NCBI GenBank assembly: GCA_046290225.1
Contig: JBKAGE010000074.1
Coordinates: 1 to 64,000 of the forward strand
Source of the DNA: Bradymonadia bacterium
GTDB lineage: Bacteria > Myxococcota_A > Bradymonadia > UBA7976 > UBA1532
Length of the DNA: 64,000 nucleotides
Direction of reading: 5' to 3'
The notes beneath the pieces are model-generated. The model saw only the letters and a list, made by a program, of their open reading frames with translations. It was not told the DNA's origin and did not search any database. Shown here piece after piece: positions 1 through 64,000 of the stretch. The translations under genes were made by a program, and so were the position numbers. Numbering within the stretch: the stretch's first letter is position 1; every line of letters begins with the position of its first letter.

Positions 1-1809
1 GGCCCCCATCCGTACGCTGTTCCCCACCGTCACACCTGCAGGCACCACAGACCCGGCGCCAATCACCGTGCTGTTTCCCACACTCCCGTTCACCGTCGCT
101 CCGTCGCCGATGCTCGCGTACGTCCCAATCGAAGCGTCAGGGCCGATGATGAGGTTGCTCCCCAGTGTTGCTGTCTCGGGGATGTTCGCCAGCGGACTCA
201 CACAGGCATCACCGTAGCCATCACCGTTGTCATCTGCTTGATTGGCGTTGCTCACCGTGGGGCAGTTGTCCACGTCCTGGCAAACGCCATCACCATCACT
301 GTCATTGGTGCTGTCCGCAGGGCAGGCATCACACACGTCACCTACACCGTCATTGTCAGAATCAGCCTGATCCGCATTGGCCACTGCGGGGCAGTTGTCT
401 ACATCGGCGCAGATGCCGTCATTGTCAGGATCTTCACACAGGGGGAACACCATGCTTGTCATCGACACGACCGTGAGCCCTGTGCCGAGGTTGGTGTAGG
501 GCAGGTTGTTGCCCATGTCAGTCGCGCGGTCGCCCACTTTGATGTCGTGCGGCAGATCCCCCCAGCACTTCACACGGCCATCGTCGGTCAGGACACAGCT
601 GGCGAACGTGTTGCTCATGAGTCCGGCGACATTCACGCCATCGCCGAGGTTCACCTCAGGGAGGAAGTTGCCCATGTCATTGTTGTAGCCTCGGTCGCTC
701 TGGTTGCCGATGCCGAGGTTGCCATTCCCATTGTAGCCCCAGCACTTCACCCCGCCATTGTCGAGGAGTACACACGTGCCGCTCCCACGCACCGAGAGTG
801 CCTGAACGGTACGATTACTGCCGAGGTTCACGAAGGGAAGGTTGTCGCCCATCTCATTGGGGTCGTCGCCCTGGTTTTCTTGGGTATTGCCCAGCCCAAG
901 GCGGCCGCGATCATTTAAGCCCCAGCACTTGAGGCGGTTGTCATCGAAAACGGCACAGGTATGGGCGCCATAGGCGTTGAGCTGTACGACAGTGAGAGGC
1001 GCACCCTGGTCATTGGTACCGAGGTCGACGTAGGGCAGGTTGTCACCCATCTCGTTCGCGTCATCTCCTCGATCAGCCAGATCGCCGAGTCCCAGCTGCC
1101 CTTGGTTGTTGTCCCCCCAGCATTTCACCCGACCATTGGTGAGGAGCGCACATGCATACTCGCCGCCTGAAGCGACTTGAGAGGCCAGAAGCGGCTGGCC
1201 ATTTTCGGTACCGAGGTCGACATAGGGCAAGTTGTCACCCATCTCATTCGCGTTGTCGCCGCGATGCTGGCTGTCGCCCTGGCCAAGGTTGCCATCACCA
1301 TTGTTGCCCCAACACTTGATGCGCCCGTTGTCGAAGAGGGCACACATGTGGCGTTGGCCGGGGCTGAGTTGGGTGACGGCGCCCACTGAGCCGAGATCGA
1401 CAGTGGGCAGATTGGCGCCCATCTCATTGGGCTCGTCGCCACGGAACTCACGATCGCCGAGTCCGAGGTCGCCTACATTGTTCTCGCCCCAGCATTTCAC
1501 GTCGCCGGTGTCGAGCAGCGCGCACTGCCCATAACGCATCCCAGCGATCGCCGTGATGGTAGAGCCGTTGAGATCGACGAAGGGCAAGTTGTCGCCCATC
1601 TCGTTGAGATCGTCGCCACGCGTGGCGGTGTCACCGAGACCGAGGGCACCGTTGACGTTGACGCCCCAGCACTTCACGTTGCTGAGCCCGGGGGCGGTGC
1701 TGTCGAAGATGGCGCAAAAGTGGCGTGTGTTCGCTGCGGCATCGACTGCCCAGAGGGTCGTGAGACTCAGGGGTAGGGCGATGGCCAGACGTAGGGTGCG
1801 TTTGGGCAT
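1..1809 (-). CDS. Secreted RCC1-like repeat + TSP3-like repeat + hexapeptide (LbH) protein, 3'-truncated by window edge
   Basis: Not in the ORF track because it runs off the window. Translated by hand at both ends from ATG 1809: MPKRTLRLAIALPLSLTTLWAVDAAA (signal peptide), repeated VKCWG..GQLG..RGD..NEMGDNL, then DxDxDGxCxxxDNC and VIGAGSVV-type hexapeptides. Paralogous to 1897..5481. Confidence 0.9.
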   Translation of the reverse strand, partial: MPKRTLRLAIALPLSLTTLWAVDAAANTRHFCAIFDSTAPGLSNVKCWGVNVNGALGLGDTATRGDDLNEMGDNLPFVDLNGSTITAIAGMRYGQCALLDTGDVKCWGENNVGDLGLGDREFRGDEPNEMGANLPTVDLGSVGAVTQLSPGQRHMCALFDNGRIKCWGNNGDGNLGQGDSQHRGDNANEMGDNLPYVDLGTENGQPLLASQVASGGEYACALLTNGRVKCWGDNNQGQLGLGDLADRGDDANEMGDNLPYVDLGTNDQGAPLTVVQLNAYGAHTCAVFDDNRLKCWGLNDRGRLGLGNTQENQGDDPNEMGDNLPFVNLGSNRTVQALSVRGSGTCVLLDNGGVKCWGYNGNGNLGIGNQSDRGYNNDMGNFLPEVNLGDGVNVAGLMSNTFASCVLTDDGRVKCWGDLPHDIKVGDRATDMGNNLPYTNLGTGLTVVSMTSMVFPLCEDPDNDGICADVDNCPAVANADQADSDNDGVGDVCDACPADSTNDSDGDGVCQDVDNCPTVSNANQADDNGDGYGDACVSPLANIPETATLGSNLIIGPDASIGTYASIGDGATVNGSVGNSTVIGAGSVVPAGVTVGNSVRMGA

Positions 1810-1896
1810 GGATGGCACTCATATGGAAATGTGAGCGCCATCATACCTGTGGGGGAAGGTAGGGGATAGTCAGAACTGAGCCGTTGTTGGGTCAGC

Positions 1897-4800
1897 TCAG
1901 CGTACGCGGGCCTCGTAGAACCAGATAACCGCGCCGTTCACGGGGATCTCACTGCTGCGGGCGCACCAGGCGCTTGAGCCCCCAGTCTGGTCATAGAGGG
2001 TGGATCGGAAGGTCAGGTACGTGTTGGCGTTGATGGCGTTGGTGCTGTAGGTGGCAGCGATGGGTGCGTCACGGCCGTTGGTCGTGCTCCCGGCGATGCA
2101 GGAGATGCCCCCAGGGCAGGGGATGACCGAGTAGTTGGTGCCACCGTTGTAGCCCGGGCCGCTCAAAGGTACCCAGCTGCTGCTGTTGCAGCGGCTGCTC
2201 GCCGCTTCACCCTGAATCTGGTAGTCCACGGAGGCCTCGGTGAAGCCCACCACGTCGGGCACGAGGTGAACAGACTCGTTGTGGGTGCCCACAGCAGAGC
2301 GACTGCCCGACAACTGCAACGCCATCCCCGTGAGACCAGTGCTCAGACCCACACCCATCGATGGGGTGTAGCTGTATCGGCCGGGCTCTGCCGAGACGAA
2401 GAAGTGGCCGAGGGTGTCATTGTTGAAGCCAATGGCTTCACCGGTAGCCACCAGATCGATCCAGCCACCGCCCTCGGTGGTCTGATCACAGTAGACCTGG
2501 AAGGGGGCGACGCCGTTCTCGCCGTCGGGATCGATCCAGTAGAGGCCGTCATCGGTGTAGCCCTCGGCCATGAGGCCTGCGCAGTCCACACCGGCCTGCC
2601 CGGCTTCGCTGCCGTCACGGCAGTTCCCAGCCATTTCGCTCAGGGGACCCATGTCAGCGCCGACGTCCTGGCAGGCGCCGATGGTGACCTGGCCACAACG
2701 CTGGGTGGCACAAGCGGCCACACCAAGCTCGACACCCTGGCGAATGGTGGTGCCCTCGCCGACGGTGGTTTCGGGGTAGATGGTGACGTCGTCTTCGACG
2801 GTGACCTCATCGCCGAAGTCGGCACCATCTCGAATCAGTACATTGGCGCCGATGTTGACGTCGTTGCCGAAGCCGGAGCGGGGCCACAAGCGACTGTTGT
2901 TGCCCAGCGCGAAGCGGTTTCCGACAGTGACCTGCTCGTCGATGATGGTGTCGGTGCCGATGTTGGCGGTGTCACCAATGGCTGCCCGGAACAAAACCGT
3001 GCTGCGGGCGCCAATGGTGCCGTCCACGCCGAGAGTCACACCGTCATAGATGGCAGAATCCTCGCCCACATCACAGCGGGCGCCAAGGGTGACGAAGATG
3101 CCAGTGGTGACGCGATCTCCGAAGGTGCAGTTGTCGGCGAGGCTGCTCTGGTTCCCCACGAAGCAGTCGGCACCCAGAGTCACGCCGTTGCCCAGGGCAC
3201 CGCGAATCTCGGAGTTGGCCCCCACAGCAGCGTTTTCACCAAGCTCCGCACCGGAAGCGAGGGTGGTGCCGGTTGCGAGGTGAGCGTTGCGACCCACGAC
3301 GGCGTAGTCACCGATGCGGACACCGTTGCCGAAGTCAGCCTCGGGCTCGATGGTGGCGTTCGACTCGATGTAAACCGTAGTCCCAAAGACGAAGTCATCA
3401 CCCACGCGAGTGTTCGACTCGAGGGTGCAGTCAGTCCCAGTTGAGCCGTTGGCGCCGAAACGGGCGTTGTTGCCGAGGACACAGCCAGCGCCGAGCTGAG
3501 TGTTGGCACCCACGCCCGAAATCTCGCCGATTTGCACCCCGTCGGGAATCACAGCACCAGCGCCGATGTCGCCCTGAGTGCCGATGGTGACGTTGGCGCC
3601 GATGCTCGCGCCGTCGCCGATGCGGGCAATCACACCGATGCTGGTGCCAGCCCCAATGCCTACGTTCTCACCAACGCTGACACCATTTGCAAGGTTGGCC
3701 CCGGCGCCCACTACCGAGCCAGCACCGATACCAACGCTGCTGCCGAGGGTACCCATGACAGTTGCGCCGTCGTCCACGCGGGCGAAGGCACCAATTACAG
3801 CGTTCTCACCAATGACGAGGTCGTTGCCGAGGGTGGCCGTGGCGTCAATGTCGGCGTTCACGCTCACGCAAGCGTCGCCGAAGCCGTCGCCGTTGTTATC
3901 CGTCTGGTCCGCGTTCGCGACGGTGATGCAGTTGTCGACGTCCTGGCAGATGCCATCGCCATCAGCGTCGTTCGTCGCGTCGTTCGCGCACACATCACAG
4001 GCATCGCCCAAGCCATCGGCGTCGACATCACTCTGGCCTGCGTTTGCGGCCAGGGGGCAGTTGTCTTCTTCGTCACATACACCATCGTCATCTGCGTCGA
4101 TGCAGCGATTACCAGTGCTGGCGAGATCGACAGGGGTGCCGAAGTTCGCGCCGAGGGCGACACCGGGGTTGCTGCTCATGCTGTTCGCGTAGCTGCCATA
4201 TCGAGTGCCGTTGCCGGTGCCGAGGCCGCCGGAATACTCGTAACCCCAGCACTTCACGCTCTCATCATCCAACAGCGCACATGTGCTGTGGAACGCCGAG
4301 CTGATGGCTACGGCAGTTCGGCCTGGGCCAAGGTTGACATAGGCGAGGTTGTCGCCCATCTCACCACCGCCGTCGCCCCGTTGGGTGGTGTTGTCCTGGC
4401 CGAGCTCACCATGGGCGTTGTAGCCCCAGCACTTCACCCCACCGTTGTCGAGAATCGCGCAGCTGAAGCTGTTCCCGGAGGTGATGGCGATGGCTGTGCG
4501 GCCAGTGCCGAGGTCGGTGTAGGCGAGGTTGTCGCCCATTTCATTGGCGCCATCACCACGCTGGGTGGTGTTGCCCTGGCCCAACTGACCCTGGTTGTTG
4601 TTGCCCCAACACTTCACCCTGCCATCATCGAGGATTGCGCAGGCAAACTGGTGTCCGACGCTCACCATGGTGGCGGTGTGACCCGTGCCGAGGTCGATGG
4701 GCTGAAGGTTATCGCCCATCTCGTTGGGCCCGTCACCACGATACACCTGATCGCCTTGACCAAGCTGACCGTCGTTGTTTCGGCCCCAGCACTTCACATC

Positions 4801-5481
4801 ACCATTGTCGAGCAATGCACAGTTGAAATAGTAGCCTCCAGCCATCTGTATGGCTGTGCGACCAGTACCGAGGTCGGTGTAGGCGAGGTTGTCGCCCATC
4901 TCGCCTGGGCTGCTGCCTCGCTGAGTGTTGTGACCCTGACCCAGCTCGCCACTGTTGCTGTAGCCCCAGCACTTCACCCCGCCATTATCCAAGATGGCGC
5001 AGTTGCCATAGTAAAAGCTGGAGACACTCACGGCGGTGCGGCCAGTGCCGAGGTCGGTGTAGGCGAGGTTGTCACCCATCTCGCCGGCATTGTCACCGCG
5101 TCGAGTGGTGTTGCCCTGGCCAAGCTGACCATTGCCATTGTGGCCCCAACATTTCACCCGACCATCGTCCAGCACTGCACAGGTGGAGAGGTAGCTTCTG
5201 GAAAGTTTCTGAGCCGTATGTGGCTGACCTTGGGCGTTGGTGCCGAGGTCGACCGGGGGCATGTTGGCGAGCTCGTTTGCCTGATCGCCGATGTGGGTGG
5301 TGTTGCCCTGACCGAGCTGACCATGGCCGTTGTAGCCCCAGCACTTCACTTGCCCTCCGTCGTCGATGGCGCAGTGGTGATAGCCAGGGGTCGCCTCTGC
5401 CGCTGTAAAGCCGGCGAGGGTGAGTGCGCCAGCACCTACGAAGCTGTAGAGCGTGCGTTGAAGAGCGTTTCGGTGTGCCAT
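1897..5481 (-). CDS. Secreted RCC1-like repeat + TSP3 + long LbH + fibrinogen-C-like protein
   Basis: About 7 CAILDxGxVKCWG repeats, DADGDG/DNC repeats, ~400 aa of hexapeptides, and a C-terminal GLYWIDPDG..FQVYCDQTTEGGGW fibrinogen-like motif. Start moved to MAHRN (signal peptide follows). Confidence 0.9.
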   Translation of the reverse strand: MAHRNALQRTLYSFVGAGALTLAGFTAAEATPGYHHCAIDDGGQVKCWGYNGHGQLGQGNTTHIGDQANELANMPPVDLGTNAQGQPHTAQKLSRSYLSTCAVLDDGRVKCWGHNGNGQLGQGNTTRRGDNAGEMGDNLAYTDLGTGRTAVSVSSFYYGNCAILDNGGVKCWGYSNSGELGQGHNTQRGSSPGEMGDNLAYTDLGTGRTAIQMAGGYYFNCALLDNGDVKCWGRNNDGQLGQGDQVYRGDGPNEMGDNLQPIDLGTGHTATMVSVGHQFACAILDDGRVKCWGNNNQGQLGQGNTTQRGDGANEMGDNLAYTDLGTGRTAIAITSGNSFSCAILDNGGVKCWGYNAHGELGQDNTTQRGDGGGEMGDNLAYVNLGPGRTAVAISSAFHSTCALLDDESVKCWGYEYSGGLGTGNGTRYGSYANSMSSNPGVALGANFGTPVDLASTGNRCIDADDDGVCDEEDNCPLAANAGQSDVDADGLGDACDVCANDATNDADGDGICQDVDNCITVANADQTDNNGDGFGDACVSVNADIDATATLGNDLVIGENAVIGAFARVDDGATVMGTLGSSVGIGAGSVVGAGANLANGVSVGENVGIGAGTSIGVIARIGDGASIGANVTIGTQGDIGAGAVIPDGVQIGEISGVGANTQLGAGCVLGNNARFGANGSTGTDCTLESNTRVGDDFVFGTTVYIESNATIEPEADFGNGVRIGDYAVVGRNAHLATGTTLASGAELGENAAVGANSEIRGALGNGVTLGADCFVGNQSSLADNCTFGDRVTTGIFVTLGARCDVGEDSAIYDGVTLGVDGTIGARSTVLFRAAIGDTANIGTDTIIDEQVTVGNRFALGNNSRLWPRSGFGNDVNIGANVLIRDGADFGDEVTVEDDVTIYPETTVGEGTTIRQGVELGVAACATQRCGQVTIGACQDVGADMGPLSEMAGNCRDGSEAGQAGVDCAGLMAEGYTDDGLYWIDPDGENGVAPFQVYCDQTTEGGGWIDLVATGEAIGFNNDTLGHFFVSAEPGRYSYTPSMGVGLSTGLTGMALQLSGSRSAVGTHNESVHLVPDVVGFTEASVDYQIQGEAASSRCNSSSWVPLSGPGYNGGTNYSVIPCPGGISCIAGSTTNGRDAPIAATYSTNAINANTYLTFRSTLYDQTGGSSAWCARSSEIPVNGAVIWFYEARVR

Positions 5482-5677
5482 AAGTCTCGTTGTCCACCAT
5501 GTGTAAGCAGGTAGGGCGTAGTGTAGGCTATGGTGTGTTAGACAGGCTACACAAAAGTACTGTGTACGTATGAATGGCACTTTGTGTGTGCGACGTATGA
5601 TGAGCCTGGTTCAGGGGGGAGCAGGCAGAGGAATAAGACTGCGCGGCGATGTCCTGGGTCGCTGATGCCGGCGTGAA

Positions 5678-8600
5678 TCAGCGCCCGTTGAGGTAGGTGA
5701 TGAGGTTCTCGTAGAACTCCGCGGCGAGGCCAAAACGCTGCTCGAGGCCATTCCAGCCCGGGAAGTCGGTGTCGATCGGTACGAGGTTGATCATCACATA
5801 CCCATCGCCGAGCTCGAAGTCAGAGAGCACAGTGTGCCCATTCTTGGTGACGAAGGTGCGGGCGTTGGCGGCGTCGTTGGGCAGAGTGGAGAGGGTCTCC
5901 CAGCTGAAGGCCTGCAAGAAGCTGTCTTCGATGTCGTTGGGCGTGCTGAGCAGGGGCGTAGCGTTCACCAGCACACCCACGGTGGTGTTGTCGGTGCTGC
6001 TGACGCTGAAGCCTGCAGGTGCGAAGGCGCTCTCGGTACCACCACCGTCGTCGTATACACCCATGTAGAGTGCGCCGCCGGCGTAGACCCACGCCTCGAG
6101 CAAGTCGCGGTTGAAGGCATCTTCGGTGTGTCCTTCGATCTCGGTGTCTTGCCCCTGGTACTGGGGGAACACGATCACGTCATACTGGTCGAGCTCGTTG
6201 TAGAGCAGCCCCAGATCCCGCGCCCCGGGATAGTCGCCGTACACGGTGAGATCGAAGCCCTGCAAATCGTCGATGTAGGTCATGGCTCGGCCGGATCCGT
6301 AGTTGCTCCCGGCGACGTCATCGCCGCTGACGATGGCGATGCGGCCGTTGCAGTTGCCCGCCACGTTGGCCTCGGGGGGCAGATCGGCGCCGATGGTGAG
6401 GCAGCCACCGATGGTCACTTGACCGCAGGTGCGCCGTGAGCAGTCGGCGTTGCCCAGCTCGACGCCGGCCTGGATGGTGGTGTCAGGGCCGATGGAGGCG
6501 CTGGGGAAGACGATGGCGTCGTTCTCGATTGTGACTCCGTTGCCGAGCTGAGCGCTGTCGCGGAGCAGCACGCCGTCGCCGATGGTGACGCCGTCTCCCA
6601 AGGTGCTGAAGGGCCAGAGGCGGCTGTTGTCACCGATGGTGAAGCCATCACCGATGGTGATGCGCTCGTCGATGACCGTGTCGACGCCGACGACAGCGTT
6701 GGCGCCCACTGTGGTGTAGAACAACATGTTGCTCCGGGCCCCGATGTCGCTGTCGGGCCCCACGGAGACCCCGTCGTAGAGGGCCACGTCCTCGGCGAGG
6801 GCGCACCGGGCGCCGAGGTTGACGAAGAGGCCGAGGCTGACGTTGTCGTCGAGCGTACACGCGTCGCCCACGGCGCTCTGGTTTCCGATGAACACGTTGT
6901 CTCTGAGGGTGACCTCCTGCCCGAGCATGCCCCTGATCTCACAGGCGGCGCCGATGACACTCCGCAGCCCCGCAGACGAGCCGGCGGCGAAGACACTCTG
7001 AGCGCCCACGGTGACCTCGTCACCGATGACGCTGTAGGGGCCGATGACCGCGTCGTCGGCGAGCTCCACCGCGTTGCCCACGGTGGCGTTTGCTTCAACA
7101 CGCGTGTTGGCCCCGAAGAAGAAGGCATCACCCACCAGGGCATTGCCTTCGATGATGCAGCCTGGAGCTGCCTGGCCATCAGCGCCCACCTGGCTGTTGT
7201 CGTTGAGCACACATCCGGCGCCGAGCTGGGTGTTAGGGCCCACCTGGCTGAGGACGCCCACGTGCACGCCGTCACTGAGCACGACACCATCGCTCACTGT
7301 GGCCTGGCTGCCCACGACGCAGTTGGCACCTGCGCTCACGCCCATGCCGATCTCGGCGAGCACGCCGACGGTGCACCCTGCGCCGAGGCCGCTGTTGTCG
7401 CCGATACGGGCGGCGTTGCCCACGCTAGCACCAGCGCCGAGCACGACGCCGTCGCCGATGACTGCGCTGTCGCCCACCGCGCCGTTGATGGTGGCGCCAT
7501 CTCCGATGCGGGTGTAGCTGCCGATGGTGGCGTCGGCGCTCACGGTGATGCCTTCACCCAGAATGACGGTGGGGTCGATGTCGGCATCAGGGCTCACACA
7601 GGCGTCGCCGAAGCCATCGGCATTGTCGTCCGCCTGATCGGCGTTGCTCACCGTGGGACAGTTGTCCACGTCCTGGCAGACCCCGTCGCCGTCGCTGTCA
7701 TTGGTGGCGTCGAGGGCACAGGCGTCACAGGCATCACCGATGTCGTCGCCGTCAGTGTCGTCCTGGCCTGCGTTGGCGATGGCAGGGCAGTTGTCTGTGA
7801 GGGCGCAGACTGCGTCGCCGTCGGGATCGTTGACCACGTCACCCGGGCAGAGGTCACAGGCGTCACCGATGTCGTCGCCGTCTTCATCCGCCTGATCAGC
7901 ATCGGCCACTGCAGGGCAGAGGTCACAGAGATCGCCGACACCATCACCATCACCATCAGTCTGATCGGTGGAGTTCACCGTGAGGGCCCAGCGCTCCACG
8001 TCGTGGTTCTGGTGCAGGCCGCCTGTCGCAGCAGTGAACCCAATGAATGCCTGACCGCCGAAGAGTGCGTTGAGGTCCTGGTTGACGGTGAGGAGGGGCT
8101 GCTGGGGCTTGGCGTCGAGGGTGCTGATGAAGACTTCGAGGGTTTGAGTCTGGGCGTCGTAATCGATCCAGTTGTAGAAGGTGGCGCCACCGTTGAGGTC
8201 CACGGGGTTGGGGTTGGCAGAGGCGAGGTTGCTGTTGGCGTCGCCGTTGATGGCCACCCGCACCTCGTTGATGCCGCCGAATTGCCCATACGTGTCGTAC
8301 ACCACCGCGATGCTGTTGCTCAGACCACCGAAGCCGACTTGATCGCCCGACTGGCCCGTGGCGCCCGCCCCCGCACCATCGTTGTGCATCACGAACGCCA
8401 TCCCGTCCGCCCCGTTGTTGCTCGCGCCGCCACCGTGGATTCGGGCTCGGAAGTGCGTGCTGAAGGATGTGGTGGCGTCCACGGCGGTGGCGTCGCCGAT
8501 GAACATGCCTCCAGCCTGGAAGTCACCATCGGCCGTAGTGAGTCGGGCCACGGTGCCGGCCAGGGCGCTGTTGCCAGAGAAGACAAGGCCCGAGACGTCG

Positions 8601-9610
8601 GAAAAGTCGGGGCGATCGGCGTCGAGGATTATCGTGTCGGGGCAGTTGTCGTCGGCGTCGACGAGGCCGTCGCCGTCGCGATCTTCACAGGCGTCGCCCT
8701 GTGCGTTGTCGTTGCTGTCGGCTTGATCAGCGTTCGGCGCTGCGGGGCAGTTGTCACAGAGATCGCCGACACCATCTCCATCGCTGTCTGTCTGGTCACG
8801 CTGAGTGACGTTGAGTTGCCACTGAGAGACGAAATGTGACTGCCTCAGGCCGCCTGTCGCAGCAGTGAACCCAATGAATGCCTGACCGCCGAAGAGTGCG
8901 TTGAGGTCCTGGTTGACGGTGAGGAGGGGCTGCTGGGGCTTGGCGTCGAGGGTGCTGATGAAGACTTCGAGGGTTTGAGTCTGGGCGTCGTAATCGATCC
9001 AGTTGTAGAAGGTGGCGCCACCGTTGAGGTCCACGGGGTTGGGGTTGGCAGAGGCGAGGTTGCTGTTGGCGTCGCCGTTGATGGCCACCCGCACCTCGTT
9101 GATGCCGCCGAATTGCCCATACGTGTCGTACACCACCGCGATGCTGTTGCTTAGACCACCGAAACCCACCTGATTGCCCGACTGACCCGTCGCTCCAGCC
9201 CCGGCGCCGTCGTTGTGCATCACGAACGCCATCCCGTCGGCCCCGCTGTTGCTGCCACCGCTGGCCGTGATCCGAGCACGGAAGTACGCGCTGAAGGATT
9301 CACCACCATCGAAGGGCAGCGCGTTCAAGTAGGCCGAGCCGCTTTGAAAGTCAGCATTCTCGTTGGTGAGCTGCAGCTCGGTGCCTGATTGAGCGGCGTC
9401 GCCGTTGAGACTCAGCCCGTCGAGGTTGCTGAAGTCTGAGGCAGGGCGATCGAAGCCCGTGAGGGTGGGGCAGGTGTCAACGCCGTCGCAGAAGCCATCA
9501 CCATCTGCATCGCCGTCAGGGCACTGCGCCATGGCTGCGCCGGTGAAGAGCAACGAAAACAACAGGCCGCTGAGGAGTGGGCGCTGGAGGGTCTGCAGGC
9601 GAGGCCACAT
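5678..9610 (-). CDS. Secreted 2x L-type (legume) lectin + TSP3 + long LbH protein
   Basis: Signal peptide, two lectin domains (GADGMAFV..SIAVVYDT..FIGFTAATGG), TSP3-like repeats, hexapeptide stalk, unrelated C-terminal domain. Start MWPRLQ follows a GAGG SD. Confidence 0.9.
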   Translation of the reverse strand: MWPRLQTLQRPLLSGLLFSLLFTGAAMAQCPDGDADGDGFCDGVDTCPTLTGFDRPASDFSNLDGLSLNGDAAQSGTELQLTNENADFQSGSAYLNALPFDGGESFSAYFRARITASGGSNSGADGMAFVMHNDGAGAGATGQSGNQVGFGGLSNSIAVVYDTYGQFGGINEVRVAINGDANSNLASANPNPVDLNGGATFYNWIDYDAQTQTLEVFISTLDAKPQQPLLTVNQDLNALFGGQAFIGFTAATGGLRQSHFVSQWQLNVTQRDQTDSDGDGVGDLCDNCPAAPNADQADSNDNAQGDACEDRDGDGLVDADDNCPDTIILDADRPDFSDVSGLVFSGNSALAGTVARLTTADGDFQAGGMFIGDATAVDATTSFSTHFRARIHGGGASNNGADGMAFVMHNDGAGAGATGQSGDQVGFGGLSNSIAVVYDTYGQFGGINEVRVAINGDANSNLASANPNPVDLNGGATFYNWIDYDAQTQTLEVFISTLDAKPQQPLLTVNQDLNALFGGQAFIGFTAATGGLHQNHDVERWALTVNSTDQTDGDGDGVGDLCDLCPAVADADQADEDGDDIGDACDLCPGDVVNDPDGDAVCALTDNCPAIANAGQDDTDGDDIGDACDACALDATNDSDGDGVCQDVDNCPTVSNADQADDNADGFGDACVSPDADIDPTVILGEGITVSADATIGSYTRIGDGATINGAVGDSAVIGDGVVLGAGASVGNAARIGDNSGLGAGCTVGVLAEIGMGVSAGANCVVGSQATVSDGVVLSDGVHVGVLSQVGPNTQLGAGCVLNDNSQVGADGQAAPGCIIEGNALVGDAFFFGANTRVEANATVGNAVELADDAVIGPYSVIGDEVTVGAQSVFAAGSSAGLRSVIGAACEIRGMLGQEVTLRDNVFIGNQSAVGDACTLDDNVSLGLFVNLGARCALAEDVALYDGVSVGPDSDIGARSNMLFYTTVGANAVVGVDTVIDERITIGDGFTIGDNSRLWPFSTLGDGVTIGDGVLLRDSAQLGNGVTIENDAIVFPSASIGPDTTIQAGVELGNADCSRRTCGQVTIGGCLTIGADLPPEANVAGNCNGRIAIVSGDDVAGSNYGSGRAMTYIDDLQGFDLTVYGDYPGARDLGLLYNELDQYDVIVFPQYQGQDTEIEGHTEDAFNRDLLEAWVYAGGALYMGVYDDGGGTESAFAPAGFSVSSTDNTTVGVLVNATPLLSTPNDIEDSFLQAFSWETLSTLPNDAANARTFVTKNGHTVLSDFELGDGYVMINLVPIDTDFPGWNGLEQRFGLAAEFYENLITYLNGR
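8015..9151. repeat. 306-bp direct repeat (8015-8320 and 8846-9151) inside the two lectin domains
   Basis: Identical by eye at an 831-bp offset; alternative-frame ORFs 7975..8289 and 8845..9120 translate identically over the shared part. Confidence 0.9.
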
Positions 9611-9741
9611 GGGTTCATCCTCCAGAGGGCAGGCTCTGTCAGGTCGTGTCGCTGCCCTCATTACAGTGTGGTGTAAGTCAGGACCTTACCATTTACATAC
9701 CCACACCGGGGCATGTTTTTATGTCTGTATGTGTCGTGGGA

Positions 9742-10926
9742 TCAGCGGGTCTCGAATGCCGTCTCGATCGTGATGCCGCCTTCCCAGCGGGGCCTCAGGC
9801 CTCCTGGGATGTCGTCCTCAGGGCCCGGGGACGTTCGCCATGCTCGGGCGAGGTGTCCCGCCACCCAGAGCCCCGGCATGATGGCGTATCGAGCGCCGAG
9901 GGCGCCGAGAGACTCCGAAGGGCCCGGCCCCGCGCGGTGATCGACATACGCAGAGACGTCAAGGCGCTCGGTGCTCACCCGCAACCAGGCTGTGGCATCG
10001 GCCTGATCTGGCCCCTCGGCGTTGGCATATTGCACCCCTACGGCGAGGCGGCCGTCATAGTCGATCTCCACTCGGCCACGGCCGCCAGAGGCTGCGCCGT
10101 CACGGACGCCGAGGCGACTGCGTCCAGGGGTTCGGGCGTCGATGAGATAGCCTGTGTCGAACAGAGACCATGTGTAGTCTTTGCTGAGGTACATGTATTC
10201 ACCGAGGAGGGTGAGGGCCCATTTGCGCCTGGCCTTCCATCGGCCCTTCAGCCCTGTGTGCAGCCCGGCGCCGGCGTCGTCAATGCCATTGCCTTCCACG
10301 TACAGATCGAGGTTCAGCGCCCGTGTGCGCTGCAGGTGAAACGTGAGATCGGCGCCATACCCCGCGAAGAAGCCATCATCCGCCGGCCCGCCCGGGCTGC
10401 GGGGGACCCTGACGCCGGTGTCGGCGACAAAACTGATGCCAAAGGTGCTCCATTTACCCCACGTGGTGGAGGCGCGGCCTCCAGCCACGGGGGCCGCCAG
10501 GACCTGGTCGATGAACACCTGGGCGCTGCCTCGGCGGCCACCGAGGCTCAGGGCGAGCCCTACCCGAGGGTGATCGTCCACAGTGTTGTTGTGGTAGCGG
10601 TCCACGAGGGTGCCGTGACCGAGGGTGAGGGCGGTGAGGCCACCGGCCCGCAAGTCATAATGTGTGTCGCCGAGATCCCCGGTGAGGGTGAAGAAGCGCA
10701 GCACTCGCCCTGCGTCGGTGGCTTCGTCCCAGTCCTGAGATCTCAGATCTCCAGAGTCGAACTCGAGGCGCAGCGGCGCCTGTACCGCGAGGCCCCAGCT
10801 GCGATCGCCTACGCCGATCCACGGCTGGAACAGCCCCACCGCTTCACCATCCACCGCGCCTGCCCCGGCGCCGGCCCCTATGGACCAGCCGGTCAACAAC
10901 CCGGCGATGATGAAACTGGCGCTCAT
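9742..10926 (-). CDS. Hypothetical exported protein, probably outer-membrane beta-barrel
   Basis: Signal-like N-terminus and alternating amphipathic strands; start overlaps the VWA gene stop (ATGA). Confidence 0.65.
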   Translation of the reverse strand: MSASFIIAGLLTGWSIGAGAGAGAVDGEAVGLFQPWIGVGDRSWGLAVQAPLRLEFDSGDLRSQDWDEATDAGRVLRFFTLTGDLGDTHYDLRAGGLTALTLGHGTLVDRYHNNTVDDHPRVGLALSLGGRRGSAQVFIDQVLAAPVAGGRASTTWGKWSTFGISFVADTGVRVPRSPGGPADDGFFAGYGADLTFHLQRTRALNLDLYVEGNGIDDAGAGLHTGLKGRWKARRKWALTLLGEYMYLSKDYTWSLFDTGYLIDARTPGRSRLGVRDGAASGGRGRVEIDYDGRLAVGVQYANAEGPDQADATAWLRVSTERLDVSAYVDHRAGPGPSESLGALGARYAIMPGLWVAGHLARAWRTSPGPEDDIPGGLRPRWEGGITIETAFETR

Positions 10927-12521
10927 GGGATCAGCTTGTGGGCAATGTCGACGGCGGCGTCAGCGGTGAGCTCGCTCACGAGGGAGACCTCGTCGCAGAA
11001 TTGCTCGAGGGTGCTCAAGGCGCTGGCCAGCGCCTGCTTCGGGCCAGTGTCGACCAATACACCCCAGACGCGAAAAGCGAGCCGCTTCTTCTCTGCGTGA
11101 AAGCGTTCGAGAAATTCTGCCCCCACCTGGGCCTCACCGTCGGTGATGAACACGATGTCGCCCCGTCGGTACCTGCTGTCGCCGAGGGCTTCGAGGGCCG
11201 CCGTGAGCGGCGTCTGAAAGTCGGTGCCGCCGCCGGGGAAGTGCTCGGCGAAGTCGACCACTGCGTCTGCGTGCACCGGGCGGCGCCCGTCGGCGCCAGG
11301 GCGAGCGCCGAGCAGATCGCGAATGTGGAGGGGCGTTGGCGGAGCGCAGAAGCCGATGGTGCGCAGTGGGCGTCGCTGTCGCCGGGCGGTCTCGAGCAGG
11401 AACAAGCCCACCGCCTTGGCCCACAGCTCCTTGGCACCGCGCATGCTCCCGCTGAGGTCGACGCACGTGATCACGGGGCCCCGGCCGCGATCATCGTCAC
11501 CCTTGAGATCGTATTGCAGCAGCTGCCGCTCCACGAAGCGCCGCTGCACGTCGAGACGCAGGGTGGGGTGGCTCAGGGCCGAGAGCTCACTCGCCAGCAG
11601 GCGATCTGCATCGGCGCCCCGAGTGACGTCGTGCACCTCTTCGCTGCGTTGGGGGATCTTGCGCTTGCGCTGTACTCTGGCGGCCTTGCGAAATGCCCCC
11701 ACGAGGGCGGCGAGCTTGCGCAGGCGATCTGAGCGCATGAGCTGCTCGCCGAGGGCGAGGCGCTGGGCTGCGTTCATGGGGGCGCCACCGCCGAGGGCGC
11801 TGTTGAAGTTGTCGACGTCGGCGTCGAGCTCCATCAACCGCTGGGGCAGGTTGCCCAGGGCGCCGGTGAGCTGGCCCATCATCTGTTTGGGTAGCTCGCG
11901 GGCCATCTGCTCGGCCCGCTGCCGGCCCCTCTGCACCCGATCGGCGAGATCGCCGGCCTCTTCATCCAGGGCCTCTCGCAGCGGGCCCACCACCTCGTCG
12001 TCGAGGGGCCGCCCCGTCTCGGCCTCTTCGGTGAGGTCGTCGAGGGTCTCCTGCAGGTCGCCCATCTCGTCGAGATCAGCCTCCGCTTGCTCGATGCGGT
12101 GGGCGTCCAAGCTCTCGTCTCGCAGCAGGAAGTCACCTGATTTGAGCATGGAGAGCAGCTGCCGGCCCACGTGCGCTGTGGCTGTGGCGGCAGCCTCTTC
12201 GTCCATGAGGGTGACGCGACGGGCCTCGACGAAGCCGCGAGAGCCGGTGATGTCGCCGAGGATGCGACGGCTCACGAGGGCCTTCGGGGGCAACGACTTG
12301 CTGGGGATCAGCCTGACGTTGCCTTTGTAGAAAGCGTAGAACAGGTCCTGCAGCAGGGTGGGGAACCCCGGCAGGCGAGCGTGACCGGACTGCCCGAGCT
12401 GTTCGAGGGCGCTCTCGGGGCCGCCGATGCGGCGCCAGGCCTCGGCGTCGAGCTGATCGAACTCGAGGCAATGGGCCTCTGGGCGGGGATCACCCCGCTG
12501 GTCGTGAGGACCCCCGGTCAT
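10923..12521 (-). CDS. VWA-domain protein (ViaA-like)
   Basis: MIDAS motif DLSGSM, GGGTDF, DIVFITDG; in the same operon as a RavA-like ATPase. Confidence 0.85.
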   Translation of the reverse strand: MTGGPHDQRGDPRPEAHCLEFDQLDAEAWRRIGGPESALEQLGQSGHARLPGFPTLLQDLFYAFYKGNVRLIPSKSLPPKALVSRRILGDITGSRGFVEARRVTLMDEEAAATATAHVGRQLLSMLKSGDFLLRDESLDAHRIEQAEADLDEMGDLQETLDDLTEEAETGRPLDDEVVGPLREALDEEAGDLADRVQRGRQRAEQMARELPKQMMGQLTGALGNLPQRLMELDADVDNFNSALGGGAPMNAAQRLALGEQLMRSDRLRKLAALVGAFRKAARVQRKRKIPQRSEEVHDVTRGADADRLLASELSALSHPTLRLDVQRRFVERQLLQYDLKGDDDRGRGPVITCVDLSGSMRGAKELWAKAVGLFLLETARRQRRPLRTIGFCAPPTPLHIRDLLGARPGADGRRPVHADAVVDFAEHFPGGGTDFQTPLTAALEALGDSRYRRGDIVFITDGEAQVGAEFLERFHAEKKRLAFRVWGVLVDTGPKQALASALSTLEQFCDEVSLVSELTADAAVDIAHKLIP

Positions 12522-12525
12522 AATT

Positions 12526-13320
12526 TTAGAATCGCCCCCCCACGTAGAGGGCGAACTGAGTGCCCAGCGCGTCGACGAAGGTGTCTGGGTTCTGCCGCAG
12601 CCGAACCTCGAGGCCAGCCTGAATGCGGCCCTTGTCGAAGCCACCGTTGAGGGCGAGCCAGTTGAGGGAGTCGGCCTCTTCGTCGATCTGGTCGAAGACC
12701 CCGTAGCTCACCCCCAGACGCCCGTCACCTGCCACCTTCAGCTGCAGCTTGGGCGAGAGGAACAGGTGGGAGGTGTTCTCCTCGGCGCCAAGGGTCTGGT
12801 ACAGCGTGGTGCGCACGCTGAATTCGAGCCAGTAGGCGAGATCGATGGCGATGTCGATCCGGGGCGCCGCGGTGAACACCTCCTGGCTCCACATGGGAGA
12901 CTCTTCGGGGCGCACCAGGACCGCCGTGTTGATGAGGGCGCGCTGCTCGGCCTTGTCGGACTCGGGCAGCGTGGGCAGGTAGAGCTTGAGCCGGGTGTCG
13001 ATGCGCACCTGCCTGCTGAGCCTGCTGGTGCGGCCCAGCTCCACCACGAGGTTGCCTGAGCTGAAGGCGTCCTCGCTCTGGCTTTCTGCCCGCTCGTCAT
13101 CGGAGACAGAGTAGAACCCGAAGGGCACCTCGGCGAAGAGGGTGAAATCTCTGAAGTCGTACCCCGCCCTGAGCAGCATCACCGTGGCGGAGCTGCCCTG
13201 GGTGTTGCTCTGCTGGCTGCGGGCGGTGGAGTGATCGATGCGCACGCCCACCTGGGCTTGCCCCGAGGCGAGGGTGGGCCAGATCAGCGCGGCGACAAGC
13301 GCGGCGAGGGGATACTTCAC
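12526..13320 (-). CDS. Hypothetical exported beta-barrel-like protein
   Basis: GTG start, signal peptide (..LIWPTLASG), C-terminal YVGGRF typical of outer-membrane proteins. Confidence 0.65.
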   Translation of the reverse strand: MKYPLAALVAALIWPTLASGQAQVGVRIDHSTARSQQSNTQGSSATVMLLRAGYDFRDFTLFAEVPFGFYSVSDDERAESQSEDAFSSGNLVVELGRTSRLSRQVRIDTRLKLYLPTLPESDKAEQRALINTAVLVRPEESPMWSQEVFTAAPRIDIAIDLAYWLEFSVRTTLYQTLGAEENTSHLFLSPKLQLKVAGDGRLGVSYGVFDQIDEEADSLNWLALNGGFDKGRIQAGLEVRLRQNPDTFVDALGTQFALYVGGRF

Positions 13321-13346
13321 TGCGAAGTCCTTTACGGAACAGCACT

Positions 13347-14504
13347 TCACTGCAGGGGCTCCTTCAGGTGGGCACGGGCGACCACGTCTCTGAGCCGCAC
13401 GATCTCGTCGACGGCCTGTTTGATGGCGTAAGGATCACGACCGCGGCGTCGCGCCCGATCGGCGATCTCCGAGGCGGCCCGGGCCAGGGCCTTGAGCTTG
13501 GTGAGGGCCTCCAGGGCCGCCCGGGCCCGAGCGTCGTCGTCATCATAGCGCTCGGGGTAGGTGTGGATCTCCCTGGCCTGGGCCACGAGGCGCCGCAGCT
13601 CGGAGAGCTCGCCGTCGATGATCTGGTCGAGGGCGGCCTTGACTTCGTCGCGCTCGTCGGGGCTCGACCACAGGGTATGGCGCAAGACCCGCAGATCTGT
13701 GCTGCTCACCTGAGGCCGGCCCTGCAACCACGCCTGAGCGCGCATGAGGCCGAGGCACTGGCGCCACCGCCGATCGCTCACGGTGATGCCTCGCTCTTTG
13801 AGACCGGCTCTCAAGGCCACGACGTCGTAGAGTACGTCCTGGGGCACGTCGAGGGTCTGAGCGTCGGCCTGGGCCTGATGGATCTCGTCGAGGGTGAGGG
13901 CCGGAGGATCATCGGCCTGGCCGTCGAGGCCCAGCAGCTTCAGGAACCTGAAGTCTTCTTCGACGTAGTCGACGACGAGGCGCACGAGGAACCGATCGTA
14001 CAGCGCGAGCAGATCATCATCCTCGGGCAATTCGTTGGCGGCGCCGAAGAGGGTGAGCAGAGGGACAGGCTGCGCTTCGAGGCCGTTGTGGAACTTCCGC
14101 TCGTTGAGCACGGTCAAAAGGGTGTTCAGGATGGCGGAGCTGGCCTTGAAGACCTCGTCGAGAAACACCACGTGCGACTCGGGCAGCTTGCCGGCGGTGA
14201 GCCGCTGGTACCGATCGATCTCGAGGCTCTTGAGGCTCACGGGGCCGAAGAGCTCCTCGGGGGTGGTGAAGCGCGTGAGCAGCCACTGGAACCGCTGGGC
14301 CCCCTCGATGGCGTCGCACAGGCCCGCGGCGAGCTGGCTCTTGGCGGTGCCCGGCGGCCCGACGAGGAGCACGTGCTGCCCGGCGACGAGGGCGCAGAGG
14401 GCGGCGTCGACGGTGTCGTCACGCTCGATGAAGCGCCCCTTGAGCCACTGGCCCAGGGCGTTGAAGCGCGTGGAGAGATCGCTTGCTGGTGCGTCGGCGG
14501 TCAT
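13347..14504 (-). CDS. MoxR-family AAA+ ATPase, RavA-like
   Basis: GPPGTAKS Walker A, LTRFTTPEELFGP, FLDEVFKASSAILNTLL, ALYDRF, SDRRW. Confidence 0.9.
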   Translation of the reverse strand: MTADAPASDLSTRFNALGQWLKGRFIERDDTVDAALCALVAGQHVLLVGPPGTAKSQLAAGLCDAIEGAQRFQWLLTRFTTPEELFGPVSLKSLEIDRYQRLTAGKLPESHVVFLDEVFKASSAILNTLLTVLNERKFHNGLEAQPVPLLTLFGAANELPEDDDLLALYDRFLVRLVVDYVEEDFRFLKLLGLDGQADDPPALTLDEIHQAQADAQTLDVPQDVLYDVVALRAGLKERGITVSDRRWRQCLGLMRAQAWLQGRPQVSSTDLRVLRHTLWSSPDERDEVKAALDQIIDGELSELRRLVAQAREIHTYPERYDDDDARARAALEALTKLKALARAASEIADRARRRGRDPYAIKQAVDEIVRLRDVVARAHLKEPLQ

Positions 14505-14650
14505 CGATGTCGTCACCCTGATTGACGCCGATCGCCCGCTCGAAGAGCGACCGGCCACGACGGGCCACAGGTTGCCTTTGAACGTCGAGAGCAGCAAGCT
14601 TCACGGACCCTATCTTTTGGGGCCCTGCTCGTCGGGGCAGAGGAGAGCGC

Positions 14651-15805
14651 ATGGAACTGTTGGCGGTGATCGCCGGCCTCACGGCCCTGGTGGTGATCCA
14701 CGAGCTGGGTCACTTCCTCGTGGCCCGGGCCTGCGGCATGCGGGTGGTCCGCTTCTCCATCGGCTTCGGGCCGGCGGTGATGACGTATCAAGGCCGCGAG
14801 ACGCTTTACAAAATCGGCCTGTTGCCCGTAGGCGGCTACGTAGAGGTGGCAGGCCTCGGCCGCTTGAGAGACGAGGATGGCGTCGGTGACGAGGCGCAAG
14901 ATGCCCCAGACGCCTACTATGGCCGCCCACTCTGGCAACGTGCGCTCTTCGTCTTCGCAGGCCCGTTGGCCAACTACGCCACGGCGGTGCTGCTCTTCGC
15001 CTACCTGTTCGCCAGCGGGAACTTCGTGCATCTGCACGGCAAGGCCACCCTCACGGTCCGCCAGCCCACAGGTGCCGCCGCTGCCGCGGGCATTCAGCCC
15101 GGCGACACGCTCACTCATGTGCGCATCGATGGTGAAGAGGCCGTCCACCCACTCGGCGATCTCAAGGCCTTGCAGAAGCGGACCGGCGAGGCGGCGGGTC
15201 GAAAGATGATCTTCACTGTGGCCCGCCCTCCAGCAGGCCACGAGTACAACTGGGCCCCCTCAGGTGTCTTCGGCGCCAAGACGGAGGGGTTGTCCGTGCT
15301 CGCACCAGCACTCGAGCCGAGCTGGCCACGCCTTCAGATCGAGGTGACGCCAGAGAAAGTGAAGCGCGGGTGGGCCATCGGCATTCGCCCGGAGCCCGTG
15401 AAGATCCAGGCAGATGGCATCGGCCAGTCCCTCATCGTGGGTACCGAAGAGGTCTGGTACAACACTACGTTCCTGGTGGGGGCCATCTGGGAAATGATCA
15501 TCGGTGAGCGTGAAGAAGACATGGGCAGCGTGGTGAAGCTGGCCAAGGTGGGCGTAGATCAGATCAGGCTCGGGGTCGCGGACTGGTTCGTGCGTTTCCT
15601 TGCGCTGATCAGCGTGATGCTGGCGGTCTTCAACATGCTGCCCTTGCCGGCTCTGGATGGTGGTCGATTGAGCTTCATCGCCGTCGAGGCTGTCGCACGG
15701 CGCCCGGTACCCCGAAGGATCGAGATCATCATCAACGGGGTGGGCATGTTGCTGCTGATCGGGCTCACCATCTTCTTGATGATCCGCGACATTGTGGAAG
15801 GCTGA
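14651..15805 (+). CDS. rseP: M50 site-2 intramembrane metalloprotease
   Basis: HELGH, FSIGFG, AGPLAN and NMLPLPALDGG motifs. Confidence 0.88.
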   Translation: MELLAVIAGLTALVVIHELGHFLVARACGMRVVRFSIGFGPAVMTYQGRETLYKIGLLPVGGYVEVAGLGRLRDEDGVGDEAQDAPDAYYGRPLWQRALFVFAGPLANYATAVLLFAYLFASGNFVHLHGKATLTVRQPTGAAAAAGIQPGDTLTHVRIDGEEAVHPLGDLKALQKRTGEAAGRKMIFTVARPPAGHEYNWAPSGVFGAKTEGLSVLAPALEPSWPRLQIEVTPEKVKRGWAIGIRPEPVKIQADGIGQSLIVGTEEVWYNTTFLVGAIWEMIIGEREEDMGSVVKLAKVGVDQIRLGVADWFVRFLALISVMLAVFNMLPLPALDGGRLSFIAVEAVARRPVPRRIEIIINGVGMLLLIGLTIFLMIRDIVEG

Positions 15806-15809
15806 AATG

Positions 15810-17246
15810 CTACTGATCCACCAGGGCGTCGTACACCCAACGGCGTATGGGGATGCTGTAGCGGTTGGGTGCTTCGCGTTGGAGCATCAAGATGGTGATC
15901 ACGTCGTTGGTGGGGTCCACCCAGAACTGCGTGCTCAAGAAACCCCCCCACGACACAGTGCCTGATCCCTCACGACGCCGGCCTCGGTCCTCCAAGACAA
16001 CCTGAACGCCGAGCCCGAAGCCCGTGCCGTTGCTCACCAGCACCGAGGTGAACTGATCTTCGCGCATCTCTTCGGTGACGTGGTTCACCCGCATCTCGGC
16101 GATGGAGGCTGCCTCTACGACGCGCACGCCGTCCAGCTGCCCTTCGTTGGCGAGCATCATGCAAAAGCGCAGATAGTCTCGAGTTGTCGAGGTCAGCCCC
16201 CCACCTGCAGAGAGCATGGGCTGAGGCGCTCGAAGCTCCGGTGAGCTTTCGGGGTAGGGGGCGCTGGTGCGAGCGAGGCGGTGTCCCTCGGAGACCGGCG
16301 GGTAGAACGAGGTGTCGTGCATGCCCAGCGGGTCGAGCACCCTCGCCCTCAGGATCTCGTCGAGGGTTTGCTCTGCGGCCACCTCGATGACAGCGCCGAG
16401 GATGTCGGTGGACAAGCCATAGTTCCACGAGCCCCCAGGCTCGGAGAGCAAAGGCAACTCACCAACGATACCAGCGAGCTCTCGGAGGGTGATGTCGAGC
16501 CGGAGCGGCAACGCCCCAGCTTCGATGTAGAGCTGAGACAATGGGAAGTTATCCCCACGGATGAGACCGCCATAGATGATGCCCGATGTGTGGCTCATCA
16601 ACTGTCGGACTGTCATCGTGTCCATCGCCGGGATCGTGGAGCCATCTTCTTGCAGCACCGTCATCTCGGCGAACTCGGGCAGATAGTCCGAGACCGGATC
16701 ATCGAGGTCGAGCAGGCCATCCTCCACCATGCTCATGGTGGCGACGGACACGATGGGTTTGGTCATCGAGAAGATGCGAAAGAGGCTGTCCCCCGTCAGG
16801 GAGGTGGGGTTGTCGGTGCTGTGCACCCCCAACTCTTCATAGAGGGCGATTTGCCCCTTTCGGGCGATCAGCAAGATGGCCCCGGGGATCCCACCGTCTT
16901 CGATGTCGTCGGCGAGGGCGTCGGGGCCAGCGCGCAAGGCCTCGGCATCGAACCCGAGGGTTGTCGGATCTTCCACAGCTGCGAGGTCCATGCCCTGCCA
17001 GACATCTGTAGAGCCGACTTCGCCTGCGGCGCCGCCTTCGCCGCCAGGCCCCACTTCACTACCTGTACCGCCAGCACCACCTGCTGGATCAGTGAAGCCG
17101 CCCATGCCAGCAGCACCGCCAGAGCCGCCTGCCTCGCCCGCGCTGTCGTCGTCGTCACAGGCTGGACTGAGCAGCGTGAAAATCAGGCAAGGCAACAGCC
17201 AGGGGCTTGGCCACTGTCGTGCGTGCATGGACGTCTCCCAATGCAT
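15810..17246 (-). CDS. Serine hydrolase (beta-lactamase/class C-like) lipoprotein
   Basis: Lipobox LSPAC, FSMTK (SxxK), LMSHTSG, YGLSTD, WGG. Exact start uncertain. Confidence 0.88.
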   Translation of the reverse strand: MHWETSMHARQWPSPWLLPCLIFTLLSPACDDDDSAGEAGGSGGAAGMGGFTDPAGGAGGTGSEVGPGGEGGAAGEVGSTDVWQGMDLAAVEDPTTLGFDAEALRAGPDALADDIEDGGIPGAILLIARKGQIALYEELGVHSTDNPTSLTGDSLFRIFSMTKPIVSVATMSMVEDGLLDLDDPVSDYLPEFAEMTVLQEDGSTIPAMDTMTVRQLMSHTSGIIYGGLIRGDNFPLSQLYIEAGALPLRLDITLRELAGIVGELPLLSEPGGSWNYGLSTDILGAVIEVAAEQTLDEILRARVLDPLGMHDTSFYPPVSEGHRLARTSAPYPESSPELRAPQPMLSAGGGLTSTTRDYLRFCMMLANEGQLDGVRVVEAASIAEMRVNHVTEEMREDQFTSVLVSNGTGFGLGVQVVLEDRGRRREGSGTVSWGGFLSTQFWVDPTNDVITILMLQREAPNRYSIPIRRWVYDALVDQ

Positions 17247-17333
17247 TCCGTATGAGCTGAAGGCAGAAGATTAGCGAAAAAAACACCACCCCCGAGAATA
17301 AACCTCCCTGTCGCCGGTAGAGCCAGGTGGAGG

Positions 17334-17858
17334 ATGAAGATGACCCTGTCGGAGACATTCCAGAGCGCCCTGAGAGAGGCCATGCCCCGCGCCTACGTCG
17401 CGGCCTACCGCCGCCTCGGGGATCGGGACGCCGCCCAGGACGTTTGCCAGGAGGCTGCGAGCCGGGCGCTCAGGGCACAGAGCACATACGACACGTCACG
17501 GCCTTTCTACCCCTGGTTCTACCGGATCGTGCAGAACCTCTGCCGTGACTTCGCCCGCCATCGTCGAGCCGAGGCCAGGACCCTCGATGTCGATGATCAA
17601 ACGGTTCAGGTCTCGGATCCGCGACCTGGAGTAGAAGCCAGCTTGATCCACAGCGAGCGCGAGGCGGCCCTGGTGCGGGCCATCGCCGCGCTGCCGGAAG
17701 ATCTCCGGGAGATGATCGAGCTGAGGCATTTTCAAGATTTGAGCTACCAGGAGATGGCCGAGGTGCTCGGGTGCCCCAAAGGCACGGTGATGAGCCGCCT
17801 CTATCGGGCCCGGAAAGCCCTCGGTGATCTGCTGCGAGAAGAAGGAGGCTCCCGATGA
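17334..17858 (+). CDS. ECF RNA polymerase sigma factor
   Basis: AQDVCQEA, FYPWFYRI, LSYQEMAEVLGCPKGTVMSRLYRAR. Confidence 0.92.
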   Translation: MKMTLSETFQSALREAMPRAYVAAYRRLGDRDAAQDVCQEAASRALRAQSTYDTSRPFYPWFYRIVQNLCRDFARHRRAEARTLDVDDQTVQVSDPRPGVEASLIHSEREAALVRAIAALPEDLREMIELRHFQDLSYQEMAEVLGCPKGTVMSRLYRARKALGDLLREEGGSR

Positions 17859-18271
17859 CCGAGCGCGCCCTCGAGCTGCTGATGAAAGCTGTGGATGGTC
17901 TGCTGACGGCGCCAGAGCAAGCGGAGTTCGAGGCCCTTCTGGCTGCAGAGCCAGCCCTGAAGCAAGAGTACGAAGAGATGAGCGGGGTGAAGTCTGAGAC
18001 CGACACCCTGGCGCACCGTATTCGCGCCACTGGGCCACGAGAGTCGGAGGCGGGTCGCCGCACGGTGGGCTTCGCGACGACGCTCATCGTCGCGGGCACC
18101 GCGCTGTTGGCGGGCTACGCCACCTATGAGTTCATCGCCCACCCCCATGTACCCACGGTGGTGCAGGTGGGAATCGGCGCAGTGGCCGCTGGTGTGGTGG
18201 CGCTGCTGGGCAAAGTGATTGCGGGTCGGCTCTCTGCCGGCCGGGACCCTTACGAGGAGATAGACCGATGA
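17855..18271 (+). CDS. Probable membrane anti-sigma factor
   Basis: Overlaps the sigma stop (ATGA); anti-sigma-like N-terminus (DGLL..E..FEALL) and two TM helices. Confidence 0.75.
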   Translation: MTERALELLMKAVDGLLTAPEQAEFEALLAAEPALKQEYEEMSGVKSETDTLAHRIRATGPRESEAGRRTVGFATTLIVAGTALLAGYATYEFIAHPHVPTVVQVGIGAVAAGVVALLGKVIAGRLSAGRDPYEEIDR

Positions 18272-18642
18272 GCGAGCGTGCACTGATCAAAGGCAGCGAC
18301 GGCGCGGTGACGGGTTTCAAGAGCCCAGTGCTGGTGGTGACCACTGACGAGGTGCCCGGCCAGCAGGTGACGCAAGTGCTGGGTCTGGTCCGCGGGAACT
18401 CGATCCGAGCCCGCCACGTGGGCCGGGACATCATGGCAGGGTTCAAGAACCTCTTCGGCGGCGAGATCGCCGATTACACGAAGATGCTGGCTCAGAGTCG
18501 GGAGCAGGCCTTGGATCGCATGATCGATCAGGCCAGAAGTATGGGTGCCAACGCCGTGGTGGGCGTCCGCTTCACGAGCTCTACGGTGATGCAGGGGGCA
18601 GCGGAGATGGTGGCATACGGGACAGCGGTGCAGCTGGGGTAA
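18268..18642 (+). CDS. ybjQ: UPF0145/YbjQ family protein
   Basis: LGLVRG..GRDIMAGFKNLFGGEI..Y..A.ANAVVGVRF..AYGTAV. Confidence 0.9.
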   Translation: MSERALIKGSDGAVTGFKSPVLVVTTDEVPGQQVTQVLGLVRGNSIRARHVGRDIMAGFKNLFGGEIADYTKMLAQSREQALDRMIDQARSMGANAVVGVRFTSSTVMQGAAEMVAYGTAVQLG

Positions 18643-18665
18643 CGGAGGCGGGCGTCTTGAGTTGC

Positions 18666-19440
18666 TCAGCCGTAGAGCACCGAGTGGGCGTCTTCAGCCG
18701 AGAGGATGCGCTCAAGGGCCTGGTCGAGTACGTCGATGTCGGCGGTATCGATGAAGGCCGCATGTACATCGGAGAGCGTTTGGAACTTGAGCCGCATCTG
18801 CCTTTTGAGTGTCTCCCGCCTCGCCTCGAGCCGCCCAGCGGCTTGACCTTGGGCTGCGCCCTCGACTCGGCCTGCTTCTCTGCCCTCTTCTCTGCCATCA
18901 GCTTTCGCTGCTTCGAAGGCTTCCCGATACTGCTTGGACAAAGGTTCGAAGTTCTCGATCTTGAGCATTTGGGAGAACACCTCCTGGGCGATGGAGTCGA
19001 GGTGCGCGAGCACCATGTCAGTGTAGAGATCGTAAGCATCTTCGTCGAGGGGGCGCACGACAGCAGCTGCGGCGCCTGCCAGGTCGAACGCACGAGATCC
19101 ACGGCCATGGGTGATGACTGACAAGAGCGCCAGCTCGGGCCGTACTGTGGCTGAATCGCGCGCTCACGGCATAGCCGGGCCAGCTGAAGCGCTTGCCTTC
19201 GTCAGCGCGGAGTTGCACTTCGACGATGAGCGCGAGCTGGGGCACACCGCCGTGGTTCAACACCACCACCTCGTCTGCATCATAGGCGGCGGTGGTGGCT
19301 TGTGAGAGGCTCTGTTTTCCGCCAGAAACCTCATCATATGCCGGCAAGTTCGAGGCGTCTGCCGCGGCGTAGAGATCGACGGCGAGTGAAGGTCGATCTG
19401 TGAACAGAGACACGATGAACTCGTGTAAGAGGCCAGGCAT
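18666..19440 (-). pseudogene. Rpn-like PD-(D/E)XK protein with an internal deletion and frameshift near 19157
   Basis: The N-terminal part (HEFIVSLF..ADEVV..IVEVQL..KRFSWP) and the C-terminal part (PELALLSVITHG..) are in different frames. About 47 codons present in the paralogue at 20917 are missing. Confidence 0.75.
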
Positions 19441-19505
19441 GCCTGCTCCTGTGTGATGAGTATGCCTCTACTCACACCGGAGGATTGTTCTGTATTCCGT
19501 GAAAA

Positions 19506-20843
19506 TCAGATCGGCAGGCAACTCTCCCAGGCGAGGCGTTCTACCCCTTCTTTGCCCTTGAAGCTGCCGCTCCTGATGCGCACCCGAGACTCGGGGTGCA
19601 CCACGAATGTCGGGAATCGCCGAGGTCCACACCGTTTTGCGTTCTCGTCACCGCCGCTGCGTTCGATGCGATTGCCCGTGAACGTCACCTTGCGCATCAC
19701 CCCGACGTTGACGCCCACTTTGGCCCGACGGACGAGGTTCTTGTGGAACCGCCCGCCTTGGTACACCCGCGCATTACGCGTCCAGGGTTTGCTGCCGAGC
19801 TGCATACCGAAGAGGCAGGCTTTCATGGGGCCGCAGTCGATCTGGTTGTGTTCGAATCGAGAGCCCGTGAAGTCACCAGAGCCACCCCACGAATGCAGCA
19901 TCAGCGCTGCGAAAGACCGGTACGACCAGCGACGTGTGTGCGTGATGCGATTGTGATGGAACACACAATCGGTGCACTCGGCCACGATCAAGTCGACGTC
20001 GGTGTTGTCGCTTACGAAGTTGCCTCGGAACACCAGCCCCACATGGCCGCCGTGCACTGTGACGCCATCGGCCCACATATTCGGAGTGTCATGGGTGCCA
20101 TTGCGGCGAATGCGGTTGTGTTCAATGACTTTGCCGTAGGGATTGCTCGTGCCATCGTAGATGAGCAGCCCGGTACCACACAGCGCGTTTCGGCTCTCAG
20201 TGTTCGACAATCGGCTGTCCCCACCGGCCATACGGATGTTGTGGCCGAAGCTGTTGCGGCCGCGTCGGCAGCTCTGGCCTGCCTCAGTGTTTCGCCGGGC
20301 CTTGCGGCTTCCATCAACGATGAGGTGATCGACTACGACACCGTCGGCGTTCATGCGGAAGAAGCCGTTCTCGGCGGTGTTGAGTGTAGGTAGGGCCTTG
20401 ATGATGGTGCACGGCGGGCCGTTGCGGCGGCCACAGGCAGGCATCGACTCGTCAGTGCCTGCGGTGCGCACGATGATCGGGTGGTTGATGTCAACAGCGT
20501 TGCCGACCCACAACGTGCCTGGAGGCAGCTCAAGGGTGCCGCCGGAGGGCGTCTCGTTGATACAGGCGTTGAGGGCCGCGGCCACGTCGACCTTCTGGTT
20601 TACCAAGGTCCATATTTGATCGCACTGGGCGGGGGCGATGGGCACCGACAGCGTTTGGGCGTCAAGTTCGGTGAGCTCTTCAGGCAGGGGCTCGTCTGTC
20701 TTTTCATCTGCGATGTCCGAGTCGTCCCAAGCCTGCTGGGGCGGCGGCTGGAGTGGGGCGTCAGGGCTGGTGAGTTGACCTTCGCCGCAGGCGGTGAGCG
20801 CCATGGCGAGCAACCACGTCAGGCAAGGCAGAGCGATACGCAT
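19506..20843 (-). CDS. Right-handed parallel beta-helix (pectin lyase-like) lipoprotein
   Basis: Lipobox LTAC, GTLELPPG, repeated N.I..N / DGVT motifs; GAGG upstream. Confidence 0.8.
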   Translation of the reverse strand: MRIALPCLTWLLAMALTACGEGQLTSPDAPLQPPPQQAWDDSDIADEKTDEPLPEELTELDAQTLSVPIAPAQCDQIWTLVNQKVDVAAALNACINETPSGGTLELPPGTLWVGNAVDINHPIIVRTAGTDESMPACGRRNGPPCTIIKALPTLNTAENGFFRMNADGVVVDHLIVDGSRKARRNTEAGQSCRRGRNSFGHNIRMAGGDSRLSNTESRNALCGTGLLIYDGTSNPYGKVIEHNRIRRNGTHDTPNMWADGVTVHGGHVGLVFRGNFVSDNTDVDLIVAECTDCVFHHNRITHTRRWSYRSFAALMLHSWGGSGDFTGSRFEHNQIDCGPMKACLFGMQLGSKPWTRNARVYQGGRFHKNLVRRAKVGVNVGVMRKVTFTGNRIERSGGDENAKRCGPRRFPTFVVHPESRVRIRSGSFKGKEGVERLAWESCLPI

Positions 20844-20916
20844 ACGACATCCTCGAGTGGGGTGCCGATGGGTATAAATTTAAATCTACTCGTGAGTCAA
20901 TAAGCTTTGGGCAGGC

Positions 20917-21570
20917 TCAGCCGTGGAGTACAGCTTCTGCTGTCTCGGCGGAGAGGATACGCTCAAGGGAGCGGTCGAGCGTCTCGATGTCTGCGGTGTC
21001 GATGAAGGCTTCGTGTGCTTCGGTGAGGGTTTGGAACTTGAGTCGCATCTGCGTCTTGAGCGTCTGCCTCGCCTTTGTGAGCGCTGCTGATGCTGCTTTT
21101 GCCTCCACCTCTGCCTTCACTTGCGCCTCTGCCTCTGCTTTGAGCCGCGCCCTGAACTCGAGAATATTGGCCATCACCTCTGAGAACATTTCAGATTGTG
21201 GCTCATAGTCTTTGAAGATGGACATATCTGCGAACACCCTCCTCGCAGCCCGGTTGAGCCGCATCAACGCCATGTCAGTGTAGAGTTTGAGCTTGTCTTC
21301 GTCGAGCGTGCTCACTGTGTGTGCCGCTGCTCTCGCGATGTCTACTGCATGTCTGCCCCGGCCATGGGCGATGACTGACATCAGCAACATCTCGGGGTTC
21401 GCCACCGCGACGTCTGGATCAGTCACGACTGGCAACTCTGAGGGGCCGATCACGATGGGCGTGACGATATTGTGATGCCCCATCTGAATCGGCTGGCGGG
21501 CCCAGCGTGCCACCGCGGCGGAGGGGGTGATGACCACCACCTCGGTGGGACAGTGTCGTATCCTGCGAGG
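20917..21570 (-). pseudogene. 5'-truncated Rpn-like paralogue
   Basis: Reads ..RHCPTEVVVITP.. with an in-frame TGA just upstream and no nuclease N-terminus. C-terminus is highly similar to the 18666 copy. Confidence 0.7.
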
Positions 21571-21627
21571 TGGGCTTACCCTTCACTCACACCGCAGAGG
21601 CGCTGGGCATTCCGTAAATTTGCCGGC

Positions 21628-22269
21628 CTATCCCGCCTTACGAAACGTCAAACACCATCGCCACGGTCCCACCATCGGGTGGTGCCCCGTAGCGATCGGC
21701 CGCACCCCGTGATACGCCAGCCGTGAGGGCCCACCCCAGACCGCCACATCGCCGTGGTGCAGCGGCAGAGACTGCACCGCATCGCGTCGACGCACGCCGC
21801 CGAATACGAACGTCGCCGTGATCCCCAGCGACACCGACACCACCGGGTGATCGTGGCTGCGCTCGTCTTTGTCTTGATGCATGCCCAGTCGGCTCCCCGG
21901 CGGATAGCGATTCACGAGACAGACATCCGGCTCGAAACATGTGTACCCCGCCTCCGAAGCTGCTCGCTGAGCCAGGTCGAGCCAGTGCGCGGGTATTGGT
22001 GGCCAGGGGGCGCCTGTCATCGGATCAATGGGCGAGTATCGATACCCTGATGCATCCGAGGTCCAGCCCAGCGCGCCACAGTTCGTCAACGACGCTGACA
22101 TTTGCAGCCCGCCGGGGGTCGACATTTGACGAGGTGGTGAGATCGCCCCCAGTCGAGTCACGTCATCGAGCAGGGTGGGCGCGAGATCGAGAGCATAGCC
22201 TCTCAGGAGCAGAGCGCCCTCGGCGAAGGCCTCACGGGGCGGGGGCGGGATCAGGTGCAGCTGGGTCAT
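21628..22269 (-). CDS. alkB: DNA oxidative demethylase AlkB
   Basis: TNCGALGW.SD..GYRY, CLVNRY, HQDKDE, VSVSLG, GGPSRLAYHG, LTFRKA. Confidence 0.93.
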   Translation of the reverse strand: MTQLHLIPPPPREAFAEGALLLRGYALDLAPTLLDDVTRLGAISPPRQMSTPGGLQMSASLTNCGALGWTSDASGYRYSPIDPMTGAPWPPIPAHWLDLAQRAASEAGYTCFEPDVCLVNRYPPGSRLGMHQDKDERSHDHPVVSVSLGITATFVFGGVRRRDAVQSLPLHHGDVAVWGGPSRLAYHGVRPIATGHHPMVGPWRWCLTFRKAG

Positions 22270-25200
22270 GGTCCGAGTTGTCCGAGTCCTTTGGCGTCTT
22301 CGCCGGTGCAGGGCCCAGGAGCCGCTGCGAGACCGAGTCAAAGGCCGAATACATCACCGGCACGATCACCAGCGTCAGGAACGTCGCGAAGGTCAGCCCG
22401 CTGATGATGGTGGTGCCCATGGGGCCCCAGAACTGGGTGTTCGCCGAGCCGATGCGGAAGTCTGGATCCCCCACCGTCAGCAGCCCCACGAAGTCGATGT
22501 TGATGCCGAAGGTCAGGGGGATCAACCCCAGCACCGTGGTCATCGCCGTGAGCAGCACCGGCCGCAGGCGGGTGGCCCCAGCCTCGACGATGGCGTTCTT
22601 CTTCTGCAGGCCGCGATCGCGCAGCTGCAGCATGTAATCGATGAGCACGATGTTGTTGTTCACCACGATGCCCGCCAGAGAGATCACCCCGATGAAGGTG
22701 AACAGCCCAAAGGGTGTGCGGGTCACCACGAGGCCCAGCAGCACCCCGATCATGCTCAGGCCCACGGCGATCATGATGATCAGCGGGCTGCCCACCGAGT
22801 TGAACTGGGCGATCAGGATGATGAGGATCAATGCCACCCCGATGCCCAGAGCCGTGCTGAGGAAGCCGAAGCTCTTCGCCTGATCTTCGCTCTCGCCGGT
22901 GTACTTCAGGCGGTAGCCCCGAGGCAGCTGCTTCTCGAAGGGGGCCAGCTCTTTTTGCACCTGCGCCAGCAGCATCTGGGCGTTTACCCCCGAGGCGGCG
23001 TTGCCCATGACCGTGACCACGCGCTGGCGATCTTTGCGGGTGATCGACGACAGCCCGCTGTCGGGGCGGGTCTGCGCCACCGAGACCAGCGGGATCCGGG
23101 CCCCGTCGTTGAGCAGTGTCAGGCGCTCGACGGCCTCGAGGCTCGCCCGATCTTCGGGCCTCAGTCGCACCGTGATGTCGAGTTCGTCCTCGCCGTCGCG
23201 CCATGTGCCTGCTTCGACGCCGTTGATGGCCGAGCGGACCGCCGAGGCCACCTGCTGGGTGCTCAGGCCCGCCCAGGCTGCCCGGGCGCGATCGATGTCC
23301 ACGTGCAGCTCCGGGCGCCCGCTCTTGAGCGTATCGCGCAGATCTACGAGGCCCACGATGCGTTTGCCCTTGATGGCAGCGTCGAGCTTCTCTTTCACCT
23401 GCCCCGTGATCTCCACGAGCGTTTCGAAGTCATCACCAGTGATTTCGATGTTCACCGGTGGTCCTGTCGGTGGGCCTTCGGAGTCGCGCTTGAACTCGAT
23501 CGTGGCCCCGGCCATCTGTGCCAGGCGCTCACGGAAGCGGTCCATGGTGATCTTGCTGGCCTCGACGCGGTCCTCGAAGTCCGCGAGGTTCATCGAGATG
23601 GTGGTGGTCTCGGCCCGCACGGCGCCGCCGCCGAACTGGCTGTCGCCGCCCACGCCCACGCTCACCAGCACGTTCTTGGTGTTGCCCTTGCTGCCAGCGT
23701 CTTCAGCGAGCAGGGCGTCGAGGCGCTCAGTCACCTGTTGTGACAGCGCACCGCTCGCCTCCACGTGGGTGCCCAGAGGCGCATCGACGATGATCTGCAC
23801 CTGGTTCGGGTCAGTCTCTGGGAAGAACGCCGTGCCTGTGGGGGCGATGACATAGAGCCCCATGATGGCCACCAGCCCGCCGAGGGTGGTGTTGAGCAGT
23901 CGAGCGCGGTTGTCGGTCAAGATGACGCGCTTGAAGAAGAAGCGCAGCGGCCAGCCCGCGAGGCCCAACACCACGACAGCCCCAGGCAGGGCCATGAGTC
24001 GCATGATGATCTCGCGATCTGGGGGGCTCTCGCCGAGGAACATGCCCCCGAGGATGCTGCCCATGACCACAGCGAGGGCGAGGCCGGCCTTGATGGTGCC
24101 CCAGCCACCGAGCATCACCACTTCAAGGGTGTGCAGCACTACGCCGAGCCCGCCAAGGGCCGCGAGGGCGCCGGCGGGGTAGAGGAATACCTGCCCGGCC
24201 TTGGGGCCCAGAGCCCCTTGCACGACGCCGCCGAGGATGGCCAGCAGCACACCGACGCTGAGAGCGCCCAGGGCAAAGCTGTTTCGCCAGGCCCGTCCCC
24301 GGGCCTTCAGATCGCGGTCGAGCATCGTCTCCAGGAACCGGCGGTACACCCGGACCATGGCAGGCAACAACACACCGCTGAACCATTTGGCCAGATGGCG
24401 CATGACCAGCATGTGGGCGATCCAGCTGCCGACGACGATGAGGGCGAGCACCCGGAACATGACCGGGTGGGTGAGCCCGAGGCCCGCAGCGAGGCCCGCG
24501 AGGAGCAGACCGCCGACGATCTTGGGCCAACGGCGGGGATTTTCAGGTTGCTGGCCTGGCAGCCGGCCGAAGTAGCCCGTGAGTACAGGGTTGATGACGA
24601 TGGCCACGAAGAGCGAGCAGGCCAGGGTGATGATCAGCGTGAGCGGCATGAAGCTCATGAACTCGCCGATGATGCCCGGCCAGAAGAGCATTGGGGCGAA
24701 GGCGGCGAGGGTGGTGGCGGTGCTCGCCACCACGGCGATCCCCACCTCGGCGGTGCCTTTCTGCGCCGCCTCGAAGGGGGAGTGCCCTTCTTCGAGGAAT
24801 CGGTAGATGTTCTCGACGATGACCACGGCGTTGTCGACGAGCATGCCCAGGGCGATGATCAGGCTGAAGAGGATGATGAAGTTCAGGGTCTCGCCCATGA
24901 CCATCATCACCAGGAAGGTGGTGAACATCGACAGCGGGATCGCCACCCCCACCAGCAGGCTGTTGCGCACCCCCAGGAAGAACAGCAGCACCGCCACCAC
25001 GAAGATCAGGCCGCTGATGATGTTGTTCTCGAGATCTTTGACGAGGGCTTTGACCTGCTTCGACTGATCACCCGTGATCAGGACCGAGGTGCCCTTGGGC
25101 ATGGTGCTGGCGTCGATGGCCGCCCGCACGGCCTCGGCGGCCTCGAGGATGTTCTCCCCCGACCGCTTCTTCACCGAGAGCGACACCACCTGGCGATAGC

Positions 25201-26071
25201 GGCCGTCGTCCACTTGCACGAGGGCGTCGTCCACCTCGCGTTGGAGCACGCGCAGCCGGGAGTAGCTTGTGCGCTTCTTGTAGCCGCGGACCACCTCGGC
25301 GACATCCCGCACATAGATGGGCCCAGCATTTTCAGGGGTCTTGACGATGAGATCGGCGATCTCGAGTGGGTCGTCGAACTGGCCGTCGACCCGGACGAGG
25401 TAGTTCCGTGGGCCCACGTCGATGCCGCCGCCGGGCAGGTTCACGTTCTCGCGTTGAATGGCCCCCACCACGTCGTCGAAGCTGAGCTTGTAGCCCTGCA
25501 GTCGGGCGAGATCGACGTCGATCTGCACCTCTTCGGTGAGACCCCCGATGAGATCCACCTCCAAGATCGAGGGGATCGCCTCGATGCGATCTTCCAGCGA
25601 CTCGGCGACGGCCTTCAGCTCCGCGAGCGGATAATCCGCGGCGAGGTTGACCACCATGATGGGGAACTCGGAGAAGTCGATCTCGTTGACCAGGGGCTCT
25701 TCGGCGTCTGGTGGCAGCTCTGCTTTGGCGATGCCCACCTTGTCTCTGACCTGCTGCAGGGCTTCGTTCATCTCCACGTCGGGGGTGAACTCCACCACCA
25801 CCGTGGACACGCCTTCTGTAGAGGTCGAGCGGATCTCCTCGATGCCGTTGATGGCCACGAGCTCCTGCTCGATGGGCTGAGTGAGCAGGCTCTCCACGTC
25901 ATCAGGCCCCGCGCCGGGGTAGACGGTGGTCACCACGATGTTCGGGATCTCGATGGAGGGGTTCGACTCTTTGGGCAGCCCCACGTAGGCCCCGAGACCA
26001 CCGATGGTGAGGGCCAACGTGAAGACCATCACCGCCGTCCGCAGATTGATCGCGGTGTCGGTGATCTTCAC
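22232..26071 (-). CDS. RND (AcrB/D/F family) efflux permease with extra membrane segment
   Basis: GMLVDNAVVIVENI, GIVVNNNIVLID, RLRPVLLTAMTT; 1279 aa. Confidence 0.95.
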   Translation of the reverse strand: MKITDTAINLRTAVMVFTLALTIGGLGAYVGLPKESNPSIEIPNIVVTTVYPGAGPDDVESLLTQPIEQELVAINGIEEIRSTSTEGVSTVVVEFTPDVEMNEALQQVRDKVGIAKAELPPDAEEPLVNEIDFSEFPIMVVNLAADYPLAELKAVAESLEDRIEAIPSILEVDLIGGLTEEVQIDVDLARLQGYKLSFDDVVGAIQRENVNLPGGGIDVGPRNYLVRVDGQFDDPLEIADLIVKTPENAGPIYVRDVAEVVRGYKKRTSYSRLRVLQREVDDALVQVDDGRYRQVVSLSVKKRSGENILEAAEAVRAAIDASTMPKGTSVLITGDQSKQVKALVKDLENNIISGLIFVVAVLLFFLGVRNSLLVGVAIPLSMFTTFLVMMVMGETLNFIILFSLIIALGMLVDNAVVIVENIYRFLEEGHSPFEAAQKGTAEVGIAVVASTATTLAAFAPMLFWPGIIGEFMSFMPLTLIITLACSLFVAIVINPVLTGYFGRLPGQQPENPRRWPKIVGGLLLAGLAAGLGLTHPVMFRVLALIVVGSWIAHMLVMRHLAKWFSGVLLPAMVRVYRRFLETMLDRDLKARGRAWRNSFALGALSVGVLLAILGGVVQGALGPKAGQVFLYPAGALAALGGLGVVLHTLEVVMLGGWGTIKAGLALAVVMGSILGGMFLGESPPDREIIMRLMALPGAVVVLGLAGWPLRFFFKRVILTDNRARLLNTTLGGLVAIMGLYVIAPTGTAFFPETDPNQVQIIVDAPLGTHVEASGALSQQVTERLDALLAEDAGSKGNTKNVLVSVGVGGDSQFGGGAVRAETTTISMNLADFEDRVEASKITMDRFRERLAQMAGATIEFKRDSEGPPTGPPVNIEITGDDFETLVEITGQVKEKLDAAIKGKRIVGLVDLRDTLKSGRPELHVDIDRARAAWAGLSTQQVASAVRSAINGVEAGTWRDGEDELDITVRLRPEDRASLEAVERLTLLNDGARIPLVSVAQTRPDSGLSSITRKDRQRVVTVMGNAASGVNAQMLLAQVQKELAPFEKQLPRGYRLKYTGESEDQAKSFGFLSTALGIGVALILIILIAQFNSVGSPLIIMIAVGLSMIGVLLGLVVTRTPFGLFTFIGVISLAGIVVNNNIVLIDYMLQLRDRGLQKKNAIVEAGATRLRPVLLTAMTTVLGLIPLTFGINIDFVGLLTVGDPDFRIGSANTQFWGPMGTTIISGLTFATFLTLVIVPVMYSAFDSVSQRLLGPAPAKTPKDSDNSDHDPAAPDPAPAP

Positions 26072-27216
26072 GGGGCGCCTCCTTCTTTCTGAGAGGACTC
26101 GATCTCCAGGAGATCACCACCTGAGAGGCTGGCCTGCCCCTTCACGACGACGCGGTCGCCCGGGGAGAGCCCCTCGGCGATCACCACACGACCGTCACCA
26201 CGGGGGCCCAGCTTGACGTCGACGCGTTTGGCCATGGGTGACTTGCCATCTTCGACGATGAACAGGCTCTGTCCGCGCTCATGGCGGATCAGGGCGCTGG
26301 CGGGCACCACGAGGGCGTCGTCGATGCGGCTCCGGGTGAGGTGCATGCGGGCCACCATCTGGGGCTTGAGCCGCCCCTCGGGGTTGCTCACCTTCACCTC
26401 AACAGGGAACGTGCGATCCGCTGCATCCACAGTGCGGCCCACGAAGCTCACCTTGCCGGTGATCTCTGGCAGCCCGTAGGCGCTGAATGACACCGAGGTG
26501 GGGGCGCCGATGGCGATGTCGGCGGCATAACGCTCAGGCACCCCGGCGATGATCTTCACCTCGCCCACGTCGACGAGCCGCACCACGGGCTGCCCAGGGG
26601 AGACCTGCTCACCCACCTCGACGAATCGTTGCTCCACGGTGCCAGTGAAGGGGGCCAGTAGACGGGTGTCTCTGATTTGTGCCTTCGCCTGCTGCACCTG
26701 AGCCTCGGCTTGAGCCACGGCGGCCTCTGCCTGGGCGAGGCGGCTGGTGATGCCTTCGAATTCGAGGGCGCTGATGATCTGGGCGTCGAGCAGAGGCTTC
26801 TGTCGTCGATGATCGGCCCGGGCGAGGTTGCGTACGGCCTTGGCGCTGCGCAGCGCCGCCTCGGTCTGGGTGAGGGTGGCCCGGGCGAGGTCTGCCTCCA
26901 GGATGGCTACGGGCTTGCGGGCCTGCACCAGCTCACCCCGCTCTGGCAACCGAATGACGGTGCCCAACGTCTCGGCGGAGAGGGTGGCGTCTCGTGGCGT
27001 CTCCACTGTTGCCGGCAGCTCGACCTTCTCCTCGAAGAGCTGCGGGGTCATCGACAGGACCTCGACAGGTTTGGGCGCCTGGACGGCCGCATCGACCTGG
27101 GTGTCCGCTGCAGGGGCATCGGCTTTGGGATCGCCTTGAGCGTCACCATCTTTGGGTGGCTCGCAGGCCAGACAGAGGCCCGCCAGCGTCAGGGCGGTCA
27201 GGGTGTTGATCTTCAT
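26068..27216 (-). CDS. RND periplasmic adaptor (MFP) lipoprotein
   Basis: Lipobox CLAC, APFTG.V..VEVGE.V, RTFPVEV..N..G.LKP.M, GL..GDRVV. Confidence 0.93.
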   Translation of the reverse strand: MKINTLTALTLAGLCLACEPPKDGDAQGDPKADAPAADTQVDAAVQAPKPVEVLSMTPQLFEEKVELPATVETPRDATLSAETLGTVIRLPERGELVQARKPVAILEADLARATLTQTEAALRSAKAVRNLARADHRRQKPLLDAQIISALEFEGITSRLAQAEAAVAQAEAQVQQAKAQIRDTRLLAPFTGTVEQRFVEVGEQVSPGQPVVRLVDVGEVKIIAGVPERYAADIAIGAPTSVSFSAYGLPEITGKVSFVGRTVDAADRTFPVEVKVSNPEGRLKPQMVARMHLTRSRIDDALVVPASALIRHERGQSLFIVEDGKSPMAKRVDVKLGPRGDGRVVIAEGLSPGDRVVVKGQASLSGGDLLEIESSQKEGGAP

Positions 27217-28874
27217 GGGGTGCCTCTGGTGTTCAGATGAGGGGGCTGGCCGGTGGCCACGAGGAAGGCCAGCTGCGCCACGCGGTGATCGTGGACGGCT
27301 TGCAGGCGGTTCAGGCGCGCCTGATCAAGCTGCTCCGAGGCCGCTCTCAGTTCGATTTGGGACGACACGCCCTCTTTCACCCGGACCCGGGCGTGGGCGT
27401 AATTGAGGGCGGCCTGACCGACATTGCGGGCCTGGGCTTTCATACGGGCTTTTGCTTCGGCGAGGGCGCGGTGGGCACCGGCGACCTCCACGCGAACGCC
27501 GGCGGTGACCTGCTCGTACTGCACCTGCGTGCGCCGGACCGCGAGGGTCTGCTGCTCGACTCGGGCGGTGGTGGCGAAGCCGTCGAAGATGTTCCAGCTG
27601 AGGGTGATGCCGGCACTTACGGTGGGGAACCAGTAGTCCCCGGAGAAGAACGAGACGTCTTCCTGTCGAAAGCTGAAGGGGTCGTCCGGATCTGACACTA
27701 CGCGGGTGCGATCATCGGGGACCTGCCCCACATAGCCACCCTGAACGAAGGCCTCGACTCTCGGTCCGAAGTCGGAGCGGGCGGCCTCTCGCAGGATGCC
27801 CTGATACTTCAGCGTGAGGCGCAACTGAGCCACGTCAGGCCGCTTCTCCAAGGCGTCGTCGATGGCCCGATCGAGATCGGGCAGCGGCGTGTCGTCTTCA
27901 GTGGCCTCAGGGGCCTCGGGCACCTCGGCGGAGGCGAGGTCGATGGTCTCGTCATCGGGGGCTGGAGGCGCGAGCTGCTCGGTGAGCGTCAGAGTCCGGG
28001 CCGTGGGCAGCGCCAGGGCCAGCCGCAGGGCGTCTTCTGCTTGCCCCACCTGGTTGCTCGCCTGCAGGCGTCGTGTCTCGAGGTTGGTCAGCTCCACCTC
28101 GGCGGTGAGCAGATGAAACTTCGGCGCCACGCCCCGATCGACGCGCTTCTTCGCCTCGTCGACGGCGGCGCGGGCGCGCTCGACGCTCCGAGCGAGCACG
28201 GATTCACCGGCCTGGGCGAGGAGCACGCCGTAGTATGCCTGCCCCACCTCGGAGACCACCTGATGGGCGCGCTGACGTACGCCCTCTGCGCTTTGCCCTT
28301 CGAACACCCGCGCCCCCTCGATGGCGTCGAAGGTGCCGCCGTTGTAGAGCAGCTGGTTCACGGTGATGCTGGCGTTGAACTGGTTGGGCACGAAGAAGGG
28401 GTTGCCGCCGCTGTTGTCTTCGATGCCCGCAGCAGCCCGCCCTGCTGCCTGACGCTCGAAGAACTCGCCAATGGGGATGGGGTTGGTGTTCGGATCGTCA
28501 TCGGTCCGGGCGGCCTCGTTGAAGGCGAGCCAGTCGATGGCGCCGAGGCCGCCGAAGAGCCCCCCGGCGTTTGAGCCGGCGAAGGGGTTGGCGGCTTCGA
28601 AGTTTCGGGTGTAGCCAGCGTTGAGGTTCACCGAGGGGTACACGCTGCCCCAGACCTCGTCGACCTGAGCTTCAGCAGTCTCGAGGCTGAGACGGGATTG
28701 CCGCAATGCGTAGTCCTGCGCCAACGCCAGCTCGATGGCCTCGGCAAGCGAGAGGCTGATGGATTGCTCTGTGGCCTGCGCTTTGACCTGTGTTGGGCGT
28801 TGAGCGAGGGCCATTCCGCCCGGCAGGCTGCTCAGGCTCACGAGCACACAGAAGCCCGGGAGAACGATGCGCAT
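27213..28874 (-). CDS. TolC-family outer-membrane efflux protein
   Basis: LSLAEAIELAL, two OEP repeats, LSWNIFDG; start coupled to the TetR stop (TGATG). Confidence 0.9.
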   Translation of the reverse strand: MRIVLPGFCVLVSLSSLPGGMALAQRPTQVKAQATEQSISLSLAEAIELALAQDYALRQSRLSLETAEAQVDEVWGSVYPSVNLNAGYTRNFEAANPFAGSNAGGLFGGLGAIDWLAFNEAARTDDDPNTNPIPIGEFFERQAAGRAAAGIEDNSGGNPFFVPNQFNASITVNQLLYNGGTFDAIEGARVFEGQSAEGVRQRAHQVVSEVGQAYYGVLLAQAGESVLARSVERARAAVDEAKKRVDRGVAPKFHLLTAEVELTNLETRRLQASNQVGQAEDALRLALALPTARTLTLTEQLAPPAPDDETIDLASAEVPEAPEATEDDTPLPDLDRAIDDALEKRPDVAQLRLTLKYQGILREAARSDFGPRVEAFVQGGYVGQVPDDRTRVVSDPDDPFSFRQEDVSFFSGDYWFPTVSAGITLSWNIFDGFATTARVEQQTLAVRRTQVQYEQVTAGVRVEVAGAHRALAEAKARMKAQARNVGQAALNYAHARVRVKEGVSSQIELRAASEQLDQARLNRLQAVHDHRVAQLAFLVATGQPPHLNTRGTP

Positions 28875-29464
28875 CACTCGATCTCTCCACGTATGCCGTT
28901 GAAGAAGACGCGCACGGTATAACCAGCCATCTCCACCAGCGGGGTGTTCGGGGTGTGGTGCAGCCACCGCATGAAGACCCCGGCGCCGATGCCCCACAAG
29001 GTCCACGCAGCGAGGGCGGGATCGAGATCACCGATGGCCCCACGATCAGGGTGCTCACCGAAGAGGGTGATCATGCGATCGACGAACAGGCGCTCGGCGT
29101 TCATGGTCTCGTCCTGAACAGCCTCGGGCAGAGTGCTCAGCAGTCGGATGGCGGCGTTGTTCTCTTCGAGCCACGTGTAGATGCGCAGATGCAGCAATTC
29201 GAGGTGCTGACTGAGGGAGAGGCCGCTGGGCACAGGGGCATCGAAGACCGCGAAGCTTTCGGTGATGATCCGCTGCATGAGCTGGTCGAGGATGGCCTGC
29301 TTGTTCTTGAAGTGGCTGTAGAGGGTGGGCACGGTGTACCCGGCAGCCTCGGCGATCTGTTGCATGGTGGTGCCCCGATAGCCGCCCTTGACGAAGGCCA
29401 CGGTGGCTGCGTCGAGGATGGCCTCCCGCGTGGGGCTGTGCTCGGGGGTTTTGTGTGGAGACAT
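28874..29464 (-). CDS. TetR/AcrR family regulator
   Basis: ILDAA..F..GY..TTMQQIAEAAG.TVPTLYSHFKNK; first gene of the efflux operon. Confidence 0.93.
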   Translation of the reverse strand: MSPHKTPEHSPTREAILDAATVAFVKGGYRGTTMQQIAEAAGYTVPTLYSHFKNKQAILDQLMQRIITESFAVFDAPVPSGLSLSQHLELLHLRIYTWLEENNAAIRLLSTLPEAVQDETMNAERLFVDRMITLFGEHPDRGAIGDLDPALAAWTLWGIGAGVFMRWLHHTPNTPLVEMAGYTVRVFFNGIRGEIE

Positions 29465-29657
29465 GTCAGGTTGCTCGCCGGTAATGGTTGGATTTAGTCG
29501 GCGTTAAAGTTGGCGAGTTGTGTGAGGGTGTCAAGCGGTCGCTTGGACGATGAGCTGTTCACCGTGTTGGGGGGCGGCTCACGAGACGCCAGCTCTGATG
29601 ACATCTGGCTGTGCCCCTTATACGCTGCGGGTCGAATGACACGGGCAAGGAGACGCT

Positions 29658-31061
29658 GTGAGCAAGATCGACGTCAACGACACTCAGACCTTCGTCGACC
29701 AGGTGTGGGATGCCACCATCGTGCCCACCCTGGTGGACTACATTCGCATCCCCAACAAATCACCTGACTTCGACTCGCAGTGGGCCGAGCACGGTTATAT
29801 GGACCAGGCTGTGGAGCTGATCTTCGGCTGGCTGCAACAACACAAGCCCGAGGACGCCACCCTCGAGGTGGTGAAGCTCGAGGGGCGCACCCCACTGATC
29901 TTCATGGAGATTCCTGGTCAGGTCGACGACACCGTGGTGCTCTACGGACACCTCGACAAACAGCCCGAGATGACTGGCTGGGCCGAGGGGAAGGGCCCAT
30001 GGCTGCCGGTCATTGAAGACGGCAAGCTCTATGGCCGCGGTGGGGCAGATGATGGCTACGCCGCCTTCGCTTCACTCACCGCCATCAACGCGCTCCGTGC
30101 TCAGGGTGTACCCCACGCCCGCTGCGTGATGATCATCGAAGGGTGTGAGGAGAGCGGCAGCTATGATCTGCCTGCGTACATCGATCATCTCGCCGATCGC
30201 ATTGGCACGCCGAGCCTCGTGGTGTGTCTGGACAGCGGCGCCGGCAACTACGCGCAGATGTGGAACACCACCAGTCTGAGAGGCCTCGTCGGCGGCACGC
30301 TTCGCGTCGACATTGTCCGTGAGGGGGTGCACAGCGGCGACGCCAGCGGCACGGTGGCTGACTCTTTCCGCATCATCCGCATGCTGCTCGACCGGCTCGA
30401 AGACCCCACGACGGGCCTCACTCGCCTCGACGCGTTGAAGGCCGAGGTGCCCGAGGCCCGCGTCCGTCAGAACGCCCTCGCCGCCGAGGTGCTTGGTCAC
30501 GGGTCGTTCCCCTTCGTCGAAGGTGCAGAGCCGGTGCACGCCGACCCTGCAGCGAACCACCTCGCCCGGACCTGGCAGACCACCCTGAGCATCACCGGCG
30601 TCGACGGCCTGCCACCCCTGGAGCGCGCGGGCAATGTGCTGCGACCTTTCACAGCGCTCAAACTGAGCATGCGCATCCCGCCATCCATCGACGGGGCGAC
30701 GGCCTACGCCGCGGTGAAGGCCGAGCTGGAGCGAGATCCGCCGTACGGGGCTCAGGTGAGCTTCGAAGGGGACTACGCCACGGGCTGGGACGCGCCGCCC
30801 ATGGCCGAGTGGCTGCACGCCAGCGCCACGCGGGCGAGCGAGGCGTTCTACGGCCAGCCGATGATGTACATGGGCGAGGGGGGCACGATCCCCTTCATGG
30901 GTATGCTTGGGGAGAAGTTCCCCGAGGCGCAGTTCCTGATCACGGGCGTGCTCGGCCCCGAGAGCAACGCCCACGGGCCCAACGAGTTCCTGCACATCCC
31001 GTTTGCGAAGAAGCTCACCGCGTGTGTGGTGCAGGTGCTCGCGGATCACGCAACTCGATAG
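29658..31061 (+). CDS. M20/M25/M40 metallopeptidase (dipeptidase-like)
   Basis: YGHLDKQP, GRGGADDG, EESGS, HSG, NAHGPNE. Confidence 0.92.
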   Translation: MSKIDVNDTQTFVDQVWDATIVPTLVDYIRIPNKSPDFDSQWAEHGYMDQAVELIFGWLQQHKPEDATLEVVKLEGRTPLIFMEIPGQVDDTVVLYGHLDKQPEMTGWAEGKGPWLPVIEDGKLYGRGGADDGYAAFASLTAINALRAQGVPHARCVMIIEGCEESGSYDLPAYIDHLADRIGTPSLVVCLDSGAGNYAQMWNTTSLRGLVGGTLRVDIVREGVHSGDASGTVADSFRIIRMLLDRLEDPTTGLTRLDALKAEVPEARVRQNALAAEVLGHGSFPFVEGAEPVHADPAANHLARTWQTTLSITGVDGLPPLERAGNVLRPFTALKLSMRIPPSIDGATAYAAVKAELERDPPYGAQVSFEGDYATGWDAPPMAEWLHASATRASEAFYGQPMMYMGEGGTIPFMGMLGEKFPEAQFLITGVLGPESNAHGPNEFLHIPFAKKLTACVVQVLADHATR

Positions 31062-31115
31062 AGTGACGTTTCGTTGCATAGGGCCATATCGCGATGAGCA
31101 GGCTGATGCCCGATC

Positions 31116-31760
31116 ATGAGGGGGCTACAATACATGAACACTTTGAGTATGCTCATCGCGACCGGGTACGCCCTCTGCGCCTTGGGAGGGTGTGGCGAGG
31201 TTGGTCACAGGTCGGCCGAGCACGGCGGGGAGGTTGAGTGGGTAGACTGTGGCGGCCTCAAAGCGAGGTTGACACCAGACCGCCTCGACGACATCGAAGG
31301 GTGCGACAGATACCTTGGCACCATTGAATTGAGCACCTTCAGTGACGAAGACTTTAAAGCGCTCTCTCGGCTCAAGCATGTGTCGCATCTCGCGCTGGTG
31401 AGCGAGGCCGGCCCGACTCCGTTCAAGGGGATGGAGGGCCTCGAAACGGTGGGTGTACTCTCGGTGCATTCTCATGTGATTGAATCACTGAAGGGCTTGG
31501 AGGGCCTCAAGGCGGCTGCGGTCGTGAGCATCGGCGGTTGCGAGCGTTTGCGTACCTTCGAAGGACTGGGCAATCTCGAAGAAGTCGGCAGCTTGACCAT
31601 TGTCCAGAACACGGCGTTGGCTGAGCTCGAGTCATTGACATCTTTGTCGAGCATCGAAAAGAACCTGCATCTCTCGCGGGTGCCTGCCCTCCCTCAGTCG
31701 CAAATCGATGGGTTTCTGGAACGCGTGCATGTCGAGGGTCATGTCTTTCTGCACCCCTGA
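31116..31760 (+). CDS. Receptor L-domain/leucine-rich lipoprotein
   Basis: Lipobox LGGC; repeated L.GL..L..V.SL.I..N..L. Confidence 0.7.
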   Translation: MRGLQYMNTLSMLIATGYALCALGGCGEVGHRSAEHGGEVEWVDCGGLKARLTPDRLDDIEGCDRYLGTIELSTFSDEDFKALSRLKHVSHLALVSEAGPTPFKGMEGLETVGVLSVHSHVIESLKGLEGLKAAAVVSIGGCERLRTFEGLGNLEEVGSLTIVQNTALAELESLTSLSSIEKNLHLSRVPALPQSQIDGFLERVHVEGHVFLHP

Positions 31761-31799
31761 TGGGCGAGCGTTAGAGGCCCTCACACAACGGTGGACCTC

Positions 31800-33752
31800 T
31801 TACTCACCCTCAGAAACGACCACTCGATCCACCCGCACATAGCTGATGTCGTGCCAGTACACCCGGGTCTCCATGCGATGCCCATCTCGGCCCGCCATAT
31901 CAAAATCCAGCTCGAAGCCCACATACTCGAAATCCCCTGGAAAAGCCGAGCGGGGCACATCACGCTGCGCCAGTACCTCACCGGTGTCAGCGTCATAGAC
32001 ATCGAGCGTCACCACGACCTCGTCGCGGGCGTTCGCCACATCCACCATCAGCTCGAAGCGGGCAGTGCGAGGCTCTGTCCCCCAGTCTTGAGCATAGGGC
32101 CCGAAGAGCATGTGACCTTCATCGTCGAGGGCTGTGGACGCAGACCAGCCATCCGCCTCGGCGCGGCCGAAGGGGCGTTGTAGATCTGACTCCGCTTCGT
32201 ACACCCAGGTACGCGGCTGGGGTGGGGGCTCTTCGTGATGCAATGTGAGGCGGCGTCGAGCCACGAAGCTGAGCGTGCCACCTTCTACGCCGTTGTGGAT
32301 CAAGCCACCACCCATCTCGATGGCGCCGTGCACCACGCACAGACAAATACCCGTGTCGTCGTTGTCTTCCGGGCCCACGTGGCTCAGGGTGAAGGCCCGG
32401 CCAGCGGTGTAGCCCGGGAAGGCACTCAGGCTGATGGGCTGCCCCGCCCAGGCCAGGATCACATCGTGGTCCGGCACCCCACCGGGCAAGGCGGCCCACT
32501 GACCTCGTGGCAACGTCGCCTCTCCATCACCCCACCGGAACGAGACCTGGCGCTGGTCCACGCGGCCATAACGATGCAGCCCCTTGAGCGGGTGGGCGTT
32601 GGGCCAGTCGGTCATCACGAAGCCCCCAATGAAGCTGAAGGGGCCGTCGAAGCGGGGGTTGCCTGCGGGGTTGCGGACCTGGACCAGCCGATCGAAGGCG
32701 TGACCATCTGCGGAGAGCGTATAGCCCGTACGCAGATACACCCGTCGCCGCATGCCGTCGGGGAACAAGAAGTCATCGTGGCAGTTGCGGCCCCGGCTGC
32801 TGCCGCCGAAGTCACCCTGCTTGGTGAGCGGGCCTTCGTACATCAGCCGGATCCCTCGGCCGTCATCGGTGAGGGCGATCTCGTATGGCGAGAAGTGCGT
32901 ATCCCAGCTGGGTGAGCCGTCGTTGCAGGCGCGCCACGCGGGGATGTCCGGATCTGTGTATCGGTGGGCTTCGCCGTGACTGTATTGCGCACAGAAGCGA
33001 CCCTCATCGGCGCAGTCTCGATCGTCGTCGGGCTCTGGCGTGCCGTTGGGGAACTCGATGTGCTCTGATCCCATATAGCCGCCGGGCCATCGGCCTTCAC
33101 CATGCTCGCCGACGATGAAGGTGTTCACCGGGCGATCACCGTCGAGCAGCACGAAGTCGAGGGCGCCGAGATCCCCGTTCAGGGTCCAGAGGCCGTTGAT
33201 CTTGCCGTAGAAGCCCGTCTCGTCGATCCACGCGATGTACCACTGACCCACGAAGACGCGGTCGAGCGGCGCAGGGCCAGTCTCTGCGTCAAGACCGAGT
33301 CCGTCGAGGGCGCGACGGACGAGATCATCGACATGTGCAGGTGGTACGCCAGAGAGATCGTGGATACGGGGCAAGCCCGGAGGCTGGCGTAAAGGCAATC
33401 TGGGATCGCAGTCGGGCACACCCTCACATGGATCGTCACCGGGCACGAAAGCATCGGGCATCGGCTCGGCGTCAAATGCAGCATCTGGAAGCACGACACT
33501 GGCGTCTGACATCGTTGTGGCATCTGCGATGAAGGCATCTCGCTCGCCGAGCCCTAGATCCTCAGCAGCAGGGGCAGCGTCTTCTTCCATGAGGGTGGTC
33601 GCATCAGTTGATGCATCGTGCCGAGCAGCCTGGGCGTCTCTGGCTACATGTCCGTCGAAATCATCGTCAGAGATCTCTTCTGTGCTGGCGCAGCTCACAA
33701 GGCAGACCAGTCCGAAGACGCTGATGCAGATCTGCCAAAAAGCTGCGCTCAT
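31800..33752 (-). CDS. Hypothetical lipoprotein with C-terminal CBM-like domain
   Basis: Lipobox LVSC, acidic DA-rich linker, C-terminal YEAE..FGPY..VTLDV..ETRVYW..VDRV module. Confidence 0.65.
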   Translation of the reverse strand: MSAAFWQICISVFGLVCLVSCASTEEISDDDFDGHVARDAQAARHDASTDATTLMEEDAAPAAEDLGLGERDAFIADATTMSDASVVLPDAAFDAEPMPDAFVPGDDPCEGVPDCDPRLPLRQPPGLPRIHDLSGVPPAHVDDLVRRALDGLGLDAETGPAPLDRVFVGQWYIAWIDETGFYGKINGLWTLNGDLGALDFVLLDGDRPVNTFIVGEHGEGRWPGGYMGSEHIEFPNGTPEPDDDRDCADEGRFCAQYSHGEAHRYTDPDIPAWRACNDGSPSWDTHFSPYEIALTDDGRGIRLMYEGPLTKQGDFGGSSRGRNCHDDFLFPDGMRRRVYLRTGYTLSADGHAFDRLVQVRNPAGNPRFDGPFSFIGGFVMTDWPNAHPLKGLHRYGRVDQRQVSFRWGDGEATLPRGQWAALPGGVPDHDVILAWAGQPISLSAFPGYTAGRAFTLSHVGPEDNDDTGICLCVVHGAIEMGGGLIHNGVEGGTLSFVARRRLTLHHEEPPPQPRTWVYEAESDLQRPFGRAEADGWSASTALDDEGHMLFGPYAQDWGTEPRTARFELMVDVANARDEVVVTLDVYDADTGEVLAQRDVPRSAFPGDFEYVGFELDFDMAGRDGHRMETRVYWHDISYVRVDRVVVSEGE

Positions 33753-33753
33753 C

Positions 33754-35667
33754 TCATTTCACCTCGGGCAAGGGGAGTGTCAGCACCTGGCCATTGGTCA
33801 ACCCCAGCGCAGCCATTCGCCCATTGGCCGACACCACTGGGGGGATGCTGCCCTCTCCAGAAACCTCAGCCTTGGCGATGACCTTGCCGTCGGCGGTGGA
33901 GATCGCCGTCAGGCGCTGAGTGTCGCCGTCGACATATTGCAAAAAGACCAGCACCCGGCCTTCCTGGGCGAGCACACCACGCAGCTGCCACTTCGCGAAC
34001 CTCATCGGTCGCCGAAGGCCCCTGTCGGGGTCGAATTCGAGCAATCGCTCCGGCTCTGCCGGGGGCCGCCAGCGATTCAGCCCGTTGCCGGCGTGAGTGA
34101 TGATGAGGGGGCCGTCTTTGGTCAGCGTCGCGGCGACGATCTTGTCTGTGGTGGTGTATGGCCCGAGCACCTTGCTCGCGGCGAGATCGACGGCTGCGAT
34201 GGTCGAGGGTGGGTTGCCGAAGTCAGATGATGGGGGCTCGAAATGCCATACGACAGGCACCCCCGACTCGGGGATATGGTTGTTGCCCAGCTTCGGCAAG
34301 TCGATCTTCTGAGCACCACTCAGGTCGGTCCACGCCTTTGAGTATTGATAGAGGTAGGGCACGCCACCTGCGAGATAGAGCTGCCCCTCTCCCTGAGCAA
34401 GGGCGCCAGTGTCCAGCCGAGTGCCGCCGGGACCGAACCGGAGCGCGCCGCCTGTGTGGCTGTGCGTGGCGACGACGTTGTGGGTGTCGCCTTCAGCATA
34501 GAGCGTAGTGTACGACCAGGACGCTGCTGTGAACCCATGGTGCAGATGCTTGGGCGCGCCCTTGAGGCCAAAGGCGTGCACACGTGCGCCGTTGGTGGCA
34601 GCCACCACCGTGCCATCATGGGTGAGGGCGACAGATGTGATGGGCCCCAGCAGCCGCGATGGCGTCTTCCAGACTTGAGCTTTGACGTCGAAGATGCCCG
34701 CCGAGCTGCCCCGGGCGACGAGCAGTGTATTGCCTGAGCCGGCGAAGACCTGAGGCATCTCGCCGATGATGATGGGCTCGGCATCCTTCGGCGCTGGCCA
34801 GAGGTGTCCGCGGTAGCCATCATCTGATTTGCGGACCAGCAGCCCCAGGTCGAGCTCGGCGATCAGCGCCCCCTCGATCTTGCCAACCTGTTCACCTGTC
34901 TTGAGCACGTGTAACTGCTGTGTGCCGTCGACCTCACACACGGCGTGTTGCTGATCACGGGTGATGTGGTGTGGCTCACAATTGAGTGATGCGGTTGTGC
35001 GCGTGGCGCCCTTGACGCCCATGAGGGTAGGCTTCCCATCGGCCTGCACCCACCAACCTGCCCCAGCCGGCAAAGGATCTGTCTCGAGCTGAGCGGATAT
35101 GCGCTGGGGGCGCTTGTCCTTGCCCACACGCCAGCGAAACCAGACGTTTTCACTGCTGTCGTGCAGGAGCACATCGTGCCCTGTGCCGGACCAGACGTGC
35201 AGATTGAAGTCGCCATCTGCCCAGAGCGAGCGCTCAGGCGACTTCTTGACGGACTTCAGCGTCTTGACCCAGTAGTCGCCCCCCCTGCACATGCCCGCGA
35301 CGTAGCCTCCGTCAGCGGAGAAGCTGCCGCTCTCTACCCCATCGCTGCACACCTCGAAGGTTTTTGCGGCGCCCTTCTTGTTGAACCGGGTCAGGCCACG
35401 GGGGGAGATGCCCCAGAGCTGCCCTTTGGGGGTGAGGGTCATATGGAAGAAGACATCGCCAGTGTTGCCCCGCGTGGCTTCGGAGGTTGTAAAGGCGGCG
35501 TCCCCCAGGACTCTGGGGGTCTTCAATGACATGTTCCATGTCTTCGGCGCGCCCCACCCGCTCTCCTGCGGTGCTGGATGAGCAGAGGCCGAGGTTTGGC
35601 CAGAGGCGTGCGTGGTGGCAAGGAGCGCAACCACACCCACTGCAAAAGGTGCCTTCGACATGCGCAT
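33754..35667 (-). CDS. Exported beta-propeller (WD40-like) protein
   Basis: Signal peptide; SFSADG, VALTHDG, VSANG blade motifs. Confidence 0.65.
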   Translation of the reverse strand: MRMSKAPFAVGVVALLATTHASGQTSASAHPAPQESGWGAPKTWNMSLKTPRVLGDAAFTTSEATRGNTGDVFFHMTLTPKGQLWGISPRGLTRFNKKGAAKTFEVCSDGVESGSFSADGGYVAGMCRGGDYWVKTLKSVKKSPERSLWADGDFNLHVWSGTGHDVLLHDSSENVWFRWRVGKDKRPQRISAQLETDPLPAGAGWWVQADGKPTLMGVKGATRTTASLNCEPHHITRDQQHAVCEVDGTQQLHVLKTGEQVGKIEGALIAELDLGLLVRKSDDGYRGHLWPAPKDAEPIIIGEMPQVFAGSGNTLLVARGSSAGIFDVKAQVWKTPSRLLGPITSVALTHDGTVVAATNGARVHAFGLKGAPKHLHHGFTAASWSYTTLYAEGDTHNVVATHSHTGGALRFGPGGTRLDTGALAQGEGQLYLAGGVPYLYQYSKAWTDLSGAQKIDLPKLGNNHIPESGVPVVWHFEPPSSDFGNPPSTIAAVDLAASKVLGPYTTTDKIVAATLTKDGPLIITHAGNGLNRWRPPAEPERLLEFDPDRGLRRPMRFAKWQLRGVLAQEGRVLVFLQYVDGDTQRLTAISTADGKVIAKAEVSGEGSIPPVVSANGRMAALGLTNGQVLTLPLPEVK

Positions 35668-35717
35668 GTCTCTCTTGAGGGTGAGGAAGGTGCGAGTGGG
35701 CACTTGGTATTCTGCGA

Positions 35718-36323
35718 TCAGGGGCACTCTGGGGTGCCGATGGGCGAGGTTTCCACGCAGGTACCGTTGAGGCCCCGGTTCTCCTCGCCGAAGAATCCGT
35801 CACAGCCATTGAAGCAGAACGGGCCAGTCCCAGAGATGCCCTCATCCGAGCATTCGTAGTGGCCACGGCAGTCACCGCCGAGCTCGACCTGCCCCTCGAA
35901 GGCCTCGGCGTTCTTGGTGAGGATGTCCAGGAACGAGGTGTCGCAGCTGCCCTCGAGCATGGTCACGACTTCAGCGCCCACAGAAGGGTAGAAGAGAAGT
36001 GTGCCTGCATCGACGGAGTCGAGGCGGTTGAGCCGAGTGGTCTGCGTTGCCATATCCGCAGCGAGTTCGGCGACACAGGCTGCTGCATCATCATGGCTGG
36101 GCTCGGCCTCGCAACGCTGATCGCGATCACACTCAGCCTGATCGTAGGCGCTGAGGTAGGCTTCGAGATCAGCTCTCGAGCCGGTGGCGTTGTTGCCGCC
36201 TCCAGCCCCGCCTGTGGCACCGCCGCTGCCTGCGCTGCCGCTGTCGTCGCTGCTGTCGTCGTCACAGGCAAGTGGGAAGGTGGCAAGGGCAAGGGTGAGC
36301 AGCAGGTTCACGGTACGGCGCAT
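35718..36323 (-). CDS. Cys-rich hypothetical lipoprotein
   Basis: Lipobox PLAC, G-rich linker, paired cysteines. Confidence 0.7.
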   Translation of the reverse strand: MRRTVNLLLTLALATFPLACDDDSSDDSGSAGSGGATGGAGGGNNATGSRADLEAYLSAYDQAECDRDQRCEAEPSHDDAAACVAELAADMATQTTRLNRLDSVDAGTLLFYPSVGAEVVTMLEGSCDTSFLDILTKNAEAFEGQVELGGDCRGHYECSDEGISGTGPFCFNGCDGFFGEENRGLNGTCVETSPIGTPECP

Positions 36324-36476
36324 GGCACTCTCTCGTCGACATGTGTAGATGTGCGGGTGTTTTTACCTGAACACAGGGGGTTCCATCTATGCCTTGTCAT
36401 CATTGATGCGCCGAGAGGACGATGATGCGCGTCGGTTGATGTAAGCTGACGCCCGCCGTACATCACAGGAGCGCCC

Positions 36477-37343
36477 ATGCAGACCCGCGCCATCGACACC
36501 GCTGATCGTGAAGGCCACCCGCTCTCGGTGTGTGAGCTCGACGCCACCGAGCTTGCCGACAACCCGCAGATTCTGACCGAGCTCTTCGAGGCGAAGATCA
36601 CCGCCGCGGTGGTCCGTGGCGCGCTGCCTCAGGCAGAGGCCCTTGCCGCGCGGATCAACGACGCTGGCCTCGCTGATTTGTGGGCCTCGCCCAACCAGGG
36701 CATGCCCGGAGGCGAGCTGAAGGTCATCGGTGAGGCCGCCACCCCCACCTTCACCAAGATGCAGGGCCCCACGGTCGAGCAATATGGCCAGGCGGCTCAC
36801 AGCCACGCCGCCACCATGGCTCGGGTCTTCGGCGACCTGGAGCCCACTGCGCAGATCAACCGGCTGTTCAGCGGGATGAGCGGAGGCCGCCCGGCGGCGC
36901 CGGCGCGCTTCGACGCCGAGGTGCCGTGGAGCCCTTACACTGTGCGGGCCCTCGGGACCGGGCAGCAGATCTACTCGCACCACGACATGCACTACTGGCT
37001 GTCGGTCTACGAGCGCCTGCCCGAAGATCTGGATCGCACCAGCCTCTTGAGCTGGTTCGTCACGGTGCAGGCCCCTGAGGATGATGGCCAGCTGACGGTC
37101 TACGGCCTGTGGGGCAGCGATCCGAACCCGCCGATGCTGCCCACGCGGTTCCTCGATACCCAGGCGTTGGAAGAGCGGTTCGGCAAGCACACCTTCGATC
37201 TGCGTGCGGGTGATTTGCTCGTCTTCGACTCGGGCCGGCACGTGCACCGGGTGACGCCGGTGAAGGGCGTCCGGCCCCGGCTTACCCTCGGCGGTTTCAT
37301 GACCCTGTCGAAAGATCGCGGCCGGTCGGCGTACTGGAGCTGA
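36477..37343 (+). CDS. Fe(II)/2-oxoglutarate-dependent oxygenase
   Basis: HHD (HxD), GDLLVFDSG..HRV.PV.G..PR.T; AGGAG SD. Confidence 0.85.
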   Translation: MQTRAIDTADREGHPLSVCELDATELADNPQILTELFEAKITAAVVRGALPQAEALAARINDAGLADLWASPNQGMPGGELKVIGEAATPTFTKMQGPTVEQYGQAAHSHAATMARVFGDLEPTAQINRLFSGMSGGRPAAPARFDAEVPWSPYTVRALGTGQQIYSHHDMHYWLSVYERLPEDLDRTSLLSWFVTVQAPEDDGQLTVYGLWGSDPNPPMLPTRFLDTQALEERFGKHTFDLRAGDLLVFDSGRHVHRVTPVKGVRPRLTLGGFMTLSKDRGRSAYWS

Positions 37344-38559
37344 GGGGGCTCGCCGGGTGTGTCACTGACACTGGGGTGAGCTGATCGCTCAGGGGGAGCG
37401 CATCGAGCGCGCGTGGTTGCGTGGGCTCGGGGACTGGTGTGCAGGTGGGTCCTGGCAACTGCTCTGCAAGTAATCGAGCAACGTTGGTCCAGAGCTGCGC
37501 GCGATCTTCAGCGTCTTTGACACGCTTGAACGCCCCCGGGGAAAGCATGACCAGCGTCGCCCCGGAAGGCCCGGCGACGACGTCTGACATCCGGCGCCCA
37601 CGGCGCACGCACGCTCGATCGCCGACGACGTCCTTGGGGTGCAGCACGGCGGTCGTGCGGCCCTCGACGCGGGCTTCCAGGGTGCCAGCCTCCAACACCC
37701 CGAACCATGTACCGATGTCGCCCTGCCGCATGACCACCTGGCCTGGCTGCAGCTGAATGCGTGTGGCGTTCTGCAGCATCTCTGCGCGTCCTTTGTCGGA
37801 CAAGCTGTCGAAGAGCTGCGCTTCGATCGCCTCGCTGGTACCCACTGCTTCGAAATACCGGCTCGGCAGATGCCCAGAGGCTTTCATTTGGGCAGCCCAG
37901 GCGACCCCTGCTTCGTCCCGCGGGCGCCCCATGGCCCGCCACGTTCGAAGCAGTGGTGAGCGCACGCGTCGCAAATGAGCTGCGTCGTGGTTTACGAGGA
38001 TCATGGCGATGAAGATCACCCCGTGTCGGGTATAGGGCTGCCCAATGGGCAAGAACCCGAGCCGTCTGTAGATCCGGGCGAGGGGCGGCTCGCAGTCGAT
38101 CAGGCACATGCGCCCGCGCTGGACGACCCCCAGCCCATAGACTGTGCTCATCAACACCAGCGAGGCCGCTGTCTTTCGGTGCTCGGGGGTCACCACAAGG
38201 TGGTGGCAGAGGAAGGCCGTGTCGGTGAGATCACCGAGCAGATCAGCGTCGAACTGAAAATCAGGGGCAAGCTCAGGCCGACGGACGAACAGGCTCATAC
38301 GCGTGGCTCGCAGTGCACCGACGACGCGATCGGTTTGGGTGTCAAGGACTGCGATGATCCCATCATCGGTGAGTTGCCCATGCTGAAACAGCGGTGCATC
38401 GAGCACATAGCGTGCGCGACCCAGCTCTTCTCCACGGATCGAGTCGAGCAGCGCCTGGCACTCCTGACGCCTGGCCTCGGTGTCGACGAGCAGCCCACGA
38501 TAACGGCCCCGCACCAGCGCCCACTGCAGACGCATCATGTCCATGAGCGACATGCCCAT
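37297..38559 (-). CDS. GNAT/FeeM-like acyltransferase fused to a cyclic-nucleotide-binding domain
   Basis: VVGALR, LVVTPEHR, CEP.L..IYRRLGF, then VMRQGD.G..V.G..A.L..DVVG..R.SDVVA (cNMP fold); coupled to the upstream stop. Confidence 0.72.
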   Translation of the reverse strand: MGMSLMDMMRLQWALVRGRYRGLLVDTEARRQECQALLDSIRGEELGRARYVLDAPLFQHGQLTDDGIIAVLDTQTDRVVGALRATRMSLFVRRPELAPDFQFDADLLGDLTDTAFLCHHLVVTPEHRKTAASLVLMSTVYGLGVVQRGRMCLIDCEPPLARIYRRLGFLPIGQPYTRHGVIFIAMILVNHDAAHLRRVRSPLLRTWRAMGRPRDEAGVAWAAQMKASGHLPSRYFEAVGTSEAIEAQLFDSLSDKGRAEMLQNATRIQLQPGQVVMRQGDIGTWFGVLEAGTLEARVEGRTTAVLHPKDVVGDRACVRRGRRMSDVVAGPSGATLVMLSPGAFKRVKDAEDRAQLWTNVARLLAEQLPGPTCTPVPEPTQPRALDALPLSDQLTPVSVTHPASPLSSSTPTGRDLSTGS

Positions 38560-40115
38560 CAGCCTCTCCCTTCGCTCAGGTGCACCACAGCTGGGGCGTT
38601 GGGTTGTCGAGCACTCGCAGGTGGCTCAGGTGCGTGATGTGCCGGGCCGAAGATGCGTCTGCAGCGCATGTTTGACTGCAGGCCCGCGACAAAAGCCGTC
38701 ATGCGCCTGCGCAGGCCTCTGTCAGCTCGGAAGGGGTAGGGGAAGTCGGCGATGTCGCCGCCCATGGCGGTGCAGAGTCGGGCCCATTCGGCCTTGTTCT
38801 GTGCCAGGAAGGCGTGCTCGTGGTGACGCTGCTCACACCGGGCGACTTTGGCGGCGAGGTGATGCACGATGATTGCTCGGGCATCCCGGTCAACACCGGC
38901 GACCAGCTTGAACAGCGCTCGATAGTCGTCACCGGAGAATCCCGAGGCGTTCGAGACCGATGGCAGCGCACCGGCAACGCGTTCGAAGGCGGCAGGCCGG
39001 TCGAGGTAGTACACGAAGAGATCTGCGAGAGTGCGGGTGATGGTGAGGTGACTCGCGAAGGGGATGCCCTCCTTCGCGTCCATGCCGCCATGGACCGGCT
39101 CGAAGTTGAAGGCCACGTGGCCCATGCGATCCACGAACATCCCGTTCAACTCAGAGGCACCCAGCAAGTGGCCGAGTCGCTCGGCCGTGGCAGATCGCTC
39201 GAAGCCGACGCAGCCCAGCAGCACATCGGCTTCGATCACGTCGCCAGAGGCCAGCGCGACGCCGTGGGGCAAGGCGTGGGCGACCTCGCCCTCGATGACG
39301 GAGAGTTTTCCGAACCGCTGGGCGATGAAATACAGATCCGAGACGGGTGGGATGGTCTTCTGGCTGTACGTGGCACCATCGACGAGCTTTGCGAGCAAAT
39401 CGGTGCGTCCGAGGGCTTCATAGGGCGCCTGCAGCGTGTCCAGCACATCCTGGCCCTTCCAGGCTAGGTGGTTGCAGATGCGCAGGCTGGCGATCTTCGG
39501 GGCCACGATGTTGACGCTGCGGGCCACGAGAGTCACCGACTCGGCCCCGTGCATCAGGGCCTCGCGGGCGTTCTCGATGGCGTAAGAGCCCATGCCGACG
39601 ATGACCACCTTTTGGCCTTCGAAGCACCGTGGATCGAGATCGTCCCCGATGCCCTGGGCGACGATGCCTTCGAATTCTGCTTCCCGGGGGATTGGGAGAG
39701 GCCGTGGCCGAGTCAGGGTGCCGGGCAGGATCGCCACACCATCAAAGCGCGATTGTGACGTGATGCCATCGCGGTCGAGGTGCAGTGTGCAGCCCTCGGC
39801 GTCCCGCTCGATGTGGGCCACCTCGGTCCCGAACTGAATGCGCTCGAGGATCCCCGTGGACTGGGCAAAGGCATGGGCCTCGGCGAGGATCTCGTCTCTG
39901 GGGGTGAAGTTGGTGGGGCCGTCTTTGGTGGGCCGTGACCAGAAGCCATAGTCCGAGGCGACCATCTGCACGCGGCTGTTTTGATTGGCGTAGGTGCGCC
40001 ATACGCCGCCGAGGCTCTTGGCTTTGTCGAAGATGATGATCTCGTGGCCCTGACGCTGTATGCGCTCGGCCCAGATGAGGCCACTGAACCCGGCGCCGAC
40101 GATGGCGATCTTCAT
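38559..40115 (-). CDS. Flavin-containing monooxygenase (FMO/BVMO-like)
   Basis: IAIVGAGFSG, GGVW, second Rossmann VVIVGMGSYA, EADVLL.C.GF. Confidence 0.85.
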   Translation of the reverse strand: MKIAIVGAGFSGLIWAERIQRQGHEIIIFDKAKSLGGVWRTYANQNSRVQMVASDYGFWSRPTKDGPTNFTPRDEILAEAHAFAQSTGILERIQFGTEVAHIERDAEGCTLHLDRDGITSQSRFDGVAILPGTLTRPRPLPIPREAEFEGIVAQGIGDDLDPRCFEGQKVVIVGMGSYAIENAREALMHGAESVTLVARSVNIVAPKIASLRICNHLAWKGQDVLDTLQAPYEALGRTDLLAKLVDGATYSQKTIPPVSDLYFIAQRFGKLSVIEGEVAHALPHGVALASGDVIEADVLLGCVGFERSATAERLGHLLGASELNGMFVDRMGHVAFNFEPVHGGMDAKEGIPFASHLTITRTLADLFVYYLDRPAAFERVAGALPSVSNASGFSGDDYRALFKLVAGVDRDARAIIVHHLAAKVARCEQRHHEHAFLAQNKAEWARLCTAMGGDIADFPYPFRADRGLRRRMTAFVAGLQSNMRCRRIFGPAHHAPEPPASARQPNAPAVVHLSEGRG

Positions 40116-40288
40116 GGCTGCACTTTGCCCTGAAGGTGAGCCGCTTCTGCCAGAATGGCTATGAGGGGGTAACCCAGACAGAGGAGGCGCATGTTGGACT
40201 GCTCCATATTGGTTCAGATCCTGGTGCGACAACGTGCTGTGAAAACCGCAGAATATGGCCTGACTATTTTCGAGGGGGATGCCAGATC

Positions 40289-40330
40289 ATGAGCAGGGCT
40301 ACCTATGAGATGAGCAGGGCTGCCTATGAG
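40289..40330. repeat. 21-bp tandem duplication ATGAGCAGGGCT(A/G)CCTATGAG x2
   Basis: Read directly; one mismatch; intergenic. Confidence 0.85.
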
Positions 40331-40382
40331 AGAGTAGTATGTGTAAATGGTGTATCTGTGTTGTTGTACGGGCTGAGCTGCT

Positions 40383-41237
40383 CTATGTCGTCGAGCGCAT
40401 CTGTGCTCGGATCTGACGTTCAGACAACAAGTAGTATAGCCAGTCAGTCATCAGTGGGTCATACAACGCTTCGGCTCCCACCTCTGCTGTCTCTTTGTCA
40501 GGTTGCCTGAGCCTGAACTTGAGGCCGCTCAGCGTCTCAATCCAACGGGCGACGAGCGATTCTGGATTGATGATGAGCTCGTCAGGCTCAGGGCTGTGTT
40601 CAAGGTCTCGAGCAACGCCACGCAGACTGTTGGTGACCAATGGGGAGCTGTGACGGACCTTGACGACTTGAGGTGTCTCTCCAAAGGCGTCATGCACTTT
40701 ACCACCCATGGCGAGAATCAGGTCTGGCTTGAGCACATCAAGTTCCAGGTCTACGTATCGTCGAGCATATTGGAATGCGTCTTTGGGCGGGTTCTGATCT
40801 GTTCCGCTCTTGGTCTGATATGACCATTTTACAAAGTTGGTGAACACTGCGTTCGAGGTCACGCACCCCACTGACTGATGGAATCCTCTCGACTCCAATG
40901 TGCGCAGAGCGAACCCGGTCAGAATCTGGGCGTGCAGTGTCTGCCATGGTCGTATACCGAGGGTCCTCTCCTTGCTCTCCCATCTGGCGTAGAGCCGGCG
41001 TGCGCCCTTGTCTTTTGAGCTGGCGTACCTGCGCACCTCGGTGCGATGACCTGCCAGGTTTTGAGCCATGCTGTAGAAGGCGACACGGGGTCTCCTGGGG
41101 TTGTCGTCGTTCAATGGGTAGGCTTCACCTACAAAGGGCAGATAGGATCTCAAGCTTGGCCCGATGAGGTTCTCGGAGGGACGCCCTGAATCTAGTCCTT
41201 CGAATTGCTTGGCCAATGAGCTGAGCGCCTCGTGCAT
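40383..41237 (-). CDS. Uracil-DNA glycosylase superfamily-like protein
   Basis: PFVGEAY, VFTNFVK, ELDVLKPDLILAMG, VRHSS fit UDG-fold motifs; visibly more AT-rich than flanking host genes. Confidence 0.6.
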   Translation of the reverse strand: MHEALSSLAKQFEGLDSGRPSENLIGPSLRSYLPFVGEAYPLNDDNPRRPRVAFYSMAQNLAGHRTEVRRYASSKDKGARRLYARWESKERTLGIRPWQTLHAQILTGFALRTLESRGFHQSVGCVTSNAVFTNFVKWSYQTKSGTDQNPPKDAFQYARRYVDLELDVLKPDLILAMGGKVHDAFGETPQVVKVRHSSPLVTNSLRGVARDLEHSPEPDELIINPESLVARWIETLSGLKFRLRQPDKETAEVGAEALYDPLMTDWLYYLLSERQIRAQMRSTT

Positions 41238-41351
41238 GGACTGCGCCTTAGAGCATGATGTGGAAGAAGCTTAAGGAGCGCAGAAGCGCCTGAAGGACAG
41301 ACTCTGAAGAAGCACTGAGCATGGAGAGCGATGTTTTATGGAGTAGGGGGC

Positions 41352-41381
41352 CTACTGCCCAATCCCATATTTCTCCAGCTT
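41352..41381 (-). other. Left attachment site: displaced 3' end of the response regulator (KLEKYGIGQ*)
   Basis: Matches 59075-59104 (KLEKYGIGS*) codon for codon; identical core TCCAGCTT at 41374-41381 and 59097-59104. Confidence 0.85.
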
Positions 41382-41488
41382 TTTTGCCGACGGGTCGCAG
41401 GTGGGGAAGGCAGCCCCATAACCCACCGAAATCAGGTATTCCCGACCGGCGCAAACCGGCATGAAGTGGCGTGAACAAGCCCCATCTC

Positions 41489-41517
41489 GTGGACACCATG
41501 TGGACAAGGCGTGGACG
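41489..41517 (+). repeat. Putative integrase arm-type sites GTGGACA/GTGGACA/GTGGACG, 11-bp period
   Basis: Copies at 41489, 41500 and 41511; same motif and period at 59016 and 59027. Confidence 0.7.
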
Positions 41518-41742
41518 AGTTGGTCGCCGAAGTGATCGCCACCGCAGCCAATGCGGGTCGGGATCGAGCGCACCGGCATCCGGCAGGCGGACATCACCCG
41601 CCAGGAGTACATCACCTGAGCCCGGAACACGCAGATGATGTCCTTGCGCAGCCTCCCCGCCGACCTCAAGGCGATGCTCCTCGCCGAGCACGAGGAGGCC
41701 GAGGGCTGGAACATCCGTCGGGCGCTGCGGAAGGTGCGATGA
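41511..41742 (+). pseudogene. Possible degraded small gene
   Basis: Coding-like codons split by a frameshift and a TGA (VDELVAEVIATAANA / GIERTGIRQ..EYIT*ARNTQ..RKVR*); family not recognised. Confidence 0.3.
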
Positions 41743-41749
41743 GCACCGA

Positions 41750-42547
41750 CTACGGGAAGGCGATCAGGTCCATCGCCTTCAATTCGCCTTCCACTGCCTC
41801 AAGCTCTGCCCGGAGGCGTTCGTACTCCATGACCTCATCGGCGTGGGCTGTTCGCACTGCTGTCCGGCATTCGTCGAAGGCTCCCTCAACTTTTGCCCAG
41901 TGCTCATGAAGGAGCGGCGTGAGCCAGTCCTTCTTGGTTGCGTGGGCATCCTTAATCCTCGCCATGTGAGCCGCCACCCCAGCATCCGAAGTTGGCAGCA
42001 TCTCTTCGACAGCGGCAAGGGTGCGGTCAGTCAGTAGGGGGCACAGGACCAATCCTTCACCCTCGGCGTGCCACTTCGTCCGTTGCTCCACGTTGAAACT
42101 GTCGATGACCGGAGGGGCATGTTGCTGTCTATTGCGGAGCGCCAACATGATCCTGTAGGGCGACGACTTCTTCATGTGATCCGCCCGCCTGTGAACATCT
42201 CTGAGCAGACCCGGCGAGAACGTGGCCTTGCCGTTGTTGTATAGGAAGTCCCGTCCAGCCGAGACGCTTGCCAAGTAGTTCCCGAAGTGGAAGAGCACAT
42301 CGGCTCGCATGGTCACAATCTGCTGGCGGATGTTGCTCGGATCGGGTGAGAGGGCGTCCAGCAGCAGGTCACGGTTTCGCAGCATCCACGCCAACTGATC
42401 TTCGGCAGCCCAGAGGAAGTCGAGGTTCTCGAAGCCGCTGATCAGCCGATCACGGATCGCAGCCTCCCGCTTCATCAGTTCGGACACTTTCGTGTAGTCC
42501 AACAGCGGCTCGGCCATCAGGAGCTTCGGTTCCTCCTCGTTGCCCAT
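41750..42547 (-). CDS. Hypothetical helical protein with a HEPN-like R-x4-H motif
   Basis: LRNRQQH at 42119-42136, preceded by NYLASVS..RD. Confidence 0.55.
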   Translation of the reverse strand: MGNEEEPKLLMAEPLLDYTKVSELMKREAAIRDRLISGFENLDFLWAAEDQLAWMLRNRDLLLDALSPDPSNIRQQIVTMRADVLFHFGNYLASVSAGRDFLYNNGKATFSPGLLRDVHRRADHMKKSSPYRIMLALRNRQQHAPPVIDSFNVEQRTKWHAEGEGLVLCPLLTDRTLAAVEEMLPTSDAGVAAHMARIKDAHATKKDWLTPLLHEHWAKVEGAFDECRTAVRTAHADEVMEYERLRAELEAVEGELKAMDLIAFP

Positions 42548-43045
42548 CGTCCCCCCATGTTTTAGTTCGGCCCCGTGCGGGTTGGTCTCCCAGAACCGCA
42601 GAGAGCCCAACTATGCTACACAAGGCCCACAACACCAAGCCCAGCCGACCCCACCCCACCTCTACCAAAGATCACCGACCGCATCATCGCCGCCCTCGCA
42701 CAGGCCACAGCAACGTAGGCCCGCCCTTGGAGCACAGCACGAGAGCCTGGCCCGCAGCGCAACGGCTCGGCAGGTCACGAACAACGGTTCAATGTTTGAG
42801 AGGGGCCTCTGAGTACGTAGTTCCAGGCACTTAGCAGGGATCCTAAACCCCAACCCCAGCCCAAAACGACCCCGTTCGACCCTCAATGGGGACAAAACCG
42901 GGGACAGCTCAGATCATGACGTTTAACCACTGGTGGCTGGGCAGGGAAGCTGTGAGCCACTGAGCAGACAGGGGCTCAACCTCAAAGAGCCTAAGACCCC
43001 ATGATAGCTGGCTACCGGAAATCAGAGTCTCGTCTTTGATACCAA

Positions 43046-45064
43046 TCACCCCAGCCGTCGAGTCAAACCGACAAGCACCTTCTCGCAGATGCTCAGCGTC
43101 TCGTCGGAGGGCTCTTTTCCTTCACGCCACGAGTCCACCAGTGACATCACCACAGTCGCCTTTTCCTGGTGCGTGAACTCACCCCAACCACTCTCTTTGT
43201 AGATAGCTTTCAGGAACTGGACATTGTTCTTTGCAGCACCCGCTTTCGCCTTTTTGGGTTCGGCGCCCTTCAGACTCTCCACTGTCGCCAGCAGCTCATC
43301 CCGGGTGATGATGTCCTCAACCTCCACGCCAGGCTGACCCAAGAGGTCGCCATCGGACATCAGAGCCACTGCACCATCTTGTGGTAGAAGCTCCTTCTTG
43401 AGGGTGGTGGCCTTGTTGAGCCCAGCCTTGTCAGCGTCCAGGAGGACAACAAGGCTACGACTGTCATCGTCAGGCCGGGCAAACATGGAGACCAAGGGCA
43501 GCATGTGGGAGGTGCCCCCAGCAAAGAGAATAACGACATCATCGGGCAAACCGGTTCGGCCCCGCTTCACCAACTCGGCTGACAGTGCCTTGAGCAACCA
43601 GTAGTCGGTGATCCCCTCGACGATCAGGGTCTTCTTCCCGAGGAAGAGGGTCTGCGCCAGCTCGTACCCGAGTGCTGCTTGCAGCGGGAGGACCGTTGCC
43701 CTATCCCCCATGGGCTCCGTTCCATGCGACACCTTGGTGTGGCTCCGATCGCCCTCCTCTGCCGCCACCAGGTACACCGTTCTGACATTGTCCAGGTTGG
43801 CGGGATCCACCAGGAACGGGGAGTGAGAGGAGTACATAAGCTGGTTCTTCTTCGACACCTCCTGGAAGAACCCCAGCAGCTTCTCCTGGGCCGTGATATG
43901 GAGATGGAGCCCCGGCTCATCGAGTAGGAGTATGGCCCCTTGGTGGGCTCGCTTCGACTCGACCAAGAACGTCAAGTAGAACGAGAAGAACCACTGAAAG
44001 CCCCTGCTTCGCTCCTGAAAGTCGATGGACCAGGGGTTGAGATTGTCGGAGACCTTGAGGACGAGATCCTCGCCATCGGCATCGAACTTGAGCTGATGCT
44101 GCCGCTGCTGGGGCCACCACTTCTTCCAGTCGCCGCTGAGCCCAAACGAGGCCGACTCAAGCAGCGTGCTTCTTTCCTCCTTCCTGCGGTTCACGTCCTC
44201 CTGGGGTTCGTTCTGCTGAGCCGGACCCCCCAGCGTAAGCAGCTCCTTCGGATCCAGCCGTGCCCACTCGAACAGCGCCATTCGAGTCCGAGCCAAGCGG
44301 TCGTGCGGTGTCCGGGCAACTTGCCTAAGATGCTCTGGAAGGTGGATACGGGTGCCGAGCACGCCGTACTCATCGAAGTAGATGAAGGCAGGCTGTCGGT
44401 CCAACAGCCAGTCATTGACTGCCGCTCGGTGCTCCTCCTTGGAGCGGTACCCCGCCAACGCTTCAAGCTGCTCGGCGGTTTCGGTTCCGCCCAGTGCATC
44501 ATGGTGGGTGCGAACTTGCCGAACGAGGGCAGTGCTGGACAGCCGTACCGCCTCGGCATCATCTGCGGTAAGCGCCTCCGATAGCTGCTCCGCATATTGC
44601 CGGACCGGAGCGAGTGGATCTGGCTGGCCCTCCTCTGGGACTTGGACCCTCTTATTCAGCTCCTTCAACGTCTTTAACAGAGACGTGGTGTCCATCTGCT
44701 CGAAGCCCACCTCGAAGGAGGCTGTTCGAGTTCCATCGTAGGCGGTCTCGATGCAGATGTCCGAGGGTTTCGTCCCGCCTACCTCCTCGGCGTAGGCTTC
44801 GACATCGGCGTCCTCGAACTCGTACTCCAAGCTCGTGACGATGGGGTTCGTGCCCCGTGCCCTCGTGTACCCCTCCTTGGGGTAGTCGTAGAGCATGTCG
44901 AACTCGACCTCCGACACGTTTCGGGACTTCCAGAGAGCCTGAAGAACGGCGGACTTGCCGCTCTCGTTTTGCCCCAGAAGGCAAGTGACGCTCTTCTTAA
45001 CCTCGACCCTCCCGGAGTCCCGGATGGTCTTGAAGTTCTGAACTCTAAACGCTTTCAGCCGCAT
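43046..45064 (-). CDS. OLD-family ATP-dependent nuclease (ABC ATPase + TOPRIM)
   Basis: VQNFKTI, GQNESGKS, LLLDEPGLHLH, SSHSPF, TOPRIM VEGITD and LDAD. Confidence 0.88.
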   Translation of the reverse strand: MRLKAFRVQNFKTIRDSGRVEVKKSVTCLLGQNESGKSAVLQALWKSRNVSEVEFDMLYDYPKEGYTRARGTNPIVTSLEYEFEDADVEAYAEEVGGTKPSDICIETAYDGTRTASFEVGFEQMDTTSLLKTLKELNKRVQVPEEGQPDPLAPVRQYAEQLSEALTADDAEAVRLSSTALVRQVRTHHDALGGTETAEQLEALAGYRSKEEHRAAVNDWLLDRQPAFIYFDEYGVLGTRIHLPEHLRQVARTPHDRLARTRMALFEWARLDPKELLTLGGPAQQNEPQEDVNRRKEERSTLLESASFGLSGDWKKWWPQQRQHQLKFDADGEDLVLKVSDNLNPWSIDFQERSRGFQWFFSFYLTFLVESKRAHQGAILLLDEPGLHLHITAQEKLLGFFQEVSKKNQLMYSSHSPFLVDPANLDNVRTVYLVAAEEGDRSHTKVSHGTEPMGDRATVLPLQAALGYELAQTLFLGKKTLIVEGITDYWLLKALSAELVKRGRTGLPDDVVILFAGGTSHMLPLVSMFARPDDDSRSLVVLLDADKAGLNKATTLKKELLPQDGAVALMSDGDLLGQPGVEVEDIITRDELLATVESLKGAEPKKAKAGAAKNNVQFLKAIYKESGWGEFTHQEKATVVMSLVDSWREGKEPSDETLSICEKVLVGLTRRLG

Positions 45065-45201
45065 CTGCTCTCCCCATGCTTGTGCCCAGACGACCCGGCA
45101 ATCAACCCGTTGTCAATACAACATCGCACCGCAACGGCTTGGAGAGTACACCACACCCTGACGGTAGGCAGCCTGTCCCCTGCATGGAGAAGGAAGCTAC
45201 C

Positions 45202-45399
45202 ATGCACGAGCCCATCCCTCTCTCCGACCTTACGCCCATCCTCAACGAATACCCCGGCCTGCAAAGGGTTTGGTTCATCCAGGGCCTTGCAGATGCCCTC
45301 GCCGTCCCAGTGATGGTCAGGCTGCCCGACGAGCCTTAGACCAACATCAAGTTGTTCGAGGAGGAGCTCGCAGAGATGACCCCCGGCTACTTGAGCTGA
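45202..45399 (+). pseudogene. Small hypothetical ORF with internal TAG (45337-45339)
   Basis: AGGA SD; coding-like codons continue past the TAG to a TGA. Confidence 0.35.
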
Positions 45400-45659
45400 T
45401 CGGGCGAGCACACCCGGAGCCGCCCCCGGTTCCGAGCTGCAACCTGCTCGACGTTGTACCAGATGCAGTCGTCGTCCTTGCAGACCTCGACCCACTCGCC
45501 TTCTACTCGGGTGACGGGGCCCACGGCGTAGCTGCTGGTGCAAGGACTGCTGTCGGTGAAGTAGTCACCGGGCTAAACGGGGTTGGGACTGCCGCTGGTA
45601 CAGGCGGTCGCAATCGCAGCGGCGAAGATGAACCCAGCCCCCCACATTGTCTTCATCAT
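45387..45659 (-). pseudogene. Small lipoprotein gene with premature TAG at codon 29
   Basis: MMKTMWGAGFIFAAAIATAC lipobox; TAG at 45573-45575; frame continues PGDYFTDSSPC..VCSPDQLK*. Confidence 0.6.
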
Positions 45660-45685
45660 GAGCTTTTTCTCCTTGTTCACGAGCC

Positions 45686-46615
45686 TCAGTCGAGGCGCAG
45701 GACGACCTTCTTGGTGTCCATGCCGAGGCGGACCCGAGACTTGGACTTCCCAGCCTTCTTCGGGACCCGCATGTTCATCTGTTGGGTCTCAACGCCGTCG
45801 CCGTCGTAGGTGGTGACAAGCACGAGAGCCGCCCGGAAGCCCCGCTTGAAGTCCATGGTGACGTGGCACATGCGCTTGTCCCTGAAGGGCTTGTCGCAGG
45901 TGATCTTGTTGATCGTGGCCACACCGGAGATGGAGGGGGTCAGCTCCCACTCAATGCCCACCTTCTTGACCTTGATGGTCTCGGCGGGCTCCTGGCCCAC
46001 GTCCAGGTTGAACGTCTCGATGTCCACGCCCTGCTTCTTCAGGATCCCACAGCCCTTCTCGTGTCCAGCCTTGCAGGCTGCCACCATCGTCTTCAGGCCC
46101 CACTCCGGATCCCTTGGGGCGTCTCCAAGGCCGGTCATGGCGTAGGCCCCCGTCTGGAAGCACCCAGCCTGATCACCGAGCTTGCACGCCTTGTTGAAGT
46201 AGCCCAGGGCGGCCTCATGGTTCTTCTCGACGCCAAGCCCTGAGTGGCTCACTTCACCCGCCCAGCGGCACGCACTCGCCATGGACCTGTCCAGGCAGGA
46301 CCTCGCCAAGAGCATAAAGCCGGTGTCGCCCCGCTCCTCGGCCACCCAATGCTGGCCGAGGATCACGCACGCCTCCTCTGACCCTCTGTGGCAGGCTCCA
46401 CCCAGGAGCAGCTCTGCCTTCTCAGTAGGGCCGCCTCCCGGCTCCCACTCAGCACTGGCCGCAGCAAGGCAGGCTTCCGCCGTCTTCGTCCCACAGGGGT
46501 GATCTTCTTGTTTGGCCGCAGCCTCATCGGTCTGCCGATCGGTGGCCGTCTTGTTGGCGCACCCGTGAATGACGATGCCCCCCAACAGAGCCACGTAGAT
46601 GATGTTCTTGCTCAT
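45686..46615 (-). CDS. Sel1-like repeat lipoprotein
   Basis: Lipobox IHGC; GLGVEKN..AALGYFNKACKLG..GC repeats. Confidence 0.85.
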   Translation of the reverse strand: MSKNIIYVALLGGIVIHGCANKTATDRQTDEAAAKQEDHPCGTKTAEACLAAASAEWEPGGGPTEKAELLLGGACHRGSEEACVILGQHWVAEERGDTGFMLLARSCLDRSMASACRWAGEVSHSGLGVEKNHEAALGYFNKACKLGDQAGCFQTGAYAMTGLGDAPRDPEWGLKTMVAACKAGHEKGCGILKKQGVDIETFNLDVGQEPAETIKVKKVGIEWELTPSISGVATINKITCDKPFRDKRMCHVTMDFKRGFRAALVLVTTYDGDGVETQQMNMRVPKKAGKSKSRVRLGMDTKKVVLRLD

Positions 46616-46743
46616 ACGATCTGGTCCTTCCTCTGAGGCCGACATAGCCACGACGACCAGAAATGATCAAGCTCAACACTTGACCAAAGTTGATATGGAG
46701 GGAGCACCCCTCACGAAGGACCTTTGACGCAGGAGGTCCTTTG

Positions 46744-47094
46744 ATGCCCCGAGCACGCAAAGACAGAGAGCTGCTTCAGGCTGTAGGCGCACGGGTAGCC
46801 GCTGCCCGGCGTGATCGGGGTTTCACCCAGGAAAGTTTGGCTGAGGCTGTCGGGGTCGAGCCCGTGACCCTTTCACGCTGGGAGACCGGCGACAGGGCCC
46901 TCTCCCTCACTACCCTTGCTCGGGTTGCGGGGGCTCTCGGTGTTGGCATCGGGGACCTTCTCGATACGACGAGGGCCCTCCCAAAGATCGAAGTCGCTCC
47001 CGAATACTTGGAACTGGCCAGGACCTACGACGCTATGACTGAGCCTCGCAAAGCCCTCCTCCTCAAGCTGGCCCGAGAGCTGGCCAGGGGCTGA
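46744..47094 (+). CDS. XRE-family HTH regulator
   Basis: R..RGFTQESLAEAVGV....LSRWETG; AGGAGG SD. Confidence 0.9.
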   Translation: MPRARKDRELLQAVGARVAAARRDRGFTQESLAEAVGVEPVTLSRWETGDRALSLTTLARVAGALGVGIGDLLDTTRALPKIEVAPEYLELARTYDAMTEPRKALLLKLARELARG

Positions 47095-47109
47095 CCCCGA
47101 CCCCGGCGG

Positions 47110-48003
47110 TCACGGTTGGCGGGCCTCACGAGGCCCCCATACGGCCTCAAAACCTCTTGATGTCAGCTCGACGCCCAATATCTGGTTGTTGCCGGGCACG
47201 TCCTCATCCAACTCGACAGCCAACCTGATGAAGCCCCCCGTCATCAGGGACCCCTCGCCCTCGAAGTAGCGCCGCCAACGGAGGCGAGTATCGAGGCCCT
47301 CGGGATCCACCAGGGTGATCATGTCCTCTACGCTGGGGCTCACGGGCGTGATGCCCAGATGGTCGAGGGCCCTCTGAGCGATGCCGTGGCTGAGAGCCGC
47401 CAAGCCGAGGGCAGCCAAGATGAGGATCTCGTCGTCATCCAGGCCCTGCTCACGGCGCAGGTCATCAAGGGGCAGCGGGCAGCCTTTGGCCTCACGGTGG
47501 GCGGCGAGACGGGCCTCCACCTTACTGGTATGGGTCATCTCTGCGATCCAGAGATCCATGACCTTGTCCTCGCTCGGCGGGTTCTTCATCCAGACGACCG
47601 CTTTCCCTTGGCTGGCCAAACGTTGGCACCGGAGGTCGAGCAGGATCAGGCAGTCGTCCATGAACTCGCCGTTGCTCTCGTAGGGCTGACGCTGGTTGAT
47701 GTAGGGCCTAACCTTGAGCAGTCCACGCCCATGTACCCCCACGGCCCACCCCACATCGAGAGCCACTGCTGAGGAGGCATGAAACGCTTCTTCAGCAGCG
47801 AGTTGGTCGCCGTCCGTGATGGCCTGCTTGAACCTCGTCCTGGCCTCGATGAAGCGGTCCTCACTCGACAGCTTGAAGTCCAAGGTGTCGATGGGCGGCG
47901 GGATCATGACGGTCGGCTCGATGCTCATCCGGGCCCGCAGCGTAGCCCCGATGGCGGTGTCCAAGTCGTCCAGGATCTTGACGCTGTCGTCGGTCATCTT
48001 CAC
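47110..48003 (-). CDS. Hypothetical protein; C-terminal half resembles winged-helix regions found N-terminal to AAA ATPases
   Basis: AAGGAGG SD before GTG; PLDDL....GLDDDEILIL..F....L...G.I pattern (weak). Confidence 0.55.
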   Translation of the reverse strand: MKMTDDSVKILDDLDTAIGATLRARMSIEPTVMIPPPIDTLDFKLSSEDRFIEARTRFKQAITDGDQLAAEEAFHASSAVALDVGWAVGVHGRGLLKVRPYINQRQPYESNGEFMDDCLILLDLRCQRLASQGKAVVWMKNPPSEDKVMDLWIAEMTHTSKVEARLAAHREAKGCPLPLDDLRREQGLDDDEILILAALGLAALSHGIAQRALDHLGITPVSPSVEDMITLVDPEGLDTRLRWRRYFEGEGSLMTGGFIRLAVELDEDVPGNNQILGVELTSRGFEAVWGPREARQP

Positions 48004-48395
48004 GTCCTCCTTCGTCTCAACGCTCGTCCTGGATACTGGTCAGCTTCCCCTGGATTACCGTGCGAAGTCACAAAGCTGCTGAATCAAATATGGAGGCGGT
48101 GAGCAGGATCATCGTGAGCGAAGGTTCCAGTAGTCCAGCAGGTAGTGCCCTGTTGATCGGGGGGTCCTGGCTCCGGCGTCAGCGTGAGTCATGCTGCAAA
48201 CCACGTATCTCTGTTTGAAGGTTTCGCCTTCTCCTCTCCCTTGAAAACCCAATGTTATTGGGTCTATCAGACTCCTCCAATCAACGCATAGACCAACCAT
48301 AATGTAGGGATTCACAAATCCAGGCGATCCCCCTATTGACTGAACACCTGTCCACGTGGCGAGATAGTGACACAACCATCGACCTGGGGGGTCAC

Positions 48396-49538
48396 ATGAG
48401 CACAGACAACTTCTTCAACGAGACAACTCCGCAATCAACCGTAAAGGCTATGATCGTCGAGAACTACTTCTCAGCCTGGGCGAGGATCATGGTTGGTACG
48501 CAGAACCGCCCAGGCTACCGTGCCAAGAAGAAGATCGGCTACGTGGATCTGTTCGCCGGACCTGGGCGCTACAAGAGCGGTGCAGTTTCGACGCCTCTAC
48601 GAGTGCTCCAAATGGCTTTGACAGAACCGGAACTCTGTGAACGGCTACTGACGATCTTCAACGACAAGGACGACGAGAACGTGCACACCTTGGAGCAGGA
48701 GATCGACGCCATTGAAGGGATCGACCGTTTGGCGCATAAGCCGCAGGTCTGGAATCAGGAAGTCGGAGACAAAATCGCAGCCGACTTCGAGAGCATCAAC
48801 ACCGTCCCACTCCTGGCTTTCGTTGACCCCTGGGGCTATCGGGGTCTGACCCTCCGTCTGGTCAATGCGTTCCTCAAGAGTTGGGGATGCGACTGCATCT
48901 TCTTTTTCAACTATTCACGCATTAACGCTGGTCTCAGCAACCCTTACGTCAAGGAGCACATGGCCGCTCTCTTCGGCGAGGAAAGGGCCAAACGGCTTGC
49001 GACCGAACTTGCCCCGATGGCTCCGGCAGCACGAGAGGCGACTATCGTGAATGAATTGGCGCTCGCCCTCCAAGAGCATTCAGCAGGAAATCAGCGACGC
49101 TATGTCCTTCCGTTCTGTTTCAAGACCGCATCCGGTCGCCGCACGAGCCATCACTTGGTGCTCGTGACGAAGAGCTTCAAGGGCTACGAGGTCATGAAAG
49201 ATATCATGGCAAAGGCCAGCAGCTCGAACCACGATGACGTACCCAGCTTCACTTACAGCCCAGCAACCGGCCCTGAGCAGATGCTCTTGTTCAGACTTAA
49301 CAGCCCACTCAACGCCTTACGGGGATCGCTGATGACCGACCTTGCGGGTCGCACTATGACCATGAGGGATATCTACAAGGAACACAGCGTAGACACGCCC
49401 TACCTGGCTCGGAACTACAAAAAGGTCCTTCGGGATTTGGAGGATGAGGGCGTGATCTTGACTAAGGGCCGTCGTAGCAACCGTGGCTTTGCCGACAACA
49501 TCGTGGTGTCGTTCCCACCACGAAATATGGGAGCTTGA
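48396..49538 (+). CDS. tcmP: Three-Cys-motif partner protein (SAM-dependent methyltransferase-like fold)
   Basis: [26 protein letters not shown]; immediately upstream of a DUF5131 gene. Confidence 0.82.
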
Positions 49539-49540
49539 GC

Positions 49541-50257
49541 ATGGCTCAGTCATCTATTGAGTGGACCGAATCCACATGGAATCCCGTGACTGGTTGCAAC
49601 AAGGTCAGTCCTGGCTGTAAGTTCTGCTACGCCGAGGTGATGGCAAAACGCCTCAAGGCGATGGGTCAGGCCAACTACGTCAACGGCTTCGACCTCACAA
49701 TCCAACCTCATATGTTGAACCGTCCACTGTCCTGGCGGAAGCCACGGGTCATCTTCGTCAACTCGATGTCGGACTTATTTCATGCGGATGTGCCCCTGGA
49801 TTACATCCAGCAGGTGTTCGACGTAATGAAGCGGGCCCACTGGCATCAATTCCAGATCCTCACCAAGCGGGCCGAGCGTCTGGCGGAGTTGTCCTCGGAG
49901 TTGCCCTGGCCAAAGAATGTTTGGATGGGTGTGTCCGTCGAGACAGATGCCTACACCGACCGAATTGACTATCTCCGGAGGACGGGCGCTCACATCAAGT
50001 TTCTCTCGCTGGAACCCCTACTCAGCCCCCTCTCGAACCTCGATCTGAGCAACATCGACTGGGTGATCGTGGGAGGCGAGTCTGGCCGCAAGCCCCGCCA
50101 AATAGATGAAGCTTGGGTAACCGATATTCGTGACCAGTGCCTCCGTGCGGAGGTTGCTTTCTTCTTCAAACAGTGGGGTGGTACGAATAAGAAGAGGGCA
50201 GGGCGGACTCTGCAAGGGCGGACTTGGGACCAGATGCCTGGTGCCTCAACCCTTTGA
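49541..50257 (+). CDS. DUF5131 / phage Gp37-Gp68 family (Cx6Cx2C, radical-SAM-like)
   Basis: [63 protein letters not shown]. Confidence 0.93.
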
Positions 50258-50274
50258 AGCTGGGCCGATATCTG

Positions 50275-50559
50275 ATGGAAGCCCACCCCCTGACTGATCT
50301 CTTCCCCACCGTGGGGCGAGACGATCTGCAAGTCCTCGCAGCCAACATCGTCGCCAACGATCTCTACCACCCCAGCCTCATCTACGATGACCAGGTGCTC
50401 AACGTGCGTAACCACCTCACAGTCTGCCAGCTCGCTGGGGTGGGGCTTCACTTCGAGATCGTCACCGGTACTTAGGCCGATGCTCTCGCCCTCTCGTTGA
50501 TTCTGGCCCACAGGCGCCTCTCTACGGCCCAGAAGACTACTCTCATGGGTGACTCCTAA
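50275..50559 (+). pseudogene. Degenerate ParB-N-like gene
   Basis: HPL.DLFP....L..LA..I.AN.L..P..Y..QVL..RN...C.L.G pattern, with DGRNR decayed to NVRNH and an internal TAG at 50473-50475. Confidence 0.55.
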
Positions 50560-50802
50560 GCCTGATTAAGAAAAGGGCGCCAGAGGCCATCAGGGAGCCC
50601 GCAAGGACCTATCCCCTACAGGAGGAAGAGGAAGGCTCACCCTTCCCAGGGCCAGGGCATTCATCAACCCCTCGATGAGGCAGCCCACCAGCGTGGACCT
50701 CAGCGAATAGATGCACCACCCGTAATCAGGGAGCCCCCCGGGAGTATACAGATTGCGCTGGGATTCTCCCGGTGCAGGGACACTCACCGGGGACCAGACC
50801 AA

Positions 50803-52263
50803 ATGCTCACCTTGCACGACCGCATCCATGATCTCACCGGGCACGACATCAACAGGGCAGCCAGCCTGAGTACCCAGGACGTACAGGGGCTCCTTCTTCA
50901 AGCCGCCGAGCACGACGCCAACGGCAATGCCCGCAGGCTGCTGGTCGCTGCCAAACTCAAACATCTCCTGGATGTCCATCGGGCGAGAGGAGGCCGGATG
51001 GCGGACTTCGTCCAGTCACAGCCCTTCGGCCTGGGTCGGTCATCGATCTACAAGTTCCTCGCCGCCTTCAAGGCGATCCAGGCAGCAGACGATATCCCCG
51101 ACGATCTGCTGAACGTGCCCTTGGGTCAGATCCCCCACCGCTTGGGGCAACCCAGCAGCCCTCCACGCAAGACTCAGCGGACCATGGGCATCGGCGAGAT
51201 CGAGAAAGCCATCCAGGTGCTGCATCGAGCCCTGGCAGACCAACTGAGAGCCCACTCCGAGGTTAAGGGGCTTGCCCAGCTCTACGAGGTCCTGGGTGAC
51301 ATCCTCCACCCACCCGCTGCCAACGATGACGATGCTGAGGCTGTCGACCCTCATGAGAGCGTCAAGAGTGCCCCACGGCCCCAAACTCCCCAGATCAAGT
51401 CCAGCCGGAAAGCTAAGATCAGCTTGATGCCAGGGCTCTTCCCCCAGCCGGGCGGGAAGAGATGCTCCGCCCGTGAACTCCTGGGCCGGATCGGCCAACT
51501 CGGGCCGGAAGAGGTTTTTGTAGAGCCCTTCCTGGGTGGTGGTGTGGTGGCCCTCAACATGCTGAGATGGGGCCTCGCCAGCCGTGTTCGACTCAACGAC
51601 GCTGATGCAGCCGTGGCCGCCTACTGGACGGCGGTGATACGTCAGCCCGAGGCACTGGCATATCGCATCCATGGATGGGAGTGCAGCTTCGAGGCTGCCT
51701 GTCAGGCGATGAAAGCTCTTCGGGCTGGCACACTCGAAGGGGTGGACCTTGCCCTGGCGCACCTCATCTCTCGGAGAACCACCTTCAGGGCTCTTGGGCG
51801 TGCTGCCGGGAGTCCCTGCAAGAAGAACCTGGACATCAAGTGGAAGCCCGACTGTGACGTGGACAACCTGTGGGAAGCACACAGGGTCCTCAAAGGCCAG
51901 GTTGTGGGTGATAGATGTACATCCTCCCACGCCATCGACGTGCTGTCCGAGGGCGGACGCAAGTTCGCCTTCCTCGATCCGCCCTACGTCGAGCAGGGGC
52001 CTGACATGTACCGAGATCGGTTCTCCGTCCACGAGCATAAACGGTTGGCCCAAGCCCTCCATCAGGCCGATTACCCCTGGCTGGCCTGCTACGATGACGC
52101 CCTGCTGATCCGAAAGCTGTACGACGGGAGCGTCCTCGACAGGGTAGCGGTGTCGCACACCTCCACAGCGGTAAAGGGGGGCAAAGGCAAGACCCGCCGC
52201 CCTGAGCTGAGAATCTCCCACAGGGTTACGTCCTCAAGCTCTATCGAACGGTTGGCGGCGTAG
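50803..52263 (+). CDS. Dam-type (D12) DNA adenine methyltransferase with ~200-aa N-terminal extension
   Basis: PGGK, FVEPFLGGG, LNDAD, FLDPPY, H.RLA..L, W..CYDD...IR.LY. Confidence 0.88.
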   Translation: MLTLHDRIHDLTGHDINRAASLSTQDVQGLLLQAAEHDANGNARRLLVAAKLKHLLDVHRARGGRMADFVQSQPFGLGRSSIYKFLAAFKAIQAADDIPDDLLNVPLGQIPHRLGQPSSPPRKTQRTMGIGEIEKAIQVLHRALADQLRAHSEVKGLAQLYEVLGDILHPPAANDDDAEAVDPHESVKSAPRPQTPQIKSSRKAKISLMPGLFPQPGGKRCSARELLGRIGQLGPEEVFVEPFLGGGVVALNMLRWGLASRVRLNDADAAVAAYWTAVIRQPEALAYRIHGWECSFEAACQAMKALRAGTLEGVDLALAHLISRRTTFRALGRAAGSPCKKNLDIKWKPDCDVDNLWEAHRVLKGQVVGDRCTSSHAIDVLSEGGRKFAFLDPPYVEQGPDMYRDRFSVHEHKRLAQALHQADYPWLACYDDALLIRKLYDGSVLDRVAVSHTSTAVKGGKGKTRRPELRISHRVTSSSSIERLAA

Positions 52264-52923
52264 GAGCTCATGTAGAGTCCCCTGGGCTCAGTGTGGGAAG
52301 ATCTATGGAGCTGTGGACAAGGGGTGGGCAGACACAGGGGGCAGCTCAGGAGCCAGGAAGCTCATCAGGTCGTTGACGGACTTTCCAAAGCCACAGGCCA
52401 TGACTCTCAAGGTCTGCTTGGCCAGGGTCTCGGAGATGATGCATAGGGTGACGGCCACCAGGATGCTCATCTCAGGGGCGCCCAGGCCGAGTTCAGCTTG
52501 CAGCAGTGCGAGCCCCAGCTCCACCCATTAGGATCGTGAAGATGAGCCGGGGGGCGTTCTTGCAACTTCTCCCAGGCCCGGTCCCCTCTGGCCTGCCAGT
52601 GCCTGGGCTTGCTCTCATTGAATTGGGCCTTCCGTAGGGCCCTCACCTCATCGAGCTGAGGGCCCTTAGCTTCGACTCTCAGCCGCTTGAACCTCAGTAG
52701 GTGAGCAAGTCGTGCTGTTACTCGGCGTTGGTCGTGAACGTCCATCAGGGCCTCCGTCTGGTGGGACAGGGGGGCCTACTGGCGACAGCGCCCTCGACTA
52801 CCTTGGGATGGGCCGAGTCCCGGATTTCGGGACCTGCCGTCCGAGTGACGGGACACCCCTTCCCTGTCTCGGGATTGGCTAACCGAGATAGGCCGAGGGT
52901 GTCTTCTCAACGGGACCATATTT

Positions 52924-52984
52924 TCAAGTAGGGATCTCAAGTAGGGCTACCAAGCCAGGACCTAAGTAGGGCATCCAAGCTGGG
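52924..52984 (+). repeat. Five ~13-bp-period iteron-like repeats (consensus approx. YCAAGTAGGG)
   Basis: TCAAGTAGGG at 52924 and 52937, CCAAGCCAGG at 52950, CTAAGTAGGG at 52962, CCAAGCTGGG at 52975. Confidence 0.65.
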
Positions 52985-53170
52985 GGGAGGATTGCTCCTT
53001 CGGGGAGATGGGTGTGGTCGGGGTTCATGAAGGGGATCGGCTACCCCTACCCCAAGAAAATCGCTCCGAGGGGGGTGTGCCTCGATGTCCACCGAGTAGG
53101 TGAGCAGGGGGCCGGGAATACCGGGTCCACCAACACCTACAAGGGGCCAAAGACCCCGAAGGAGCCCATC

Positions 53171-53362
53171 ATGAAGGACACCAAGGTCATCTCTGTGAGG
53201 ATGCCTGAAAGCCTGCTCGCCACCCTGGATGAGTTGAGTAAGATCGAGGCAGAGAAGATCGGCAAGGCCAGCGCCGTCAGCGTCAACATCTCCCGGTCGG
53301 CCATCGTCAACCAGCTCATCGAGCTGGGCATCGAGTGCTGGAAGGAGGCCCAGGATGGCTGA
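53171..53362 (+). CDS. Ribbon-helix-helix (CopG-like) protein
   Basis: AAGGAG SD; VISVRMPESLL..LD.L....SRSAIV..LIE.G. Confidence 0.75.
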   Translation: MKDTKVISVRMPESLLATLDELSKIEAEKIGKASAVSVNISRSAIVNQLIELGIECWKEAQDG

Positions 53363-54449
53363 CCAGAAGACCTACGCCTGGGGGGAGATCGTGACCCTGG
53401 GCAGCCTGCGGGTGGGCTCCACCAGGGAGCGGCTGATCCAATTCTACCGGATGCTCGGATCCCGGCCTGGCAAGATTACCATCTACACCCCCGAGCAGAT
53501 CGCCAAGGTGATCGGGATCGACGACACTAAGCGAGAGTCGGCTGCCCGGAAGATCCAGAAGGTTAGGAGCGAGCTGGTGGCCAAGGGCATCCTGGAACGG
53601 GTGGAGGACCCCAGCCACCTTAGCCAGGACGACACGCCCATCTACTCCTGGCGGACCGTGGACCCCGAGCTGGATGCCGAAGCCTTCGAGATCCTGAACC
53701 GTAAGGCTCCCGCCTGGCGGCAGTACATCATCCAGGGTGAACAGGCCTACTGGAACCTGCGTGCCCTGGTGGACAATATGCCGAGCGTGGCCATGCTCAC
53801 GTACAAGGACGATAGGATGGCTTGGCACGACGCCTTCCCCGAGCTGGTGGATTTCAAGAACACGGACATCATCAACCTGTGGGCGAATAAGGTACCCAGG
53901 GCGATCCGCAGCAAGAAGCACCCTCTGGCCTCCCGGCTGGATCACAGGGGTAAGTGGGTCGGGATCGAGGACGAGGACATCCGCCTGCAAGTGGCCCTGT
54001 TGGGCATCGACAAGCTGATCCAGGATCGGCTGTCGGGGAACCCGAACTGGGTCGAGACTATCGAGAGTCCTGTGGGCTGGCTCCTCTCGACCCTGGGCAA
54101 GGTCGGTAGCCCCAAACACCCTGACTGCGATCCGAAGGTCACGGCGTCCCAGGTCGAGCAGTTCCTCATGGAGTGGCAGGGCTGGTACCTCACTGACTTG
54201 GCCAACGAGGCCCTGGAAGACCAGACCCCCGAGCGGTTCAAGAAGACTGACGAAGAAGGCGAGGAGAGCCTCGATGAAGGCCCCGAGGGCTTTGCAAGGG
54301 ACAAGATCCAGGGTGAGCCTGAGAAGGCCACCAACACCACTGCTGCGCCGCCTGACAGGGACAACCATCTGAACTATGAGGACAGTGGTGAAGTGGACAT
54401 GGACGACATCGAGAGGGCTTTGGGGGAGATCATGTCGCAGGATGACTGA
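53355..54449 (+). CDS. Hypothetical protein, candidate replication initiator (N-terminal winged HTH)
   Basis: Overlaps the RHH gene with a GGAGG SD; QIAKVIG..RKIQK..SELVAKGILE wHTH pattern. Function inferred from context. Confidence 0.5.
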   Translation: MADQKTYAWGEIVTLGSLRVGSTRERLIQFYRMLGSRPGKITIYTPEQIAKVIGIDDTKRESAARKIQKVRSELVAKGILERVEDPSHLSQDDTPIYSWRTVDPELDAEAFEILNRKAPAWRQYIIQGEQAYWNLRALVDNMPSVAMLTYKDDRMAWHDAFPELVDFKNTDIINLWANKVPRAIRSKKHPLASRLDHRGKWVGIEDEDIRLQVALLGIDKLIQDRLSGNPNWVETIESPVGWLLSTLGKVGSPKHPDCDPKVTASQVEQFLMEWQGWYLTDLANEALEDQTPERFKKTDEEGEESLDEGPEGFARDKIQGEPEKATNTTAAPPDRDNHLNYEDSGEVDMDDIERALGEIMSQDD

Positions 54450-54530
54450 GGGGGGGGTCTGCGGGAGCCTTGGCTGGGTATTACAAGTGAGGCCCCGATT
54501 TTCGGGGCGAACACCACGGCGGAGGTCACC

Positions 54531-54722
54531 ATGCCCACCATCGAGATCACCCTGACGGCTGACCAGAGCGTGCGGTTCGACGGCACCAAGATCGTCATCA
54601 CCGACTTGGCCGTCACCAAGCCTCCCGAGATGAGCTTCAATATCGAGGCCCAACCTCTGTTGAGTAGGCCCTCGAAGCACCGCAAGACCCGCAAGCATTC
54701 CCTGGCCCTGGCCACCCGATAG
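54531..54722 (+). CDS. Small hypothetical protein
   Basis: GGAGG SD before ATG; coding-like 5' half. Confidence 0.45.
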   Translation: MPTIEITLTADQSVRFDGTKIVITDLAVTKPPEMSFNIEAQPLLSRPSKHRKTRKHSLALATR

Positions 54723-55333
54723 GAGGTCCAGAGTTAGGCTCTGAGAGGGCCTGACAGATCCTCTTGGAGTCCGACGACCACTTTGACATCGAGGGTCACA
54801 GCAGGGTCTACAACGGCCCACAAAGCCAGGGAGGCTGCGTGTTCCTCCTGCTGAATGAGGTGGGGCAGCCGATCCACGACAACTTCCAGGTAGTGACGGT
54901 TTTTCATATTGGCCTCCTATCCCTTGCGTCCTCATAGGACGACCACCTCGATCATCGAACCCGCACGCAAATCGAGATCGGGCTCTCGGTCATCGAGACC
55001 GAAACCATCAACGGGGGTGGTGAGGGTGAAGGTGAGCCCGAAGTGTGGGGCCTGATGCCCATCGGCAACGGGTCCAGACCCCTGGGGGTTGGGACGGGTT
55101 TCCTGGCCCGGCTGGCCGCCTGCCCAGCTTCGGGGGTCATAGGGTCCCAGCAGCCCCAACCAAGATACTCACCCCACCAGCGCCCCATCACAGCCCGACG
55201 CAAGCTGCAGCGTTGATCACGAACAAATGCCTGTGCCGGATGTAGCTCCGAAGCAGCGTCATAGAGTTGTGCCCCGTCTGGTTCATGATCGCCATCTCAC
55301 ACCGCCCGGCCCTAGTGGCACGGGCTACCTGAA

Positions 55334-56050
55334 TCAGGCAGGCCGGGCTGCCCCAGCCTTCGAGGTCCAGCGCCTCAAGTGATCTGCAAAGGTCTGGCTG
55401 ACGCCGTCCTCGTGTCGGCCAACCACCTGAGCGAATTCCTCGAAGTCGATCACGTTGTCGTCCCCCACCTCCTTGGTGGGCTGGATGTAGATCACCTCGA
55501 TGTCAAACTCGCCGGGCCCCACGGTAACCCTGCTCTTACGCAGTAGCTCCCCCAGCCCCGACCTCCCCTTCGGAAAGATGAAGTCCATCAGTTCAGCGTG
55601 CAGGGAGAGGCAGCCGTGATCAGCCAAGGCTTGGAGCAGATGGGCATACTTTTGACGGTACGTAGATTTGGTAACCAGCACGATCTCGATGAGGCCCTCA
55701 AGGAGCGCCGATATTCCAACCTCCTTAGCCCGACGCAGGTAGTCGTCCTGTTTGTCCCTACGGCTCCCGATATCCGTCTTCAACTCGACCATGTAGAGCT
55801 TGCTGCGGTCTGCGGCAAAGGCAACGTAGTCAACCTGTACGGAGTGCCCAGTCGACTTGTGGGACCCGATTAACTCCCTCTTGATGGGGAACTCAGGCAC
55901 GAGGCTCGGGCTCACGGGGACTCCCGTGACCTCCTCCAAGACCTCGACCAAGTACAACGAGAAGAAGATGTCAGCCCGACGCTCAAGCTGATAGGCGGGC
56001 AGATGCCGCCAGCGATCCATATGGCTAAAGAGCTGCTCGATGCGATTCAT
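55334..56050 (-). CDS. PD-(D/E)XK-like nuclease candidate
   Basis: PEFP..VDYV....MVELKTD..Q..YL matches the E..D..ExK arrangement. Confidence 0.6.
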   Translation of the reverse strand: MNRIEQLFSHMDRWRHLPAYQLERRADIFFSLYLVEVLEEVTGVPVSPSLVPEFPIKRELIGSHKSTGHSVQVDYVAFAADRSKLYMVELKTDIGSRRDKQDDYLRRAKEVGISALLEGLIEIVLVTKSTYRQKYAHLLQALADHGCLSLHAELMDFIFPKGRSGLGELLRKSRVTVGPGEFDIEVIYIQPTKEVGDDNVIDFEEFAQVVGRHEDGVSQTFADHLRRWTSKAGAARPA

Positions 56051-56118
56051 GCTGGCAAGCATAGGTCGATGTTGAGCAGTTCCGCCACGACAGCTTTCGA
56101 GCTGGGTGTCCCTAAGCC

Positions 56119-57213
56119 CTACAACTCGATGTGCCGGGCGGCGCACTCCTCAGCCAGGGCGCCCTCCTCGATGTACCCCTTGAGGACCCGACTCCCCGGG
56201 CTGTGGCCCGTGGAGCGGGAGATCTCGGCCTCGCTGGCCCCGAGCCTGGAAGCCTCCGTGCAAAAGCCCCGGCGCAAGCTGTGCCCGCTGAATAGTGAGG
56301 GGTCCAAGGAGGCCCTGGCTGCCAGCCTTTGCACCATCCTTGCGATGCCCCGCCCTGAGAGTCTCTCGAAGCCTCTGGCTGCCCGGTCGAGGCGGATGAA
56401 AAGGGGGCCCTCCTCGTCTCCCCGGATCACCAACCAAGCTCTGAGGGCCCTCACAGGACAAGCCTCCTCCCGAGCTTGATAGGGGGCCAGCACGTCCCGC
56501 CCTCGGCCGAGCTGATCGGTCTTGCTGCGACGGAGATGGAGTATCACCCCCTCTGGCTCGAAAGTGATGTCCCCGAGGTCCAGGGCGGCGATCTCTGAGC
56601 GTCGGAGACCGGTGAGGAACCCGAGCAGCAGGATCGCCCGATCCCTGGTATCGACGGGCAGGCCCCCGAGTACATCCAGGCAACGGCGAACGTGAGACAC
56701 CCGCAGGGCCTTCTTGGGGGACCTCCGCTCACCCTTGACCCGAGCGATCCCGGCCATCGTGAGCCGCACTGCCTCATGCGTGGTGGGGCTGTCGAGTCCA
56801 CGGACCTTGTGGACGACGGAGATGGCGGCCAGGTGCTTCCGCAGCGTCTGGGGCTTGAGCGAGTCAGCAGAGTCAGCCACGTAGGCCGCCACCGTCTGTG
56901 GGGAGGCCGGTAGGGCCGGGAGAGACCTCATGGAGCACCAGACCTCGAACCTGGACCACGCTGACTTGTAGGTCCGCAAGGTTGAGTCGGCCCTTGAAGC
57001 CTTGGCGTACTCTCGTGCCTTCTCTACGACCTGTGGGCTGAGCCCTTGACGAGGGCCCCCTTCGAGGGCCTTGCCGGTGGTGGTGTCAGGGACCTTGTCT
57101 TCGGGGACCTCGGTATGAAGCCCCTCTTCATAGGGGACTTCACCCTTTGGGGGGCTTGCTCGAACCAGCAGTTGGTTGCCCTCTCGATCACCCCTGATCT
57201 TGCCATCGTCCAT
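56119..57213 (-). CDS. Cre-like tyrosine recombinase/resolvase
   Basis: RDRAILLLGF.TGLRRSE, RSKTDQ.G.G, CPVRAL, SGHSLRRG, TGH, GY; GGAGG SD before ATG 57213 (start tentative). Confidence 0.9.
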   Translation of the reverse strand: MDDGKIRGDREGNQLLVRASPPKGEVPYEEGLHTEVPEDKVPDTTTGKALEGGPRQGLSPQVVEKAREYAKASRADSTLRTYKSAWSRFEVWCSMRSLPALPASPQTVAAYVADSADSLKPQTLRKHLAAISVVHKVRGLDSPTTHEAVRLTMAGIARVKGERRSPKKALRVSHVRRCLDVLGGLPVDTRDRAILLLGFLTGLRRSEIAALDLGDITFEPEGVILHLRRSKTDQLGRGRDVLAPYQAREEACPVRALRAWLVIRGDEEGPLFIRLDRAARGFERLSGRGIARMVQRLAARASLDPSLFSGHSLRRGFCTEASRLGASEAEISRSTGHSPGSRVLKGYIEEGALAEECAARHIEL

Positions 57214-57734
57214 CTCAACCTCCATGGGGCCGAGAACATCCACTTCTCGGCCCCATGGATACTGGGCAGCGGCCCGTGGATTACAGGGCCCTGATGGTCC
57301 CCTCACCGGGGCATCCGAAACCGCTCGGAAAACTTCCCGGGGCCCCCAGGCGATCCAGATCTCGGATGTAAGGTCCGCACCCAAAAAGCCAAGGGCTGAG
57401 AATCCGGTTTGCGGAAGACGGCTTTTGAGGCTGTGGCGAGGTTGCTCATACCCATCTTCAGTCCCATCGAGGCGTCGCCCAGAGCGTGCAGAACGGGGTC
57501 AGCCACTTTCTTCGAGGAGGGCGTAATCAGAGAGGTCGAGATCAGTATGTAGTGTGAACCCAAGGCCGCCCGGCTGACGCCATCCCAGGTCTGAGGAGCA
57601 CGTAGCCAGTCAAGTAGCCCGGTTTCGCTGGAAGGCCCCCAAGATGGTCGAGGGGGGTCGCCCTTCCTGTGTATAGGAGTGGTCTCGATATAAGCGGCGA
57701 TCACTCCATCAACCTTCCTCCTATCGAGGCTGTC

Positions 57735-58127
57735 ATGCAGACACTCGCAACTAACTCGGAGGTCGAGAAGTTCTTCGGGATTGCACCCAGAACACTGCGG
57801 GCGCTGTGTGTTGACTCTCGGCAGGCAGGGATTGAGATGCCATCTATAGGTATGGGGCGTCTTCGTCGGTGGACGGGTGGGCCGGAGTGCTGGATGGCAT
57901 GGTACGACAAGGTGGTAGCATGGCGAGCATCAGGAAGCGTGGCAGCACCTATCAGGTCCGCTGGCGGGACCTTGAAGGCATCGAGCGGGGGCAGAGGTGC
58001 CCGGACCTTCAGACGGCGAGACGGGTCAGGCTCGAAGTTGAGCAGGCACTCGCAGTTGGCAAAGACTGGCGACCCCGAGATCGTGCTGATCCACCCAGCC
58101 TCTCTGAGGTCTTCCAACAGTACCTGA
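57735..58127 (+). CDS. Excisionase-like small HTH protein overlapping the integrase start
   Basis: T..EV.KFFGI.PRTL..L....MP.I.MG.LRRW pattern; position directly before int. Confidence 0.55.
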   Translation: MQTLATNSEVEKFFGIAPRTLRALCVDSRQAGIEMPSIGMGRLRRWTGGPECWMAWYDKVVAWRASGSVAAPIRSAGGTLKASSGGRGARTFRRRDGSGSKLSRHSQLAKTGDPEIVLIHPASLRSSNST

Positions 58128-59056
58128 CCGAGATCGCCAGAAGGGTCAAGGACACTACCGCCGAGCAGTACCGTATTGCCCTTCGGCTCTTCTTGGTTCA
58201 CCTGCGCCAGGAGAAGCCCCAGGGTACCCTTCAACCGGCGCTGCTTAAGGATGAGGTGTTGGGGACCTTCTTTGACAGTCTCCTGTCGACCAACAACCGA
58301 TCCAGTGCCGCTGATGCCGTTCGGCACGTCCAGAGGGCTTGGCGCTGGGCCTACCGAAAGAACCGACGCTTCGGCGGGAGTGTGCCGCCGCCTGAAGAGA
58401 TTGAACTGCCTCAGCGAGAGATTCTCCTGCGACCGTGGGCTCCTTCGTGGAGCATGGCAGACGAAGTCATCTGGGCGGCTTGGTCGGCCAAGCAGGCCAA
58501 ATGGTACGGCGACTTCCTGGCGCTGCTGCGGTACACGGGACTCCGAAAGTCGCAGATCATGAAGCTCCGCTGGTCCGATCTCGACTTGACGAACTGTCAA
58601 CTCTACATTCGCCCCGAGCTGGGAAAGTCCAAGCAGGAGGCCCGTGGTAGGACGATCCCGGTCACGCCTCACTTGGTCGAGTTGGTGAGTGGCTGGGATC
58701 GCCACAGCGATTACCTCGTGGCCACGGACAAGCCACAGCGGCGGATCGATAACATCACCCTTCGGAAACGGTGGGAGGCGGCAGGGATTGAGCCGGAGGA
58801 TCTGCGGCAGCCCACACACTCATTCAGGAAGATGATCGTGTCGGAACTGAGGAAGGCCAGGGCGGACCCGATGGCCGTCAAGGCTCTGGTCGGCCACCAA
58901 CTCGACATGACCGCTGACGTGTACACCACGTTCGAGGCGATGATGCCACTTATGGAGGAAGCCGTCGGGCACATCCCAAAGATTGGTGCCGGAGACAGCA
59001 ACCTCGTACCACTTCGTGGACACCTCGTGGACACGAGGTCCAATGCCGGTGGCTAA
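57920..59056 (+). CDS. int: Tyrosine integrase of the element
   Basis: MASIRKRG..YQVRWR arm-binding N-terminus, YTGLRKS, SK, HSFRK, LVGH, VY; ends 41 bp from the core. Confidence 0.92.
   Translation: MASIRKRGSTYQVRWRDLEGIERGQRCPDLQTARRVRLEVEQALAVGKDWRPRDRADPPSLSEVFQQYLTEIARRVKDTTAEQYRIALRLFLVHLRQEKPQGTLQPALLKDEVLGTFFDSLLSTNNRSSAADAVRHVQRAWRWAYRKNRRFGGSVPPPEEIELPQREILLRPWAPSWSMADEVIWAAWSAKQAKWYGDFLALLRYTGLRKSQIMKLRWSDLDLTNCQLYIRPELGKSKQEARGRTIPVTPHLVELVSGWDRHSDYLVATDKPQRRIDNITLRKRWEAAGIEPEDLRQPTHSFRKMIVSELRKARADPMAVKALVGHQLDMTADVYTTFEAMMPLMEEAVGHIPKIGAGDSNLVPLRGHLVDTRSNAGG
59016..59033 (+). repeat. Putative arm-type sites GTGGACA x2
   Basis: Copies at 59016 and 59027, inside the int 3' end. 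Confidence 0.7.
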
Positions 59057-59074
59057 GGCTCTGAAATTACTTGC

Positions 59075-60484
<1,410 letters not shown>

Positions 60485-60524
60485 GTTCCCTCAGCTCGGC
60501 AGATCGAATGCTGAGCAGCCTACC

Positions 60525-63278
60525 TCACTCGCAGGTGGTCGTGTAGGTATCGAACGTGTGTCGGTCGATGACCTCGTCGTCGATGAAGTCGGAGCTGTAG
60601 AGCAGCCGGAACACCCAGGGGCCCTCGGAGCCGGTGGTGAAGGGCAGGAATCCGAACTGCTCCACCTCGCTGGCACGCTGTGGATCAGCAAAGTCGCTGG
60701 CGCTCAAGCGGCCGAACCAGTCACCGTCGGCGCTCAGGTCGTGGCTGTAGATGCCCAGGACCTCTTCGTTGGAGCTCTGCCCGTCGAAATCGTTCACATA
60801 GCCCAGGGTGTAGGCCAGCGGCTGGTCTGCGACCACCAGAGCGCCCTCGGACTCTCGGGCCCCGGGGAGGCGCAGCCAGCCCAGGCCCTCGCGCCAGGTC
60901 TCGAGCCATTCTCTGATGGGGCCGAGCAGGCGCAGCACCGGGCCGCCAGGCTCCACGGGCAACATGATGGGGGACAAACGATCGACGTCGGGGATCGAGG
61001 CGTTGAGCGCCTCCACGTCGGCGAGGGTGATGGGCGTCACCTCGCCGTCTTCCACGTCGAAGACCTGGAACGGGTAGAGCACCTCGTTGTCTTCGGCATT
61101 GCTCACGGCGCCGAAGCGCACCCACCGCTGCTCGTTCTCGAACTCCGAGCGGCGAATGCGGCGGTGAGTCAGCCAGAAGAAGCGCTGCCCGTCGGGGTAG
61201 TCGGTGGCGGTGACAATGTCGGCGCGGATCGGCTCGCCTGGGGGCTCGGCGTACAGGTCGAACTGCACGTCGCGGTAGTCGCTGTGGCAGAAGAAGCGCG
61301 CCACGCCACCGCTGAGGAATTCGATGTCGAGGATGCGGCTCACGGCGAACTCGCTGCCCTCGAACTCGGGGCAGGGCACCGCGCGGGTCTCGATGTCCCA
61401 CGTGTCACCGTTGAGCTGACCCCAGAGGACCACTGGATCCCCCTGATCGCCGTCGAGGCTGTGGCCGATCAGGCGGGTGCCCGTGTCGTCGATGCGCAAG
61501 AGCTGTGGTCGGGCTGCGTTGTCCCACTGGCCCAGCAGGGTCACGTCGTTCGAGTCGCGCATCACGGACATCAGCAACATGAAGCCTGGCTCACGGGGGT
61601 TGTTCCGATCCCTCGAGGGGATCGCCACGAGGGCCTCGTTGCCATCTGGCAGCGCCACAGACTGGGCGTTGCCGTCGAAGGTGTTCGTGGAGAGGCCGCG
61701 GGTAAAGGAGGGCGAGACCACAGGTGTACTGCCGAGGCAGCACAGACCGTTGCGAGACTCACCATCGCCATCCTGATCAGCGTCAGTACAGTCCTCCGGC
61801 TGGGGATCTGGGGCGCCGTTGCTGTTCGTGGGGGCCGTACCGAGCACCTCGGGATCTTCCACCGTGTCCACAGGCACGAGATCCATCACGCCATCGCTGA
61901 AGATCACCACCTGCAGCTGGTCGCCACCGTCGCGGCGGAGCACGCTCAAAGGGTTCTCCACGGCAGAGACGTCGATGCGTCGGGTCTGATCACCCTCGAG
62001 GAGCAGAAGGCGGGGGCTGTCGTCGCCGGTGCGGTAGAAGACCACCCAGGCGCCCGGGTTCAAGCGCTGGATCGGTGACCAGTTCTCTGTGGTGAGATCA
62101 TTGTCGATGAGCTGCACCAGGCCATCTCGGTTCGCCGCTGAGGCTGCGTCGCCTTCGGGAGCCTCCACCTCGCCTGGCGTGGCCCGCCACATGCGCGGCC
62201 CCTCGGATACGCCGGGCAGGGTGCCGGTGAAGGTCAGCTGGTTTGTGTCTTCTACGAGCAGCTGAGCACCGCTCCGGTGCTCACAGCGCCAGCCGCCGGA
62301 GACCTGAGGGGTGGTGATGTCATTGTCGAGCACCACGCAGTGATCATTCCCGAGGGCGAAGACATAGCTGCCCAGGGCGTAGACCGCCCCCTCGGGGAAG
62401 CTCATGCCTGACTGATCGTCTTCAGGCTCGGCCGTGGTGTTGTCGCCGGCGCGGATGATCTGCCAGGCCACCGGAGGTTGCCGGTTACGGCCGTTCTTGT
62501 CGTCCTCTGCCCGGCGGCCCACCACGAGGATGTAGTTGTTCACCGTGTCGTAGGCCACCCGGATACGGGGCACGTCACCGTCGTAGAAGGTGTCGCCGAC
62601 GATGTCGAGGGTGATGGTCTCGCCGTTCTCGATGTCGTGGGCCCGGATGTATCTGGGCGAATCGTCGTCGTCCGGTTCGACCCGGGGGCCGTCGGCGAGG
62701 AAGATGTACCAGGGCCGGCCGGACTGGTGCACACCCTGCAGACGCTGGGTCAACTGATCTGTGGTCAGGTCTTCGAGGTAAGTCTCCACCTCGCCGAGAT
62801 CAGGCTGAGCGCCATCAGCGAGGGCTGGCACTGTGCGGCCCTTGAGGCTCTGCTCCGCCTCGTCGTACCAGACGAGGCGGCCTTCGTCGTCGTCGGCGAG
62901 CACCGCGAGGTGCAGCGGATTGAAGTTGAGCGAGTCGTCGACGAAGATCTGACCCCCGCCACCGCCCGAACCACCTTCGCCACCGGCGCCGGCAGCACCA
63001 CCGCCTGCCCCTGCACCACCACCAGCGCCGGCTGCGCCACCACCACCTGCCATACCACCGGCACCGCCAGCACCAGCAGCACCACCGGCCCCACCAGCCC
63101 CAGCGCCGCCATCAGCGCCGCCGAAGCTCACGTCGGGCAACATGGCGGCATCTCGCAGCTCGCCGAAGTCGGGCAGAGGCTCGAGATCGACAGGGTCACT
63201 GGGGCTACAGGCGAAGAGGCCCAGCATCATCAACCCTGCGGGGAGGGCGGCCTGGGTCAGTCTGTGTCGGTGGCTCAT
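60525..63278 (-). CDS. Large acidic hypothetical lipoprotein
   Basis: Lipobox LFAC, GAGG linker, one EDC..DQDGDG..CC motif. Confidence 0.75.
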   Translation of the reverse strand: MSHRHRLTQAALPAGLMMLGLFACSPSDPVDLEPLPDFGELRDAAMLPDVSFGGADGGAGAGGAGGAAGAGGAGGMAGGGGAAGAGGGAGAGGGAAGAGGEGGSGGGGGQIFVDDSLNFNPLHLAVLADDDEGRLVWYDEAEQSLKGRTVPALADGAQPDLGEVETYLEDLTTDQLTQRLQGVHQSGRPWYIFLADGPRVEPDDDDSPRYIRAHDIENGETITLDIVGDTFYDGDVPRIRVAYDTVNNYILVVGRRAEDDKNGRNRQPPVAWQIIRAGDNTTAEPEDDQSGMSFPEGAVYALGSYVFALGNDHCVVLDNDITTPQVSGGWRCEHRSGAQLLVEDTNQLTFTGTLPGVSEGPRMWRATPGEVEAPEGDAASAANRDGLVQLIDNDLTTENWSPIQRLNPGAWVVFYRTGDDSPRLLLLEGDQTRRIDVSAVENPLSVLRRDGGDQLQVVIFSDGVMDLVPVDTVEDPEVLGTAPTNSNGAPDPQPEDCTDADQDGDGESRNGLCCLGSTPVVSPSFTRGLSTNTFDGNAQSVALPDGNEALVAIPSRDRNNPREPGFMLLMSVMRDSNDVTLLGQWDNAARPQLLRIDDTGTRLIGHSLDGDQGDPVVLWGQLNGDTWDIETRAVPCPEFEGSEFAVSRILDIEFLSGGVARFFCHSDYRDVQFDLYAEPPGEPIRADIVTATDYPDGQRFFWLTHRRIRRSEFENEQRWVRFGAVSNAEDNEVLYPFQVFDVEDGEVTPITLADVEALNASIPDVDRLSPIMLPVEPGGPVLRLLGPIREWLETWREGLGWLRLPGARESEGALVVADQPLAYTLGYVNDFDGQSSNEEVLGIYSHDLSADGDWFGRLSASDFADPQRASEVEQFGFLPFTTGSEGPWVFRLLYSSDFIDDEVIDRHTFDTYTTTCE

Positions 63279-63445
63279 GGGTCGGTGACCTCGTAGAAGC
63301 GTGTCAGTCCATCTTGGCTCGGTTTGTACACAATGTGACCGAGCCGAATCTATCACGGCGAAATATGCGCCATTTTTGATGTGTGGTTGCCTCGGTCCAC
63401 CTGGGGTGCCACCCTGTCACAGGGCGTCGAAGGTGGAGGCTCGAG

Positions 63446-64000
63446 ATGCGGACCACACACATCGTCAGCATGGGCGCAGCGGTGGCGCTCACCGTCACAG
63501 CATGTGCTGCATCGGGCAGCAGGGCCGTCATCGGTGGCACCCTCGCTCTGGTGGTCATCGGCGTCGTGTGGGCGCTGCAGAAGAGAAACACCTCAGATGA
63601 TCGAGAAAAAAACCCTCGAGAGGCCCAATCGAAGCCTGCAGGCAGCCTAGTGCCACCCACGAGCACCAACAATGGCGCCTTCGATCCGTTGAAGGAGAGC
63701 GAGCGCCAGCTCAGAGAAGCACGCGCCGCCGACGGGCAGCCTGATCAGGAGAACCAGGGCGAGGATGGAAACGCTTCCTCGACGGACTCGGAAACTGGCA
63801 AAACCGCTGTCGTGCCCTCTGATGACCCTCAGGAGAAGCCCGGGAAGGTGGGCGACACTGACAAGGACAACCCCGATCAGGACAACCCCGACGAAGGTGA
63901 CGCTGGCCTGCCTGATGCGGAGCCACGTAAACCTCCACCGTTGATGCCGTGCCTCTCCATCCTCCCACCGAAGGATCCCCCCATCGGACCGTGCCTGAAG
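63446..64000 (+). CDS. Hypothetical membrane-anchored low-complexity protein, truncated by window edge
   Basis: GGAGG SD; hand translation open to the window end; hydrophobic N-terminus, acidic linker, ends MPCLSILPP..IGPCLK. Confidence 0.65.
   Translation, partial: MRTTHIVSMGAAVALTVTACAASGSRAVIGGTLALVVIGVVWALQKRNTSDDREKNPREAQSKPAGSLVPPTSTNNGAFDPLKESERQLREARAADGQPDQENQGEDGNASSTDSETGKTAVVPSDDPQEKPGKVGDTDKDNPDQDNPDEGDAGLPDAEPRKPPPLMPCLSILPPKDPPIGPCLK

Follow-up and report, generated by a model that had tools for sequence, protein, structure and literature searches.

The window, that is, the whole stretch of 64,000 nucleotides of DNA analysed here, contains a gene for an NtrC-family sigma54 response regulator whose last codons are occupied by one end of a mobile island of 17,723 bp; the other end of the island lies at a second copy of the same gene tail (Table 1). 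As the earlier note had claimed, both 30-nt tails read on the minus strand (59075-59104 and 41352-41381), the offset between them being 17,723 bp, and their longest identical stretch is a core of 8 bp that is present at both ends. The seven mismatches comprise five third-codon positions within codons 3-8, all of them synonymous, and two positions in the last sense codon, which specifies serine in one copy and glutamine in the other. Its further expectation that a DNA repeat search would miss the pair was mistaken, as the tails were reported as repeat family D11 (32 nt, 78% identity, spacing 17723), one among at least 60 such families. Sites coding for KLEKYGIG number two in the whole genome of 8,582,528 bases and both fall within the window, where an order-2 Markov model gives a chance expectation of 1.3e-7 per 64 kb. 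The copy at 41352-41381 is an orphan that ends no regulator; similarity stops upstream of its core, where the sequence is unlike the regulator. The GC content of the island is 0.606 in comparison to 0.638 and 0.640 in the flanks, and a search of both island ends for promoter- or terminator-like sites found none.

Table 1. Features of the island, its ends and the adjoining DNA, in order of position in the window.
Feature	Position	Strand	Basis or remark
Halogenase (WelO5-type), FeeM-like/cNMP-binding protein and flavin monooxygenase genes	36477-40232		adjacent genes
Uracil-DNA-glycosylase-superfamily gene	40383-41237	minus	just past attR; GC3 0.64
Displaced original host tail, Q-stop	41352-41381	minus	1 nt from nearest orthologue tails; on empty-site contig
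attR identity core, 8 bp	41374-41381	minus	identity block and empty-site contig
Second doubled TGTCCAC repeat	41489-41506	minus	co-oriented with the first; 107 bp from attR core
OLD-like ABC-ATPase plus TOPRIM protein, defence-like	43046-45064	minus	domain matches
Cro/C1-type HTH repressor	46690-47094	plus	family matches
TcmP (three-Cys-motif partner) plus DUF5131 pair	48336-50257	plus	PADLOC candidate system PDC-M30 A and B
Dam/D12-type adenine methyltransferase, N-terminal extension	50803-52263	plus	family matches
Possible replication initiator (lead only)	53355-54449	plus	Atlas HTH_36/DnaD-like clusters at 0.90-0.91
Second tyrosine recombinase, possibly a resolvase	56119-57384	minus	domain matches
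Likely excisionase-type small HTH protein	57735-58127	plus	overlaps integrase start
Tyrosine integrase, 378 aa	57920-59056	plus	3' end faces attL; stop 18 bp from regulator stop
Doubled TGTCCAC repeat, likely arm site	59016-59033	minus	63 bp from attL core; in last codons of integrase
Island-supplied replacement tail, YGIGS-stop	59075-59096	minus	not on empty-site contig; 4-8 nt from every orthologue tail (n=28)
attL identity core, 8 bp	59097-59104	minus	codons K461-L462-E463; inferred crossover zone
NtrC-family sigma54 response regulator, 469 aa, host target	59075-60484	minus	Pfam receiver, AAA+ and HTH_8; last codons island-supplied
Probable lipoprotein, 943 aa	60525-63356	minus	directly upstream of regulator; Gly/Ala-rich linker, no Pfam family

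The unoccupied form of the site was found in public sequencing data, where three runs contain 8-9% of the host-flank words. In one of these, a seawater metagenome (run X3), the empty site is seen on a single contig of 211 nt at a depth of 3.4, in which 41283-41373 runs directly into 59097-59216, exactly 17,723 bases are omitted and 8 letters fit either side of the junction. An uninterrupted attB is thus present in a relative, and the join of 41373 to 59097 across the 8-bp core is the one that the earlier note had predicted; rather than presenting a different junction, the DNA lacking the island closes exactly on the core. The tail of this contig is the Q form, as proposed for the unoccupied site. 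In comparison to the window, the contig has 9 mismatches over 120 regulator positions, each in a third-codon position by frame, and 3 over 91 flank positions. These mark a different strain and hence an unoccupied site, not excision; no circle junction was present among the assembled contigs. Additional matches in the same run to 40200-40300 (3 differences) and 41131-41284 (1 difference) indicate that the DNA beyond attR is common to the X3 strain. A contig of another relative (run X1) also carries a regulator tail with a Q-stop, followed by unrelated DNA. Since the flanks are joined at the core with a Q tail in X3, the segment 41352-41381 is host-derived and 59075-59096 is island-derived. Comparison of eight codons across 28 orthologue tails likewise identifies the 41352 copy as the displaced host end, as the nearest orthologue is 1 nt from this copy and all are at least 4 nt from the copy at 59075.

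The integrating enzyme is likely the tyrosine integrase beside the junction, a second recombinase also being encoded on the island. Residues R209, K236, H300, R303, H326 and Y335, which we take from general knowledge of the family to be its catalytic set, are invariant in 34 homologues. The small protein whose gene overlaps the integrase start gave no match above cut-off in Pfam; its nearest named Atlas clusters are DUF1233/HTH_17/Cox at 0.92-0.93, a similar open reading frame occupies the same place in the sister locus L026, and the protein may set the direction of recombination. The doubled TGTCCAC repeat occurs three times in the genome in comparison to a chance expectation of 0.54, with two of the three at the island ends, the chance of finding one no more than 300 bp from a chosen point being about 1e-5; near the third (C38:199401) there is no integrase homologue or tRNA. 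In the proposed mechanism, the integrase would bind these doubled repeats as arm sites and exchange strands within the 8-bp core. A TATT motif lies around the core in both host half-sites and in the attL island half-site and is missing from the attR island half-site, so the element may be decayed or its core sites asymmetric. The arm-like repeat at attL is itself encoded in the integrase C-terminus (GHLVD), and is flipped relative to its counterparts in tRNA-targeting relatives.

Homologues of this integrase are widespread in the phylum (35 of 401 genomes) and have several RNA-gene targets. Those with DNA context are 22-42% identical to the island enzyme. Signatures of tRNA or tmRNA ends occur at 12 of 28 homologous loci, and of 36 loci scanned with ARAGORN, 12 contain a tRNA or tmRNA gene; the sites are tmRNA (L027, L029, L031, L036, L040), tRNA-SeC (L041, L051, L054), tRNA-Ser (L034, L043) and tRNA-Glu (L044). 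The doubled motif of the island ends, in opposite orientation to the integrase gene, also lies beside 12 of the 28. The distant kin of the island integrase sit mostly at tRNA and tmRNA genes. The earlier note had asked whether homologues also abut the 3' ends of NtrC-family genes, and the answer was negative, as no sigma54 regulator lies close to any of 41 other loci (35 + 6), examined mostly over 1.5 kb of flank. Among relatives with context the closest is L026 (G004:C297; 42% identity), which adjoins an unrelated protein gene and ends near its stop. A TGA interrupts the integrase of L026 prematurely, its xis-int overlap is as in the island, and the locus possibly represents another protein-gene target; a displaced copy of its neighbour's tail was sought in G004 (89% complete) and was not found. 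Close homologues with context were absent from a metagenome scan (80 stretches; 4 loci, 34-39%), a GTDB scan (1 locus, 29%) and three viral scans.

A search of 112 other class genomes gave no second occupied site; the tail pattern is single-copy in 24 of them and absent in the rest. Nor was a second occupied regulator seen among 401 genomes of the phylum, 52 of which match the pattern; many of the genomes in both sets are incomplete. The two multi-match genomes among 400 of the phylum (G006 and G431) were rejected as second sites, their extra matches being an internal match and paralogues. An integrase of the same family is absent from 40 tail-match loci (up to about 4-10 kb around) and from the 1.5-kb flanks of the earlier loci. 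The tail pattern also matched five viral proteins, all rejected as unrelated, and a search with the arm-plus-tail pattern gave 0 matches.

These surveys bear on the claim that the integrase uses an NtrC-family HTH tail as its attB. The empty site does close at the HTH end; because an NtrC tail adjoins none of the other integrase homologues with context, the general form of the claim is drawn from one case. The reality of the island would be unaffected if the site were a one-off secondary or recently switched target, as the prevalence of RNA-gene targets among homologues, the unrelated protein gene beside L026, the lack of a sigma54 regulator at other integrase loci and the lack of a second tail copy in the class and phylum would suggest. 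However, an off-target insertion would bring no matching in-frame spare tail, and the accumulation of five synonymous changes implies a long-standing association with the activator gene. The island integrase also groups with its three closest homologues, P0002-P0004 (55-66% identity), in a fully supported clade (SH-aLRT 100, in a quick tree made without bootstrap), and the C-termini of P0002-P0004 keep the G-x-x-(V)-D pattern encoded by the arm repeat, which hints at a common attP layout. We therefore consider a one-off target somewhat unlikely. A possibility that we rate as slightly less likely than not is that the small clade formed by the island integrase and P0002-P0004 moved away from tRNA and tmRNA genes and took as its dedicated attB the end of the recognition helix of a sigma54 activator found across the phylum, converging with the unrelated integrases of fis PICIs on the same Fis-fold helix end. 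If this is true, integrases would have chosen the Fis-fold helix end more than once as a class of protein-coding landing site, and the recoded spare tail would hide such islands from mappers that depend on DNA identity.

The divergence of the spare tail is informative in its own right. In simulation, five random substitutions are all synonymous with P = 3e-5 to 3e-4, and protein-level selection is thus well supported. The helix end would be lost without the spare tail, and this is the likely reason for selection: the tail would be kept coding EKYGIG, as loss of the end of the recognition helix would leave a non-working regulator. The earlier note had placed this selection on the attP copy. Selection itself is upheld, and it may have acted in attP, in an earlier host, or jointly with DNA-binding constraints. 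The spare tail may instead have diverged mainly through DNA-level causes, namely integrase binding to the core sites, or through capture from the orthologue of another host. Some third-position changes could tune binding, as the island half-site beside the core shares TATT with both host half-sites; orthologue tails also differ from one another by comparable synonymous changes. Against this, the changes reach codon 8, past a plausible core site, the GGT at codon 6 is found in none of the 28 orthologue tails, and no orthologue is closer than 4 nt to the spare tail. Both routes, moreover, still require protein-level selection. A mainly DNA-level or captured origin is in our view somewhat unlikely.

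The target is a conserved gene, matched at E <= 1e-120 in 28 of the 41 genomes searched (the source genome counted), with orthologues in related genomes at 55-75% identity. Its Fis-type HTH_8 domain (Pfam) covers residues 428-465 of 469, and the crossover at K461-E463 lies at the end of this domain. The reading frame is whole after integration and retains the full HTH_8. The position that follows YGI/YGV is highly variable in the 18 orthologues whose tail is visible, with G, Q, P, S, T, an early stop or long acidic extensions; Q-stop ends occur in three same-family orthologues and two metagenome relatives. As the last residue is free to vary, the difference between S and Q is probably without effect, and since the occupied and empty products differ in this residue alone, the comparison suggests that the switch is likely neutral and activator function likely the same whether the site is occupied or empty. 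It could be argued that occupancy acts as a regulatory switch in which the S or Q end tunes DNA binding by the activator, given that the crossover falls within the recognition helix region and that the Q-stop recurs in the five relatives. The high variability of this position and the identity of the helix residues themselves in both forms make such a switch very improbable.

Taken together, the findings give us strong confidence that the island breaks into the final nine codons of a conserved gene for an NtrC-family sigma54 activator, that it makes this gene whole again with a tail copy of its own, and that the adjacent tyrosine integrase likely inserted it. Arrival of the block by homology-facilitated recombination with DNA of a relative, the integrase being a passenger, is scarcely credible, for although conservation of the regulator gene would suffice as an anchor for recombination, the shared identity is just 8 bp, spaced co-oriented repeats typical of the integrase family stand at both ends and the junction of the empty site coincides exactly with the core.

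We compared this island with known systems described in PMC10111431, PMC13626063 and PMC13626634. That elements supply a replacement gene end is well documented at icd and at tRNA genes (PMC10111431), and the replacement end at e14/icd includes synonymous differences (PMC13626634). The fis gene ranks among the two protein genes most often targeted (n = 8889; PMC13626063), with 3,565 islands mapped to it and PICIs inserting at its terminus (PMC10111431). The earlier note considered the target unfamiliar; the NtrC-type gene is apparently unreported, but the helix end of the Fis family is a well-known target class (PMC13626063, PMC10111431). Fis ends in KLKKYGMN-stop and the regulator in KLEKYGIG plus a last residue, so the targets are homologous helix ends. 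Like the fis PICIs of Gammaproteobacteria, the element is a tyrosine-integrase island, comparable to them in size, that occupies the final codons of a gene with a Fis-fold (HTH_8) domain (PMC10111431). Unlike them, it occupies the HTH of a 469-aa sigma54 activator, its shared block is 8 bp and lies four codons earlier, and its tail has diverged, whereas fis islands share a near-identical block of 15 bp from the Tyr codon (PMC10111431). Beyond membership of the superfamily, the integrases show no relationship (no BLASTP match at E<=1), with family-profile scores of 29-44 bits for 11 fis-locus integrases in comparison to 461 for the island integrase. At fis loci the integrase lies at the displaced-fragment end and faces inward; here it lies at the restored gene and faces outward. 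AlpA and phage late genes were not detected here. Identity as a fis PICI was accordingly rejected on the NtrC-family target, the earlier core, an integrase outside the fis/HE-PICI clade and the lack of AlpA or late genes.

The HE-PICI attP also has a doubled motif on each side of the crossover, the two being co-oriented and set at constant distances (81 and 132 bp away from its centre; the island repeats are 63 and 107 bp away from the core), although motif, integrase clade and target all differ (PMC10111431). As in e14 at the icd/icdC of E. coli, a replacement 3' end with synonymous changes and a few amino acid changes is swapped back upon excision (PMC13626634); there the gene is metabolic and the replaced segment longer, whereas here it is nine codons of a transcription activator. 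The tRNA and tmRNA islands of the same integrase family (tmRNA, tRNA-Ser, -SeC, -Glu) share a homologous integrase (30-42% identity), a target gene converging on the integrase 3' end and a doubled TGTCC-type repeat near the junction, but differ in their RNA-gene targets and in the opposite orientation of the repeat relative to the integrase gene. The mechanism (e14/icd) and the class of target domain (fis PICIs) are thus known. What appears to be new is an NtrC-type activator as the target of an unrelated integrase, an apparent convergence with fis PICIs seen in a single case; no earlier report of an NtrC-family integration target was found in the literature searched, the 2020 TIGER paper and the TIGER/Islander database lying outside that scope. 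As the mechanism is textbook, with 43.4% of 1.75 million mapped islands lying in protein-coding sequence (PMC12424338), the importance of the finding is modest unless a clade-wide target is shown. Nevertheless, a precisely mapped integrase and att pair from a marine lineage could serve as a site-specific tool without damage to its target. This lineage is likely within Myxococcota, since G004, a genome of the same family, encodes the protein P0006, which NCBI assigns to a Myxococcota bacterium. The use by an unrelated integrase of the same Fis-fold helix end as fis PICIs bears on how conserved protein-coding sites are chosen.

The cargo suggests that the island is likely a non-self-transmissible element of the defence type. 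Identity as a prophage was not supported, as none of 17 island ORFs matched head, tail or lysis genes in PHROGs; Phage_AlpA, capsid and terminase genes were likewise not found among the island ORFs scanned (Pfam; PHROGs, 17 ORFs), small ORFs being scanned in part. No family match to a relaxase, coupling protein or type IV secretion was found among the island ORFs, several of which are without a family, so a divergent relaxase is possible. The possible replication initiator had no match in Pfam, NCBIfam or PHROGs.

Beyond attR, the first 1 kb has a GC content of 0.548, a low value suggesting that the site may have received earlier DNA. The X3 strain also has the uracil-DNA-glycosylase-superfamily gene of this region, but in the X1 relative the regulator is followed immediately by different DNA; the gene may have been acquired earlier at this same location. 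Farther out, the adjacent halogenase, FeeM-like and monooxygenase genes form a possible small natural-product cluster.
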